From: an uncultured Candidatus Rokubacteria bacterium
GTDB lineage: Bacteria; Methylomirabilota; Methylomirabilia; Rokubacteriales; DASRDR01
Length of the DNA: 64,000 bases
Direction: 5' to 3'
Assembly: GCA_963708025.1 (NCBI GenBank)
Contig: CAVPSB010000015.1
Span: forward strand, 224,001 to 288,000
Under the pieces are notes generated by a model, which was not told the origin of the DNA, did no database searches, and was given only the letters and a program-made list of their open reading frames with translations. Shown one piece after another: positions 1 to 64,000 of this stretch. Within the stretch, counting starts at the first letter, position 1, and every line of letters begins with the position of its first letter. A program made the position numbers and the translations under genes.

Positions 1-361
1 CGCCGACGGTGGGGAACGCGATGAAGGTGAGGATGATCGCCGGGGCGATCGTCCAGGCCAGCTCCAGGCGTGCGTTGCCCCGGACCTGCGGGGGGAGGGC
101 GGCCGGGTCGCGCTCGCGGAAGCGGAGGATCGCCACCAGGAGGACGGCCGCGACGACACCGAAGATGGCGATGTCCCACCAGAGGATCTGCAGGAAGATC
201 GAGTGACTCTGCCGGGCGAAGTCCGATCGGGGCAGGAGCGTCGTCTGCGGAGAGGCGAGCCCGCAGCCGGCCAGCGACACGACGAGCGCCGCTAGGCGGC
301 CCGCGCGGGTGAGCCGAAGACGGCGGCGGTCAGGGTGCGGCCCGCCGGGCACGGCGATCAT
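1..361 (-). CDS. coxB: cytochrome c oxidase subunit II, N-terminal part (runs off window; absent from ORF track)
   Basis: Manual translation of the minus strand: lipobox SLAGC, TM helix, then QVRGNARLELAWTIAPAIILTFIAFPTV, the typical COX2 TM signature. Confidence 0.88.
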   Translation of the reverse strand, partial: MIAVPGGPHPDRRRLRLTRAGRLAALVVSLAGCGLASPQTTLLPRSDFARQSHSIFLQILWWDIAIFGVVAAVLLVAILRFRERDPAALPPQVRGNARLELAWTIAPAIILTFIAFPTVG

Positions 362-509
362 ATTCCCAAATGAAACCGGAAAACGCAATGGCCGGGCGAC
401 CCCCGAGCCGGGAGGTCGCTCGGCGGAGCCGTGCGTCGGGCCCGCTTCGATCGCTCGCAGCCCGGCCTGTCCGCCCCGGCGCGGGGCCCGGGCCCGCCCG
501 GACCCGCCC

Positions 510-538
510 TTGACAGACCCGGAATGTCGGCATACAGT
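510..538 (+). promoter_or_regulatory. sigma-70-type promoter for the NtrC-family gene
   Basis: TTGACA-17 bp-TACAGT, 33 bp upstream of ATG 572. Confidence 0.6.
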
Positions 539-571
539 CCGGCCGATCGCGTTTGTTCCGGTGAAGGCGCG

Positions 572-1981
572 ATGACCCTCAGCTGGCCCGATACCGCTCC
601 CCCCCACATTCGGCCGGTCGTCCTGGTCGTGGACGACGACACCGGCCTGCGGGAGTCCTTTCGCCTGATCCTGGAGGACGAGTACGACGTCCTGGAGGCC
701 GCCGACGGCGCCCAGGCCCTCGACACGCTCCGGACCACGCAGGTCGATCTCGTGCTCCTCGACATCCGGCTGCCCGACATCGACGGCATCGCGGTGCTCG
801 AGCAGATCAAGGCGTTCGACGACCACATGGAGGTCATCCTGGTCACCGCCGTCCAGACGGTGCGGACCGCGGTGGCGGCGATGAAGCTGGGCGCCTTCGA
901 CTACGTCACCAAGCCGTTCGAGGAGGACGACATCCTCCCCCTCGTGCATCGCGCCATCGAGAAGCGTGCCCTGAGCCGCGAGGTCGTGTACCTCCGATCC
1001 GAGCTGGCACGCCGGCTCGATTTCGAGGAGCTGGTGGGCCGGGCGCCCCAGATGCAGCGGCTCTACCAGCTCATCGAGTCGGTGGCCCGGACCCAGGTCA
1101 CCGTGCTGATCCTGGGCGAGAGCGGTACCGGCAAGGAGCTGATCGCCCGGGCCATCCACCGGCAGGGCGCCACCCGGGACGGCCCCTTCGTTCCCGTGAA
1201 CGTGGCCGCCATCGCCGACGGCCTCCTGGAGTCGGAGCTGTTCGGCCACGAGAAGGGGGCGTTCACCAACGCGCTGCAGAAGAAGCTGGGGAAGTTCGAG
1301 CTGGCCCACGGGGGCACCCTGTTCCTCGACGAGATCGCCACGCTGCGGATCGATCTCCAGGCGAAGATCCTGCGCGTGCTCCAGGAGCGCGAGATCGAGC
1401 GCGTGGGTGGCATCCGGCGAATCAAGATCGACGTGCGGGTGCTGGCGGCCACCAATGCCGATCCGAAGCGTGCGGTCCAGAGCGGCGCCCTCCGCGAGGA
1501 CCTCTACTACCGCCTCAACGTCGTCCAGATCAACGCGCCGCCGCTCCGGGAGCGGCGGGAGGACATCCCGCTGCTGGTGGAGCACTTCCTCCGCAAGTAC
1601 AGCCAGGAGTTCCACAAGCGGATCGTCGGTGTCGCGCCGGCCGCCCTGGAGGTCTTCCAGGCCTACTCCTGGCCGGGCAACGTGCGGGAGCTCCAGAACA
1701 TCGTCGAGCGCGCCGTCGCCCTGGTCGAAGGCTCCACCATCGACGTCAAGGACCTGCCGCTCGACCTCCTGCTCCCGGACCGCGGCGCCCGCGCCGAGGG
1801 GTCCGAGGAGCTCCCCCTCAAGGAGGCCCGCGAGCAGTTCGAGCGCCAGCTCATCCTCCAGGCGCTGGAGCGGGTGCAGTGGAACCGGACCCAGGCCGCC
1901 CGGCTCCTCGGGATGCACCGGAACTCGCTGAAGGCGAAGCTCGAGGCGTGGGGGATCCGCGGGCTGGGGTCCGACCCCTGA
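572..1981 (+). CDS. sigma-54-dependent response regulator (REC-AAA+-Fis HTH, NtrC/AtoC family)
   Basis: VDDD...LLDIRLPD receiver; GESGTGKE Walker [42 protein letters not shown]. Confidence 0.95.
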
Positions 1982-1986
1982 TCGAC

Positions 1987-2027
1987 CTGCACAGCTGACT
2001 GTGCAGTGTGCACAGTGCACTGTGCAC
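1987..2027. promoter_or_regulatory. tandem TGCAC-N8-GTGCA palindromes, putative bEBP enhancer (UAS)
   Basis: CTGCACAGCTGACTGTGCAG (1987-2006) and the perfect palindrome GTGCACAGTGCACTGTGCAC (2008-2027); extra half site near 2100-2111. Confidence 0.65.
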
Positions 2028-2212
2028 CGGTCCCTAACACACCGCATTCACGATCGTTTCGGTCACTGTTCGCGCCGGGATCGCCGTGCCGACCGCCCAG
2101 TCACTGTGCACCACCCCCGGGGGGCCGATGGGCTCCGGTTCGACGGCTTCCCGCGAGCAACCACCGGAAAAGCGACCCGTTCCCGGCCTCTGGCCCCGAC
2201 CTCCATCGATGC

Positions 2213-2228
2213 TGGCGCGCTCGTTGCT
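2213..2228 (+). promoter_or_regulatory. sigma-54 -24/-12 promoter
   Basis: TGGCGC-GCTCG-TTGCT matches TGGCAC-N5-TTGCW with correct GG/GC spacing, about 100 bp upstream of the kinase gene. Confidence 0.75.
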
Positions 2229-2331
2229 CTTCGAGATCTCACCCGGTTGCCGGGACCGCCATGACAACGTCTGCCGGCAGTGCCACTGACGCTTCGGGTC
2301 GGGGCCCGGAGCGATGCCAGGAGGCGCCGCA

Positions 2332-4342
2332 ATGTCCCGCCCGGGGGCTCGGCCGGTGAGGGCGCCGGGCCGGCCGTCGCCGCGCGGTCTCGGGAAGCGG
2401 GACCGGCCCTGGCCGCGCTGGCTCTCGCTGCAGACCCGGCTCACCGCCGGTGCCGTGTTCGTCATCGCGCTGACCATGGCGGTCCTGATCGGGATCGTCG
2501 AGCACCGCCAGCGGGCGGCGATCCTCAACGAGGTGCAGCGGCTCGGCGAGGCGCTGGCCAAGAATCTCGCCGCCATCTCGTCGGGGCCGCTCGTTCTCCG
2601 CAACTTCGCGGCCCTCGAGCAGACCGTGACCCGCATGGCCCCCGACACCGACGTGGAGTACGCGATCATCCTCGACGCCGAGGGGAAGGTCGCCGCGTCG
2701 AGCGAGGGCTCGGAGGCGGTCGGCTCCGTTCTCGACGACGCGGTCTCCCGACAGGCGGTGACGGCCCGGGCCCTGCTCGTCCAGGAGCGATGGCTGGCCC
2801 GGACCGGGCACTTCTTCTACGATTTCGCCTTCCCGGTGGAGATCCGGGGACGGCGCGTGGGGACGGTGCGGGTCGGCCTCTCCAAGCAGCGGGTCGAGAC
2901 GGAGATCGCCAAGACCCGGCGCGAGCTGGCGCTCCTGGCGCTCATCACGCTGGTGGGGGGAGGGGTGGCGGCGGCCCTGGTCGCCCGCCGCATCGCGCGC
3001 CCCGTCCGCCAGCTGGCCCACGGCGTGGCCGCCATCTCCCGGGGCGATCTCAACCAGCGGATCGAGACGGCGTCGTCCGACGAGATCGGCCAGCTCGCTC
3101 TCGCGTTCAACCACATGGCGAGCGAACTGCTCGAGGAGCGGACCGCGCTCGAAGCCGCGCATGCCGAGTTGGAGCGCCGCTTCGCCGAGCTCTCCGATCT
3201 GAAGAGCTACACGGACCACGTCTTCGGCTCACTCACGAGCGGCATCGTGACCCTCGACCTCGACGGGCGAATCGTCACCCTCAACCCGGCCGCCGAGTCC
3301 CTCACCGGGTGCCGGCTGGCGGACGTCCGCGGGCGGCCGGGGGCCGAGGCGTTCGCCCACATGCCGGAGCTGAGCGAGCTGCTGGCCCGGGCCCTGATCA
3401 CCCGGATGGGCGAGGCGGTGGTCTCGGCCAGCCTGACCCGACCGGGCGCCCCGCCGTCGCAGGTGGAGCTGACCACCGAGCCGCTCCGGGGCGCCGAGGG
3501 CAAGGACCTGGGGGTGGTGGCGGTCCTGCGCGACCTCACCAAGGTGCGGCAGCTCGAAGAGCAGCTCCGCCGCTCGGACCGCCTGGCCGCCCTCGGCACT
3601 CTCGCCGCCGGTCTCGCCCACGAGATCAAGAACCCGCTGACCTCGTTGTTGACGTTCAGCCGCCACCTGTCCCGTCGATTCGGCGACGAGCGCTTCCGCG
3701 AGCGCTTCCAGAACGTGGTGCCGCGCGAGCTGGAGCGGATCAACGCCATCGTCGACGGGCTCCTGCGCCTGTCCCGCCCGTGCCGGCTGACGCTCGGCCG
3801 GGTCACCGTGCCCGATCTGCTCGAGCAGGTGCTGGAGCTGTACGGCAACCAGCTCGACGCCAAGCAGATCACCCTGGTGCGGGAGTACTCGCCGGCCCTG
3901 CCGGCCATCGCACGCCGATCGGGAGCAGCTCTACCAGGCGGTGGGCAACCTGGTGACCAACGCGCTGGACGCCATGCCGGACGGCGGCACGCTGACGGTG
4001 CGGGCCGACTTCTCCGACGCCGGGGCCACCGCCTTCGTGGCTCCCGGCCGCTGGTTCGCGAGCCAGCGGATCCGCATCGAGATCTCGGATACCGGGACCG
4101 GCATCCCCCCCGTGCAGTCCGCGCAGGTGTTCGACCCCTTCTTCACCACCAAGCGAAGCGGCACCGGGCTCGGGCTGGCCATCGTGCACAAGATCGTCGA
4201 GGATCACGGGGGGAGCATCGTCTTCCGGCCGGCGCCGGGTGGCGGCACGGTGTTCACGGTGCTGCTCCCGCTTTCGGGACGCCGGGCCGACCGCGGGGTG
4301 GAGGCCGAGTCTTCCCTCGGCCTGCCCGGCAGCTTCCCATGA
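2332..4342 (+). CDS. membrane sensor histidine kinase (TM-periplasmic-TM-HAMP-PAS-HisKA-HATPase); frameshift near 3910
   Basis: AGGAGG RBS; LAHEIKNPL H-box; after the frameshift NLVTNALDAM, DTGTGI, FDPFFTTK, GTGLGL. Confidence 0.9.
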
Positions 4343-6372
4343 GCCCGGGAGCGGGGGCGACCGCGCCGCCCAGGGTGGTGACCTTCCCGGACGAGCCGAT
4401 CCACGTGCTGCACGTGGGGCCGCACCCGGTGGACGTCGTCCGGGCGCGCCACCACCTGCTGGGTCACGGGGGGCGCTTCGCGGTGGACGGCGCGCTCACC
4501 GCCGACGAGTGCCTGGCGCATCTCGCCCGCGAGCCCTACGACGTGCTGCTCGTCGCCGACCGGGCCACCGACATGGGCGGCCTCGAACTGCTGCGCGCCG
4601 TGCGGGCTCGCCCGGACAGCGTCCCGGTCGTCCTTCTCCTGCGGGAGCGCGACGATCGGATCGCCGGGGACGCCGTCTCGCTCGGGGTCTTCGACTACCT
4701 GGTGGAGCGGGCTGGAGATCTCGTCAAGCTGCCGCTCGTCCTGGGGAACGCGGCCACCCAGCGCCGGCAGGCCGACGCGCGCCGGAGCATGAGCCTCTTC
4801 AGCGATCTCGTCGGCACCCTGGGCTTCAGCGTCGAGCGGGACGACCTGCTCCAGCGCATCGCGGAGGCCGCCGTCGAGCTGCTGCAGGTGGACTGGTCAC
4901 TGCTCCTGCTCCTGGAGAACGGTGACACCCTGGTTCCTCACGCCTGGGCCGGGGCCGGCCCGGGCGCCCTCGCCGGGCTGCGCTTCCCGGCGGAGAGCGA
5001 CGGCTGGCAGCGGCTCTGGTCGGTCCCGGCCCCGGTCCGGCTGGAGCCGATCGCGGTGAGCGTGCCGTGGTCCGTCACCTCGATGACGGCCGGGCTCGAG
5101 CCGGCCCTCGCCGTCCCGCTCGTCGGCAACGGACGGCGGCTGGGCGCCCTGCTGATCGCCGCCCCGCCGGCCCGGCGCTTCCGGACGAGCGAGGAGCGGC
5201 TGTTCCGGACGCTCGCCGAGCTGACGGCGGTGGCGGTCGAGAAGCACACCCTGGCCCACCAGCTCGTCCACACCCAGCGGCTGTCCACGGTGGGCCGCAT
5301 GGTCGCCGGAATCGCGCACGAGCTGAACAACCCGCTGGCCGTCATCCTGGGGAGCCTCGACCTGCTCCGGCAAGAGCCGGTGGCCGACCGCTACCCGGAG
5401 CGTCTGGCCCGCGTCGCCACGCAGACCGAGCGGGCCGTCAAGATCGTCCGGACGCTGCTCGCGCTCGCGCGGAACCGGCCGACCCAGCGGACCACCGTTT
5501 CGCTCGGCGCGCTGCTGACCGAGACGCTGGAGCTGACGGCCTACGACCTCAAGCACAGCGACGTGCGGGTGGTCTGGCAGCTTCGCGACGACCTGCCGCC
5601 GGTGGCGGGCGATCCGGACCAGCTCCGGCAGGTCTTCACGAACCTCGTCCTCAACGCGTGTCAGGCGATGCGGGCGAGTGGGAGGACGGGAACCCTCACC
5701 GTCAGCGCCGATGTCGTTCCCGCCGGCGACCGGGTCCGCGCCACCGTGGCCGACAGCGGTCCGGGAATCCCGTCCGAGCACCTGCCTCACGTCTTCGAGC
5801 CGTTCTTCACCACCAAGGCCGAAGGGGAGGGGACCGGGCTCGGCCTGGCCATCTGCCAGTGGATCGTCGAGAGCCAGGGGGGGCGGATCTCCGTGGACAG
5901 CCAGCTCGGGCAAGGCGCCCGGTTCACGGTGGAGCTGCCCGCCGCCGGCGCCCCGGGAGATCTGGCGGCGATGCCGAGGCCGAGGCCCGGCGCGCCGCTC
6001 GCCGGCGTCTCCGTGCTCCTCGTGGAGGACGAGCCGCTGGTGGGAGACATGATGGAGGATCTGCTTCGGCTGGATGGGCACGCGGTCGACCGGGCGGTCA
6101 ACGGGCGCGAGGCGCTCGACCGGCTCGCCCGGGGGTCGTACGCCCTGATCATCAGCGACGTCCGGATGCCGGACCTGAGCGGTCCGGCCCTTCACCAGGA
6201 GCTGCTCCGCATCGACGCCGCGCTGGCCCGTCGCGTCGTCTTCGTCACCGGGGACGTCATGAGCCCGGAGACGCAGTCGTTCCTCGATCAGGCGGGGCTC
6301 GCGTATCTCGAGAAGCCATTCGAGGTCGCCGACTTCCAGGCGGCCGTCCGCCGCGCCCTCCGCTCCGCCTGA
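4339..6372 (+). CDS. cytoplasmic hybrid histidine kinase (degenerate REC-GAF-HisKA-HATPase-REC)
   Basis: ATGA overlap with the upstream stop; IAHELNNPL, NLVLNA, GTGLGL; C-terminal LVEDE...SDVRMP...KPF. Confidence 0.9.
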   Translation: MSPGAGATAPPRVVTFPDEPIHVLHVGPHPVDVVRARHHLLGHGGRFAVDGALTADECLAHLAREPYDVLLVADRATDMGGLELLRAVRARPDSVPVVLLLRERDDRIAGDAVSLGVFDYLVERAGDLVKLPLVLGNAATQRRQADARRSMSLFSDLVGTLGFSVERDDLLQRIAEAAVELLQVDWSLLLLLENGDTLVPHAWAGAGPGALAGLRFPAESDGWQRLWSVPAPVRLEPIAVSVPWSVTSMTAGLEPALAVPLVGNGRRLGALLIAAPPARRFRTSEERLFRTLAELTAVAVEKHTLAHQLVHTQRLSTVGRMVAGIAHELNNPLAVILGSLDLLRQEPVADRYPERLARVATQTERAVKIVRTLLALARNRPTQRTTVSLGALLTETLELTAYDLKHSDVRVVWQLRDDLPPVAGDPDQLRQVFTNLVLNACQAMRASGRTGTLTVSADVVPAGDRVRATVADSGPGIPSEHLPHVFEPFFTTKAEGEGTGLGLAICQWIVESQGGRISVDSQLGQGARFTVELPAAGAPGDLAAMPRPRPGAPLAGVSVLLVEDEPLVGDMMEDLLRLDGHAVDRAVNGREALDRLARGSYALIISDVRMPDLSGPALHQELLRIDAALARRVVFVTGDVMSPETQSFLDQAGLAYLEKPFEVADFQAAVRRALRSA

Positions 6373-6400
6373 CCGCTCGCCTGACCCGCGCGCGCCGACC

Positions 6401-6435
6401 ACGGGGGTCTTCCGGGACCCCCCCGAATGATCTAG
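6401..6435. repeat. short REP-like hairpin (family C), similar copy at 60221-60255
   Basis: GGGGGTCTTCCxxGACCCCC(C)CGAA..CTAG occurs in both places, each intergenic. Confidence 0.55.
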
Positions 6436-6473
6436 TGTGGGGGCGGTCCGAAACCGGCTGCCGGAGGGTTGAC

Positions 6474-7764
6474 ATGCAGGGTGTGACGCTTCCGACCGAG
6501 ACCGTCTTCGTCATGGAGATGTCGCCGATCAAGTTCGGCCTCGGGGCCACCGACGAGATCGGCCACGACGCCCGACGGCTGGGCGTCCGCAAGGTGCTGC
6601 TGGTGACCGATCGTCACGTCGCGGAGCTGGGTCTGCCCGAGCGCGTCGCGGGGCTCCTCGGCGAGCAGGGCATCAAGGCCGAGATCTACGACGGCGTCGA
6701 GGTCGAGCCGACCGACCGCTCGATCGAGGAGGCGGCCGACCACGCGCGGACGAAGGAGTTCGACGGGCTGGTCGCGGTGGGGGGTGGCAGCGCCATCGAC
6801 ACCGGCAAGGCCGTGAACCTCCTGACCTGCCACCCGGCGCCGCTCCTCGACTACATCAACAAGCCGGTGGGCAAGGGGACACCGGTCCCCGGGCCGCTCA
6901 AGCCGCTGATCGCCGTCCCGACGACGGCCGGGACCGGCAGCGAGACGACGGCGGTGGCGGTCGCCCACGTCGTGGACCAGCACGTGAAGGCCGGCGTCTC
7001 CCACCGGCTGCTGCGGCCCGCCCTCGGCATCGTCGATCCGCTGAACACGCTGGCGGCGCCGCCGGAGGTGACCGCCGCCGCCGGCGCCGACATCCTGACC
7101 CACGCGATCGAGTCCTACACGACGCGGCCCTACGACGCCCGGCCCAAGCACCATCCCCCGGATCGGCCCGCCTACGTCGGAGCCAACCCGGCCAGCGACA
7201 TCTGGTGCGAGAAGGCCATCGAGTACGTGGGACGCTACCTCCGCCGGGCCGTCCTCAACGGCCTCGACCTGGAGGCCCGGGTCCACCTCGCGCTGGCCGC
7301 GACCTACGCGGGCATCGGCTTCGGGAACGCGGGCGTCCACGTCCCCCACGCCGTCGGCTATCCCATCGCCGGCCTGGTTCGCGACTTCGTCCCGCCGGGA
7401 TACCGGGCGCGCCACCCGCTGGTGCCGCACGGCATGTCCGTGATCCTGCCGGCGCCCGCCGTCTTCCGCTTCACCTACCCGACGTCGCCGGAGCGCCACC
7501 TCCGCGCGGCGGCCCTGCTGGGCGCCGCCGGTCACGGGGCTCTCGGACGCCGAGCGCCGGGAGGCACTGCCGGCGGCCCTGATCGCCCTCATGCGGGACA
7601 TCGGGATCCCGAGCGGGCTCCGGGCCATCGGCTACACGGAGGCCGACGTGGCGTCCCTCGTCGAGGGGACCCTCAAGCAGCCGCGGCTGCTCTCGGGGGC
7701 GCCGCGTGCGGTCGGAGCGGCGGAGCTCGACCGGATCCTGCGCGACGCGATGGGGTACTGGTAG
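6474..7764 (+). CDS. hydroxyacid-oxoacid transhydrogenase / iron-containing alcohol dehydrogenase; frameshift near 7530
   Basis: [41 protein letters not shown]; shifted frame ends ...ILRDAMGYW*. Confidence 0.88.
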
Positions 7765-7840
7765 CCGGTCCTCCGGTTCGCTCGGTCCGGCAACGGTCGT
7801 CCGCGCCCGGCTTGCCGCCTCGTGTATCATGGCAAGGTCG

Positions 7841-9514
7841 ATGGCACACCAGTACATCTTCACCACGCGCGACCTGCGCAAGGTGGTCCCGCCGAAGCGC
7901 GAGATCCTCCGGGGCATCTCGCTCGCCTTCTTCCCCGGGGCCAAGATCGGCGTCCTCGGCGCCAACGGCGCCGGCAAGTCCACGCTCCTCCGGATCATGG
8001 CCGGGGTGGACGACGACTTCCTGGGCGAGGCGCGGCCCGCCGACGGCATCCGGATCGGCTACCTCCCGCAGGAGCCGCGGCTCGACCCCGCCAAGGACGT
8101 CCTCGGGAACGTCCAGGAGGGGGTGGCGACCACCCGGGCCCTGCTGGCCGAGTTCGAGGCGGTGTCGGCGCGGTTCGGCGAGTCCCTGACCGACGACGAG
8201 ATGGAGCGGCTCCTGGCCGAGCAGGCCCGGCTCCAGGACGCGATCGAGGCGGTCGGCGGCTGGGAGCTGGACCGCACCGTCGAGATCGCGATGGAGGCCC
8301 TCCGGGTGCCGCCCGGCGACCAGGAGGTGCGGACCCTCTCCGGCGGCGAGGCGCGCCGGGTGGCCCTCTGCCGGCTCCTGCTCGAGCGGCCGGACATGCT
8401 GCTCCTCGACGAGCCGACGAATCACCTCGACGCCGAGTCGGTCGCCTGGCTCGAGCGGTTCCTGCAGGAATACCCCGGCACGGTGGTGGCGGTGACCCAC
8501 GATCGCTACTTCCTCGACAACGTCGCCGGCTGGATCCTCGAGCTGGATCGCGGCTACGGCATCCCCTGGCAGGGCAACTACTCCTCCTGGCTCGAGCAGA
8601 AGCAGGCCCGGCTCGCCGCCGAGGAGAAGGCCGAGTCGGCGCGCCAGCGGACGCTGGCGCGCGAGCTCGAGTGGGTGCGGATGTCGCCGCGGGCCCGCCA
8701 GGCGAAGAGCAAGGCTCGGCTGTCCGCCTACGAGACCCTGCTGGCGGCGGAGGCCGAGCGCCGGGCCGACGACGTCGAGATCGTCATCCCGCCCGGGCCG
8801 CGCCTCGGCGACGTCGTGGTGGCGACCGAGCACCTCGGCAAGGGATACGGGGACCGGGTCCTCATCGACGACCTCTCGTTCAGCCTGCCCCGGGGCGGCA
8901 TCGTCGGCGTGATCGGCCCGAACGGCGCCGGCAAGACGACGCTCTTCCGGATGATCGTCGGGGAGGAGAAGCCGGACACCGGGACGCTCAAGGTGGGCGA
9001 GACCGTGGTGGCGGCCTACGTGGACCAGTCGCGGGATGCCCTCGACGGCAAGAAGACGGTCTGGGAGGAGATCTCGGGCGGCGCCGAGACGCTGACCCTC
9101 GGCCGCCGCCAGGTGGCGTCCCGGAGCTACCTCGCCTCGTTCAACCTGAAGGGCGCCGACCAGCAGAAGCGGGTGGCCGACCTGTCGGGGGGCGAGCGGA
9201 ACCGGGTCCACCTGGCGAAGCTCCTGGTGCGCGGGGGGAACCTGCTCCTCCTCGACGAGCCCACCAACGACCTCGACGTGGACACGCTGCGGGCCCTGGA
9301 GGACGCGCTCCTCGGCTTCGGCGGCTCGATCGTCGTGATCAGCCACGACCGCTGGTTTCTCGACCGCATCGCGACGCACATCCTGGCCTTCGAGGACGAG
9401 GGCCGGGTGGTCTGGTTCGAGGGCAACTACGCCGACTACGAGGCCGACCGGAAGAAGCGCCTCGGCGCCGAGGCCGACCGGCCCCACCGCCTGCGCTACA
9501 AGCGACTGCGCTGA
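7841..9514 (+). CDS. ettA: energy-dependent translational throttle protein EttA (ABC-F)
   Basis: MAHQYIFT...[23 protein letters not shown], two ABC domains, [20 protein letters not shown] linker, PHRLRYKRL end. Confidence 0.95.
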
Positions 9515-9527
9515 AGAATTCCTCCAA

Positions 9528-9596
9528 CCTCCGGCTCCCCCCTCCCCCCGGTGGGTGGGGGAGGGGGCTGGGGGGGTAGGCGGGAGGTCCCAAATG
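9528..9596 (+). repeat. G/C-tract hairpin repeat (family B), copy 1
   Basis: CCTCCGGCTCCCCCCTCCCCCCGGTGGGTGGGGGAGGGGG...GGGAGGTCCCAAAT, near-identical at 23316 and 56505. Confidence 0.8.
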
Positions 9597-10536
9597 ACAC
9601 CGAGCGAGACCGAGGTCATCGGCTACCTGAAGACGCTGTCGAACTGGGGGCGCTGGGGCGCCGAGGACCAGCTCGGCACGCTGAACCTGATCACGCCCGC
9701 CAAGCGCCTGGCGGCGGCCCGGCTGGTGCGGGACGGCGTCCCGGTGACCTGCGCCCGGCCCATCGTGACCGCCATCTCCGCCGACACGACCTTCCAGGTC
9801 ATGCGCTTCATGGTGGACAGCGGGGAAGGACGCGACACCGCGTCCCGCCGAGCGGCTGCTGGCCCGCCGCGGCGCCGGCGAGTTCATCGGGATGGTCTTC
9901 CACGGCTACACGGTGACCCACGTGGACACGCCGGCCCACTTCTTCTGGGAGGGCAAGATCTACAACGGGCGCTCCTGCAACCTGATCACCTCCCGCGAGG
10001 GGGCCACCGTGGAGGCCGTCGAGCTGCTGCACGACGGCGTCGTGAGCCGCGGCGTTCTCCTCGACGTGGCGCGCGCCCGCGGCGTCCGCTGGCTGGAGCG
10101 CGGGGAGGGCCTCATGCCGGACGACCTGGAGGCCGCCGAGCGGGCCCAGGGCGTGCGGGTAGAGCCGGGCGACATCCTGCTCGCCCGGACCGGCAACTAC
10201 GCCCGCCGACTCGCCGAGGGGCCGGCGAACCCGCTCCAGGCCGGCTCGCCGGGGCCGCACGCGGCGCTGGCTCCCTGGCTCCGCGAGCGGGGCGTGGCGA
10301 TGTGGGGGAGCGACACCCACAACGACGTCACGCCGACGCCCTACCCCGCCATCGGGTCGCCGTTCCACATCGTCGCGCTGGTCGGCCTCGGACTCTGGCT
10401 CATCGACAACATGAACCTCGAGGACGTGGCCCGCGCCTGCGCCGAGCGGAGCCGGTGGGAGTTCCTGCTGACCATCGCTCCCCTCCGGCTGGAGAACGTG
10501 ACCGGCTCCCCGGTCAACCCGATCGCGCTGTTCTGA
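9594..10536 (+). CDS. cyclase-family (kynurenine formamidase-like) metallohydrolase; frameshift near 9845
   Basis: SNWGRWGAEDQLGTLNLIT; HGYTVTHVDTPAH; GSPVNPIALF. Confidence 0.88.
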
Positions 10537-10796
10537 GCAGCCGGGGGGCCCCGACCCCTCCGGCAGGGGGCGGCCCCACCCTGTAACGGGGGACGACGCC
10601 ACCGTCCGAAACCGCCGGTCACCCCCCCGCCCTCCCCGCCACCGGCCTTGCCGCGCCGCAGCCGCTTCCCCCCGAACCTTCGATCGGGATTGGCGAAGGC
10701 CCGCGGCTGGCGACGACACGCCGGCCCCCCGGCGGACGGCATCTACGTTGCTACATGTAAGGGAGCCAACACCCAGGAAGCGGGAGGAAGCGTTCG

Positions 10797-11072
10797 ATGA
10801 GACCTTACGACAGCCGGCATGCGACGCTCGATCCAGGGTTGACCGCGCTGGCCCTCCGCGCCATGCACGAGCGTGACGGCTCCTACCCGTTCGTCGAGCG
10901 GTTCCAACAGCGCCGCCCGCGCCGCCGGCCCCAGCCCGCCCGCGCTCCGTCCCGTCCGGCCGCGCCGGCCGAGCCCGCTCCCTTCTGGCCACGCAGCCTG
11001 CGGGCCGCCGAGCTGTTCCCGACGCTCGTCCGACTCCGTCGGCTCGGCGGCACCCTGTCCGCCGCCGCGTAG
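10797..11072 (+). CDS. hypothetical protein, 91 aa
   Basis: GGGAGGA RBS upstream and plausible codon usage; no family recognised. Confidence 0.45.
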   Translation: MRPYDSRHATLDPGLTALALRAMHERDGSYPFVERFQQRRPRRRPQPARAPSRPAAPAEPAPFWPRSLRAAELFPTLVRLRRLGGTLSAAA

Positions 11073-11363
11073 TCTCGGCGCCGCCCTCGCCTCCCGGGGC
11101 GCGCGAACCCGACGCGTGCCCTGCATCGCCCTGGCCTTGCGCCAGCCAGGCTTCTGCATTTTGGGCTTGACAGGATTTCGGATGGCGAATGAGCGGCAGT
11201 CGCGGCCTCGACCCTCAGTCCCTCCCAGCGAACCGGACCGCCCGGCGGCAACGCGCGCCGCCGGCGTGGAGTCGAAAATCATTCCCCGGTCGACGAGCGG
11301 AAGTCAGGTGGCCTCCCAGGTCGCCCGAAAATCGGGTGATAGAGTGCGAGCGGGAGGCCCATC

Positions 11364-12720
11364 ATGCAGCTTGCGACGACGCTCGCGCCCGCCACCACCG
11401 CGGACGATCTCGACCGGCTCGGCGACGAGATCGCCGAGCTCTCTGCGCACCTCGACGCCGCCACGGCCCAGCTGCTCACCCTGATCCGTGAGTTCGACGC
11501 GCGGGGCGGCTGGGCGAACGGGGCCCGCTCCTGCGCCGAATGGTTGAGCTGGCGGGTCGGGCTGGACCTGGGGGCGGCCCGGGAGCGGGTGCGGGTGGCG
11601 CGGGCGCTGGGCGAGCTGCCGCAGCTGGCGGCGGCCCTGGAGCGAGGGGAGCTGTCGTACGCGAAGGTGCGCGCGATCACGCGGGTCGCGACACCGGAGA
11701 CCGAGGCTCGGCTGCTGGCGGTGGGGCGGGCGGGGACGGCGGCCCACGTGGAGCGGATCGTGCGGGCGTGGCGGCGGGTGGACCGGCAGGTGGAGGGGCG
11801 GGAGGCGGCGGCGCGTCACCGGGGCCGGTCGCTCCAGGTGTACCCGGACGAGGACGGGATGCTGGTGGTGCGGGGGCGGCTGGAGCCGGAGGTGGGGGCG
11901 GTGCTGGTGCGGGCGCTGGAGGCGGCGCGGGAGGCGCTCTACGCGCGGGCGCGGGCGACGCCCGAGGCGGGGGTCGCCGGGGACCTGCCGACGCACGGCC
12001 AGCAGCGGGCCGACGCCCTCGCGCTGGTGGCGGAGACGGCGCTCGCAGCACGGGCTCGATCCCGGCGCGGGGAGCGAGCGGTACCAGGTCGTGGTCCACG
12101 TCGACGCCGCCGGTGCTGGCCGACCCCGATCAGCCGGGCCAGTCGGCGCTCGAGGACGGCGTGCGCGTTTCCGCGGAAACGTCCCGGCGGCTGGCGTGTG
12201 ACGCGACCCGGGTGCGTGATGCACCACGCGGGCGACGGCTCGGTGCTCGACGTCGGTCGGCGGACCAGAGCAATCCCGCCGGCGCTACGGCGAGCGCTCC
12301 AGGCGCGGGACCACGGCTGCCGCTTCCCGGGCTGCGGGGTGCGCCACGCCCAGGGGCATCATCTCCACCACTGGGCGAACGGCGGCCCGACGCGGCTCGA
12401 CAATCTTGTCCTGCTGTGTCGCCGTCACCACGGGGCCGTCCACGAGGAGGGCTACCAGGTCGAGCGTGACACCGACGGCACGCTGCACTTCCGCACGCCG
12501 CGGCGGCCGGCCGATTCCCGAGGTGCCGGCGCCGCCGGCGGTGCCGGCCGACCCGATCTGGGCGCTGGTCACGGCGAATCGAGCGCGCGGCCTCGCGATC
12601 GACGCGCGGACGGGGTGCCCGAGCTGGCTCGGCGAGCGACTCGACCTCGGCTGGGCGATCGACGTGCTGCACCCCGCCGCCAATCCGGCCGCGTTCCGGG
12701 CCCGTGTGCCGCTCCCCTGA
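11364..12720 (+). CDS. DUF222 / HNH endonuclease (REP13E12-like); several frameshifts
   Basis: DEIAELSAHLDAAT...SCAEWLSWR...GELSYAKVRAITRVAT; RDHGCRFPGC...HHLHHWANGGPTRLDNLVLLCRRHH HNH motif. Confidence 0.85.
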
Positions 12721-12744
12721 CTCGGCCGTCCTCGGAAAAACACC

Positions 12745-12996
12745 CTAGGGTTCCGCCGCTCTGGCCACCGTGACCACTTCGGCCTGCTCGCCAATCGCCG
12801 CGGGGGGGTGACGCTCGCGCAGTGTCGGGCCCTGTTGGCGCAGCCGGCGCCGCCAGCCGGGCCGCCCGCGTCGGCGCGGGCGCTCATGCTCCGCCTCACC
12901 GGGATCGACATCGAGCGCTGCCCGAACTGTCAGCAGGGCGTTCTGCAGCAGCTCGAGGTGCTGCGGCCCGCCCCGCTCGTCTGGGACACCTCGTGA
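12745..12996 (+). pseudogene. C-terminal remnant of an IS91-family (Y2) transposase
   Basis: HFGLLANRR..TLAQCRALL...LMLRLTGIDIERCPNCQQG resembles the IS91 transposase C-terminus; N-terminus missing. Confidence 0.7.
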
Positions 12997-13250
12997 GCCG
13001 GTGCCTCTGCCCACCCCCGCGCGTCTCGCCGGCCGCCCGCAGGCTGGGGCCACGCCCTGCTCTGTGCTCTCGTCGAGATCGGCCACCCGGACACGGCGCG
13101 CCCGTCCGCATGAGCTCCATCCCGGAGCGCGCCTGCCCCACCGCTCGGCGGTCGCCATCCCCGAGGGCCGCCGGCACCACCCCCTGTTCCGCCTCAAGCC
13201 ACGCCTTCCCCACGATACAATCCCCGTACGCCATGCGCGCGAGGAGTTTA

Positions 13251-13328
13251 GTTCAACTGGTCTTGTCCGCCATGCTCGACGCACGGCGGATAAGAGCCTG
13301 AACCTCACGCTCTTTGCTTACGTCGGGC
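13251..13328 (+). mobile_element. hairpin at the downstream end of the IS91 remnant, attC-like
   Basis: GTTCAAC, stem TCTTGTCCGCC/GGCGGATAAGA, then GTCGGGC. Confidence 0.4.
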
Positions 13329-13415
13329 GTAAGGACGCTCAGTGATCGGCCATCGTTCTGGCTCGGTAGATGTTGAGAGAAGCGGACCACGAGACGGGCT
13401 ACATCGCAACACGGC

Positions 13416-13495
13416 GTCTAACAACAACGAGATGAACCTGACGAGGTCCGCGATGGTCAGGCTGGCGCGGACCTCGCAGTTTATCGGCGTTCGGT
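13416..13495 (+). mobile_element. integron attC-like site (degenerate)
   Basis: R'' GTCTAAC; stem CTG-a-CGAGGTCCGCG / CGCGGACCTCG-CAG with an extrahelical base; R' GTTCGGT. Confidence 0.65.
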
Positions 13496-13505
13496 TCATA
13501 GCCAT

Positions 13506-14529
13506 CTAGGCACGCCGGCGCGCGGCGGGCCGGCGTCGTGACGCCGGCGGCTCCACTCCCCCGGCCCCGGCCTGCTGGAGCCAGCGCGCCGCCGGCTCCA
13601 GGAGCGGTGTGATCTCGTGCCGCCGCGCGGCCAGGATCGGCTTCCAGAGGTCTCCCCGCTCCCGGATCCGCTCCGGCACCGTGTCGATCCGGTAGTCGTC
13701 CATCCGGAGCGCCGGGGTCAGCTCGGCCCAGTCGAGCGGGGTCGAGACCGTCGCCCGCGCGGTCGGCCGGACGGAGTAGACCGAGGCCAGCGTGCGGCCC
13801 CACGCGTTCTGGTTGTAGTCCACGACCACGTGCTGCGCGGGGCGCCGGGCGACCCGGTACTCGGCCGTGATCAGCTCGGGATGGCGGCGCGCCAGCTCGA
13901 GGGCGAGCGCCTTCGCCAGGGTCCAGACCTGCTTCTGCGTGGGTCCCCGCACGATCGGGACGTAGACGTGGAGCCCGCGGGACCCGGTCGTCTTGACGCA
14001 GGCGGTGAGCCCCAGCTCGGTCAGGGCGTCGCGGACGCGCTGGGCGACCTCCACGATCCGGGCCAGGGTGGCGCCGGGGGTCGGATCGAGGTCGAAGTGG
14101 AGGAAGTCGGGGCGGTCCACGTCGTCGCAGCGGGCGTACCAGGGGTTCAGGTCGATGCAGCCGAGGTTGATGACCCAGAGGAGCGCCAGGGCGTCCTGGA
14201 TCATCGGGAAGTCGATCACGCTGCCCGAGCCGTGCTCGATGGCGCACGTCTCGAGCCACGGCGGCCGGGGCTTCGGCGTCCGCTTCATGAAGAAGAACGG
14301 GCCGCCGGCCCCGTCGGGATAGCGCTTCATCACCATCGCCCGGTCCCGGAGGTGGGGCAGGAGGGCCGGGGCGACCTCCAGGTAGTAGCGGAGGAGGTCG
14401 CCCTTCGTCAGGCCCAGCTCCGGCCAGAACGGCTTCCGGAGGTTGGTCAGCGTCGTCTGATGCCGGGCCGACGCGGACGACGACCGAGTCCTGGTCGCGC
14501 GGGATGACGCCGGGGCGCGGCAGCGCCAC
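13506..14529 (-). CDS. LigD-type primase-polymerase domain protein (NHEJ Pol / Prim-Pol); frameshift near 14465
   Basis: LTNLRKPFWPELGLTKGDLLRYY, MKRYPDG, FDLDP, KTTGSRGLHVYVP, DYNQNAWGRTLASVYSVRP. Confidence 0.9.
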
Positions 14530-14534
14530 CGCGG

Positions 14535-15124
14535 CTACGTCCGGGCGCGGTGGCGGACGGCGCCGGCCAGGGGCACGTAGTCGAGCTCGACGCGGGCGCG
14601 CGCCGCCCGGAGCAGCAGGGCGCCGCGGCTCATGTCCCCGATCCCGACGAAGGCCGGCGGGAAGACGAGGCGCTCCCCGAAGACGGACGTCAGGGGGCGC
14701 ACGTACTTGTCGGTGGCGATGCTCCCGAGCAGCACGGCCTGGCCGTCCGGCGGCAGCGCCTCCACGACCATGCGGGCGCGGCGAGCAGCGGGCGCCGGTA
14801 GCCGGGGCGGTCGGGATCCACGTCGCCGCGCGCGAACCTCCGCAGGTGGGCCACGCCGACGATCGTGTCGGCCGGGACGAGCCCGGCGTTGGGGGTGATC
14901 ACCAGCACGGCGTCCGGCGGCCGGGCGAAGGCGCGCGCGTACGTGAGCTTGCCGCGGAAGTAGAGCCCGCTCATGAAGCTCATGACCTCGCCGAGCGGGG
15001 CCCCGCCGTCGCGCAACCGCACCGCCAGGTCGAAGGAGGCGCGAGGGGACAGGACCAGCCGGGCCCGGTCGCCGCCGCAGTCCGCCGGGGAGAGGAGGAA
15101 CACGCGGGTCGGCTCGGCGCCCAT
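14535..15124 (-). CDS. conserved hypothetical protein co-oriented with LigD-Pol; frameshift near 14785
   Basis: Joined frames give VFLLSPADC...SGLYFRGKLTYARAFA...VLLGSIATDKY...FVGIGDMSRGALLLRA; 5 bp from the Pol gene start. Confidence 0.7.
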
Positions 15125-15195
15125 GCCGCTCATCATAATACGCGCGGGTGGCGCGCCGGTTGACAGCCCACGGGGCCGAGTGATACTCGATCCTC

Positions 15196-16344
15196 GTGAA
15201 GATCACGGCCATCCGGCTCCACCTGGTGGAGTGCCGGCTGCCCGAGCCGCAGGGGACGGCCACCGCCTTCTTCGACCGACGTGGGGCCCTGCTGGTCGAG
15301 GTGCGGACCGACGAGGGCGTCTCGGGGTGGGGCGAGAGCTGGCACTCGCCGGCGGCCGCCTGGACGATCATCGAGACCTCGCTCGCCTCCGCCGTCCTCG
15401 GCCAGGACCCGTTCGAGTACCGGCGGCTCTGGACCGCGATGCACGCCCGGCTCGGCTACGAGCGCCAGGGGCCGGGCCTGATGGCGCTGTCCGCCGTCAA
15501 CACGGCCCTGTGGGACCTGCGCGGCCGCGCCCTCGGCCAGCCGATCGCCCGCCTCCTCGGCGGCCCCCTCCGCACCCGGGTGCCGGCCTACGCGAGCGGA
15601 CCGTTCCTCAAGCCGGGCCGCGATCCCTATCGCACGTACCGGCGGGAGGCCGAGCGGATCATCGCCCCCGGCTTCCGCGCGATGAAGATGAAGGTCGGGG
15701 TGGATCCCGACGCCGACGGCCGGGCGGCGGCGGCGGTGCGACGCGTGGTCGGCCCCGACGTGATCCTGCTGGCCGACGCCAACCAGGGCTACACGCCCCG
15801 GCCGGCGATCGAGGCCGGGCGGCAGCTCGAGGCGGAGGGCTTCGCCTGGCTCGAGGAGCCGGTGGCGCCCGACGACGTCGAGGGCTACGCCCACGTGGCG
15901 GGCGCGCTCGGGATGGCGGTGGTCGGGGGCGAGGCGCTCGGGGGGATCCGCGCCTTCCGCTCCTTCTTCGAGCGGAGCGCGCTGGACGCCGCCCAGCCGG
16001 ACCTGGCCATCGCCGGCGGCTTCACCGAAGTGATGCGGATCGCCGCGCTGGCCGCGGCATGGGAGGTGCCGGTGGTGCCGCACGTCTGGGGCACGGCGCT
16101 GAACCTCTACGCCAGCCTCCAGCTCTGCGCGGTGCTGCCCGGCTACCGGAGCCACACGCCGATGCCGTATCCCTGGTTCGAGTTCGACCAGTCGCCGAAC
16201 CCGCTCCGCGAGCTGTGGGGAGCGCCGGCGATCGGCCCCGACGGGATGATCGAGATCCCGCAAGGGCCGGGGCTCGGCATCGAGATCGATCCCGCCGCCT
16301 TCGAGGGGTTCCTCCAGCGGCGCCTCGAGGTCACCCCGGACTAG
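15196..16344 (+). CDS. mandelate racemase / muconate lactonizing enzyme family protein
   Basis: LVEVRTDEGVSGWGE, KMKVG, DANQGY, WLEEPV, GGE, QPD, VPHVW; TTGACA at 15160. Confidence 0.9.
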   Translation: MKITAIRLHLVECRLPEPQGTATAFFDRRGALLVEVRTDEGVSGWGESWHSPAAAWTIIETSLASAVLGQDPFEYRRLWTAMHARLGYERQGPGLMALSAVNTALWDLRGRALGQPIARLLGGPLRTRVPAYASGPFLKPGRDPYRTYRREAERIIAPGFRAMKMKVGVDPDADGRAAAAVRRVVGPDVILLADANQGYTPRPAIEAGRQLEAEGFAWLEEPVAPDDVEGYAHVAGALGMAVVGGEALGGIRAFRSFFERSALDAAQPDLAIAGGFTEVMRIAALAAAWEVPVVPHVWGTALNLYASLQLCAVLPGYRSHTPMPYPWFEFDQSPNPLRELWGAPAIGPDGMIEIPQGPGLGIEIDPAAFEGFLQRRLEVTPD

Positions 16345-17620
16345 GTAGGTTTTCCGGCGGTGAGGGGGCGGAGAGCGACTCCGGTCGCACCCAGGGCACC
16401 AGGAGCCAGCACGCCGCGATGCTGGTGGCGCTGATCGCGATCAGCCACTGGAGTCCCACGATCTCGTAGAGTCGGCCGCCCAGCCAGGCCGAGCCGGTCG
16501 TTCCCAGGTTGTTGACCGACATCAGCGCCGCGAAGAAGGTGCCCTCGGCGTGGGCCGGCACCGCGCGGGCGGCCAGGTCCATCGTCGCCAGGAAGGCCAC
16601 CATCGTGACCAGGCTCACGGTCGCCTGCAGGAGGACCGCGGACCACCAGCCGACCAGGCCGTAGTAGGCCAGCGTCCCTGCCACCCCGATCCCGACCGAC
16701 ATGTTGAGGAGGCGCTTGAGCGGCGCGCCCCGGAAGTAGCGGGCGAAGAGGGCGGCGCCGAGCATCGAGGCGCCGCTCCCGATGGTGGCCAGGAGCCCGA
16801 GCTGGATCTTGGAAATGCCGAGGACGTCCACCATGTGGAACCCGAGCGGGACGCCGAACGAGGGCGTGAAGTTCCAGAGGAAGAGGAAGGCGGCGGCTCG
16901 CCAGAGCGGGCCGGAGCGCACGCCGGCCCGCAGCGCCTGGAGGGTCCGGCTCACCGACTCCCGGTCGAACCGGGTCCGCGGCTCGTGGACCGCGTAGGCC
17001 GAGGCGGCGAACGACAGCGCGGGGAAGCAGGCCACCAGGAAGAAGGTGCGCGAGTAGGCGACGTGGACGGAGAGGTAGCCGCCGCCGATTCCGGCGATCA
17101 GGCTCGCCGCGTAGATCGACCCCCACTGGATCGACTGGAAGCTGCCGGTCAGGCCCCGCGGCTTGCCCTCCTCCACCATCACGGCATCGCACAGCACGTC
17201 GGTGAAGGCGAGGCCGAGCCCTGTCAGGCCGAGGATGGTCAGCGTCAGGCCATACGGGTAGCCGGGCAGGAGGCCGAGGACGAGCCAGCCCAGGGCGGCC
17301 ATGGCGGTCGTGACGAGCAGGTAGGAGCGGCGCCGGTAGCCGGCCAGCGGGACCAGGTCGGACAGGAGTCCGTAGAGCGGCTTGACCGTCCACGCGACGC
17401 CGACCAGCGCCAGGAACGTCGCGGTGTCGCCCGCGGTGAGCTTCAGGTCCTCCTTGAGGAGGAAGAAGATCGGCTGGGCGGCGATCCCCGCCTTGGGCTC
17501 GGCGAATCCCTGGACGAAGTAGATCGCGGCGAAAAAGATCGCCAGCCGGCGGAAGTCGGGCGACCGGGGGGGTGACGGCGCAGGGACGATCGGCGGCTCC
17601 GCCTCGGGAACCGTGGGCAT
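16331..17620 (-). CDS. MFS transporter, folate-biopterin (BT1/FBT) family
   Basis: AWTVKPLYGLLSDLVPLAGYRRRSY, DVLCDAVMVE, EGTFFAALMSVNNLG; about 12 TM helices. Confidence 0.85.
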   Translation of the reverse strand: MPTVPEAEPPIVPAPSPPRSPDFRRLAIFFAAIYFVQGFAEPKAGIAAQPIFFLLKEDLKLTAGDTATFLALVGVAWTVKPLYGLLSDLVPLAGYRRRSYLLVTTAMAALGWLVLGLLPGYPYGLTLTILGLTGLGLAFTDVLCDAVMVEEGKPRGLTGSFQSIQWGSIYAASLIAGIGGGYLSVHVAYSRTFFLVACFPALSFAASAYAVHEPRTRFDRESVSRTLQALRAGVRSGPLWRAAAFLFLWNFTPSFGVPLGFHMVDVLGISKIQLGLLATIGSGASMLGAALFARYFRGAPLKRLLNMSVGIGVAGTLAYYGLVGWWSAVLLQATVSLVTMVAFLATMDLAARAVPAHAEGTFFAALMSVNNLGTTGSAWLGGRLYEIVGLQWLIAISATSIAACWLLVPWVRPESLSAPSPPENLPSPG

Positions 17621-17660
17621 CGTGGTGTAGTATACGACGACGGCGGAAGGGGGCGGCAGC

Positions 17661-18693
<1,033 letters not shown>

Positions 18694-18704
18694 GGCCGGC
18701 CGGC

Positions 18705-19265
18705 GTGAGCCCGACGCCCGGGACGGGCGACCTGCGGCCCTACGAGCTGCGGGTGGGGCGCATCACGGACGCCGCCCTCCGTGACCGCCTGGCCCGCCGC
18801 CTGGTCGAGCGCTTCCCGCCGCGGGAGCTGGAGGCGACGCGCGCGGCGCTGGGCGGGGCCGGGCTCGTGGTCCGGACGGCGCTGCGCGAGGCCGAAGCGC
18901 CCGCGCTCGCGCGCGAGCTGTACGCCGCCGGGGCCCCGCCCGCCGCGGTGGTCCTGCTGCCGGCCGAGCTGGCCGGAGCGCGTCCGGAGCGGGACTCCAC
19001 CCTCGACCGGGCGTTCGCGCTCTTCGACGCCCGGGGCGGCGCCTTCGTGCCGACGTGGAACTGGGCGGCGTTCGTCTTCGGGCCGCTCTGGTACTTCCGG
19101 AAAGGAATCTACGCGAAGGGCGCGGTCCTGCTCGTCCTGGTCGTCTTCCCCGTCCTCCCGCTCGAGCTCATGGTGCTCCTCCAGCTCGGGGCCTTCTTCT
19201 ACTGCGGCGTGGCCGGCAACTGGGATGACTACTTGCTGGAGGTCCGCCGCACGCAGTGGTGGTGA
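18705..19265 (+). CDS. membrane protein with DUF2628-like C-terminus
   Basis: [22 protein letters not shown] motif followed by two TM helices. Confidence 0.65.
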
Positions 19266-19267
19266 GA

Positions 19268-19538
19268 CGGGCGGGGCCGATGAGCGTCGCAATGTTCATC
19301 TCGGTCGTGACGCGCTCGGCCTACGGCGTTTGGACGGCCTTCGGCCTTTGGGCGTCCGTCCCGACGCTCTGGTCGTCCTCGGTCGTCGCCGATCCTCGGC
19401 GTACTCGGAGTACGCCTGCGGTCGGCGACTCCCTGCGTCGATCGGACGGCCTTCGCCCTTTGGGCGCTGCTCGCTCCTCGACCCCGCCCGCGGGAACTTG
19501 ATCCAGCGGCAGTGACTTTGGCGCTTCGAGGAAGCTAG
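19268..19538 (+). repeat. modular hairpin element (family A), copy 1
   Basis: GGGCGGGGCCGATGAGCG...CGCTCCTCGACCCCGCCC plus a 50-bp tail ending CTAG; other copies at 25724, 27358, 30358. Confidence 0.85.
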
Positions 19539-19594
19539 TGCCGTGACCGTGGGGGAGGCCCGGGAGGGGGGCGTAGCCCCCCTCCCGTTGCAGT

Positions 19595-20159
19595 CTAGAA
19601 GATGCGGCGGGCGTCCTGGAAGTCCCGGTCCCCTTCCACCTCGACGGCCAGCGCCTCGACGGCCTTGCGCGTCTCCGCCGTCTCCGCGCCGGTGCCGAGC
19701 CGATCGAGAAGCCGCTCGACGCGCACCTGCCACGCGCGCGCCTTGGCCGTGTACGCCCACGGGTCGGCCGCCGTGAGCTTGCTGTGCTGGATCGTGTCGC
19801 GGAGCGCCAGGGCGCGCTCCGTCAGCGAGGGCGCGCTGGCCGCCTCCCGGCGGGGCGGCGCCCACACGGGCGTCGCCTGTCGGGCCGCCGGCTTCGTCAG
19901 GGGCTTTGCCGCCGGTGTCGCCGGCTTCGCCGGGGCTTGCCACCGGTGTCGCCGGCTTCGCCAGGGGTTTTGCCGCCGGTGTCGGCGCCGGCTTCGCCAG
20001 GGGCTTTGCCGCCGGTGTCGGCACCGGCTTCGCCAGGGGTTTTGCCGCCGGCTTCGCCGTCGCCTTCGCCGGCTTTGGCCGCGCCGCGGGGCGGGCCGTC
20101 TTGCTGCTTTGCTTCACTGCCGCCTTCGTTCCCGACCGCTTGCTGCGCTTGGTCGCCAC
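19595..20159 (-). CDS. Lys/Ala/Pro-rich histone H1-like repeat protein with helical C-terminal domain; frameshift near 19935
   Basis: AGGAGG RBS, GTG start; TKRSKRSGTKAAVK...(PAAKPLAKPxxT)n; C-terminus ...EGDRDFQDARRIF*. Confidence 0.65.
19888..20060. repeat. 33-36 bp tandem repeat encoding PAAKPLAKP units
   Basis: Four to five imperfect copies of GCCGGCTTCGCCAGGGG(C/T)TTTGCCGCCGGTGTC. Confidence 0.8.
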
Positions 20160-20185
20160 CGTCGTTGTTCCCTCCTCCTGGTCGA

Positions 20186-21022
20186 TTACGTGGGTCGGCC
20201 CCGCGTGGCGGAGCCGCCGAGAGGCCGGACGAAATGATACATCGCGAAGGCTTCGAGCGCGAAGGGGGGGAAGCCGAGATAGCCGGCCACCGGCATCTCG
20301 AAGATCTTCCAGTCCGGGAAGACCGGCACCCCGACGTACTGCCACTTGCCGACGGCCCAGTAGTTCCAGAACTCCCAGAGTAGCCCGCAGACCAGGCCGG
20401 CGAGGAGCCAGCGATAGACAAGGCCGCGATCCCCGCTGGTCCAGGCGGCCATGAACGACGGCCGGCCGGCCCGGTCGTTCCGGGGATCGAGGAGGAGGAT
20501 GAAGCCGAGCCAGACGAAGCCAAAGGTCCAGGGCCGCACGGCGGCCGGCAGCAGCGGCGGGACGACGACGAAGAGGAGGCCGACGCCGAGCGCGGTCCGC
20601 CGGAGGGCGGGGCTCGGCGGCCGGGTGGGACGGCGCGCGCCGGCCGCTACCCCGTACGCCTCGAGGAGCGCCGCGGTCCCGAAGAGCCCCGGCCAGATGG
20701 TGGCGAAGGCCCAGGCGTAGCCCAGCGCCGCCAGCCACGGGGGGTCGGGGAGGCCGAAGTAGTCCCAGTTGCGGAGGCGCCAGTTGTACAGCTCGAAGAC
20801 GAGCCAGAGCGGGATGGACACGGTGGCCAGGAAGGCGGCCTCGCGCGGACGGTCGTGGAGGAGGGAGGCGCCGCGCCGGCGGAGGACGAGGGCGTCGGCC
20901 AGCAGGATGTATGCGGTCCACATGATGGGCGTGAACCACTGCGAGAGGAGTGGGATCTGGAGGGGCAAGAGCCCCTGGCCCACCACGAGCAGTCCGAGGC
21001 CGAGCCAGCCATATCCGATCAT
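20186..21022 (-). CDS. conserved multi-pass membrane protein of unknown function
   Basis: Trp-rich TM protein with internally repeated W.VFELYNW...NWDY / LWEFWNYW...KWQY and FEMPVAGYLGFPPFALE. Confidence 0.75.
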   Translation of the reverse strand: MIGYGWLGLGLLVVGQGLLPLQIPLLSQWFTPIMWTAYILLADALVLRRRGASLLHDRPREAAFLATVSIPLWLVFELYNWRLRNWDYFGLPDPPWLAALGYAWAFATIWPGLFGTAALLEAYGVAAGARRPTRPPSPALRRTALGVGLLFVVVPPLLPAAVRPWTFGFVWLGFILLLDPRNDRAGRPSFMAAWTSGDRGLVYRWLLAGLVCGLLWEFWNYWAVGKWQYVGVPVFPDWKIFEMPVAGYLGFPPFALEAFAMYHFVRPLGGSATRGRPT

Positions 21023-21064
21023 GTAGAGCCCGACTCCATGATCCCACGCGCTTGATCCCCGCGC

Positions 21065-21100
21065 TTGACAGCACGGCCGCCCTCCTCTAGCTTCCTTGAA
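21065..21100 (+). promoter_or_regulatory. sigma-70 promoter giving a leaderless mRNA
   Basis: TTGACA-17 bp-TAGCTT-7 bp-GTG start codon, no SD. Confidence 0.6.
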
Positions 21101-22138
21101 GTGATCGGGCCCTCGGACGCTTTCCCCCGGACCGTGCTCGTGACCGGGGCGGTCGGCTTCGTCGCCGTGAACATCGTCCGGGCGCTCCTGATCCGCGGCC
21201 ACCGGGTGATCGCCGCCGACCACCGCCCACCCGACGAGCCGGCCCGGCGCTTCCTCGCGCCCCTGGCGGCCGGCCTGGTCTGGCTCGAGGCCGACGTCCG
21301 CCACCCGGCGCCGCTCCTCGCGGCCATGCAGGCCCATCGGGTCGGCGCGATCGTCCACGCGGCCGCGGTCACCGCGACCACCCGGGAGTGGGAGCGGGAC
21401 CGGGCCCGCGAGGTCCTCGACGTGAACCTCGGCGGCACGATGGCCGTCCTCGATGCGGCGCACCGGGCCGGCATCCGCCGCGCCGTCGTCGTCAGCTCGA
21501 CCTCCGCGCTCGGTCCCGGCTACCGCGACGGGCGGCCGATCCCGGAAGGGGCGCCGGCGGCGCCCGTCAACCTCTACGGCATCTCCAAGCACGGCATCGA
21601 GCTGATCGCCGCCCGGCTCGCCGACCTCTACGGCCTGGAGGTGGCCACGGTCCGCATCGCCCAGCCCTACGGTCCCATGGAGCGGCCGAGCCCCGACCGG
21701 GCGGCCCTGTCGCCGATCGCCGAATGGATCGAGGCGGCGGCCGCCGGCCGGCCGCTCCGGACGCCGAGCCTGGAGGTGGCGAAGGACTGGACCTATGTCG
21801 AGGACGTGGCGGCCGGCTTCGTCGGCCTCGTCGAGGCGGCGCGTCTCCGCCACCCGCTGTACAACCTGGGCGGCGGGGAGCAGGTCACGGTCGGCCAGGT
21901 CATGGAGGCCATCAGGGGCGTGTGGCCCGAAGCCGAGGTCACGGTGACGGCGGACGGCCCGACGAACCCGAACCTCGATCCGGCCCGGCTCCGCGGCCCG
22001 CTCGAGGTCGTGCGCCTGCGCGAGGAGCTCGGGTTCTACCCCCGCTTCGACATCACCCGCGGGATCGGCCGCTACGGCGAGTGGATTCGCGACGGCCGGG
22101 GCGCCCTCCCGGACGCCGCGCCGGTTGCCTCGCGATGA
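21101..22138 (+). CDS. NAD-dependent epimerase/dehydratase (extended SDR)
   Basis: VLVTGAVGFVA, HAAA, VSSTS, YGISK, DWTYVEDVA. Confidence 0.88.
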   Translation: MIGPSDAFPRTVLVTGAVGFVAVNIVRALLIRGHRVIAADHRPPDEPARRFLAPLAAGLVWLEADVRHPAPLLAAMQAHRVGAIVHAAAVTATTREWERDRAREVLDVNLGGTMAVLDAAHRAGIRRAVVVSSTSALGPGYRDGRPIPEGAPAAPVNLYGISKHGIELIAARLADLYGLEVATVRIAQPYGPMERPSPDRAALSPIAEWIEAAAAGRPLRTPSLEVAKDWTYVEDVAAGFVGLVEAARLRHPLYNLGGGEQVTVGQVMEAIRGVWPEAEVTVTADGPTNPNLDPARLRGPLEVVRLREELGFYPRFDITRGIGRYGEWIRDGRGALPDAAPVASR

Positions 22139-22199
22139 TTTGACCGGCCGGCGGTCGTGGTGGGAGAATGAGCCTGGACGACTCTAGCAAGGGGGCCGA

Positions 22200-23291
22200 A
22201 TGCCGCGACAGAGCCTCGACCTCCCGACGATCGAACAGCTGTCCATCCTGGACGCCGACGGTAACGTCGACGCCCAGCTCGAGCCCGACATTCCGCCCGG
22301 TGATCTGAAGCGGCTCTACCGGACCTTCCTCCTGGCCCGGCGGTTCGACGAGCGGATGCTCCGCCTTCAGCGCCAGGGGCGCATCGGGACCTTCGGCCCC
22401 ACCCGGGGCCACGAGGCCGCCGTCCTGGGCAGTATCTACGCCCTCCGCCCGACCGACTGGCTGGTCCCCTACTACCGCGAGTGGCCGGCTTACATGTGGC
22501 GCGGCTGGCCGCTCGAGAACCTGATCCTCTACTACGCCGGCTTCGCCGAAGGGATGCGGGTCCCCGACGGCCTCCGCGACCTGCCGCTCTGCATCCCCAT
22601 CGCCAGCCAGATTCCCCACGCGGTGGGCGTGGCGTACGCCGCCCGCTACAAGGGCGAGGACAGCGTGACGCTCGTCTACCTGGGCGACGGCGCCACCTCG
22701 CACGGGGACTGCCAGGAGGCCATGAACTTCGCCGGCGTCTTCCAGGCGCCGGTCGTCTTCCTCGTCCTGAACAACCAGTGGGCCATCTCGGTCCCGCGCT
22801 CCCGGCAGACCCGGGCCCGGACCCTGGCCCAGAAGGCGCTGGCCTACGGCTTTCCCGGCATCCAGGTGGACGGCAATGACCTCCTGGCCTGTTACGTCGC
22901 GACCCGGGAGGCAGTGGAGCGGGCCCGGCAGGGCGGGGGGCCCACCCTCGTCGAGGCCGTGACCTACCGGCTCTCCATGCACACGACGGCGGACGACCCC
23001 ACGAAGTATCGGAGCGAGGACGAGGTGAAGGCCTGGGAGGCCAAGGAGCCGCTGCCCCGCTTCCGCCGCTACGTCGAGCAGAAAGGCGTGATCGACGAGG
23101 CGGCGCACGCGGCGCTGGAGGCCGAGGTGGACGCCCAGATCCGGGAGTCGATCGAGCGGGCCGAGGCCCGGATGACGCCGGACCTCCTGGAGGTCTTCGA
23201 GCACGTCTACGCCGAGCGGCCCCCCGAGCTCGAGGCCCAGCGGCAGGAGCTGGCCCGGGTCCTCGAGGCGGCCGAACAGGCCCAGCGCTGA
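22200..23291 (+). CDS. pdhA: pyruvate / 2-oxoacid dehydrogenase E1 alpha
   Basis: LQRQGRIGTF, GDGATSHGD...NNQWAIS TPP motif, TYRLSMHTTADDPTKYR. Confidence 0.9.
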   Translation: MPRQSLDLPTIEQLSILDADGNVDAQLEPDIPPGDLKRLYRTFLLARRFDERMLRLQRQGRIGTFGPTRGHEAAVLGSIYALRPTDWLVPYYREWPAYMWRGWPLENLILYYAGFAEGMRVPDGLRDLPLCIPIASQIPHAVGVAYAARYKGEDSVTLVYLGDGATSHGDCQEAMNFAGVFQAPVVFLVLNNQWAISVPRSRQTRARTLAQKALAYGFPGIQVDGNDLLACYVATREAVERARQGGGPTLVEAVTYRLSMHTTADDPTKYRSEDEVKAWEAKEPLPRFRRYVEQKGVIDEAAHAALEAEVDAQIRESIERAEARMTPDLLEVFEHVYAERPPELEAQRQELARVLEAAEQAQR

Positions 23292-23315
23292 ACGCGTGTG
23301 TGTGAAGCAATCGGG

Positions 23316-23384
23316 CCTCCGACTCCCCCCTCCCCCCGGTGGGTGGGGGAGGGGGGTTGGGGGGGCGGGCGGGAGGTCCCAAAT
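23316..23384 (+). repeat. G/C-tract hairpin repeat (family B), copy 2
   Basis: Near-identical to 9528-9596, lies between pdhA and pdhB. Confidence 0.8.
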
Positions 23385-23386
23385 TG

Positions 23387-24388
23387 ATGACGTCACCGGC
23401 GGGAGAGAGCCGCAAGCTGACGATGGTCAAGGCGATCAACCTCGCCCTCCATCAGGAGATGGAGCGGGACGACGACGTCATGGTGCTCGGCGAGGACGTC
23501 GGCGTGGACGAGGGAGTCTTCCGCGTCACCGAGGGGCTCCTCAAGAAGTTCGGCGAGCAGCGGGTCATCGACACGCCCCTGGCGGAGGGCGCGATCGTCG
23601 GGATGGCGATCGGCATGGCGATCTACGGCCTCAAGCCGATCCCCGAGATCCAGTTCTCCGGCTTCGCCTTCCAGGCCTTCCACCAGATCGAGAACCACGC
23701 CGCCCGCTACCGTGCCCGCACCCGGGGCCGCTACCACATCCCGATGGTGGTCCGCATGCCGTACGGCGGCGGCATCCGCGCGCTCGAGCACCACTCGGAG
23801 AGCGAGGAGGCCTACTACGCCCACACCCCGGGGCTGAAGATCGTCATCCCCTCCGGCCCCCGGATTGCCCGGGCGCTCCTGGTCAGCGCCATTCGCGACC
23901 CCGATCCGGTCGTCTTCTTCGAGCCCAAGGCGCTCTACCACGCCGTGCGGGAGGAGGTGCCGGACACCGAGGAGACGTGGCCGATCGGCCGGGCGCGGGT
24001 CGCCCGCGAGGGAGCGGCGCTCACGCTGATCGCCTACGGCGCCATGCTGCACAAGTGCCTGGAGGTCGCCGACCGGGTGAAGGCCGAGGACGGGGTCGAC
24101 ATCGAGGTGCTCGACCTCCTGTCGATCTCGCCGATGGACACCGAGGCCATCACCGCCTCCGTCGGCAAGACCGGCCGCGCGGTGATCGCCCACGAGGCAC
24201 AGCAGAACTGCGGGGTCGGGGCCGAGGTCATGGCGCGCATCGTGGAGCACGCCTTCCTCCAGCTCCAGGCGCCCGTCCGTCGCGTCGCCGCGCCCGACAT
24301 CGTCTATCCGGGCTTCGCCCGCGAGCGCGGCTGGATCCCCGACGTCGATCGGGTGCTGCGCGCGGTGCGCGAGACCCTCGCCTTCTAA
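23387..24388 (+). CDS. pdhB: 2-oxoacid dehydrogenase E1 beta
   Basis: LGEDVG..GVFRVTEGL, DTPLAE, EIQFSGF, ALEHHSES, FFEPKALY. Confidence 0.92.
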   Translation: MTSPAGESRKLTMVKAINLALHQEMERDDDVMVLGEDVGVDEGVFRVTEGLLKKFGEQRVIDTPLAEGAIVGMAIGMAIYGLKPIPEIQFSGFAFQAFHQIENHAARYRARTRGRYHIPMVVRMPYGGGIRALEHHSESEEAYYAHTPGLKIVIPSGPRIARALLVSAIRDPDPVVFFEPKALYHAVREEVPDTEETWPIGRARVAREGAALTLIAYGAMLHKCLEVADRVKAEDGVDIEVLDLLSISPMDTEAITASVGKTGRAVIAHEAQQNCGVGAEVMARIVEHAFLQLQAPVRRVAAPDIVYPGFARERGWIPDVDRVLRAVRETLAF

Positions 24389-24451
24389 GCCACAACCCAC
24401 CCTGACCCCGGCCCTCTCCTTCCGGGGGAGGGAGAGGGAGCGGACAGCGCC

Positions 24452-25724
24452 ATGGCCCAGGAATTCAAGCTGCCGGACCTCGGCGAGGGCTTGACCGAGG
24501 CCGAGATCGTCCAGGTGCTCGTCGGCGAGGGGGACGAGGTCAAGGAAGACCAGCCGATCCTCCTGGTCGAGACGGAGAAGGCCCAGGTCGAGCTGCCGTC
24601 GCCGTTCGGCGGTCGGGTCGCGAAGATCCACGTCCGGGCCGGGGAGCGCGTCAAGGTCGGCTCGGTGCTCGTGAGCTTTGTTCGGGCTGGGGGGGGCGAG
24701 CCGTCCCCCCCAGCCCCACCGTCCGGGAGGCTGGGCGGGGTTCGGCGACGCTCCCCACCGGCGCTCCCGCTCGGCCGGCGGGCGCGCAACCGGCGGCGAC
24801 GCCGGCCACCCGTCGGCTCGCGCGGGAGCTCGGCGTCGATCTCGCGGACGTCGCGGGGTCCGGCCCGGCCGGTCGCATCACCGACGACGACGTGCGGGCC
24901 GCCGCCGGAAAGCCTCCGAGCGCCGTGAAGGCGGCCGAGGCGCCGGCGCGGCCGCTGGAGCCCGGTCGTCCCCTGGAGGCTCAGCGCGAGCTCCCGCCGC
25001 TGCCGCGCTTCGAGCAGTGGGGGCCGGTCGAGCGGGAGGCTCTGCGCGGCGTTCGCCGGCGGAGCGCCGAGCACCTCGCGCTCGCGTGGGCGGTCATCCC
25101 CCACGTCACCCAGCACGACCAGGCGGACATCACCGACCTCGAGGCCCTCCGCCGCCGGCAGGCGCCTCGCGTCCGGGAGTCGGGCGGCGACCTCACGCTG
25201 ACCGCCCTCCTGGTCAAGGCCGCCGCCATCGTGCTCCAGGCTCACCCGCGCTTCAACGCGAGCCTGGACAACCAGACCGGCGAGCTGGTGAAGAAGCGCT
25301 ACTACAACATCGGGGTGGCGGTGGACACCCCGAACGGGCTGGTCGTTCCCGTCCTGCGCGACGTCGACCGCAAGCGCGTGCGCGAGGTCGCGGCGGAGCT
25401 GCCGCAGCTCGCCGCGCGGGCGCGCGACGGGAAGGCGACCATCGAGGACCTCCGGGGCGGGACGTTCACGGTGACGAACACGGGCGCGCTCGGCGGAACC
25501 GGCGCCACCCCGATCATCAACTACCCGGAGGTGGCGATCCTGGGCGTCGGTCGCGCGCGCGAGATGCCGGTCGTGCGCGACGGCCAGGTGGTGGTCCGCC
25601 TGATCCTCCCGCTGTCCATCGCCTTCGACCACCGGGTCATCGACGGGATGGAGGCGGCGCGTTTCGGCGCCGACCTCGTGCGGCTTGCTGGAGGATCCCG
25701 GAGCGCCTCCTGCTCGAAGGGTAG
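24452..25724 (+). CDS. pdhC: dihydrolipoamide acyltransferase E2; frameshifts near 24700-24790 and 25685
   Basis: FKLPDLGEGLTEAE, ETEKA lipoyl site, TPIINYPEVAILG, FDHRVIDG; true end probably ...PERLLLEG*. Confidence 0.9.
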
Positions 25725-25896
25725 CGGGCGGGGCCGATGAGCTTCGCATCGCGTCGTCCTCGGTCGTCGCCCATCCTCGGCGTATGCGGCATACGCCTCC
25801 GGTGGGCGACTCCCTGCGTCCTAGCGCTGCTCGCTCCTCGGCCCCGCCCACGAGAAATTGACTCGTCTGCCATGTCTTTGGCGTTTCCGAGGAAGG
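25724..25896 (+). repeat. modular hairpin element (family A), copy 2 (short form)
   Basis: Same termini and GGCGTA..TACGCC core as copy 1; begins at the E2 stop codon. Confidence 0.85.
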
Positions 25897-25918
25897 GGAG
25901 TGGGAAGGGGTTGGCTCC

Positions 25919-27352
25919 GTGGTGATGGGGGACCTGCCGCGGGACGTGGATCTGGTCGTCATCGGCGGAGGCCCCGGCGGGTACGCCGCCGCGTTCCGCG
26001 CGGCCGACCTCGGGCTGGAGACCGTGCTGGTCGAGGCGCGCGGGCTCCTCGGCGGCGAGTGCCTCCACGTCGGCTGCATTCCCTCGAAGGCGCTCCTGGG
26101 CCTGGCCACGCTGGTCACCGACGCCGCCGAGGCCCGGACCGCCGGCCTGGAGTTCGCCCCGCCGCGGCTGGTCCTCGACCGGATGCGGGAGTGGACCCGG
26201 GCCTCGATCGGGAAGCTCGCGCAGGGCCTGGGCGGCCTGGCGCGGGCGCGCGGCGTGGACGTGGTCGCGGGCCAGGCGCGCTTCGCCGACGCCCAGACCG
26301 TGCACGTCACGCCGAGCGACGACGACCACCCGCCCGCCACGCTCCGCTTCGACCACGCCATCGTGGCCACCGGCTCCCGGCCCATGGCGCTGCCCGGCCT
26401 CGACCTCCCGAGCGCCCGCATCTGGGATTCCGCCGCGGCGCTGGCGCTGCCCTCGGTGCCGTCGCGCCTGCTCGTCGTCGGCGGCGGCTACATCGGGCTC
26501 GAGCTCGGCACGGTCTACGCGGCGCTCGGCTCGGAGGTCACCGTCGTCGAGCTGACCGACGGCCTCCTGCCCGGCGTCGACCGCGACCTCGTCGCGCCGC
26601 TGGCCCGCCGCCTCACCGGGCTCTTCAAGCAGATCCACCTCCGGACCCGGGTGACCGCGGTCCGCGAGACCGCGGGCGGCGCGGTGGTCGAGCTGGCCGG
26701 CGAGGGCGTCCCGGCCCGCCTCGAGGTGGAGCAGGTGCTGGTGGCGGTCGGGCGGCGGCCGAACACGGCCGACCTCGGCCTCGAGCACGCGGGCGTGCGG
26801 CCGGATCCCCGCGGCTTCATCCCGGTGGACGCCCGCCGCCGGACGGCCAGCGCGCGAGTCTACGCGATCGGCGACGTGGCCGGCGAGCCGATGCTCGCCC
26901 ACAAGGCGATCGCCGAGGGCCTGGTGGCGGCCGAGGCGATCGCCGGCCGCCCGGCGGCCTTCGACCCGCAGGCGATCCCCGCCGTCGTGTTCACGGATCC
27001 CGAGGTCGCCTGGTCCGGCCTGACCGAAGCGGAGGCGACGGCGCGCGGCGTTGCCGTGCGGACGGTCAAGATGCCGTGGTCGGCGTCCGGCCGGGCCGTG
27101 GCCATGGGGCGTCCGGACGGGCTCACCAAGCTCACCTTCGAGGCCGAGACCGGCCGGCTGCTCGGCGTGGGCCTGGTCGGCCCCCACGCCGGCGAGCTCA
27201 TCGCCGAGGGGACACTGGCGGTCGAGATGGGCGCCCTCGCCGAGGACCTCGCGGGCACGATCCACGCCCATCCCACCCTGTCGGAGACCTTCGTCGAGGC
27301 CGCCGAGCTCTTCCTCGGGCGGCCGATCCACCTGCCGCCCCCTCGCCACTGA
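25919..27352 (+). CDS. lpdA: dihydrolipoyl dehydrogenase E3
   Basis: GGGPGGY, GGECLHVGCIPSK disulfide motif, GGGYIGLE, IHAHPTLSE. Confidence 0.95.
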   Translation: MVMGDLPRDVDLVVIGGGPGGYAAAFRAADLGLETVLVEARGLLGGECLHVGCIPSKALLGLATLVTDAAEARTAGLEFAPPRLVLDRMREWTRASIGKLAQGLGGLARARGVDVVAGQARFADAQTVHVTPSDDDHPPATLRFDHAIVATGSRPMALPGLDLPSARIWDSAAALALPSVPSRLLVVGGGYIGLELGTVYAALGSEVTVVELTDGLLPGVDRDLVAPLARRLTGLFKQIHLRTRVTAVRETAGGAVVELAGEGVPARLEVEQVLVAVGRRPNTADLGLEHAGVRPDPRGFIPVDARRRTASARVYAIGDVAGEPMLAHKAIAEGLVAAEAIAGRPAAFDPQAIPAVVFTDPEVAWSGLTEAEATARGVAVRTVKMPWSASGRAVAMGRPDGLTKLTFEAETGRLLGVGLVGPHAGELIAEGTLAVEMGALAEDLAGTIHAHPTLSETFVEAAELFLGRPIHLPPPRH

Positions 27353-27357
27353 CCCGC

Positions 27358-27648
27358 GGGGCGGGGCCGATGAGCGTCGCAATGTTCATCTCGGTCGTGA
27401 CGCGCTCGGCCTACGTCGATCGGACGGCCTGCGGCCTGTGGGCGTCCGTCCCGACCTATGGTCGTCGTTCGGACGGCCTTCGGCCTTTGGGGTCGTCGCC
27501 GATCCTCGGCGTATGCGGCATACGCCTGCGGTGGGCGACTCCCTGCGTCCATTGGACGGCCTTCGGCCTGTGGGCGCTGCTCGCTCCTCGACCCCGCCCC
27601 GAGGAACTGGCCTCACTCGTCATGAACGTGACGGCCCAAGGACTCTAG
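27358..27648 (+). repeat. modular hairpin element (family A), copy 3 (long form)
   Basis: Highly similar to copy 1 with three GGACGGCCT(T/G)CGGCCT arms; tail ends CTAG. Confidence 0.85.
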
Positions 27649-27683
27649 CCATCGGGACCCGCGCGGCCGGCTGGCGGTCCTCG

Positions 27684-28907
27684 GTGGCGCTGGCCAGCGC
27701 GGGAGTCCTCCCCGTCACCCTCGACTCCGCCGTCAACATCGCCTTCCCGGCGATCTCCGCAGCCTTCGCGGTCCCCGTGGCCGCGATCCGGTGGATCGTC
27801 ATCGCCTACATCCTCACGGACGCCTGCCTGCTCCTGCCGGCCGGGCGATGGGCCGATCGCGTCGGCCACCGGCTGGTCTTCGGGGTCGGCCTGGCAGTCA
27901 CCGGCGCCGCCCTCCTCCTCTGCGGGCTGGCGCCGACGCTCGGCTGGCTCCTGACCGCGCGCGTGCTGCAGGGCGCCGGGGCCGCCCTCGTCTTCGCCAG
28001 CGCGCCCGCGCTGGTCACGCTCGCCAGCCCGGAGGCGGCCCGGCAGCGCGCGCTGGGCTGGTTCAACCTGGCCATCGGCACGGGTGCCGTGCTCGGGCCG
28101 CTGCTCGGCGGCGCGCTCGTCGCGACATGGGGGTGGCGCGCCGTGTACCTGGCCCGCGTGCCGCTGGCCGCCGCCGCGCTGCTGCTCGCGTGGCGCGGAC
28201 TGACCACGGTGACCGGCGCAACGGAGCCCAAGCCCCCCGCCGGGCCCGCGGCGTCGGGCGGCCTCGCCGACCGGCGGACCTTCGTCCTCGCCAACGCGAC
28301 CAACCTGGTCGCCAACGCCGCGCTCTTCTTCGTGTGGCTGCTCGTCCCGTACTACCTGGTCCAGGGCCGGGGCCTGCCGGCCGGGGTGGGCGGCGCCCTC
28401 TTCGCGGTCGGCGCCCTGGCGACGGCGGTGGGCGCGCCTGCCGGCGGCCGGTGGGCCGAGGCGTGGGGCGCGCGCTGGGTCGTGCCGCTGGCCCTCGCGA
28501 TCGAGGCCGTCGGGCTCGTTCTCACCAGCCGGCTCCACGCGGCGTCCTCGGGGGCCGAGATCGCGCTGGCGCTGGCGCTCGCCGGCGGCGGCGTGGGGCT
28601 GTTCGCGACGCCCAACATGCACTACGTGATGAGCGCGCTCCCGCCCGGCCGCCAGGGCTGGGCCGGGGGCCTGGTGGTCCTGATGCGGATGCTCGGGTTC
28701 GTGGTGGGCGCCTACCTGGCGACGGCGGCCTACGAGAGCCGCCTCGCCGTTTACGGGGCGGCGGGGCTCGGCGGGGCCGACGCCGCCGCGCTGGCATTCC
28801 GGGACGCCTTCCTCCTCGCCGGCGCCATCGCCGCCGCCGCAGCGGGGGGTCAGGCCTTTCAATCTTTCAGTTTGTCGAGGTGCTTGGCGAGACTCGGGGT
28901 TTGTTAA
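27684..28907 (+). CDS. MFS transporter (drug:H+ antiporter-like); start uncertain, C-terminus supplied by an inserted repeat
   Basis: TLDSAVNIAFPAI, GRWADRVGHR motif A, ARVLQGAGAA, LGPLLGGALV..WGWRAVY. Confidence 0.8.
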   Translation: MALASAGVLPVTLDSAVNIAFPAISAAFAVPVAAIRWIVIAYILTDACLLLPAGRWADRVGHRLVFGVGLAVTGAALLLCGLAPTLGWLLTARVLQGAGAALVFASAPALVTLASPEAARQRALGWFNLAIGTGAVLGPLLGGALVATWGWRAVYLARVPLAAAALLLAWRGLTTVTGATEPKPPAGPAASGGLADRRTFVLANATNLVANAALFFVWLLVPYYLVQGRGLPAGVGGALFAVGALATAVGAPAGGRWAEAWGARWVVPLALAIEAVGLVLTSRLHAASSGAEIALALALAGGGVGLFATPNMHYVMSALPPGRQGWAGGLVVLMRMLGFVVGAYLATAAYESRLAVYGAAGLGGADAAALAFRDAFLLAGAIAAAAAGGQAFQSFSLSRCLARLGVC

Positions 28908-28926
28908 GATTGAAAGGCCTGACCCC
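28846..28926. repeat. 81-bp inverted-repeat element with 21-bp arms (GGGGTCAG-type REP/MITE)
   Basis: GGGGTCAGGCCTTTCAATCTT ... AAGATTGAAAGGCCTGACCCC, perfect IR and AT-rich relative to flanks. Confidence 0.85.
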
Positions 28927-28941
28927 AGGAGGAGAATCCCG

Positions 28942-30354
28942 ATGGCGAACGACGAGCTGTGCTGGCTGTCCGCGACTGCCCTGGCCGGCCTCATCCGCAA
29001 GAAGAAGGTCTCGCCGGTCGAGGTGGTGGACGCCGTCCTCGACCGTCTCGCGCGCGTGAACCCGCGCCTGAACGCCTACGTCGCGATCACCGCCGACAGC
29101 GCCCGGAAAGAGGCCAGGGCCGCGGAGCGCGCGCTCACGCGGAAGGGCGCGCGGCCCGGACCGCTCCACGGCGTGCCCTTCTCGGTCAAGGATCTCGTCG
29201 CCACCCGGGGCGTGGCGACGACCTTCGGCACCCCGCTCTACAAGGACAACGTGCCGGGCGAGGACGCGCCGATGGTGGAGCGGCTGAAGGCGGCCGGCGC
29301 GATCATGCTGGGCAAGACGAACACGCCGACCTTCGGGTGGATCGGCGCGACCCACAACCTGCTCTTCGGCGTCACCCGGAACCCCTGGAACCCGGAGCGC
29401 ACGCCGGGCGGCTCGAGCGGGGGCGCCTCGGCCGCGGTGGCGGCCGGCCTGGGTCCCCTCGCCATCGGCACCGACGGCGGCGGCTCCATCCGCATCCCGG
29501 CGTCCTTCGCCGGGATCTTCGGGCACAAGCCGTCCTTCGGGCGCATTCCCGTCCATCCGCCCAGCGCCGCCTGGAGCCTCTCCCACATCGGGCCGATGAC
29601 GCGGACGGTGGCCGACGCCGCCCTGATGCTGAACGTCGCGGCGGGTCCCGACGAGCGGGACCAGCACTCGCTCCCCGCCGAGCGGGTGGACTACGTGAAG
29701 GCGCTGCGCGGAAGCCTGGCGGGGTTGCGGGTCGCCTGGAGCGACGATCTCGGATTCGCCGAGGCCCTCGACCCCGAGGTGCGGGCAGCCTGCGCGAAGG
29801 CGGCCGGTGCGTTTCGCGAGCTCGGCTGCCGGCTGGAGACGGTGCGCCCCGGCTGGCCCTCGCCCCGGGAGTGCTGGTTCGAGATCTTCGGCGGGGGCAT
29901 CGCGGTCCGGCTGGCGCCGTACCTCGACCGCAAGAGCGAGATCGACCCGGGCCTCTATCGCATCATCGAGCAGACCCTCGCCAACCCGCCCACGAAGTAC
30001 GTCCAGGCCTGGTTCGACCGGCTGGCGTGGGCGCAGCACCCGCGCGTGCTCTTCGAGAAATACGACCTCCTGCTGACGCCGACCGTCGCCTGCCCGCCGT
30101 TCCGGGTCGGCCTCGACAACCCGACGGAGATCGGCGGCCAGCCCGTCCGGCCCTACGCCTGGGTGCCGTTCACCTACCCCTTCAACATGACCGGGCAGCC
30201 GGCCGCCTCGGTGCCGGCCGGCTTCACCCGGGACGGCCTGCCGATCGGGCTCCAGATCGTCGGGCGGCGCTTCGACGACGCCGGGGTGCTCCGGGCCGCG
30301 GCAGCCTTCGAGCGCGCTCGCCCGTGGGCCGACCGCCGGCCGCCCGAGCCCTGA
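28942..30354 (+). CDS. amidase (amidase-signature family)
   Basis: GPLHGVPFSVKD, GGSSGGAS, GTDGGGSIRIPAS, GLPIGLQIVG. Confidence 0.93.
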   Translation: MANDELCWLSATALAGLIRKKKVSPVEVVDAVLDRLARVNPRLNAYVAITADSARKEARAAERALTRKGARPGPLHGVPFSVKDLVATRGVATTFGTPLYKDNVPGEDAPMVERLKAAGAIMLGKTNTPTFGWIGATHNLLFGVTRNPWNPERTPGGSSGGASAAVAAGLGPLAIGTDGGGSIRIPASFAGIFGHKPSFGRIPVHPPSAAWSLSHIGPMTRTVADAALMLNVAAGPDERDQHSLPAERVDYVKALRGSLAGLRVAWSDDLGFAEALDPEVRAACAKAAGAFRELGCRLETVRPGWPSPRECWFEIFGGGIAVRLAPYLDRKSEIDPGLYRIIEQTLANPPTKYVQAWFDRLAWAQHPRVLFEKYDLLLTPTVACPPFRVGLDNPTEIGGQPVRPYAWVPFTYPFNMTGQPAASVPAGFTRDGLPIGLQIVGRRFDDAGVLRAAAAFERARPWADRRPPEP

Positions 30355-30357
30355 GAA

Positions 30358-30546
30358 CTAGCGGGCGGGGCCGATGAGCGTCGCATCGCGGCCTCGGCGG
30401 CTCGTCCTCGGTCGTCGCCGATCCTCGGCGTACTCGGAGTACGCCTGCGGTCGGCGACTCCCTGCGTCCTAGCGCTGCTCGCTCCTCGGCCCCGCCCTCG
30501 AGAACTTGACTCGTCTACCATGACTTTGGCGCGTCAAGGAATCTAG
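30358..30546 (+). repeat. modular hairpin element (family A), copy 4, CTAG at both ends
   Basis: CTAG-CGGGCGGGGCCGATGAGCG...CGCTCCTCGGCCCCGCCC-tail-CTAG. Confidence 0.85.
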
Positions 30547-30595
30547 GGAAGTCCGTCGTGGACGGGCTCGACTCCTGACCGGGGAGGCCTGAGGC

Positions 30596-32290
30596 GTGGG
30601 CGAGACCCGCGTCGACCTGCTCCACCTCCTGGAGGACCTGCGGGACGCCTACCCCGGGGCTCTCGAGGAGACGATCCTGACCGAGGTCGTGGCCAACGCG
30701 CTCGACTCCGGCGCGACGCGGGTCGATCTCGCCACCGACCCGACGGCGGCGGCGCTCACGGTCGTCGACGACGGGGCCGGCATGAAGCGCCGGGAGCTGG
30801 CCCGCTACCACGACATCGCGGCCACCACCAAGGTGCGCGGGGAAGGGATCGGCTTCGCGGGGGTCGGGATCAAGCTCGGGCTCCTCGCCTGCGAGGAGGT
30901 GGTGACGGAGACGCGGCGGGGCAAGACCCACGTGGCCACGAGCTGGGGCCTCGCCTCGCGCCAGCGCGCCCCCTGGCGCTGGATCCCCCCGCCGGGGCTC
31001 GTCGCCGAGCACGGCACCGGCGTCCGCCTGACGCTCCGGAACCCGCTCTCGCCGCTGCTCGACGCCGGCTTCGTCGCCGGCGCGATCGAGCGGCACTTCC
31101 AGCCCCTGCTCGATTCCCTCTTCGACGAGTGCCTGGCCCGGCACTACCCGCGCGGCGTCCGCTTCGTCGTGAACGGGCAGCCGCTCGCCCGGAGCGGCGG
31201 CGCGACCGAGCGGGCGGCGCTCGCCATCCGGATGGGACGCAAGCGGAAGCCGGTGGCGGTCGGCTACCTCGTGCGCACGGGGGGGCCGCTGTCGGAGGAG
31301 CAGCGCGGGGTCGCGATCAGCACGCTGGGGAAGATCATCAAGCGCGGCTGGGACTGGCTCGGCGTCGCCCCGGCCGCGCCCGAGCTCATCCACGGCGTCA
31401 TCGAGGTGCCGGCACTCGCGGCCTGTCTCACGCTGAACAAGGTCGACTTCATCCGCGCCGGCCCCCGCGGCGCGAGCTACCTGGCCTACCGGAAGGCGAT
31501 CCAGGAGGCGGTGTCGGCCCAGCTCGCCGCCTGGGGCGACGCACCCGACCGGACCGCGGAGGCCCGGCGCCGGGCGCGGCCCGTCGAGCGGGATCTCGAG
31601 CGCGTGCTCGTGGATCTGGCCGAGGAGTTCCCGCTCCTCGCGAGCCTCGTCGAGCGGCACGCCGGCGGCCAGACCCGGCTCCCGACGGGACGGGCCGGCG
31701 AGGGGCTCGAGGCGACGGAGGTCGCGCTCGGATCGCTCCTCGTGGCCCGAGCCGAAGCGGAGGCGGCGACCCCCGGGGATCGGGGCGCGTCCGGCTCGCC
31801 CGGGGACGCGGCCGGCTCCGGGGCCGGGGCGGCGCCCGGGTCCGAGCCGGCGGCTTCGCCGGAGCGGCCGGCGGGTGCCACGCCACTGCCGGGAGGCCGG
31901 GGCCCGCGGCGTCCCGGGCGCTACGGGCTCAGCATCCAGTTCGAGAGCCGGCCGGACGAGTCCGAGCTGGGCCGGCTCGTCGAGTCCACGGTGTGGGTCA
32001 ACGAGGCCCACCCCGCCTACCGCCGCGCGGCCGCCTCCCGCTCCGAGGGGTACCACCTCGCGCTCGCCGTCGCCATGGCCCTCGCCTCGCTCGCGGTCGA
32101 GCCCGGCCAGGCCCGGCGCTTCATCACGACGTTCCTCGACGCACTGGGGCCGCGCCGTCGACCGCCCGGCCCCCGGCCGCCGCCCCCGGTCCCGCCGCGC
32201 CCGCTGAGAGCCTCCGGGGGGCCGGAAGGGCCCTCGGAAGGGCATCAAACGGGCTGTGGCACCCGCCGCCGGGACCGTGGTATCGTTTGA
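30596..32290 (+). CDS. stand-alone GHKL (Hsp90/MutL/MORC-like) ATPase; true stop possibly 32207 after a frameshift near 32138
   Basis: EVVANALD, VVDDGAGM, GIGFAGVGIK, HGTGV Bergerat-fold motifs; C-terminal VWVNEAHPAY. Confidence 0.8.
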   Translation: MGETRVDLLHLLEDLRDAYPGALEETILTEVVANALDSGATRVDLATDPTAAALTVVDDGAGMKRRELARYHDIAATTKVRGEGIGFAGVGIKLGLLACEEVVTETRRGKTHVATSWGLASRQRAPWRWIPPPGLVAEHGTGVRLTLRNPLSPLLDAGFVAGAIERHFQPLLDSLFDECLARHYPRGVRFVVNGQPLARSGGATERAALAIRMGRKRKPVAVGYLVRTGGPLSEEQRGVAISTLGKIIKRGWDWLGVAPAAPELIHGVIEVPALAACLTLNKVDFIRAGPRGASYLAYRKAIQEAVSAQLAAWGDAPDRTAEARRRARPVERDLERVLVDLAEEFPLLASLVERHAGGQTRLPTGRAGEGLEATEVALGSLLVARAEAEAATPGDRGASGSPGDAAGSGAGAAPGSEPAASPERPAGATPLPGGRGPRRPGRYGLSIQFESRPDESELGRLVESTVWVNEAHPAYRRAAASRSEGYHLALAVAMALASLAVEPGQARRFITTFLDALGPRRRPPGPRPPPPVPPRPLRASGGPEGPSEGHQTGCGTRRRDRGIV

Positions 32291-32318
32291 CACCTTCCCT
32301 GGGAGTGGAGGGCCGCCT

Positions 32319-32528
32319 GTGCGCCGACTGGCTCTCACGCAGCTCGGTAGCTTCGAGGCCCGGCTGGACGATGGGCTGGTCCTGACCTTCCCGACGCGGA
32401 AGATCGAGGGCCTGCTGGCCCATCCCGCTCCAGCGCCGGGACAGGCCCCCCCACGCGACGACCTGGCCACCGTCCTCTGGCATCCGCATGGTCCGCGTGC
32501 CAGCCCACCGAAACTCCGGAGGAAGTGA
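32319..32528 (+). pseudogene. N-terminal remnant of a SARP/BTAD-type transcriptional activator
   Basis: RLALTQLGSFEARLD...PTRKIEGLLA...PGQAPPRDDLATVLW resembles the OmpR-like wHTH of SARP proteins; truncated. Confidence 0.55.
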
Positions 32529-32542
32529 GCGAAGCCGGAGTG

Positions 32543-34947
32543 ATGCGAGGAATCCTGGCGACGTCGCTCCTGGGCTTCACGCTGACCGCGTGCGCCGCCG
32601 CGCGGGAGCCCTCCACGGCCACGCCCCCGCCTCGCGCGGAGCGGCCGGTGTACGCGGTAGGCGACCGGTGGATCCGGAGCGACGGGGTCTACGACCTGAT
32701 CCGGATCGAGGACGACCGCTACGTCTTCTCGGCGGGGCCGGACCGGGAGGTGCAGCTCACCCGCGACCTGGGTCTGGCCAAGGTGGTGCAGGGTCTACCA
32801 GCGCCTGGAGTTCACGCCGCCGGCTCCACCGCCCTGGCCGCTCGAGGTCGGCAAGGTGGAGCGGACCGCCAGTGCCGTGACGGGCTCCGCGGTCGAGCAC
32901 ACCGGACGCGGGTCAGGGGGCGCCGGGTTCCGCGGCGGACCCGTCGAGCTCACCTGGACGGTGGAGGGCTACGAGCAGCTCGCGCTGCCCGCGGGTCGGG
33001 CCGGCGCCTTCCGCGTCTACCTCGAAGTCCGCTGGCGCCGCAACCGCCTGGTGTTGCTCTCGGAGCTCCGCCTCTGGTACGCGCCCGAGTTCGGCCAAAT
33101 CGTGAAGGCGGAGAGCCGGGAGCTGAGCCCGCTGAACTTCGAGGTGGTGGCGCTGGAGCGGGAGGCGCCCGCGCCGCTGCGGGTGACGCTGGAGACGCCG
33201 GCGAACCGGGTGCGGGTGACGGACCCGCGGATCCAGGTGACGGGGCGGGTGTCGAGCGGGGCCGGGGTGCGGCGGGTGGTGGTCACGCTGAACGCCGTCG
33301 AGGTCGCGCGGCTGGAGGAGGCGCCGCCGCGGCCGGTGGTGCGGCTGAACGTGCCGGTGACGCTGCGCCGGGGCCAGAACGTGCTGCTCGTGACGGCCGA
33401 GGACACGACGGGCGAGACCCTCCAGGAGGCGCGGACGGTCTTCTACGACCCGGCGACGGAGGCGTGGGAGGCGCGCGGGCTGCTGGCCGGGCCGGGGCCG
33501 GTCCGCGCGCAGGCGCCGCCGCCGGGGGCGGGGCTGGAGATCGCGCTGGTGGAGCCGCGGGACCAGGCGCGGGTGGAGCAGGACGGGGTGGCGCTGGCGG
33601 GGCTGGTGCGGAGCGGGCAGGGGGTGAGCCGGGTCCTGGTGACGCTGAACGGGCGGGAGGTGGGGCGGCTGGAGGAGCCGGGGCGGCCGCGCTCGGTGGC
33701 GCTGAACTTCCCGCTGACCTTGCGGGAGGGGCGGAACACGATCGTGGTGACGGCGACGGACCACGAGGGGACGCACTACCAGGAGGTGCGGGCGGTCCAT
33801 TACGAGCGGGTGCTGCCGCTGACGCTGGCCATCCGGTACCCGGAGGACCGGGCGCGGCTGACGGACGAGGTGACGGTGCTGGCGGCGGTGCTGACGTCGA
33901 GCCGCGGGGTGGCGCACGTGGCGGTGGCGGTGAACGGGGCGGAGGTGCACCAGCAGACGGAGCGGGCGCCGCAGCAAGTCGCTGGCGATCGCGGTGCCGG
34001 TGACATTGCGGCCGGGGGCGAACGCGATCGTGCTGAGCGCGAGCGAGCCCGACGGGACGCGGCGGCAGGAGATCCGCACGGTGGTCTACGAGCGGGCGCG
34101 GGGGGCGGAGGCGGCGCCGCCCCCGGTGGCGGCGCCGGCGCCGCCGGACCCGGCGCGGTGGGCGGTGGTGATCGGGGCGGGGCGGTACGAGGACCCGGCG
34201 ATCCCGCGGCTGCAGTACACGGTGCCGGACGCGGAGGCGCTCCACCGGTTCCTGACGGGGCCCGGAGGGTTCAAGCCGGAGCAGGTGCTGCTGCTGACGG
34301 ACCGGACGGAGCGGAAGCCGACGCTGCGGAACCTGAAGTGGGCGCTGGGGACGTTTCTGGCGCGGTCGGCGCGGAAGGAGGACACGGTCCTGATCTTCTT
34401 CGCGGGGCACGGGGCGCCGGAGGTGGACCCGCGGGGGCTGGAGCGGGACGGGCTGGCGAAGTACCTGGTGCCGGCGGACGCGGACCTGGACGACCTGTAC
34501 GCGACGGCGCTGCCGATGGACGAGCTGCAGACGATCTTCGGGCGGCTGGAGGCGGAGCGGGTGGTGGTGTTCCTGGACGCGTGCTACAGCGGCGAGGCGG
34601 GGGGGCGGACGTTCTCGTCGAAGCGGACGCGGGCCGGGCAGCTGGACGAGCTGTTCCTGGAGCGGCTGACGCGGGCGCGGGGGCGGACGATCATCGCGGC
34701 GGCGCGGCCGACGGAGCTGTCGCTGGAGCTGCCGGAGCTGGGGCACGGGCTGTTCACGTACTACCTGCTGGAGGGGCTGAAGGGCGCGGCCGACGGGGAC
34801 GGGGACCGACTGGTGACGGTGCAGGAGCTGTACGCGTACGTGGAGCGGCAGGTCGTCCAGCGGTCGCGGGCGGTGGGGGCGAGCCAGCATCCGATCATGA
34901 AGGGGGAGATCCAGGGGCCGCTCCCTCTGGTGAAGCTCGGCCCATGA
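32543..34947 (+). CDS. lipoprotein with Ig-like repeats and C-terminal caspase (peptidase C14) domain, paralogue 1; frameshifts near 32795-32830 and 33975
   Basis: Lipobox LTAC; three beta-sandwich repeats (L+xGxNxIxV); RWAVVIG, FFAGHG, FLDACYSG His-Cys dyad, GHGLFTYYL. Confidence 0.85.
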
Positions 34948-34974
34948 CCGGCGAGAAGCGACGGAGCCGGAGTG

Positions 34975-37377
34975 ATGCGGCGAATCCTGACGTGGTCGCT
35001 CCTGGGCGTCACGCTGACCGGGTGCGCCGCCGCGCGAGAGCCGTCCACGGCCGCGCCTCCGCCGCGGGCGGAGCCGCCGGTGTACGCGGTGGGCGACCGC
35101 TGGATCCGGAGCGACGGGGTCTACGACCTGATCCGGATCGAGGACGAGCGCTACGTCTTCTCGGCGGGGCCGGACCGCGAGGTGCAGCTCACCCGCGAGC
35201 TGGGTCTGGCCAAGGTGGTGAGGGGTCACCAGCGCCTGGAGTTCACGCCGCCGGCCCAGCCGCCCTGGCCGCTCGAGGTCGGCAAGGTGGAGCAGGCCGC
35301 CAGTGCCGTGACGGGCTCCGCCGTCGAGTACAGCGGACGCGGGTAAGGATGGGTGGGGTTTGGCGGGGCGGACCGGTCGAGCTGACCTGGACGGTGGAGG
35401 GCTACGAGCAGCTCGCGCTGCCCGCGGGTCGGGCGGGCGCGTTCCGGCTCTCGCTGGAGATGCGGCACCGCTATTACCGGCAGGCCGGTTCAATCGGCGC
35501 TCCGGCTCTGGTACGCGCCCGAGGTGGGCCAGATCGTGAAGGCGGAGAGCCGGGAGCTGATCCCGCTGAACTTCGAGGTGGTGGCGCTGGAGCGGGAGGC
35601 GCCCGCGCCGCTGCGGGTGACGCTGGAGACGCCGGCGAACCGGGTGCGGGTGACGGATCCGCAGATCCAGGTGACGGGCCGGGTGTCGAGCGGGGCCGGG
35701 GTGCGGCGGGTGGTGGTCACGCTGAACGCCGTCGAGGTCGCGCGGCTGGAGGAGGCGCCGCCCCGGCCGGTGGTCCGGCTGAACGTGCCGGTGACGCTGC
35801 GCCGGGGGCAGAACGTGCTGCTCGTCACCGCCGAGGACACAACGGGCGAGACCCTCCAGGAGGCGCGGACGGTCTTCTACGACCCGGCGACGGAGGCGCG
35901 GGCGGCGCGCGGGCTGCTGGCCGGGCCGGGGCCGGTCCGCGCGCAGGCGCCGCCGCCGGGGGCGGGGCTGGAGATCGCGCTGGTGGAGCCGCGGGACCAG
36001 GCGCGGGTGGAGCAGGACGGGGTGGCGCTGGCGGGGCTGGTGCGGAGCGGGCAGGGGGTGAGCCGGGTCCTGGTGACGCTGAACGGGCGGGAGGTGGGGC
36101 GGCTGGAGGAGCCGGGGCGGCCGCGCTCGGTGGCGCTGAACTTCCCGCTGACGCTGCGGGAGGGGCGGAACACGATCGTGGTGACGGCGACCGACCACGA
36201 GGGGACGCACTACCAGGAGGTGCGGGCGGTCCACTACGAGCGGGTGCTGCCGCTGACGCTGGCCATCCGGTACCCAGAGGACCGGGCGCGGCTGACGGAC
36301 GAGGTGACGGTGCTGGCGGCGGTGCTGACGTCGAGCCGCGGGGTGGCGCACGTGGCGGTGGCGGTGAACGGGGCGGAGGTGCACCAGCAGACGGAGCGGG
36401 CGCCGCAGCGATCGCTGGCGATCGCGGTGCCGGTGACACTGCGGCCGGGGGCGAACGCGATCGTGCTGAGCGCGAGCGAGGCGGACGGGACGCGGCGGCA
36501 GGAGATCCGCACGGTGGTCTACGAGCGGGCGCGGGGGGCGGAGGCGCCGCCCCCGGTGGCGGCGCCGGCGCCGCCGGACCCGGCGCGGTGGGCGGTGGTG
36601 ATCGGGGCGGGGCGGTACGAGGACCCGGCGATCCCGCGGCTGCAGTACACGGTGCCGGACGCGGAGGCGATCCACCGGTTCCTGACGGGGCCCGGAGGGT
36701 TCAAGGCGGAGCAGGTGCTGCTGCTGACGGACCGGACGGAGCGGAAGCCGACGCTGCGGAACCTGAAGTGGGCGCTGGGGACGTTTCTGGCGCGGTCGGC
36801 GCGGAAGGAGGACACGGTCCTGATCTTCTTCGCGGGGCACGGGGCGCCGGAGGTGGACCCGCGGGGGCTGGAGCGGGACGGGCTGGCGAAGTACCTGGTG
36901 CCGGCGGACGCGGACCTGGACGATTTGTACGCGACGGCGCTGCCGATGGACGAGCTGCAGACGATCTTCGGGCGGCTGGAGGCGGAGCGGGTGGTGGTGT
37001 TGCTGGACGCGTGCTACAGCGGGGAGGCGGGGGGGCGGACGTTTTCGTCGAAGCGGACGCGGGCCTCGCAGCTGGACGATTTGTTCCTGGAGCGGCTGAC
37101 GCGGGCGCGGGGGCGGACGATCATCGCGGCGGCGCGGCCGACGGAGCTGTCGCTGGAGCTGCCGGAGCTGGGGCACGGGCTGTTCACGTACTACGTGCTG
37201 GAGGGGCTGAAGGGGGCGGCGGACGGGGACGGGGACCGGCTGGTGACGGTGCAGGAGCTGTACGCGTACGTGGAGCGGCAGGTCATCCAGCGGTCGCGGG
37301 CGGTGGGGGCGAGCCAGCATCCGATCATGAAGGGGGAGATCCAGGGGCCGCTCCCCCTGGTGAAGCTCGGCCCATGA
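34975..37377 (+). CDS. lipoprotein with Ig-like repeats and caspase domain, paralogue 2; frameshifts near 35345 and 35495
   Basis: Lipobox LTGC; near-identical tandem duplicate of 32543-34947 with FAGHG and DACYSG. Confidence 0.85.
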
Positions 37378-39222
37378 GGAGTCCGCGCCGCGCCCGCCTG
37401 CTCCGGCTGTGGGCGGTCGGTGGCGTCGCCAGCCTGCTCGTCACGGGGATCTCCGCGCTCGGCTGGCTCGAGCCCCTCCAGGTCCGCGCCCAGGATCTCC
37501 TGCTCGCCCTCCGGGGCCAGACGACCGCCGGAGGCATCGTCCTCGTCGAGATCGACGACGAGGCGTTCGCCCGGCTGGGATACCGCCAGCCGCTCCCCCG
37601 CGAGTACCTGGCGCGGCTCGTCCGCGCCCTCGGACGGAGCGGCGCCGCCGTCGTCGGCCTGGACGTCTCGCTGGCGACGCCGACCACGCCCCGCCGAGGA
37701 CGCCGCGCTCGCGGGCGCGATCCGCGAGCTGGCGCCCGACGGCGTGAGCCGCGTGGTGCTCGCCGAGACGCGCGCTCCCGAGGGCGGACCGCTTGCCGAT
37801 CCCGCGCTCCGGCGGGCGGTCGTGCGTGGCGCCGCCGAGGTGCCGTTCGATCGCGACGGCGTGATCCGCCGGGCCGCGTTCGTACTCCCGCGGGGTGCCG
37901 GGCCGCCCGTCGCCGCTTTCAGCCTGGCGGTCGTGGGTCGCCTCGGGGGGATGGACCAGGGGGCCCTCGACGCGGCGGTGCGCGAAGAGCGCGGCGCGCC
38001 GCCCCTGCCGGCGTGGCGGCGCGACGGCGCCCGCGCCGACGATCCGGCGCCGGTACCGCTCCAGGCCGGCGAGCTGGTCCGGATCAACTTCGTCGGGCCC
38101 GCGCGAAGCTTCCTGACCGTGCCCAGCGATGCCGTCGCCGCCCTCGCGGCGCCCGGGGCCGAGGTCGCCGAGGACAACCCCTTCCGCGGGCGGGTCGTGC
38201 TGGTCGGCGGCACGTTCCGGGAGAGCCGCGAGTTCTACCCGACGCCCTTCGGCCCGATGGCCGGCGTCGAGGTGCACGCCAACCTGGTCCACATGCTCGC
38301 GACCCGGAGCTTCGTCCGCCCGGCCCGCTGGGGTCTCGGCGTGGCGCTTCAGCTCGGTCTCGTCCTGCTGGCCGGCCTGGCGTTCCTGTGGCTGCGGCCC
38401 CTGGCGGGGACGCTCGTCTCGGTGGGGGCAGCCCTCGCGATCGCGGTCCCGGCCAGCTACTGGGTCTTCCACGCGCAGGGGCACTCGGTGGACTTCGTGC
38501 TCCCGGTCCTCACGACCTGCCTGATGGGGGCGGGCACCGAGTGGCTCGCCCGCCGGCGCCTGCGCCAGGCGTTCGGGCGCTACGTGAGCCCCGAGGTCCT
38601 GACGCGGGTCCTGGCCGACGCGCCGAGCCTCCGCGGCGAGCGGCGCCGGGTCACGATGCTCTGCTCGGACCTGCGCGGGTTCACCGCGCTGGCGGAGGAC
38701 CGGCCGGCCGAGGCGGTGGCCGCCCAGCTCAGCGAGTACTTCGATGCGATGACCCGCGCCATCCTCGCCCACCGGGGGATGGTCAACGACTTCGTGGGCG
38801 ACGCCATCATGGCGACCTTCGGCGCCCCGATCGCCGACCCGGACCACGCGGGGCACGCGGTGCAGAGCGCGGTGGCGATGGAGCAGGGGCTCGCCGAGCT
38901 GAACCGGCGCTGGGAGGCGGCTGGGGTGCCATGCCTCCGCATGGGGGTCGCCGTCCACACCGGGGAGGTCTTCGTGGGGAACGTGGGCGGCCCGGTTCAC
39001 CTGAAGTACGCCGTCGTGGGCGACCCGGTGAACGTGGCCGCCCGCCTGGAGAGCCTGAACAAGGATCTGGGGACCACGATCCTGGTCTCGGAGGAGACGC
39101 GGGCGGCCCTGGGCGACCGGGTGACGGTGCGCGACCGCGGCACGATCCCCGTGCGCGGGCGCACCCAGCCGCTCCGGGTCTACGAGGTGCTGGACGTAGC
39201 GCAGCAGGAAGGGAGAGCGTCG
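37374..39222 (+). CDS. CHASE2-domain class III nucleotidyl cyclase; frameshift near 37690; reads in frame into the next gene
   Basis: IVLVEIDD, PLPREYLARL, VVGLDV, DRDGVIRR, MAGVEVHAN (CHASE2), 3 TM, FGRYVSPEV, SDLRGFT, FVGDAIMA, GDPVNVAARLE. Confidence 0.9.
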
Positions 39223-40170
39223 ATGCGGGCACGCGTGGCGATCCTCGGCGCGGTGGCGTGGCTCGTCGGGTCGGGGCTGGCGTGGGCGGCGGACCCGGTG
39301 GCGGTGCTGACCGAGATCCGCCCGGGCCAGGGCGAGGTTCGCGTGAAGCTGGCCAGCGAGGCCGACTGGAAGGCCCCGCGGCCGCTCCTGGCGCTGCGCC
39401 CGGGAGACCAGGTGCGGGTCCTGGGGGACGGCCAGGCCGTCCTCGTCTTCACGGGCGGCCAGGCTACCCAGGTGGTGACCCAGGCGAACTCGCCGTTCGC
39501 CGTGCAGGCGCCCCGGCCCGCGAGCGGCGCCGAGCGCGTCCGGGGGCTGCTCGGCAGCCTGACGGAGTTCCTGCTCGGCCAGCAGAGCGAGCCGGCCTAC
39601 CGGCCGCTCACGACGCGGACCGTGCGCCAGCGGCCCGTCATAGTCTCGCCCCGGGAGACGCGGCTCCTGCCCGGCCCGGTGCGGCTCGAGTGGCAGGGCA
39701 CTGACCACCTGCGCTACCGGATCCGCGTCGTCGGCCCCCGCGGGACCGTGTGGGAGCAGGGCGATCTGCCGCGCCAGCCCTACGAGTACCCGGGCGTGGC
39801 GCCGACCCTGGACCCCGGCGTCCGCTACGTATGGGAGCTGGAGGCCCGCGGCCACCCGTCGCAGCAGGCGGCCTTCGAGCTGCTCCCGGCGGTCGAGGCC
39901 GACCGGATCCGGGCCGACCTGGCGCTGCTCCAGCCGGGCGCCCTGGCCGGCGTCCCGCGGAACACCGTCGTCGTCCTCCGCGCCGGGCACCTCTTCCAGG
40001 AGGGCCTCTACCACGAGGCCCGGCGCGAGCTGCTGGCCGGCATCGCGGCCGATCCCGACGAGCCGACGCTCCACCAGCTCCTCGGCTGGGTCTACGAGCG
40101 CACCGGGCTCCCGGACCTGGCCGCCGAGGCGTTCGCCGAGGCGCAGTTCCTCTCGACGCGCGCGCCCTGA
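39223..40170 (+). CDS. exported protein (FecR-like N-terminal beta region, DUF928-like middle, TPR-like C-terminus)
   Basis: Purine-rich RBS, signal peptide ending AWA-A; LRPGDQVRV; YPGVAPTLDPGVRYVWEL; GLYHEARREL helical end. Domain names are by resemblance. Confidence 0.65.
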   Translation: MRARVAILGAVAWLVGSGLAWAADPVAVLTEIRPGQGEVRVKLASEADWKAPRPLLALRPGDQVRVLGDGQAVLVFTGGQATQVVTQANSPFAVQAPRPASGAERVRGLLGSLTEFLLGQQSEPAYRPLTTRTVRQRPVIVSPRETRLLPGPVRLEWQGTDHLRYRIRVVGPRGTVWEQGDLPRQPYEYPGVAPTLDPGVRYVWELEARGHPSQQAAFELLPAVEADRIRADLALLQPGALAGVPRNTVVVLRAGHLFQEGLYHEARRELLAGIAADPDEPTLHQLLGWVYERTGLPDLAAEAFAEAQFLSTRAP

Positions 40171-40193
40171 GTCGCGTGAGAAAAGGGGGAGGT

Positions 40194-41654
40194 ATGAGGA
40201 CGCTTTCGCTGGGGGTCCTGACCGGGGCGCTGCTGGCCGGGATCGCCGGGCCGGTCGCCGCCCAGGAGACGAAGCCGGGCTTCATCGTGAGCTTCAGCGG
40301 GGAGCTGCGGGTCCTGGGCTTCGCGGACAACAACATCTTCGACTTCACCGACACCGGGAAAATCAACCGGGTCGTCACCCGACCGATTCCCGGCATCGGC
40401 GTGATCGACCAGTGTGAACCGCCCCCCTGTAACAAGGACAGCGATGCCTTCTATTTCCAGCGCTGGCGGCTGTTCACCACGGTCGAGTCGGCCGACCTGA
40501 AGGCGCGCGTGGTCTGGGGCGCGGAGGTCGGCGACATCACCTGGGGTGTGGGCGGCGGAGCCTCCGGAGACGAGTACGGCACCGGCACGACCAACCGGTT
40601 CGGGACGAGCCGGGGCGGGGGCCTCGGCGCCGACGGCGTCAACGTCGAGACCAAGAACCTCTACCTCCAGTTCGACATCCCGTGGGTCCCGGGGATGAAC
40701 TTGCTGCTGGGGGCTCACAACATCCTCTTCATGGACTCGCCGCTCGGGGCGTTCCTGGACGACGACGCCTGGGGCATCCAGCTCAACTGGCGGCGGGAGC
40801 CGGTCGCCGTGCAGCTCTGGACGGCGAAGATCGACGAGAACGCGCGGGCCGACGCGGACGACAACCAGTTCTACGCGGCGCGGATCTGGGTGGACGTGAC
40901 GAAGGACGTCACCGTGAGCCTCGAAGGGCTGATCGTCGATGCCCAGTGCTTCGGCCGCCGGGAGCCGGTCCCGCCGGCCACGACCGGCACCTGCTTCTCG
41001 GCCGGCTTCGGCGACAACCTCTGGATCGGCAGCACCGTCCGGGCGACCCTCGGGTCCGTCCGGCTCGACGGCTCGGTCGTCTACGGCCAGCGCCTCCAGC
41101 TGTGCCCGGATTGCAGCGACGGGGTGGCCCGGGCGCGGGGCTGGGGCGTCCAGGCGAGCGCGCGAGCGCCCGTGGGGCCGGTGAGCCTGTGGGGCCAGGC
41201 CTGGTACACGACCGGTGACGACAAACAGCTCACCGGCGGGCCGTCCTCGGTCGCGTTCATCCCGCTCGCGGGAGACTCGGACAAGCTGCCGCTCCCGATC
41301 CACCAGGCCTCGTGGTACAGCGGGCCGCTGGTGGCCGAGTGGCTCACCGGGCTCAGTACGCTGGGCGCCCCCGGTGTCGGCAGCGCCAACTACGGGGATA
41401 TCACGGGCACGTATGGCGCGGGCACGTCGGCGATCGTCAGCCTCACGCCGGCCCTGTCGACGGGCGCCGGCCTCGCCTACGTGGGCGCCACGGACGCGCC
41501 CGGAATCTTCGGGAAGCACGTCGTGGAGCTGGACGCTGCGGTCTTCTACCAGTACAGCCCGAACCTCCTCTTCACGCTGCTCGCCGGGTACCTGGTCCCC
41601 GACACCGAGGACCACGCCTGGGGCATCGGCTTCCGGACCCGGTTCCTCTTCTGA
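40194..41654 (+). CDS. outer-membrane beta-barrel (porin-like) protein
   Basis: GGGAGG RBS, signal peptide, amphipathic strands, GADGVNVETKNLYLQFDIP, terminal GFRTRFLF (BAM signal). Confidence 0.8.
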   Translation: MRTLSLGVLTGALLAGIAGPVAAQETKPGFIVSFSGELRVLGFADNNIFDFTDTGKINRVVTRPIPGIGVIDQCEPPPCNKDSDAFYFQRWRLFTTVESADLKARVVWGAEVGDITWGVGGGASGDEYGTGTTNRFGTSRGGGLGADGVNVETKNLYLQFDIPWVPGMNLLLGAHNILFMDSPLGAFLDDDAWGIQLNWRREPVAVQLWTAKIDENARADADDNQFYAARIWVDVTKDVTVSLEGLIVDAQCFGRREPVPPATTGTCFSAGFGDNLWIGSTVRATLGSVRLDGSVVYGQRLQLCPDCSDGVARARGWGVQASARAPVGPVSLWGQAWYTTGDDKQLTGGPSSVAFIPLAGDSDKLPLPIHQASWYSGPLVAEWLTGLSTLGAPGVGSANYGDITGTYGAGTSAIVSLTPALSTGAGLAYVGATDAPGIFGKHVVELDAAVFYQYSPNLLFTLLAGYLVPDTEDHAWGIGFRTRFLF

Positions 41655-41805
41655 TCTCACGGAGAACAATTCCCGGCACCGACGGGGGCCCCCTCGAGGC
41701 TAGAATCACAACGAGAACGGTGGTGCACGTGGCGATGTGCACGGACCGCCGTCTCCCGACCTGACGCCGACGCATGGGACCCTTCGACCGCCAGTCCCCC
41801 TGTGC

Positions 41806-41860
41806 GCCGAACGCATGCTTCAGCGCCTGCGAAACCGGTCGGCTGACGCAGAAGTTGGGC
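41806..41860 (-). mobile_element. integron attC-like site downstream of the RelE/ParE toxin
   Basis: Minus strand GCCCAAC-ttctgcg-TCAGCCGACCGG-tttcg-CAGGCGCTGA-agcatgc-GTTCGGC, 13 bp after the toxin stop. Confidence 0.65.
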
Positions 41861-41873
41861 CGCCGCGGCGGCA

Positions 41874-42172
41874 TCACTCGCGTCCCACCCAGTACGTCGG
41901 ATCGGACGCCGCTTGAGATTCATCACCGCAAGGATCCGGATGCCGCTCGGCTTGATCTTGTAAAGCAGTGCGTAGGGAAATCGGCGGAGGAGACGACGAC
42001 GAACGGAACCACGGAGGATCACGCCAGCTTCGGGATGGTCGTCAATGGACTGTATACAGCGGTCGACCTCCTCGAGGAAAGAGGATCCCAGCCCGGGGCT
42101 CTCGAGGTCGTAGTACTGCGCGGCCTCGGTCAGCTCTCGTTCGGCGAGCCGGTGAAACTCGGGTGGAGCCAT
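41874..42172 (-). CDS. type II toxin, RelE/ParE family; 5-bp duplication shifts the last codons
   Basis: AERELTEAAQYY...GLGSSFLEEV...RRRLLRRFPYALLY...RILAVMNLKRRP(TYWVGRE*). Confidence 0.85.
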
Positions 42173-42397
42173 TCATTTCAGCTTCGCCCGAGCGTCCCGG
42201 AGCACATCGGCGGCTGGACGGGCAGAACCTGGCGCTGAGTCCCACTCGGCATCGCGCCGATCAGCCTCCTCCGCCCAGAGGCGCTCATTCTCCGGGTCCG
42301 AGAGCGTTTCGAGACTCTCGAGCAGCTTCTTGGCCAGTCGCGCCCGCGCCTGGGGATCCAGCTTGAGGGCTTCGGCCTCGATTTCGTCGATGCTCAT
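42173..42397 (-). CDS. addiction-module antitoxin
   Basis: MSIDEIEAEALKL...RARLAKKLLESL...WAEEADRR; directly upstream of the toxin. Confidence 0.85.
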   Translation of the reverse strand: MSIDEIEAEALKLDPQARARLAKKLLESLETLSDPENERLWAEEADRRDAEWDSAPGSARPAADVLRDARAKLK

Positions 42398-42440
42398 GCT
42401 CAGCATTCTACTACCACGCGGCCAGGCAAACCTTGTCACC

Positions 42441-42542
42441 CATTACAACCCCGAACTTCCTCTTCACGCTGCTCATCGGGTACGTGGTCCCGGACCTGGA
42501 GAACCACGCCTGGGCGGCTTCCGGATGCGCTTCCTCTTCTGA
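42441..42542 (+). pseudogene. diverged duplicate of the porin gene 3' end (41550-41654)
   Basis: CCGAACxTCCTCTTCACGCTGCTC...ACCACGCCTGGG...TTCCTCTTCTGA aligns by eye. Confidence 0.85.
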
Positions 42543-42623
42543 GGGCGCACCCGCCCGGCCTTGACCGGGCCCGCGTCCTTCTCCCATGCGCGGGGTCCGA
42601 CCCCCTGCCGCCCCGCAAGGGTC

Positions 42624-42849
42624 CCCCCTTGACGCGACCCGGCGGCTCGGCCGAGGATGAAGCCCCCCGGTCCCTGTCGAACCAGCACGCCCGTCTCCAG
42701 GGGAGCCCGAATGACGTCGGCAAACGGCCCGGTCGCGGTGGAGCGGAACCTCCTCGTTCCGCTGTCGGACGGCGTCGAGCTCGCCGCCGACCTCTACCGG
42801 CCGGAGGCCGGCGGCCCCTGGCCGGCGATCCTCACCTTCATCCCGTACC
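42624..42849 (+). repeat. direct repeat of the cocE upstream region and 5' end (43605-43830)
   Basis: 226-bp near-identical copy encoding MTSANGPVAVERNLLVPLSDGVELAADLYRP...FIPY, then truncated. Confidence 0.9.
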
Positions 42850-42932
42850 TCCATGCCCACTTGCCTTGCGTGATGATTACGGCTCCAGGTATGCATCGCG
42901 GACGATCGGCCGGAGGACCTCGTTGAACTGGG

Positions 42933-43271
42933 TCACGCACTCCCCGGCCAGTCACTACCATTCGGATAGGATGACCAGTCCGTTTGCCCGAAAGCCTCCA
43001 GGAAACGCCGTGTGAACTCCCCGCGAGGAGCTTGCCGGAAGGTCACGCGCAGCACCTTGACCGAGCCCGGACGATCAACAGCCCGCACACTGAGCACGAA
43101 TTCCTCGTCCCGCGTGAAGCACAGGTCGTAGGACTGAGCCACTTCTCGATAGAGGCGGCCGTTGTCGAGACCCTTCAGCCGGAGGCTCGTCACCGAGTCG
43201 ACCTCGTGGCCGAGCCGTCGAAGGGCGACACGGAGCGACTCGGGCATGTTCTCGTCGAGCAAGACCCTCAC
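42933..43271 (-). CDS. DUF5615 PIN-like toxin (VapC45-like)
   Basis: MRVLLDENMP...GHEVDSV...FTRDEEF. Confidence 0.85.
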   Translation of the reverse strand: MRVLLDENMPESLRVALRRLGHEVDSVTSLRLKGLDNGRLYREVAQSYDLCFTRDEEFVLSVRAVDRPGSVKVLRVTFRQAPRGEFTRRFLEAFGQTDWSSYPNGSDWPGSA

Positions 43272-43483
43272 GGGGCCGTGATGCGGTCCGAATGGGCCAG
43301 CTCTTCCAGGGCGCCCTTGATAGCCTCCTCCGTGAGGCTCGGATACTCCTGCACGATCTCCGGGATCGTCATCCCGCAGGCCAGGGTCTCGAGCAGGAAT
43401 TCGATCGAGATCCGGGTCCCCGCGACGCGCGGCTTCCCGCCGAGATGCTCAGGATCGGCGACGATCCACTTCACTGTCTTCAC
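43268..43483 (-). CDS. DUF433 antitoxin (VapB45-like)
   Basis: IVADPEHLGGKPRVAGTRI...GMTIPEIVQEYPSLTEEAIKGAL. Confidence 0.9.
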   Translation of the reverse strand: MKTVKWIVADPEHLGGKPRVAGTRISIEFLLETLACGMTIPEIVQEYPSLTEEAIKGALEELAHSDRITAP

Positions 43484-43691
43484 CCCCTCGAGGTGAGAGT
43501 CTCTGACAATCTACGTTTCGGCTCTGGCCTCGTCCAGTGACCTGACAACCATCGAAAGCGGGTCCCAAGTTGCCGCGATTGTAGCAGAGGCGGCTCGGGC
43601 AGACCCCCCTTGACGCGGCCGGGCGGCTCGGCCGAGGATGAAGCCCTCAGGTCCCTGCCGAATCAGCATGCCCGTCTCCAGGGGAGCCCGA

Positions 43692-45605
43692 ATGACGTCG
43701 GCGAACGGCCCGGTCGCGGTGGAGCGGAACCTCCTCGTTCCCCTGTCGGACGGCGTCGAGCTCGCCGCCGACCTCTACCGCCCGGACGCCGGCGGTCCCT
43801 GGCCGGCGATCCTCACCTTCATCCCGTACCACAAGGACGGGCGGGGCGGCCGCCTGGACGTCGAGGCGGTGAACCGCTACTTCGCCGCCCGCGGCTACGC
43901 GGCGCTCACCGTGGACTTCCGCGGCCTCGGCAACTCGGGCGGGGTGAACCGGCAGCCCTTCGATCCCCAGGAGGCGAAGGACGGCCACGAGGTCGTCGAG
44001 TGGGTGGCGGCCCGGCCGTGGTGCGACGGGAACGTCGGCATGTGGGGCGTCTCCTACGGCGGCATCACCGCGCTGTCGGTGGCCGCGACCCGCCCGCCGC
44101 ACCTCAAGGCGATCGTGCCGATCCACGCCTGCAGCGACATCTATCACGACTTCGTGGCGCCGGGCGGCTGCCGGGGCGGCTTCTGGAACCAGGCCGACTG
44201 GGGGCCGCGCATGGTGGCCTTCAACCTGATGCCGCCCCTCTGGCAGGACCCGGAGCGGCCGCTGGGCGCGGATCTGGGCCGAGCACCTGGAGGCGAACGG
44301 CCCGTGGCTCTTCGCCTGGTGGGAGCACCCGGACTTCGACGACTTCTGGGCCGCTCGCGTGATCCCGGTCGAGCGCATCGAGTGTCCGGCCTTCCTGATC
44401 GGCGGCTGGCGCGACCTCTACGCCGAGGCGACCGTCCGCGACTTCGGCCGGATCCCGGCGCCCCGGCGCCTGCTGATGGGCCCGTGGAAGCACGCCTTCC
44501 CCGACGTGGCGCTCGACGCGCCGGCGGCGGGGCTCCACGAGCTGGAGCGCTGGTGGGAGCGGTGGCTCCGGGGCAAGGACAACGGGGTGATGGCCGAGCC
44601 CGCGGTGACGCTGTACGTCCAGGGCGCGGAGGCCGGCTGGCGTCACGAGGCCGGCTGGCCCTCGCCGCGGGTCGCGCGCACGCCCTGGTACCTCCACGGC
44701 GACGGCGGGCTGTCGGCGACCGCCCCCGCCGCGACGACCAGCCGCTACGCCTACGACGCGACGGTCGGCCTGGCGTCGCTCGGCTGGGACCCCTGGACGA
44801 CGACGCTCGACCCGGCCCTCCCCTACGACCAGGGCGCCGACGACGCGCGCTCGCTCGCCTTCACGTCGGCGCCGCTGGCGGCGCCGCTCGAGCTGGTCGG
44901 GAGCCCCGTCGCCACGCTCGACCTGGCGGCGTCCGCGAGCCCGCTCCGGGTGGTGGCCAAGCTCGGCGACGTCGCGCCGAACGGCCGCTCGACCCTCGTC
45001 GCGCTCGGCTGGCTCGACCTGCGGCCTGCCCCCCGGCGAGCGCGGCCAGGTCGCGGTGCCCCTCCGGGCCACCGCCTACCGGGTCGCCGCCGGCCACCGC
45101 TTGCGGCTCAGCCTGGCCTGCGCCGACTTCCCCCGCATCTGGCCGACCGCGGCACCGGCCGAGCTGAGCGTCTACCACGGCGCCTCGCGCGTCGAGCTCC
45201 CGGTGGCGGCGGCCGGCCCCTCGCTTGCCGGCGCCGGTGTGGGGCCCGCTCCAGCCGGAGTCGCTGAAGGGGCCCGCCGACCTCGGCGGCACCCAGCACT
45301 GGGAGACGCGGCGGGACCTGGGCGCCGACGTCGTGACCCTCGACGCCACCAAGGAAGAGCGCCAGCAGCTCGACGGCTTCACGCGGCTCCACAGCCGCCA
45401 CCACTACCGCGCCAGCGTCAGCGCCCGCCGCCCCGACGCGGCCCGGATGCAGTCGACCACCGAGGTGCGGATCGAGCGCCCGGTGGGGCAGACCGAGCTC
45501 ACCGTCACGACACTCACCACCACGCACCAGGTCGCCGTCACCGCCACGATCACGGTCGACGGCAGCCCGTTCTGGACCCGAACCTGGAATCGTGCGCTTC
45601 CCTGA
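43692..45605 (+). CDS. CocE/NonD family serine hydrolase; several frameshifts
   Basis: DGVELAADLYRP, VDFRGLGNSGG, WCDGNVGMWGVSYGG, GGWRD, MGPWKH, PepX_C-like FTSAPLAAPLELVGSP. Confidence 0.88.
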
Positions 45606-45618
45606 GAGGAGGTTCCCC

Positions 45619-47183
45619 ATGAGCAGCCGGTACCTGCGGTCGCTGGCCTGGCTCCTGGTCGCGGTGGCGCTGGTCGCCGTCCCCGGGACGGACGCCTCGG
45701 CCCAGAAGAAGGGCGGCGTCATCCGCGTCGCCGTCCTCGGCGATCCGCCGACGCTCGACTCGCACTGGACGACCGCCAACTTCGTCGAGGTCATCACCCA
45801 GCACATGTACGAGGGGCTCTACACCCTCGACCAGAGCTACCAGCCGATCCCCGACCTGGCCGACGGCATGCCGGCGGTGAGCGCCGACGGCCTCGTCTAC
45901 ACGATCAAGCTCCGCCAGGGGATCAAGTTCCACAACGGCAAGGAGATGACGAGCGAGGACGTGGTCGCCTCGCTCAAGCGCTGGGGCGGTTACGCGGCCC
46001 AGGCCAAGGCCCTGTGGGCCTCGGTGGAGGACGTGCGGCCGATCCGGGAAGTACGCGGTCGAGCTCCGGCTCAAGGAGAAGGTGGGCATCGTCCTGATCG
46101 CGCTGGCCAACGCCAACAACTTCGGCGCGATCTACCCGAAGGAGATCGCCGAGAAGTACCCGACGCCGAACAAGGTGACCGAGTACATCGGGACCGGCCC
46201 CTACAAGTTCGTCGAGTGGAAGCCGGACAGCCACATCCGCATGGTCCGCTACGACGACTACAAGCCGCGCTCGGAGGCGCCCAACGGCTGGGGCGGGCGG
46301 AAGGTCGCCTACCTGGACGAGATCCGCTGGATCCCGATGCCGGACGTGGCGACCCGGGTCGCCGCGCTGGAGTCGGGCGAGGTGGACTTCGCCGACGACC
46401 TCCAGGCCGACGCGTACGGCCGGATCAAGGAGAACCCGAAGCTCAAGCCCCTGGTCGTCCGGCCGTACACCTGGGCGATCGGCGTCTTCAACAAGAAGGA
46501 AGGCCTGATGACCAACCAGAAGCTCCGCCAGGCCATCCAGGCGGCGATCGACGTCGAGCCGGTGATGAAGGGCGCGGTCGGGAACCCGCTCTTCTACCGG
46601 CTGGACTCCGGGCTCTCCTTCCAGGAGCAGAAGGCCTGGCACTCGACGGTCGGGGCGCCCTGCGTACAACAAGCACGACAAGGACAAGGCCAAGCAGCTC
46701 CTCAAGGAGGCCGGCTACAAGGGCGAGCCGGTCCGGTTCCTCACCACCAAGGAGTACGCCTGGATGTACAACTACGCCCTGGTCACCAAGCAGCAGCTCG
46801 AGGAGCTGGGGATGGTGATCGACCTCCAGGTGGTGGACTGGGCGACGCTCGTCCAGCGGCGGAACAACCCGCAGATGTACGACATCTTCACGACCGGCAT
46901 GTCCTTCGTCCCCGACCCGACCCAGCACCCCTACCTCCGCTGCGACTGGCCGGGCTGGACCTGCGACGAGCAGATCGGCAAGGGGCTGGACGCGATCCGG
47001 CGGGAGCCGGACCCCGCCAAGCGCCGCGCGATCTGGGAGGAGATCCACAAGCGCTTCTACGAGTACGTGCCGGCGATCCGCTACGGCGACATCTTCGGGT
47101 TCCGCGCCATGCAGGCCTCCGTCAAGGGCTTCAACGAGAACATGACGTTCTACCGCTTCTACAACGTCTGGCTCGACAGGTAG
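45619..47183 (+). CDS. ABC substrate-binding protein family 5 (Dpp/Opp-like), paralogue 1; frameshifts near 46045 and 46660
   Basis: Signal peptide, KKGGVIRV, YTIKLRQGIKFHNGKEMTSEDV, IGTGPYKF. Confidence 0.9.
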
Positions 47184-47206
47184 CGGCCGAGCGAGGGAGG
47201 GGAGCC

Positions 47207-48774
47207 ATGAGAGGCAAGACGGCGCTCGCGATCGCGCTGCTCGCGCTGCTGGGGGTCGGCCTCGTCGTGGCGCGCCCGGACTCGCCCAGGCCCCGAAGAA
47301 GGGCGGCGTCCTCCGGGTGGCCAACCTCGGGGAGCCGCCGACGCTCGACGCCCACTGGACGACGGCCACCCTCACCGAGGTGCTGACGAACCACCTCTAC
47401 GAGGGGCTCTATGCCCTGGACGAGGGCTACCGGCCGATCCCCATGCTGGCCGAGGGCATGCCGGCGGTGTCGGCGGACGGCCTGACCTACACGTTCAAGC
47501 TCCGGCAGGGGATCAAGTTCCACAACGGCAAGGAGATGACCAGCGCCGACGTGGTGGCGTCGCTCGTCCGGTGGGGGCAGCAGTCCGTGTACGGGCGCGC
47601 CCTCTACGCGGTGGTCGCCGACACCCGGGCGCCCGACCGCAACACCGTCGAGCTCAAGCTCAAGCAGAAGTACGCCGCCGTCCTGGTGGCGCTGGCCGCT
47701 CCCAACAACTTCGCCGCCGTCTACCCGAAGGAGATCGCCGAGCGTTTCAAGCCCCAGGAGAAGGTGACCGAGTTCGTGGGCACCGGCCCATTCAAGCTCG
47801 CCGAGTGGAAGCCCGACCAGTACATCCGCATGGTGCGCTTCGACGAGTACAAGTCGCGGAGCGAGCCGTCCAACGGCTACGGCGGCGGCAAGACCGTGTG
47901 GGTCGACGAGCTGCGCTGGATCCCGGTGCCGGACGTGGCCACCCGGGTGGCCCAGATGGAGACCGGGGAGCTGGACTTCGCCGACGACCTGAACATCGAC
48001 GCCTTCGAGCGGCTCCAGAAGAGCGCCAGCGCCCGCCCGGTCGTCGCCAAGCCCTACTACTGGCTCGTCGCCGTCCTCAACAAGAAGGAAGGGCTGATGA
48101 CGAACCAGAAGCTCCGCCAGGCCTGGCAGGCGGCGATCGACATCGAGCCGATCATGAAGGCGGTGGCCGGCGGGCGCCCGGAGTTCTACCGGATGGACTC
48201 GGGGCTGGCCTTCGTCGAGAACGCGGTCTGGTACGTCAAGCCGGAGGGCGTGCCCTGGAACGAGCGGAACAAGGAGAAGGCCAAGCGGCTCCTGCAGGAG
48301 GCCGGCTACAAGGGCGAGCCGGTCCGCTTCGTGACGACGCAGGAGTACAAGTGGATGTACGACTTCGCCCTGCTGACCAAGCAGCAGCTCGAGGACGTGG
48401 GGTTCACCATCGACCTCCAGGTGGTCGACTGGGCCACCCTGGTGAAGCGACGCAACAACCCGAAGGAGTACGAGGCCTTCACCACCGGGACCGGGAACTT
48501 CTTCGAGCCCACGGCTTTCACCATCCTCTCCTGCACGTGGCCCGGCTGGACCTGTGACGAGGACATCCAGCGGCTCCTCGCCGAGATGGGGCGGGAGACC
48601 GACCCGAAGAAGCGCTACGCCCTGTGGGTTGACATGCACAAGCTCTTCTACGAGAAGGTGCCGTCGATCCGCTACGGCGACCTGCACGGGCTCCGGGCGG
48701 CCAACCGGAAGCTCCGGGGCTTCAACGAGAAGACGGAGCGGCCGCGCTTCTACAACGTCTGGGTGGACAAGTAG
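47207..48774 (+). CDS. ABC substrate-binding protein family 5, paralogue 2; frameshift near 47290
   Basis: Same motifs; ends PRFYNVWVDK. Confidence 0.9.
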
Positions 48775-48841
48775 CGCTCGGTAGCGACAGACTCCTCTCC
48801 CCCGCCTCGGGGGAGAGGGCCGGGTGAGGGGGGACGTGGCC

Positions 48842-50410
48842 ATGCGCCGTACGCTCTCGATCGCCGCCGCGCTCCTCGGGCTCGTGGTGGCGCTGATCGC
48901 CGTCACCGCGCCACCGGCCGACGCCCAGAAGCGGGGCGGCGTCATCCGGGTCGGCAACCTCGGCGAGCCGCCGGCCCTCGATCCCCACGTGTTGACGACC
49001 GCCCTGGCCGAGACGCTGACCAACCACATCTACGAGGGTCTCTACACGCTCGACGAGAACAACCGCCCGATGCCCATGCTGGCCGAGGGGATGCCGGCCG
49101 TCTCGCGGGACGGGCTCACCTACACCATCAAGCTCCGCTCGGGGATCAAGTTCCACAACGGCAAGGAGCTGACCGCCGACGACGTCGTCGCCTCGCTCGC
49201 CCGCTGGGGCCGGCTGGCCGCGTCCGGGAAGACCCTGTTCGCCCAGGTGGCGGATTTACGTCCGGTGGACCGGTCCACGGTCGAGCTCCGGCTCAAGGAG
49301 AAGTCGCCGGTCGTCGTCCTGACCCTGGCCATCCCGAACAACTTCGCCGCCATCTACCCGAAGGAGATCGCCGAGAAGTACCCGCAGGTCAAGGTGAGCG
49401 AGTACGTGGGAACCGGCCCCTTCCGGGTCGCCGAGTGGAAGCCCGACCAGTACGTCCGCATGGTCCGCTTCGACGACTACAAGCCGCGGAGCGAGCCGGC
49501 CAGCGGGTACGGCGGGGCGAAGGTCGCGTACCTGGACGAGGTCCGCTGGATCCCGGTCCCCGACGTCGCGACCCGGGCGGCCCAGATCGAGACCGGCGAG
49601 CTGGACTTCGCCGACGACCTGAGCCTGGACCAGTACGATCGGCTGGCCCGCAGCCCGAACGTCCGGCCGCTGGTGGCCAAGCCCTACTTCTGGCTCATCG
49701 CCGTCTTCAACAAGAAGGAAGGGCTGATGACCAACCAGAAGCTCCGGCAGGCCTGGCAGGCCGCCATCGACATCGAGCCGATCATGCGGAGCGTGGCCGG
49801 CGGCAAGCCGGACTTCTACCGCCTCGACTCGAGCCTGGTCTTCGCCGAGGTCACCGAGTGGCACACCAAGATCGCCGGGCTGCCGTACAACGAGCGCAAC
49901 CCCGAGAAGGCCAAGCGCCTCCTCAAGGAGGCCGGCTACAAGGGCGAGCCGATCCGGTTCATCACGACGAAGGAGTACAAGTGGATGTACGACTTCGCCG
50001 TCCTGTCCAAGCAGCAGCTCGAGGACGTGGGCTTCGTGATCGACCTCCAGGTGTTGGACTGGGCCACGCTCTCCCAGCGACGCTTCAACCCCAAGGAGTA
50101 CGACGTCTTCACCACCGGGATCGGGATGGGCGCCCAGTACGACCCGATGCACGCGGCCATCCTGAGCTGCACCTGGGCGGGCTGGACCTGCGACGAGGAC
50201 ATCCAGCGGATCCAGCAGGAACTGGGCCGGGAGACCGACCCCAGGAAGCGCTACGCCCTCTGGGAGCAGCAGACGCGCCTCTACTACGAGAAGGTGCCCT
50301 CGATCCGCTACGGCGACCTCCACGGGCTCCGGGCGACGCTGAAGACCGTGAAGGGCCTCAACGAGAAGACCGAGCGCCCCCGCTTCTACAACGTCTGGCT
50401 GGAGAGGTGA
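48842..50410 (+). CDS. ABC substrate-binding protein family 5, paralogue 3
   Basis: Intact ORF with signal peptide and family-5 motifs. Confidence 0.93.
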   Translation: MRRTLSIAAALLGLVVALIAVTAPPADAQKRGGVIRVGNLGEPPALDPHVLTTALAETLTNHIYEGLYTLDENNRPMPMLAEGMPAVSRDGLTYTIKLRSGIKFHNGKELTADDVVASLARWGRLAASGKTLFAQVADLRPVDRSTVELRLKEKSPVVVLTLAIPNNFAAIYPKEIAEKYPQVKVSEYVGTGPFRVAEWKPDQYVRMVRFDDYKPRSEPASGYGGAKVAYLDEVRWIPVPDVATRAAQIETGELDFADDLSLDQYDRLARSPNVRPLVAKPYFWLIAVFNKKEGLMTNQKLRQAWQAAIDIEPIMRSVAGGKPDFYRLDSSLVFAEVTEWHTKIAGLPYNERNPEKAKRLLKEAGYKGEPIRFITTKEYKWMYDFAVLSKQQLEDVGFVIDLQVLDWATLSQRRFNPKEYDVFTTGIGMGAQYDPMHAAILSCTWAGWTCDEDIQRIQQELGRETDPRKRYALWEQQTRLYYEKVPSIRYGDLHGLRATLKTVKGLNEKTERPRFYNVWLER

Positions 50411-50415
50411 CCTCC

Positions 50416-51966
50416 ATGGCACGCAAGCTCAGCCTCCTCACGCTGGCGGTCCTCCTCCTGGCGGTCGGCGCCCCGGCCTCCGCCCAGAAGAAGGGCGGCG
50501 TCCTCCGGGTCGGCATCATCGGCGAGCCGCCGGCCCTCGACGCCCACTGGACCACGGCGACCCTCACGTCCAACATGTCGAACCACCTCTACGAAGGCCT
50601 CTACACCCTGGACGACAACCGGCGCCCCATCCCCATGCTGGCCGAGGGCTTGCCGGTTGTCTCCCGGGACGGCCTGACCTACACCATCAAGCTCCGCCAG
50701 GGCGTGAAGTTCCACAACGGCAAGGAGATGACGTCGGAGGACGTGGTGGCCTCGCTCAAGCGCTGGGGCCAGCAGTCGGTCTACGGGCGGGTGGTGTTCG
50801 CCCAGACCGCCGATCTCACGGCGCCCGACCGGTACACGGTGGAGCTCCGGCTCAAGGAGCGATCGGCCGTGGTGCTGATCTCGCTGGCGGTGCCGGGCAA
50901 CTTCGCCGCCATCTACCCGCGGGAGATCGCGGAGAAATTCAAGCCGCAGGAGAAGATCACCGAGTTTGTCGGGACCGGGCCCTTCAAGTTCGCCGAGTGG
51001 AAGCCCGACCAGTACATCCGGTTCGTCCGCTTCGACGACTACAAGCCTCGGAGCGAGAAGCCCAACGGGTACGGCGGCGGCAAGACGGCGTACGTGGACG
51101 AGATCCGGTGGATCCCGGTCCCGGACGTCGCGACCCGGGTGGCCCAGATCGAGACGGGCGAGCTCGACTTCGCCGAGCAGCTCAACATCGACGCCTACGA
51201 CCGGCTCACCCGGAACGCGAGCGTCAAGCCGGTGGTCGCCAAGCCGGCCTTCTGGCTGGTCGCGGTCTTCAACAAGAAGGACGGCCTGATGACCAACCAG
51301 AAGCTCCGCCAGGCCTGGCAGGCCGCCCTCGACCTCGAGCCGATCATGCGGTCGGTGGCCGGCGGCCGGCGTGAGTTCTACCGGATCGACTGCAGCATCA
51401 TGTTCCAGGAGATGGCGGAGTGGCACGTGAAGCTCCCCGCGATGCCCTGCAACGAGCACAACAAGGAGAAGACGAAGAAGCTCCTGCAGGAGGCCGGCTA
51501 CAAGGGCGAGCCGATCCGGTTCATGACCACCCAGGAGTACAAGTGGATGTACGACTTCGCGCTGCTCTCCAAGCAGCAGCTCGAGGACGCCGGCTTCACG
51601 ATCGACCTGCAGGTGGTGGACTGGGCCACCCTGGTCAAGCGCCGCAACAACTCCAAGGAGTACGACGTCTTCACCACCGGCACCGGGATGTTCTACGACC
51701 CCACCCACCCGGACTTCCTGACCACCACCTGGCCGGGCTGGACGACGGACGAGGAGATCCTGAAGAACCAGGCGGAGCTGGCCCGGGAGACGGATCCCAA
51801 GAAGCGATACGCGATCTGGGAGCAGCAGCACCGGGTGTTCTACGACAAGGTCCCGGTGGCCCGCTACGGCGACCTCCACGGCCTCCACGCCATGCGGAGC
51901 CACCTCAAGGGGTACAACGACCGGCTGGAGTGGATCAGGTTCCAGAACGTCTGGCTCGACAAGTAG
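50416..51966 (+). CDS. ABC substrate-binding protein family 5, paralogue 4
   Basis: MARKLSLL...ASAQKKGGVLRV; family-5 motifs. Confidence 0.93.
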   Translation: MARKLSLLTLAVLLLAVGAPASAQKKGGVLRVGIIGEPPALDAHWTTATLTSNMSNHLYEGLYTLDDNRRPIPMLAEGLPVVSRDGLTYTIKLRQGVKFHNGKEMTSEDVVASLKRWGQQSVYGRVVFAQTADLTAPDRYTVELRLKERSAVVLISLAVPGNFAAIYPREIAEKFKPQEKITEFVGTGPFKFAEWKPDQYIRFVRFDDYKPRSEKPNGYGGGKTAYVDEIRWIPVPDVATRVAQIETGELDFAEQLNIDAYDRLTRNASVKPVVAKPAFWLVAVFNKKDGLMTNQKLRQAWQAALDLEPIMRSVAGGRREFYRIDCSIMFQEMAEWHVKLPAMPCNEHNKEKTKKLLQEAGYKGEPIRFMTTQEYKWMYDFALLSKQQLEDAGFTIDLQVVDWATLVKRRNNSKEYDVFTTGTGMFYDPTHPDFLTTTWPGWTTDEEILKNQAELARETDPKKRYAIWEQQHRVFYDKVPVARYGDLHGLHAMRSHLKGYNDRLEWIRFQNVWLDK

Positions 51967-52119
51967 GCCGGCGCCATCCGACCCCCTTGACGCGAGCCCG
52001 TCACTCGCCGGACGATGGGCACCACCGAGTCGTCGGACCGCTGGACCCGGGACCGGCGCCGAGTGACCGCCGGTCTACGGATGGCGGGACCGCCAGTAGC
52101 CTGAAGGAGTGAGGTGATC

Positions 52120-53685
52120 ATGACATACCGCGACACGCTTCGCGCCCTGCTCGCGCTTCTCGCCGTCGTCGCCCTGCTGGCGGCGGCGCCATTCGCCGCC
52201 GAGGCCCAGAAGAAGGGGGGGACGATCCGGGTCGGCAACCTCGGCGAGCCGCCCACGCTCGACGCCCACTGGACCACGGCCAGCATCACCGAGACCCTGA
52301 CCAACCACATCTACGAGGGGCTCTACACGCTGGACGACGACAACAAGCCCATGCCCATGCTCGCCGAGAGCATGCCGGCGGTCTCCCGGGACGGCCTGAC
52401 CTACACGATCAAGCTCCGGCAGGGGATCAAGTTCCACAACGGCAAGGAGATGACCAGCGAGGACGTGGTCGCCTCCCTCAAGCGCTGGAGCCAGCAGTCG
52501 ATCTACGGCAAGGACCTCTTCGCCTACGTGACCGACCTCCGGGCGGCCGACAAGTACACGGTCGAGCTGAAGCTGAAGGAGAAGGTCGCGATCGTGGTCA
52601 TCAACCTGGCGGTGTCCAACAACTTCGCGGCCATCTACCCGAAGGAGATCGCCGAGAAGTTCAAGCCCCAGGACAAGGTCACCGAGTACGTCGGCACCGG
52701 CCCCTTCAAGCTCGTCGAGTGGAAGCCGGACCGCTACATCCGGATGGTGCGCTTCGACGACTACAAGCCGCGGAGCGAGAAGCCGAGCGGCTACGGCGGC
52801 GCCAAGATCGCCTATGCGGACCAGATCGACTGGATCCCGGTGCCGGACGTGGCCACCCGGGTGGCCCAGATGGAGACCGGGGAGCTGGAGTTCGCCGACG
52901 ACCTGAACGCCGACGCCTACGACCGGCTCCAGAAGAGCGAGCGGGCCCGGCCGGTCATCTCCAAGATGTACTACTGGCTGGTCGCCGTCCTGAACAAGAA
53001 GGAAGGGCTGATGACCAACCAGAAGCTCCGCCAGGCCTGGCAGGCGGCGCTCGACATCGAGCCGATCATGAAGACGGTGGCCGGCGGCCGGGCCGAGTTC
53101 TACCGGATGGACTACAACCTGATCCACCGGGAGCTGGCCGCCTGGCACGTCACCATGTCGGGGCTGCCCTTCAACGAGCACAGCAAGGAGAAGACCAAGA
53201 AGCTCCTGCAGGAGGCCGGCTACAAGGGCGAGCCGATCCGCTTCATGACGACCCAGGAGTACAAGTGGATGTACGACTTCGCCCTGGTGTCGAAGCAGCA
53301 GCTGGAGGACGCCGGCTTCACGATCGACCTCCAGGTGGTGGACTGGGCGACCCTGGTGAAGCGCCGCAACAACCCCAAGGAGTACGACGCCTTCACCACC
53401 GGCATCGGGCCCCAGTACGATCCCACCAATTCCAACGTGCTCTCCTGCAGCTGGCCGGGCTGGACCTGCGACGAGGAGATCCAGCGGATCAAGACCGAGA
53501 TGATCCGCGAGACCGACCAGAAGAAGCGCTTCGCCCTGTGGGAGCAGATGCACAAGGTCTTCTACGAGAAGGTGCCGGTCATCCGCTACGGCGACCTGTT
53601 CGGCCTCCGGGCCGCCTCCAAGCGGCTCAAGGGCTTCAACGAGAAGACCGAGCGGATCCGCTTCTACAACGTGTCCCTCGAGTGA
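52120..53685 (+). CDS. ABC substrate-binding protein family 5, paralogue 5
   Basis: Intact ORF with signal peptide and family-5 motifs. Confidence 0.93.
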   Translation: MTYRDTLRALLALLAVVALLAAAPFAAEAQKKGGTIRVGNLGEPPTLDAHWTTASITETLTNHIYEGLYTLDDDNKPMPMLAESMPAVSRDGLTYTIKLRQGIKFHNGKEMTSEDVVASLKRWSQQSIYGKDLFAYVTDLRAADKYTVELKLKEKVAIVVINLAVSNNFAAIYPKEIAEKFKPQDKVTEYVGTGPFKLVEWKPDRYIRMVRFDDYKPRSEKPSGYGGAKIAYADQIDWIPVPDVATRVAQMETGELEFADDLNADAYDRLQKSERARPVISKMYYWLVAVLNKKEGLMTNQKLRQAWQAALDIEPIMKTVAGGRAEFYRMDYNLIHRELAAWHVTMSGLPFNEHSKEKTKKLLQEAGYKGEPIRFMTTQEYKWMYDFALVSKQQLEDAGFTIDLQVVDWATLVKRRNNPKEYDAFTTGIGPQYDPTNSNVLSCSWPGWTCDEEIQRIKTEMIRETDQKKRFALWEQMHKVFYEKVPVIRYGDLFGLRAASKRLKGFNEKTERIRFYNVSLE

Positions 53686-53707
53686 TCCCGGACTGACGCC
53701 GAGCCAC

Positions 53708-53740
53708 GACGGGGCCGCCCCAGCCGGGGCGGCCCCCGTT
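53708..53740 (+). terminator. GC-rich stem-loop between the last SBP and the permease
   Basis: ACGGGGCCGCCCC-AGCC-GGGGCGGCCCCCGT, weak U tail; attenuator or mRNA stabiliser. Confidence 0.5.
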
Positions 53741-53747
53741 CCTCGCC

Positions 53748-54693
53748 GTGACGACGTATCTGATCCGTCGCCTGGTGGCGCTGATCCCCGTGATGGCGGT
53801 GGTCGTCACCATCGTCTTCTTCATCATCCACCTGATCCCGGGGGACCCGGTGAGCGTCATGCTGGGACCGGACGCCACCACCTCGCAGATCGACGAGACC
53901 CGGAAGGCGATGGGGCTGGACCGGCCGCTCCACGAGCAGCTCCTGCTCTTCTACACCCGCATCCTGAAGGGCGACCTCGGGCGCTCGTACTTCCTGGACC
54001 GGCCGGTCACCACCGCGCTGTGGGAGCGGGCCGAGCCGACCATCGTGCTGACGCTGACCTCGCTGTTCGTGGCGGTGGTCATCGGGGTGCCGTCCGGCAT
54101 CGTCGCCGCCGCCTACCCCGGCTCGGCCTGGGACCGCATCGCTCATGATGGGGGCGCTCCTCGGCGTCTGCATCCCGGGGTTCTGGCTGAGCCTCAACTT
54201 CATCTACCTGTTCGCCGTCCGGCTCGGCTGGCTGCCGGCCGCCGGCTACGCCTCGCTCTTCGACGACCCGTGGGCGGCGCTGCGCTACATGGTCATGCCG
54301 GCCGTCTCGCTGGGCTTCAGCCAGTCGGCGCTGATCGCGCGCATCAGCCGGTCGTGCATGCTCGAGGTCCTGCAGCAGGACTACGTCCGGACCGCCCGGG
54401 CCAAGGGGCTGTCCCAGGGGGTGGTGGTCTACGTCCACGCGTTCCGGAACGCCCTGGTCCCCGTGGTGGCGGTCATCGGCATCACGCTGGCCATCCTGAT
54501 CGGCGGCGCGGTGGTGGTGGAGATCGTCTTCAACATCCCGGGGCTGGGGCGGCTCATCATCTCGGCCATCCTCCGCCGCGACTACCCGGTCGTGCAGGGG
54601 GTGGTGCTGGTGACGGCGGCGGCGTACGTGCTGATCAACCTGGCCGTCGACATGGTCTATGCGTTCATCGACCCCCGGATTCGTTACGACTGA
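53748..54693 (+). CDS. ABC permease, DppB/OppB-like; frameshift near 54142
   Basis: YLIRRL, LIPGDPV, GDLGRSY, QDYVRTARAKGL, RDYPVVQG, IDPRIRY. Confidence 0.92.
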
Positions 54694-54698
54694 GCGCC

Positions 54699-55604
54699 AT
54701 GGCTGAGGCCACGATCGAGAAGATCGCCACCGAGCCGCGGGCGTCCCAGGTCCCGGCGGCGGCCGCCGTCCGGATCACGTGGTACCGCCGGCTCCTCCGG
54801 AACCGGAACGTGCTGGTGGGCGCGTCGTTCTTCCTGCTGCTGCTGCTGGCGGCGGTGTTCGCCGGACTCCTCTCGACGCACGTCCCGACGCGCCTGTTCC
54901 CGGCCAACCGGCTCAAGCCTCCCAGCGCCCAGAACTACCTCGGCACCGACGAGTTCGGCCGCGACATCTACAGCCTGATCCTCCACGGCGCCCGGACCTC
55001 GCTGCGGATCGGCGGCCTGACGATGGTGTTCACCACCCTCGGCGGCATCGTCATCGGGCTGGTGGCCGGGTACTACCGCCGGCTCGACCTCCTGATCATG
55101 CGGGTCATGGACGGCCTGATGGCGTTCCCCGGGATCCTGCTGGCCATCGCCCTCATGGCGGCCCGGGGGCCCGGCGAGTGGAACGTCATCTTCGCCCTGT
55201 CGGTCGTCTACATGCCGCGGACGGCGATCCTGATCCGCAGCACCGTGCTCTCGATCCGGGAGCTGGACTACGTGCAGGCCGCGCGGGCGCTGGGCCGGCG
55301 CGACCTGGCGGTCGCCTTCCGCCACATCCTGCCGAACTGCGTGGGGCCGATCCTGGTCCAGGGGACCTTCATCTTCGCCTACGCGGTGCTGGCCGAGGCG
55401 ATCCTGGGCTTCCTGGGCGTCGGTGTCCCGCCCTACATCCCCTCCTGGGGCAACGTGATCGCGAGCGGGAAGAACGTGATCCGCGAGGCGTTCTGGGTCA
55501 GCCTGTTCCCGGGGATGGCCCTCACCCTGGCCGGCCTGAGCCTCAACCTGCTCGGCGACGGCCTGCGCGACACCCTCGACCCCCGGCTCCGCGTTCAGGG
55601 CTAA
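54699..55604 (+). CDS. ABC permease, DppC/OppC-like
   Basis: LGTDEFGRDIYS, DYVQAARALG, HILPN, PSWGN, GDGLRDTLDPR. Confidence 0.93.
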   Translation: MAEATIEKIATEPRASQVPAAAAVRITWYRRLLRNRNVLVGASFFLLLLLAAVFAGLLSTHVPTRLFPANRLKPPSAQNYLGTDEFGRDIYSLILHGARTSLRIGGLTMVFTTLGGIVIGLVAGYYRRLDLLIMRVMDGLMAFPGILLAIALMAARGPGEWNVIFALSVVYMPRTAILIRSTVLSIRELDYVQAARALGRRDLAVAFRHILPNCVGPILVQGTFIFAYAVLAEAILGFLGVGVPPYIPSWGNVIASGKNVIREAFWVSLFPGMALTLAGLSLNLLGDGLRDTLDPRLRVQG

Positions 55605-55620
55605 AAGGAGACACACCGCG

Positions 55621-56385
55621 ATGAAGCTCTTCGATCTCACCGGACGGGTGGCCGTCGTCACCGGCGGCAACGGCGGTATCGGCCTCGGCATGGCCCGCGG
55701 CCTCGCCCAGGCGGGCGCGACGGTGGTGCTGGCGGCCCGCAACGCCGGCAAGAGCACCGAGGCGGTGAAGGAGCTGGAGGCCCTGGGCGCGAAGGCGGCC
55801 ATGGTCGTGGTCGACGTCACTCGCGAGGCCTCGTGCCGGGAGATGGTGCAGAAGACGGTGGACCGGTTCGGGCGGCTCGACATCCTGGTCAACAACGCCG
55901 GCACCAACATCCGGAAGCAGCCGCAGGAGTACTCGATGGAGGAGTACCACACCGTCCTGAACACGAACCTGACCAGCGCCTTCATGTGCTGCCAGGCCGC
56001 CTACCCGGCGATGGTGCGGGCCGGGGGCGGCAAGATCGTCAACATCGGCTCGATGATGTCGATCTTCGGGGCCTCGTTCGCCGGCCCCTACGCGGCCAGC
56101 AAGGGCGGCATGGTCCAGCTCACCAAGGCCCTGGCCTCGGCGTGGGCCAAGGACAACATCCAGGTCAACGCGGTCCTCCCCGGCTGGATCGACACCGACC
56201 TCACCCGGAAGGCGCGCGAGCAGGTGGCCGGGCTCCACGAGCGGGTCCTCGCCCGCACCCCCGCCGGCCGCTGGGGGACACCGGACGACCACGCGGGGAT
56301 CGCCGTCTTCCTGGGCAGCCCTGCCTCGGACTTCGTGACCGGAACGGCGATCGCGGTGGACGGAGGCTATTCCGTCCAGGGCTAG
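55621..56385 (+). CDS. short-chain dehydrogenase (KduD / gluconate 5-dehydrogenase-like)
   Basis: TGGNGGIG, NNAG, YAASK, PGWIDT, VDGGY. Confidence 0.92.
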   Translation: MKLFDLTGRVAVVTGGNGGIGLGMARGLAQAGATVVLAARNAGKSTEAVKELEALGAKAAMVVVDVTREASCREMVQKTVDRFGRLDILVNNAGTNIRKQPQEYSMEEYHTVLNTNLTSAFMCCQAAYPAMVRAGGGKIVNIGSMMSIFGASFAGPYAASKGGMVQLTKALASAWAKDNIQVNAVLPGWIDTDLTRKAREQVAGLHERVLARTPAGRWGTPDDHAGIAVFLGSPASDFVTGTAIAVDGGYSVQG

Positions 56386-56504
56386 GATCTTCGGGGAGGC
56401 TCGGCCCCCCCGAGGCCCCCACTCGGAGGGGCACCTGTGCCAGCCAGGGCCACCGCCCGGCCGCCGGGTGATCGCCAGCGCCTGGCGATCGAGCCTCAGG
56501 GGGC

Positions 56505-56571
56505 CCTCCGGCTCCCCCTCCCCCCAGTGGGTGGGGGAGGGGGCTGGGGGGTGGAGGGAGTCCCGACAAAT
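56505..56571 (+). repeat. G/C-tract hairpin repeat (family B), copy 3
   Basis: Similar to 9528 and 23316; lies between convergent genes. Confidence 0.75.
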
Positions 56572-56572
56572 C

Positions 56573-58873
56573 TCAGCCGCGGAGGGCCCGCCAGACCTTC
56601 TCGGGCGTGAGCGGCATGTCGAGGTGGCGCACGCCGAAGGGGGCCAGCGCGTCCACGACGGCGTTGACGATCGCGGGCGGCATCCCGATGCAGCCGGCCT
56701 CGCCGATCCCCTTCGCCCCCAGCGGATTCCGGGGTGACAGCGTGACCGTCTTGCCGAGCACCGGGACGGGGAGGTCGTCGGCCCGGGGCACCGCGTAGTC
56801 CATCAGCGATCCCGTCAGGAGCTGGCCGGCCTCGTCGTAGACCAGCGCCTCGAGGAGGGCCTGGCCGTATCCCTGGGCGAATCCCCCGAGGAGCTGGCCC
56901 TCGGCCAGGAGCGGGTTGACGATGGTGCCGGCGTCGTCCACCCACGCGAGGCACGGGAGCGTGATCCGCCCGGTCTCGCGCTCGACCCGGGCCACCGCCA
57001 CGACGGTCCCGAAGCTCCACACCTCGCCGTCCGCCTGCTGGAAGAAGCACGTCGCCTCGAGGGCCGGCACCTCGCCCGGCGGCAGCGGGTGCCCCAGGTA
57101 AGCCGTCGCCGCCACCTGCTTCCAGCTCACGCGGCGCCCCGGCACCCCGACGACCTCGAAGCCGTCGGCCGCGGGCACGACGTCGGCCGGCGCCGCCTCG
57201 AGGAGCAGCGCGGCGATCCGCCGCCCCTTCTCGCGCACCTCGCCGGCCGCGCGCGCCAGGGCGCTGCCCCCGAGGGCGACGCTGCGGCTGCCGAACGTCC
57301 CGACGCCGGGGGGGCCGGTGCGCGTGTCGCCGTGGAGCACCGCGATCTCCTCGAAGCGGACACCCAGGAAGTCCGCCACGATCTGGGCGAAGGTCGTCTC
57401 GTGGCCCTGGCCGTGCGGGCTGGAGCCGGTCACCACGGTCACCGCGCCGGTGCGCTCGACGCGCACGAGCCCGCTCTCCCAGCCGAGCGCGGCCGGCTCC
57501 ACGTAGCTCGCGAGCCCCACGCCGACGATCTCGCCGCGGGCCCGGGCCTCGGCCTGCCGCCGGCGCCACTCGCGGTACCCGGCGAGATCCAGGGCACGGT
57601 CCATCGCCCGCGCGTACTCGCCCGAGTCGTAGACCTGACCGGTCGCTGTCCGGAAGGGGAAGGCCTCGGGGGGGACGAAGTTCCGCCGCCGCAGCTCGGC
57701 CGGGTCCAGCCCGACCGCGCGCGCCGCCTCGTCCACCAGCCGCTCGATCAGGAACGCCGCCTCGGGGCGACCGGCGCCGCGGTAGGCCCCGGTGGGCGGC
57801 GTCGTGGTCACGACCCCCGTCGTCTCGATGTGGCAGGCCGGGACCGCGTAGGCCCCGGGGAGACAGCGCGCGTGATTCAGCGGCGGGATGGGCGCGCTGG
57901 AGACCAGCGAGCTGCCCAGCGGGTAGATGATCCGCGCGCGCAGCCCGGTGATCCGGCCGTCGCGGCCGAGGGCCAGCTCCCCGTCGGCGATGCCGCCGCG
58001 ACCCTGCTGGGTGGTGAGGAGATCCTCGCTCCGGGTGGCGATCCACTTGACCGGGCGGCGGAGGGTGAGGGCCAGGTGGGCGGCCACGACGTCTTCGCGG
58101 TACGGGGCCGTCTTGAGCCCGAAGCCGCCGCCCACGTCCGGCGCGATCACGCGGATCCGGGACTCCGAGAGCCCGAGCGCCGTCGCGAGGCCGGCCCGCA
58201 CGGCGAACGGGGCCTGGGTCGAGGTCCAGACGGTCAGCTCCTCCGTGAGCGGATCGATGGTCGCCAGGGTGCCCCGCGGCTCCAGCGCGAAGCCGGCCAG
58301 CCGGGCCTGGCCGACCCGCAGCCGCACCGTGTGCTCGGCCCGGGCGAAGGCCTCGTCCGGCTCGCCGTGACGCCAGACCTGGCCGCACACCCGGTTCGTG
58401 CCCAGCTCCGGGAACAGGAGATCGGCGTCCGCCGCCAGGGCGGCCTCGGCATCGACCAGGGGCGGGAGGGGCGCGTACTCGACCTCGATCAGCCCGAGTG
58501 CGTCGTCGGCCTGGTACCGGCTCGCCGCGGCGACGGCGGCCACCGGGACCCCGGCGGCCCGCACCACGCCGTCGGCCAGGATCGGATGCGGCGGCACCTT
58601 CATCTCGGCGAACGGGCGGAGGACCGGCATCGGACCGAGGTGCCGCACGTCGGTGCCGGTCAGCACGGCTACGACGCCCGGCGCCGACAGCGCGGAGCTC
58701 ACGTCGAGACGCTCGATCCGGGCGTGAGCGTGGGGCGAGCGCAGGAAGGCGAGGTGCGCGAGCCCCGGGACCTGGAGGTCGTCGACGAAGCGGGCGACGC
58801 CGGTCAGGAGCCGTCGGTCCTCGACACGCGTGCGCGCGCGCCCGATGTCGTGGTTGCCGGCGGGTTCACCCAC
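56573..58873 (-). CDS. xanthine dehydrogenase-family molybdopterin-binding subunit (form II CoxL-like)
   Basis: [56 protein letters not shown]. Confidence 0.92.
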
Positions 58874-58959
58874 GGCTGCCTATCCTACCATCAGCGGGTT
58901 GGCGGCCGATCGGGCCGGAGCATCTGGCCGGTCGGTGGGGACGCTGCTATCATGCCGCC

Positions 58960-59442
58960 ATGACTCCGGCCGCCCGAAGCCGAGGCCGACTCGCCACGCC
59001 ATGCCTGCTCCTGCTGCTGGTGGCCGTCCCGGCGGCGGCCCAGACCGCGGACGTGGAGCGGCGGGAGGCGGCGATGCAGCAGGTCGTGCTGGATCAGCTC
59101 GCCGCGTTCCGGCGGGGCGACTGGACCACCGCCTACAGCTACGCCTCCCAGACGATCCAGGCGCAGTTCTCGCCGGAGGCCTTCCGCGAGATGGTGACCC
59201 GCGGCTACGCGCCGATCGCCCACTCGCTCGGCGCCACCGTGCTGCGCACGGTCGCCGACGATCCCCAGCACGGCTACGTTCAGGTCCGGGTCCACGGCCG
59301 GGACGGGGAGACCATCGAGGCCCTTTACGAGCTGGTTGACGAGCAGGGGGCCTGGAAGATCAACGGGGTGGTCACAAAGCCCGCCGAGAAGGGCGAGTTG
59401 ACATTCCGGCCCCACCTCTCTTCTCCGGGCTTCCCGGGCTGA
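58960..59442 (+). CDS. exported DUF4864-like protein
   Basis: Signal peptide; QLAAFRRGD..AYSYAS..IQAQF..EAFREMVTRGY...WKINGV. Confidence 0.75.
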   Translation: MTPAARSRGRLATPCLLLLLVAVPAAAQTADVERREAAMQQVVLDQLAAFRRGDWTTAYSYASQTIQAQFSPEAFREMVTRGYAPIAHSLGATVLRTVADDPQHGYVQVRVHGRDGETIEALYELVDEQGAWKINGVVTKPAEKGELTFRPHLSSPGFPG

Positions 59443-59443
59443 C

Positions 59444-59758
59444 TCACTCGGTTCCGATGAGGAACCGGTATCGCCGGGCACCGTGGATTACCCGGCGGAT
59501 CTCAACGGTCCGGCCTATCACGACGTAGAAGACCAGGTAATCACCAACAACAAGCAGCCGATACCCTCCACGCCGAAGCCGTGGATCGTCGGGTGTCCGA
59601 CCCGATTTCGGAAAGTGGGCTAGCCGCCCGATCGTCCGCTCGACGCGGGCCACGAGCGCCCGGGCCGCGCGAGGGTTGTCCCGCGCGATGTAGTCGAGGA
59701 TGTCGAGGAGATCCTGCTCGGCGGCGGGAAGATACCGGACGCGATGCGGCCGGCTCAC
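59444..59758 (-). CDS. type II toxin, RelE/ParE family
   Basis: AEQDLLDILDYIARDNPRAA...LAHFPKSGR...YLVFY...VEIRRVIHGAR. Confidence 0.9.
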   Translation of the reverse strand: MSRPHRVRYLPAAEQDLLDILDYIARDNPRAARALVARVERTIGRLAHFPKSGRTPDDPRLRRGGYRLLVVGDYLVFYVVIGRTVEIRRVIHGARRYRFLIGTE

Positions 59759-60018
59759 GCGAGGCGGGCCCGAAGCCTCCGCACCATTTCGCGGTGCCCG
59801 ATAGTCCTAGCGCCCTTCGCGGCCTGGGCTTCCGCCTCTTCGAGCTTCCTGTACAGCTCGAGCTGCGCCTGCAAGCGATCGTAGTGGGCCTGACTCATCA
59901 CCACGAGGTCGCTCTGGCCGTTCCGGGTGATGAACACGGGCCGGTCCTCCTGGTGGCACAACCGGGAAATCTCGTTGGCCCGATTCCTGAGATCCGAGAT
60001 CGCCTTGATCACTGGCAT
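59755..60018 (-). CDS. Phd/YefM antitoxin
   Basis: IKAISDLRN...PVFITRNGQSDLVVMS; AGGAGG RBS; overlaps the toxin start. Confidence 0.9.
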   Translation of the reverse strand: MPVIKAISDLRNRANEISRLCHQEDRPVFITRNGQSDLVVMSQAHYDRLQAQLELYRKLEEAEAQAAKGARTIGHREMVRRLRARLA

Positions 60019-60047
60019 GGGTCCTCCTGATCGGTTGCCATCAGTAT

Positions 60048-60063
60048 TATCAGAATTCTGATA
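60048..60063. promoter_or_regulatory. palindromic operator of the phd-parE operon
   Basis: Perfect 16-bp palindrome TATCAGAATTCTGATA overlapping a minus-strand GATAAT -10-like box. Confidence 0.65.
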
Positions 60064-60251
60064 TCCAGGCAAGCTCCGTGCCCCGCCATTCGGCGTCCGA
60101 TGCTAGCGGGACCGCGCCCCGACTCGAAGCTCGTCGGGGTACGTCGTGTCAGGTGGAGTGCGGCGTGAGCCACGAAGAACGTCCCAGCAGCGGTTTCGCC
60201 GCCGCCACGACGTGGGGGCGATCGGGGGGGTCTTCCAAGACCCCCGAAGAC

Positions 60252-60761
60252 CTAGAACAGGCAGACGATGCCGTCCAGCTCGGCCTCCGAGTTGACCAGA
60301 TCGACGCGCTTGGCGGCGATCCGGAGCCCGTCCGCCGTGCGGCGGAGGCGATGCTCCACGAGCGCGCCCCAGACGCGCTGGCGCTCCTTGCGGTACTCGA
60401 CCAGGACCAGCGTGGAGGCGACGCGCGCCTCCCGGCCGTCGTCGGCGAGGACCTGCACGTTGCCGACCTGGTGGACGGTGCGGGGAGCCGGGACGCGCGC
60501 GTGGGCCCGCGGATGCGCGAACTGGCGGACGCGGACCTCGAGCAGCCGGCGGTCGTCGTAGACGATCGAGGAGGTCTCGAGCGGATCCTGCTGGTTCGCC
60601 TCCAGGGGCACCCAGTAGGTCGCGTCGTCGGTGAAGAGGGCGAGCCACTCCGCGAGCCGGCCGTGGTCGAGGAGCCAGGCCTCGTGGTAGAGGAAGCGCT
60701 CGATCTCGGGGGCGGCGGTCGCGCGGGACGGCGCCGGGCGCTTCGGCCTGGTGGCGGGCAT
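60252..60761 (-). CDS. aromatic ring-hydroxylating dioxygenase beta subunit
   Basis: IERFLYHEAWLLD...WLALFTDDATYWVP...RTVHQVGNV...KRVDLVN. Confidence 0.9.
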   Translation of the reverse strand: MPATRPKRPAPSRATAAPEIERFLYHEAWLLDHGRLAEWLALFTDDATYWVPLEANQQDPLETSSIVYDDRRLLEVRVRQFAHPRAHARVPAPRTVHQVGNVQVLADDGREARVASTLVLVEYRKERQRVWGALVEHRLRRTADGLRIAAKRVDLVNSEAELDGIVCLF

Positions 60762-60767
60762 GGCCGG

Positions 60768-62078
60768 CTACGCCGTCATGTACTCGAGCCAGGCGGCGAG
60801 CTGGTTCCGGATGAACACCTCACTGGTCCCCGATCGCCCGCGGAGCGTGCCGTCCCGGTCGGGGAGGTCGGCGCCGGCGCCCCGGCCCAGGAAGACCCAC
60901 TCCGAGCGCTGGGTGGCCAGTCCCCGCTGGGTCCGTTCGTACACCTCCAGGTCGTCGGTCAGGACGGGTGAGGCGGTGCCGTTGACGACGTTGGCGAACG
61001 CCACCGTGTCCCGGAACATCTGCTCGGGGGCGCCCTTCAGCCGGAACGAGTAGGCGTGGACGACCGTCCGGTCCACCGCGACCGGGTGGACGATCCGGAG
61101 CTGGCGGAACTGGCTCATGAAGGAGCAGTTGGGGTAGATGATGCTGTTCCAGCGCAGGTCGCCCAGCACGCGGGCGGCGGCGTCCGCTCCCAGCCGGCGC
61201 TCGAGGGCCACCCGGTAGTCGGCGAACGCCGGGTGGTGGAGCGCCGGCACCAGGCGGCTGTCGTCGTGGTAGTCGCCCATCCACGAGTGACCGTAGCGGG
61301 CGGCCCACAGGCCGGTCTGCTCCCAGACCTCGGGGGGCGCCCCGTTCTGCAGCATCTGCCGGATCGCGATCTCGGCGTAACCCCCGTCGTCCCCGCCCGG
61401 CTGCTGGCGGGCGGCCCAGATCGAGGAGGCGTGGACGGAGGCCGGGTGCACGGCGTCGTTGTGATTTTCCAACACGAGCTTCCAGTTGCCGGCGTAGGCG
61501 TGCTTGAAGACGCCGCCGGCGACCTCGACCTCGCCCGCGGGGGCGCGCTCCACGAAGTCGTCGAGCGAGGCGCGGAGCGGCCCCAGGAACTCGCCGAGCG
61601 GGGGGCCGTCGGTCGCCAGCGACGCGAAGACGAAGCCCCGATAGGTGTCCACCCGGGGGGCCCGGGCCAGGCCGAGCTCGGGCGTCCCGGCCGGCGGGCG
61701 CTCGTAGCCGTCCGCCATCGGCACGCCGAGGAGGCTCCCGTCGGTGTCGTAGGTCCAGCCGTGGTAGGGGCAGACGAGCTGCGGGCTCTGGCCGCGGTCC
61801 GCCTCGCAGACCCGCGCCCCGCGGTGGGCGCAGCGGTTCAGGAGGACGCGGAGGGCGCCGTCGCCGTGGCGGACGACGACGACCGGCTCGCGCGCGAGCC
61901 GGGTGGTGAAGTAGTCGCCCGGGGCGGGGGCCTGGCTCTCGTGGCCGAGGACGAGCCAGGCCCGCCCGAAGAGCCGCTCCAGCTCGAGCTCGAAGAGCGC
62001 GGGGTCGGTGTAGACCGACCGGTGGACACGGTCGGACTGCACCAGGCCCTTGAGGTGCTGGACGTCGAGTGTCGGCAT
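60768..62078 (-). CDS. Rieske ring-hydroxylating oxygenase alpha subunit
   Basis: NRCAHRG...CPYHGW Rieske motif; [18 protein letters not shown] and DDLE iron ligands. Confidence 0.93.
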
Positions 62079-62313
62079 GCCGTGTCCGGGCCGCCCCGGC
62101 GCCTCCGAGCATAAGATGCCGTCCCGACCAGGCGCAAGCCTGCCGACCCGCCTCTCGACCCGCGAGTGCCGCCCGGACCGGGGGCCCCAGGATCACGGAT
62201 CGAAAGGACCGGAGGTCAGGCGTGCAGGCAAGTGACCGTGACCTTAGCCGGAGGCCGGTCCCGTGAGCGGCCGCGTCGGCGGAGCAGTCAGTCGTCGCCG
62301 TCGTCTTCGTCCC

Positions 62314-62373
62314 GCAGGACCTCCGGTTCAGCGGCGGCGCGCTGGCGCCGGCTGCTCCAACCGGTTGCTGGGC
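62314..62373 (+). mobile_element. degenerate attC-like hairpin upstream of the TA pair
   Basis: CCGGTT-c-AGCGGC-GGCGC/GCGCC-g-GCTGCT-cc-AACCGG stem followed by GCTGGGC (R'-like). Confidence 0.45.
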
Positions 62374-62404
62374 CGCCTCGAGATAAATGGGTATACTACG
62401 TTCG

Positions 62405-62623
62405 ATGACTCGAGCGCTGGACGCTGCCCTCGCGAAACTTGCGACGCTATCTGCCGACGAGCAGGACCGAATCGCCCAGTGGCTGCTGGACGAGCTTCGC
62501 GACGAGGAGCACTGGACGCGGCAGTTCTCAGCCTCACAGGGGACTCTGAGCAAGCTCGCCGCCGAGGCCCGAGCTGACCGCGCAGCCGGCAGAGCGACGG
62601 AACTCGACCCCGATAAGCTGTGA
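62405..62623 (+). CDS. putative antitoxin
   Basis: 72 aa MTRALDAALAKL...EQDRIAQWLLDEL.DEEHWTRQF; GTGA overlap with the toxin. Confidence 0.75.
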   Translation: MTRALDAALAKLATLSADEQDRIAQWLLDELRDEEHWTRQFSASQGTLSKLAAEARADRAAGRATELDPDKL

Positions 62624-62889
62624 AAGCGCGCGCGACGCCGCGTTTCTGGGCGGCGTACCGCGAGCTGCCACCTGAGATCCGAGACGTCGCCCGCAAGGCG
62701 TACGGGCTATTCCGCGAGAATCCGAGGCACCCGAGCCTCCACTTCAAGAAGGTTCACGATCGGGAGCCCATCTACTCAGTCCGCGTGACCCTCGGATATC
62801 GTGCCCTCGGGCTCTTGGAGGATTACGACATCACCTGGTTTTGGATCGGGTCGCACGCTGAATACGATCGCCTTCTTGACAAGCTGTAG
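62620..62889 (+). CDS. type II toxin, RelE/ParE-like
   Basis: ATPRFWAAYRELP...NPRHPSLHFKKV...YSVRVTLGYRALG...WFWIGSHAEYDRL. Confidence 0.85.
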   Translation: MKARATPRFWAAYRELPPEIRDVARKAYGLFRENPRHPSLHFKKVHDREPIYSVRVTLGYRALGLLEDYDITWFWIGSHAEYDRLLDKL

Positions 62890-63164
62890 CCCGGTCGTTG
62901 TCGGCAAGCCTCCCTGAGCGCCGTGGTTCGGCTCGCGTGCCGGTCTCCCCAGATGTTCGGCAGCACTCCGGAGGCAGCCAGCGGAGCACGGGCTGCGCAT
63001 CGGGCCGGGCCGTCATGAGCTCGCCCGGGGTGGGAGCCGTGAATTCCCCGCACCGAAGCCACCGAGGGCTCTCCCTCGCGGCAGGGGAGTGAGCTCGGCC
63101 GGCGACCGGCCGGCTCGACAGAAGCTCGGGCGGCGGCTCGATTGTCCGAGCGAAGGGCCTGATC

Positions 63165-63640
63165 GGGGCGGCCGGGGTGTCGTAGCGAGATAGCCGACGA
63201 GCTTGCCGCACGTGGGTCCAGTTCTTCTGTTCGATGTGGGCGTTGTCGTCCTTCTTGTAGGGGCGGCCGCGGGTGAACTGGATCGCGTGGGCCTGGCAGT
63301 AGCGGACGAGATGGTCGTTGATGAACTCGCGAGCCGTTGTCGGAGTCGATGCCCAGCAGGCGGAAGGGCAGCGCCTGCCGGATCTCGTCCAGGGCCGTCA
63401 GGACGCGGGCCTGGCCGCTTGCCCAGCACGGCGCGAGTCTCGGTCCACGTGGTGTGGATGTCGGTGACGTTGAGCGAGTGGGCGAACTCGCCGTCGGCGC
63501 GGTCGTCCGGAGTGGGCGACGAGGTCGATCTCGGTGAAGCCCGGCGCGGTCGACATCCCAGTGGTCCGTCTTCAGCGGGATGTGGTGCTTCAGCAGCGTC
63601 CCGGGCTTGGTGCGCCCGTAGCGCCGGGTCTTGAGCGTCG
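63165..63640 (-). pseudogene. internal fragment of an rve/DDE integrase-type transposase
   Basis: Joined frames: TKPGTLLKHHIP...GFTEIDLV...LNVTDIHTTWTE...GIDSDNGSEFIN...FTRGRPYKKDDNAHIEQKNWTHVRKLVGY; both ends missing. Confidence 0.8.
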
Positions 63641-63750
63641 CGCTTGGCGGCGCAGGCGGCGATCGATCTGCGCCCCCTTGCTGGTGGGGCGGCGCGTCGT
63701 CTATTCTGCCCCTGCGCCACGCCACCGCCCGGCCCCGAAAGGAGACGCCC

Positions 63751-64000
63751 GTGAGAACCAGGCCGCTGCCGCTCGCCGGAGTCCTCGTGCTGGTCGTCCT
63801 CGCGTCCGTCGCCCTCGGCGTCGTCCCCGGTCGGGCCGCCGATCCGCCTCTGATCCGCTTCGGCCACGGCTTCGCCGCCGAGGAGCAGGTCTGGCTGATG
63901 GGGGCGCGCCCGGACCTGACGCCGAACCAGGGCGCGAAGTACCGCCTGAAGTTCACGCTGTTCCAGGGGAACCCGGAGCGCTTCCAGGCCTACCTGGCCA
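63751..64000 (+). CDS. probable ABC substrate-binding protein (NitT/TauT-like), N-terminus only
   Basis: AAAGGAG RBS, GTG start, signal peptide, ADPPLIRFGHGFAAEEQVWLM; open to the window end. Confidence 0.6.
   Translation, partial: MRTRPLPLAGVLVLVVLASVALGVVPGRAADPPLIRFGHGFAAEEQVWLMGARPDLTPNQGAKYRLKFTLFQGNPERFQAYLA

Follow-up and report, generated by a model that had tools for sequence, protein, structure and literature searches.

CHASE2 is a widespread sensor domain, and the portion of the literature available to us gives neither a ligand nor a mechanism of input for it. The closest known system to the locus described here is the mtx cluster of magnetotactic bacteria (PMC4439547, PMC5088516), in which, according to the accessible text, MtxA, a protein of 313 residues with a signal peptide, is followed downstream by a CHASE2 adenylate-cyclase gene; the structure of MtxA has been solved (4Z29), its function is unknown and deletion of mtxA in Magnetospirillum gave no phenotype (PMC4439547). 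MtxA is described as having crystallized only once trypsin had removed residues 1-141. In Sinorhizobium meliloti, CHASE2-gated cAMP synthesis responds to an extracytoplasmic, protein-type signal, and genes for an outer-membrane protein and for a periplasmic protein with a FecR domain lie near those of the CHASE2 cyclases (PMC7529298, PMC5498481); the signal is characterized as peptidic (PMC7529298). The Burkholderia BiofilmReg operon combines a response regulator, a LysM/FecR periplasmic protein and a CHASE2 histidine kinase (PMC5192318), and DdvA of Myxococcus xanthus is an anti-sigma factor that carries a TPR-CHAT domain of the caspase fold in the periplasm (PMC11506125), each as far as the accessible text of these reports goes.

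The present locus lies in a soil-type Rokubacteria genome (Methylomirabilota), in a 64,000-nucleotide stretch of DNA that was analyzed as a whole (the window), and its features are collected in Table 1. Translation bore out an earlier, sequence-only reading in which five coding regions share one orientation, and the spacings that it had listed were recovered, namely a 27-nt gap between the copy 1 stop at 34947 and the copy 2 ATG at 34975, an ATGA overlap of the copy 2 stop with the cyclase start (37374-37377), a junction at which the cyclase runs into the ATG at 39223 without an intervening stop, and a 23-nt gap between the partner stop at 40170 and the porin-like ATG at 40194. Genes, spacings and motifs stand as first observed, with qualifications on the reading frames, the DUF928 assignment, the relation of the two caspase copies and the identity of the barrel. 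Rfam gave no match in the window.

Table 1. Coding regions of the locus, in window coordinates
Feature	Coordinates	Strand	Basis
Caspase-like gene, copy 1	32543..34947	+	Pfam, translation, copy-versus-copy alignment, GC3 frame model
Caspase-like gene, copy 2	34975..37377	+	Pfam Peptidase_C14, translation, alignment with copy 1
CHASE2 receptor with class III nucleotide cyclase	37374..39222	+	Pfam CHASE2, Guanylate_cyc
MtxA-like exported partner, 315 aa from internal ATG	39223..40170	+	AF2 model, Foldseek, homologues
Porin-like outer-membrane protein, 486 aa	40194..41654	+	Sub-threshold NCBIfam match

As in the mtx cluster, an exported protein of ~313-315 residues stands beside a CHASE2 cyclase and consists of a signal peptide, a beta-rich N-terminal part, a linker, an Ig-like domain and TPR-like helices; unlike in the mtx cluster as it is described in the accessible text, the gene order is reversed, the two genes are fused in frame, the pair is accompanied by genes for C14 caspases that have YmcC-like and Ig-like domains, and the host belongs to a different phylum, with no magnetosome link and no sequence-level match. 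The claim that no characterized system has this architecture therefore needs qualifying: the pairing of MtxA and a CHASE2 adenylate cyclase has already been named, as the mtx cluster, whose function is unknown (PMC4439547), but the literature available to us yielded no report of caspases combined with a CHASE2 cyclase and MtxA-like pair. The CHASE2 cyclases CyaD1, CyaD2 and CyaK of S. meliloti, with NsrA and Clr, offer a parallel in their CHASE2-gated cAMP synthesis (PMC7529298, PMC5498481), whereas a caspase and an MtxA-like partner are not reported in the accessible parts of that work and the porin-like gene of the window does not accompany the module in related loci. In BiofilmReg, too, the CHASE2 receptor always comes with a small exported accessory protein, but the output is a kinase and not a cyclase, the accessory is LysM/FecR and not MtxA-like, and the operon as described there contains no protease (PMC5192318). 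DdvA resembles the locus in placing a periplasmic caspase-fold domain within transmembrane signaling and, by the available account, differs in that this domain is CHAT and not C14, forms one protein with the transducer and lacks a complete active site, and in that signaling leads to an ECF sigma factor and not to a cyclic nucleotide (PMC11506125). The metacaspase-CHASE2 fusion of the cyanobacterium Trichodesmium also unites a C14 caspase homologue with CHASE2 in one system; there, in the text available, the caspase is a cytoplasmic receptor output (PMC3501461, PMC2853523), whereas the caspases of the present locus are proteins of their own, exported to the side of the sensor.

About six one-base indels break the locus in this assembly, and not one of the first three genes can be read through in a single frame; the frameshifts flagged earlier are indeed present in both caspase copies and in the CHASE2 gene. 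An extra base at 32796 and another at 33975-33977, each requiring a one-base correction, spread copy 1 over three frames, and the GC3 model places its frame boundaries at 32792 and 33977. Copy 2 has an in-frame TAA at 35344-35346 and +2/+1 indels in a diverged patch (35340-35500) that codes in another frame (GC3 of 35360-35495 peaks in frame 2, 0.89 versus 0.75), and is intact 3' of 35524. A single indel, at 37689-37692, interrupts the CHASE2 gene. An independent, intact 931-residue ORF (P0270) covers both sides of this indel at 94% identity: 37374-37688 is matched by its residues 1-105, and 37693-40167 by residues 107-931. Most likely, the frame breaks are one-base insertion errors of the assembly. 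Decay of the locus in this strain, with real indels and with the caspases and the cyclase as pseudogenes, would accord with a frame-break density ~5 times the genome average (about six indels within 5 kb versus ~1 candidate per 9 kb genome-wide), and the organism's own reads are not among the data, as none of the sequencing runs searched for the stretch contains half or more of it; in run X6, the site at 32796 is covered and the deletion is not shown (0 of 6.36 depth). We nevertheless consider decay quite improbable, since the changes are one-base only and third-position GC stays at 0.95-1.0, since the steps are biased toward +1 (235 cases versus 63 of +2, in four contigs), and since ordinary genes of the window are split in the same way (histidine kinase, luciferase-like oxidoreductase, E2 acyltransferase, peptidase S15 and solute-binding protein). 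The intactness of P0270 also argues against it, as do metagenome contigs from relatives (90-99% alike), which have one base fewer at 32796 and at 33975 and thus lack exactly the extra bases. Caution is due for gene calls from an assembly with so many one-base insertions.

The proposed CHASE2 cyclase was confirmed by Pfam, with both CHASE2 (PF05226; 58 and 72.2 bits on two frame pieces, cut-off 26.3) and Guanylate_cyc (PF00211; 73.7 bits, cut-off 21.9) above cut-off, and hydrophobic segments follow the CHASE2 domain in P0270. The cyclase gene has no stop codon at its end, and the partner continues in the same frame. This junction might be taken for an assembly error, as a stop is found there in 9/9 relatives inspected and near-length homologues are all about 315 residues long; the longer fused ORFs P0270, P0271 and P0272 overturn that explanation, and judged from these sequences the in-frame junction is real. 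One-frame fusions of cyclase and partner are found in the window, in P0270 (94-96% identical), P0271 (83%) and P0272 (61%), and also in L062, one of 40 assessable related loci. Such natural fusions are direct genetic evidence that the cyclase and the MtxA-like protein are one working unit. Residues 621-639 of P0270 are hydrophobic and fit a fifth membrane pass; the former signal peptide of the partner may have become this pass, which would return the MtxA-like part to the periplasm.

The partner, whose stand-alone homologues are ~315 residues long, consists in order of a signal/TM segment, a beta-rich N-domain, a helix, a flexible linker, an Ig-like domain and TPR-like helices (AF2 model, mean pLDDT 85.8). 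In the linker (residues 121-140), pLDDT drops to 57-71, L129 is invariant and R132 nearly so. The first-ranked Foldseek match is 4Z29_A, the MtxA C-terminal domain (E 1.3e-7, TM 0.69 on target; rmsd 4.1 over 186 columns at 16% identity), with the next matches at E>=1.7e-4 and rmsd around 15. By sequence, neither MtxA_C (PF22121) nor, even at E<=10, the 4Z29 chain matches the window partner; a language-model look-alike search returned a cluster with MtxA_C and MtxA_IG-like (score 0.96), which we treat as a lead only. The modeled fold of the Ig-like and TPR-like C-terminal domain thus suggests an MtxA-like protein. The sequence-only reading had called it a DUF928/TPR-like exported protein; Pfam retains the TPR part and gives no DUF928 match at E<=1, nor is DUF928 (PF06051) found at E<=1 anywhere in the genome. 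Three homologues 61-63% identical to the partner score 29.2, 26.5 and 25.8 bits against DUF928 (cut-off 26, passed by two), and the window partner would be at best a distant DUF928 relative.

For related loci, a query with a single protein found none, and one with a 12-row alignment found 46, mostly in genomes already in the set. The 42 loci compared are not independent, because they come from related genomes picked by score and size of contig. In 41 of the 42, the gene immediately upstream of the ~315-residue partner is a cyclase/CHASE2 gene, CHASE2 is matched in 40/42, and the partner family occurs in 106/251 genomes of the phylum. Close exported C14 homologues flank the pair in 12/42 loci, in 1-3 copies, upstream of CHASE2 in seven and downstream of the partner in five; the linkage of caspase, CHASE2 cyclase and partner thus recurs across genomes, in two arrangements, as the sequence-only reading had expected of a functional system. 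One locus (L073) additionally has a distant C14 gene (37% identity). A neighboring caspase is missing from 29-30 of the 42 pairs, among them the second pair of this genome, on contig C32, and the CHASE2/partner pair therefore works without caspases. In the caspase tree, the CHASE2-adjacent copies form one clade (support 99), and the window copies fall elsewhere. The flanking HATPase_c_3, amidase and S15 peptidase genes of the window are not kept near related loci. An MFS transporter lies 8-10 kb from the pair in five related loci, which we take as plain synteny.

Gene linkage and fusion in these sequences mark the CHASE2 cyclase and its MtxA-like partner as a conserved core, and gene linkage marks the caspases as accessory proteins, from at least two lineages, linked to the pair. 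The caspases could instead be neighbors with no functional tie, envelope proteases with targets of their own that in this phylum often stand beside the pair through shared ancestry, as their absence from 29-30 loci might suggest; the same caspase family also occurs with no CHASE2 gene within about 10 kb (L020, L023-L030), and within one genus a caspase is present in L063 and absent from L062, L064 and L065. We regard this as unlikely, given the two positions relative to the pair, the at least two caspase lineages, and genes that overlap or abut tightly, as with the ATGA in the window.

The caspase-like genes are two, as proposed, but they form a 97% identical tandem duplicate, unlike the two diverged paralogues of relatives. 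Copy 1, ~800 residues if read through, has a lipobox signal, a YmcC-like N-domain, Ig-like domains and a C14 domain, in that order, with Pfam matches to Big_7, Glucodextran_B and Peptidase_C14. Peptidase_C14 (PF00656) scores 65.7 bits in copy 1 and 57.6 bits in copy 2 (cut-off 21.4), and the His-Cys dyad reported earlier is present in both copies (FAGHG, DACYSG), aligned to SGHG and DSCHSG of yeast metacaspase; the motifs [AS]GHG and DACY[ST]G are kept in 20/20 related C14 domains. Among solved structures, metacaspases come closest in sequence (4F6O at E 2.1e-9), a kinship that probably implies Arg/Lys specificity. A lipobox follows the pattern [LVI][ASTVI][GAS]C at the close of a signal peptide, and both window copies have LTAC/LTGC after a hydrophobic N-terminus and are predicted lipoproteins. 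This state is not conserved: only about 5 of the 29 homologues examined have the Cys, and most have A-x-A ends of the signal-peptidase-I type instead. A hydrophobic signal segment is nonetheless present in 29/29, in agreement with caspases located outside the cytoplasm, on the CHASE2 side. The window's own N-domain is split by the frame breaks, and its fold was assigned from the L088 orthologue, whose model (pLDDT 92.2) shows a closed beta structure resembling the YmcC-like lipoprotein fold (2IN5; VIA Z 9.8, rmsd 3.7, 148 of 188 residues; next 4FVS, Z 7.8), with Foldseek giving only E 1.8e-3. We know of no ligand for the YmcC fold.

The sequence of the porin-like protein shows a signal peptide and ends in Phe. 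Its designation as an outer-membrane barrel reduces to porin-like, by a sub-threshold match to NCBIfam NF033939 (DESULF_POR1; E 3.9e-12, 45.6 bits versus a cut-off of 250, residues 85-350), and Pfam gives no match. The gene is found in 0/42 related loci; its family is multi-copy, does not extend beyond the taxonomic family to which the window belongs, and lies on other contigs in 7/7 relatives that have both genes. Rather than a part of the system, as had been supposed, the gene is, on this distribution, an unrelated bystander outside the conserved module. A model in which a ligand at the lipoprotein N-domain activates the protease, while the barrel lets the signal in or a component out, draws some support from the likeness of the N-domain to YmcC and from S. 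meliloti, where, in the accessible text, the outer-membrane protein NsrA is needed upstream of a CHASE2 cyclase (PMC7529298). The distribution of the barrel, the scarcity of the lipobox among homologues and the lack of a known YmcC ligand make it very improbable; what endures of that interpretation is the extracytoplasmic location of the caspases and their linkage to the pair, and what does not is barrel membership and a conserved lipoprotein state.

We tentatively favor, at a little short of an even chance, a Rokubacteria version of an extracytoplasmic signaling module, with a cyclase/MtxA-like core and accessory caspases, in which the protease alters cyclase output. The inner-membrane receptor would hold its CHASE2 domain outward and its class III nucleotide cyclase in the cytoplasm, and the MtxA-like protein would sit on or near the CHASE2 domain and set cyclase activity. 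The protease may cut the partner at the flexible, Arg-bearing inter-domain linker or trim a protein signal, and either step would change cyclase output; such proteolytic control of the cyclase is what we infer. The mtxA deletion in Magnetospirillum, which had no phenotype, counts against this module. More specifically, though doubtfully, CHASE2 receptors could be protease-gated, an exported Arg/Lys metacaspase cutting the MtxA-like linker, freeing or exposing a CHASE2 ligand and switching cyclic-nucleotide synthesis; in fused partners, the cut would fall in the receptor's own tethered extracellular tail.

The proteases might, alternatively, make the signal: the caspases would digest proteins of the envelope or of foreign origin, and the resulting peptides would be presented to CHASE2 by the MtxA-like TPR/Ig protein. 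TPR and Ig-like domains typically bind peptides or proteins, and the extra YmcC-like and Ig-like domains of the caspases could hold substrates; in S. meliloti, moreover, the signal of the CHASE2 cyclase is, by the accessible accounts, protease-sensitive and of protein nature (PMC7529298, PMC13001267). No substrate is known, and a neighboring caspase is absent from most pairs. Present data fit signal-making and partner cleavage alike, and we think the former improbable.

This gene set is recurring but unstudied and could show what the CHASE2 sensor type detects. Protease gating, if true, would give bacteria an analogue of protease-activated receptors and CHASE2 its first known input mechanism. 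The recurrent, active-site-intact, exported metacaspase-like proteases provide a concrete biochemical hypothesis that can be addressed with a few recombinant proteins and that, if true, would give caspase-fold proteolysis a signaling role outside the bacterial cytoplasm.

The plus strand of the window (G+C about 75%) is coding without interruption from 32.5 to 41.7 kb, with frame steps at 32792, 33977, 37370, 37689, and 40194, as located by third-position GC and a seven-state GC-phase model; the genome comprises 8.17 Mb in 49 contigs (completeness 99.67, contamination 8.18). Gene structure was read from translations and from an alignment of the two caspase halves. The tight gene spacings reported by the sequence-only reading are present, as are the lipobox (LTAC, LTGC) and the His/Cys motifs (FAGHG, DACYSG) that it had assigned to both caspases. 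In caspase copy 2, +2/+1 indels, placed at about 35343-35365 and about 35497, lie within a more diverged patch, in which another frame codes best (GC3 0.89 vs. 0.75).

Genes of the locus, and ordinary genes of the window that are split by frame steps
Feature	Position	Strand	Remarks
Caspase copy 1	32543-34947	+	Single extra bases at 32796 and at 33975-33977
Caspase copy 2	34975-37377	+	97% identical to copy 1; in-frame TAA at 35344-35346
CHASE2-cyclase	ATG 37374	+	ATGA overlap with caspase stop; one indel at 37689-37692
39223 protein (MtxA-like partner)	39223-40170	+	315 aa; opens with a signal-peptide-like segment
Porin-like protein	40194-41654	+	486 aa; starts 23 nt after the 39223 gene
Histidine kinase	frame step 3910		Pfam domain continues in next frame
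Luciferase-like oxidoreductase	frame step 18360		Pfam domain continues in next frame
E2 acyltransferase	frame step 24682		Pfam domain continues in next frame
Peptidase S15	frame step 44273		Pfam domain continues in next frame
Solute-binding protein	frame steps 46050, 46666		Pfam domain continues in next frame

Directly upstream of the caspases is a gene with an HATPase_c_3 domain (30593-32140, +), a counterpart of which was found near none of the related loci. On the other side, a lower-GC stretch (0.64-0.67) holds small minus-strand ORFs (41657-42439 and 42933-43271) that look like putative toxin-antitoxin pairs, with a presumed 88-aa "addiction module"-like ORF upstream of a RelE/ParE-like one; another small minus-strand ORF of this stretch begins MRVLLDENMPESL. 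The 5′ end of the peptidase S15 gene, ∼64 residues at 43638-43830 (+), is near-exactly repeated ∼1 kb upstream (42657-42926, +), and it looks as if a small-ORF cassette was inserted, duplicating this 5′ end.

The frame breaks of the locus are most likely not real, given five lines of evidence. First, five ordinary genes of the window are broken likewise, their Pfam domains carrying on in the next frame (see table). Second, the defect extends over the whole genome: of 3486 direct same-strand frame switches, 907 (26%) meet no old-frame stop within 60 nt, against 9 of 95 (9.5%) in ∼170 kb of relatives' loci, by a home-made heuristic and with a control that may itself contain errors. Third, on four large contigs +1 steps outnumber +2 steps by 235 to 63, a bias characteristic of single-base insertion; such insertions seem to be systematic in this assembly. 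Fourth, in metagenome contigs 90-99% alike to the window, the base at 32796 is absent at 9.41 of 9.41 depth in sequencing run X1, 5.66 of 5.66 in X3, and 0 of 6.36 in X6, and that at 33975 at 27 of 27 in X1 and 7.55 of 9.95 in X6; at 37688 the corresponding depths are 12.1 of 39.5 (X1) and 2 of 31.4 (X3), and at 37692 15 of 45.8 (X1). No sequencing run was found with at least half of the stretch, so these contigs represent relatives and not the source. Fifth, an independent, intact 931-aa database ORF (P0270) aligns at 94% identity, with residues 1-105 and 107-931 falling in two different frames of the window. Genuine decay of the locus in this strain would fit the higher density of breaks here than in the genome on average, but we attribute that density to low consensus quality in a tandem repeat of 97% identity and consider decay improbable. 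A CHASE2 gene (about 7914-8777) with an internal stop, 1506 nt before the partner, occurs in locus L091 of another genome (G018:C7), the long-read-style assembly of which may share the error problem.

The in-frame junction between cyclase and partner, with no stop intervening before ATG 39223, is real. A search for longer proteins returned three database ORFs of 930-962 aa with CHASE2, cyclase, and partner in one frame, the partner part being 96%, 83%, and 61% identical to that of the window and the linkers differing; of the 40 fetched loci that could be assessed, 39 show a stop at the junction and one, L062, is a fusion. What is a signal peptide in separate partner proteins is a hydrophobic segment in the fused form (residues 621-639 of P0270), where it would make a fifth membrane pass after the cytoplasmic cyclase and put the MtxA-like part back into the periplasm, so that the fusion would be topologically sound. 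A purine-rich stretch lies directly upstream of ATG 39223, and the fused frame could yield either a single protein of ∼100 kDa or two products, the latter through this internal start or through a signal-peptidase cut after A-W-A. Of all the findings, none speaks more strongly for receptor and partner acting as one unit than the recurrence of the fusion.

The receptor has CHASE2 and Guanylate_cyc domains (Pfam). Of the "DUF928/TPR-like" label that the partner had been given, the TPR half holds, as the only Pfam match; against the DUF928 cut-off of 26 bits, three close homologues score 25.8, 26.5, and 29.2, and sequence searches with the protein itself gave no match to 4Z29, Pfam MtxA_C, or DUF928. 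A look-alike search listed both DUF928/TPR and MtxA_C/MtxA_IG-like clusters. In the structural model (pLDDT 85.8), a beta-rich N-terminal part and a helix are followed by a linker (residues 121-140, the sole low-confidence stretch), an Ig-like sandwich, and four TPR-like helices. By structure, this model comes closest to the C-terminal domain of MtxA (4Z29; E 1.3e-7, TM 0.69 normalized to the target), the next matches being poor. The cyclase-partner pair is a remote form of the named mtx pair, as judged by fold, architecture, and genomic partner rather than by sequence. Including the unpublished genome G244, 106 of 251 genomes of the phylum have the partner family, with homologues recorded from Candidatus Rokubacteria, Rokuibacteriota, and Methylomirabilota MAGs. 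A second CHASE2-cyclase/MtxA-like pair is present in the same genome (contig C32, about 28486-31258; partner 45-47% identical), with a stop between cyclase and partner and with neither caspase nor porin within ∼10 kb.

In the caspases, Ig-like domains (Big_7, Glucodextran_B) precede a Peptidase_C14 domain; among proteins of solved structure, metacaspases are closest in sequence (4F6O, E 2.1e-9), with AGHG and DACYSG aligning to SGHG and DSCHSG. The first ∼180 residues match no family. A model of this N-domain from the orthologue at related locus L088 (pLDDT 92.2) is similar in structure to YmcC, a lipoprotein of E. coli (Z 9.8, rmsd 3.7 over 148 residues; next Z 7.8), with a Foldseek E value of only 1.8e-3. 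Among the candidates scored, 1084 matched at E ≤ 1e-30 (best, 75% identical); full-length relatives have ∼780-830 aa, are annotated "caspase family protein," and come from Rokubacteria, NC10, and Methylomirabilota. All 29 homologues inspected have a hydrophobic, signal-like N-terminus, with a lipobox Cys in ∼5, among them the two copies from the closest family member (genome G002); in the others the signal ends in A-x-A followed by Q.

Conservation of the gene order was assessed in 42 loci: 40 of 146 partner matches, selected by score and contig size and taken with ∼10 kb on each side, plus L021 and the C32 copy. The proposed order holds for the cyclase, which is directly upstream of the partner in 41 loci (CHASE2 matches in 40), and in part for the caspases, with close C14 genes (65-74% domain identity) flanking the pair in 12; the barrel gene was found in none. 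The C14 genes lie upstream of CHASE2 in seven loci (one to three copies) and downstream of the partner in five (one copy), both catalytic motifs being kept in 20 of 20 domains from related loci; beyond these 12 loci, L073 has a distant C14 gene. No caspase was found in the 10 loci where the partner is <48% identical to that of the window, and caspases of this family are also encoded at sites where the nearest ∼10 kb lack a CHASE2 gene. In an N-domain tree made by a quick method, with the window as two partial rows, caspases adjoining CHASE2 form one clade (support 99), and the window copies are placed elsewhere, weakly (82), with the L033 caspase. That the caspases take two positions and stem from two or more lineages speaks for selection acting on their linkage, but they are accessory to the CHASE2/MtxA-like pair. 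Caspase homologues P0273-P0275 are on contigs of 12682, 22021, and 13970 nt, sizes also recorded for partner homologues P0003 and P0004 and fused ORF P0272, with which they probably share contigs.

The last protein is called porin-like solely from a below-threshold match to NCBIfam NF033939 (E 3.9e-12). Of 20 genomes from the window's own taxonomic family, 17 have this protein family, frequently as multiple copies, whereas none of the 20 genomes searched outside it does, and in the seven relatives with both porin and partner the genes are on different contigs. Together with its absence from all 42 loci, this removes the barrel from the system of which it had been made a component, a clear case of a bystander. 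Two tandem paralogues elsewhere in this genome (G000:C32:243051-246571, −; 53-57% identical) are each matched in two pieces, which suggests that they too are frame-broken.

Beyond what is observed directly (linkage, fusions, export signals on partner and proteases, intact catalytic motifs), we propose that the partner would touch the CHASE2 domain and that the targets of the proteases would be either the partner or a protein signal. Metacaspases cleave after Arg or Lys, which favors as target the partner linker, where alone the model is of low confidence and where one Leu is invariant and one Arg almost so. The linker is favored also because trypsin trimming of MtxA fell at the same domain boundary: crystals grew only after residues 1-141 had been removed. 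Alternatively, the proteases may generate the CHASE2 signal instead of cutting the partner; the S. meliloti CHASE2 cyclases, the only ones studied functionally, are reported to need an outer-membrane protein and to respond to a protease-sensitive, protein-type signal (PMC7529298). Against any strong claim of a proteolytic signaling system, most CHASE2/MtxA-like pairs among the 42 loci have no adjoining caspase, and deletion of mtxA reportedly had no phenotype.

Several elements have precedents. [quoted passage not shown] In Burkholderia, CHASE2 receptors are accompanied by a small exported accessory protein (PMC5192318); DdvA has a periplasmic caspase-fold domain that takes part in signaling (PMC11506125); and Trichodesmium has a cytoplasmic metacaspase fused to CHASE2 (PMC3501461). 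Full-text searches, with most subscription journals outside their coverage, gave no paper in which C14 caspases that are exported occur together with a CHASE2 cyclase and a partner of the MtxA/DUF928 type. To the known systems the window adds a one-frame cyclase-partner fusion, a recent tandem duplicate of the lipoprotein form of the caspase, and a clear case in which the neighboring barrel is a bystander.
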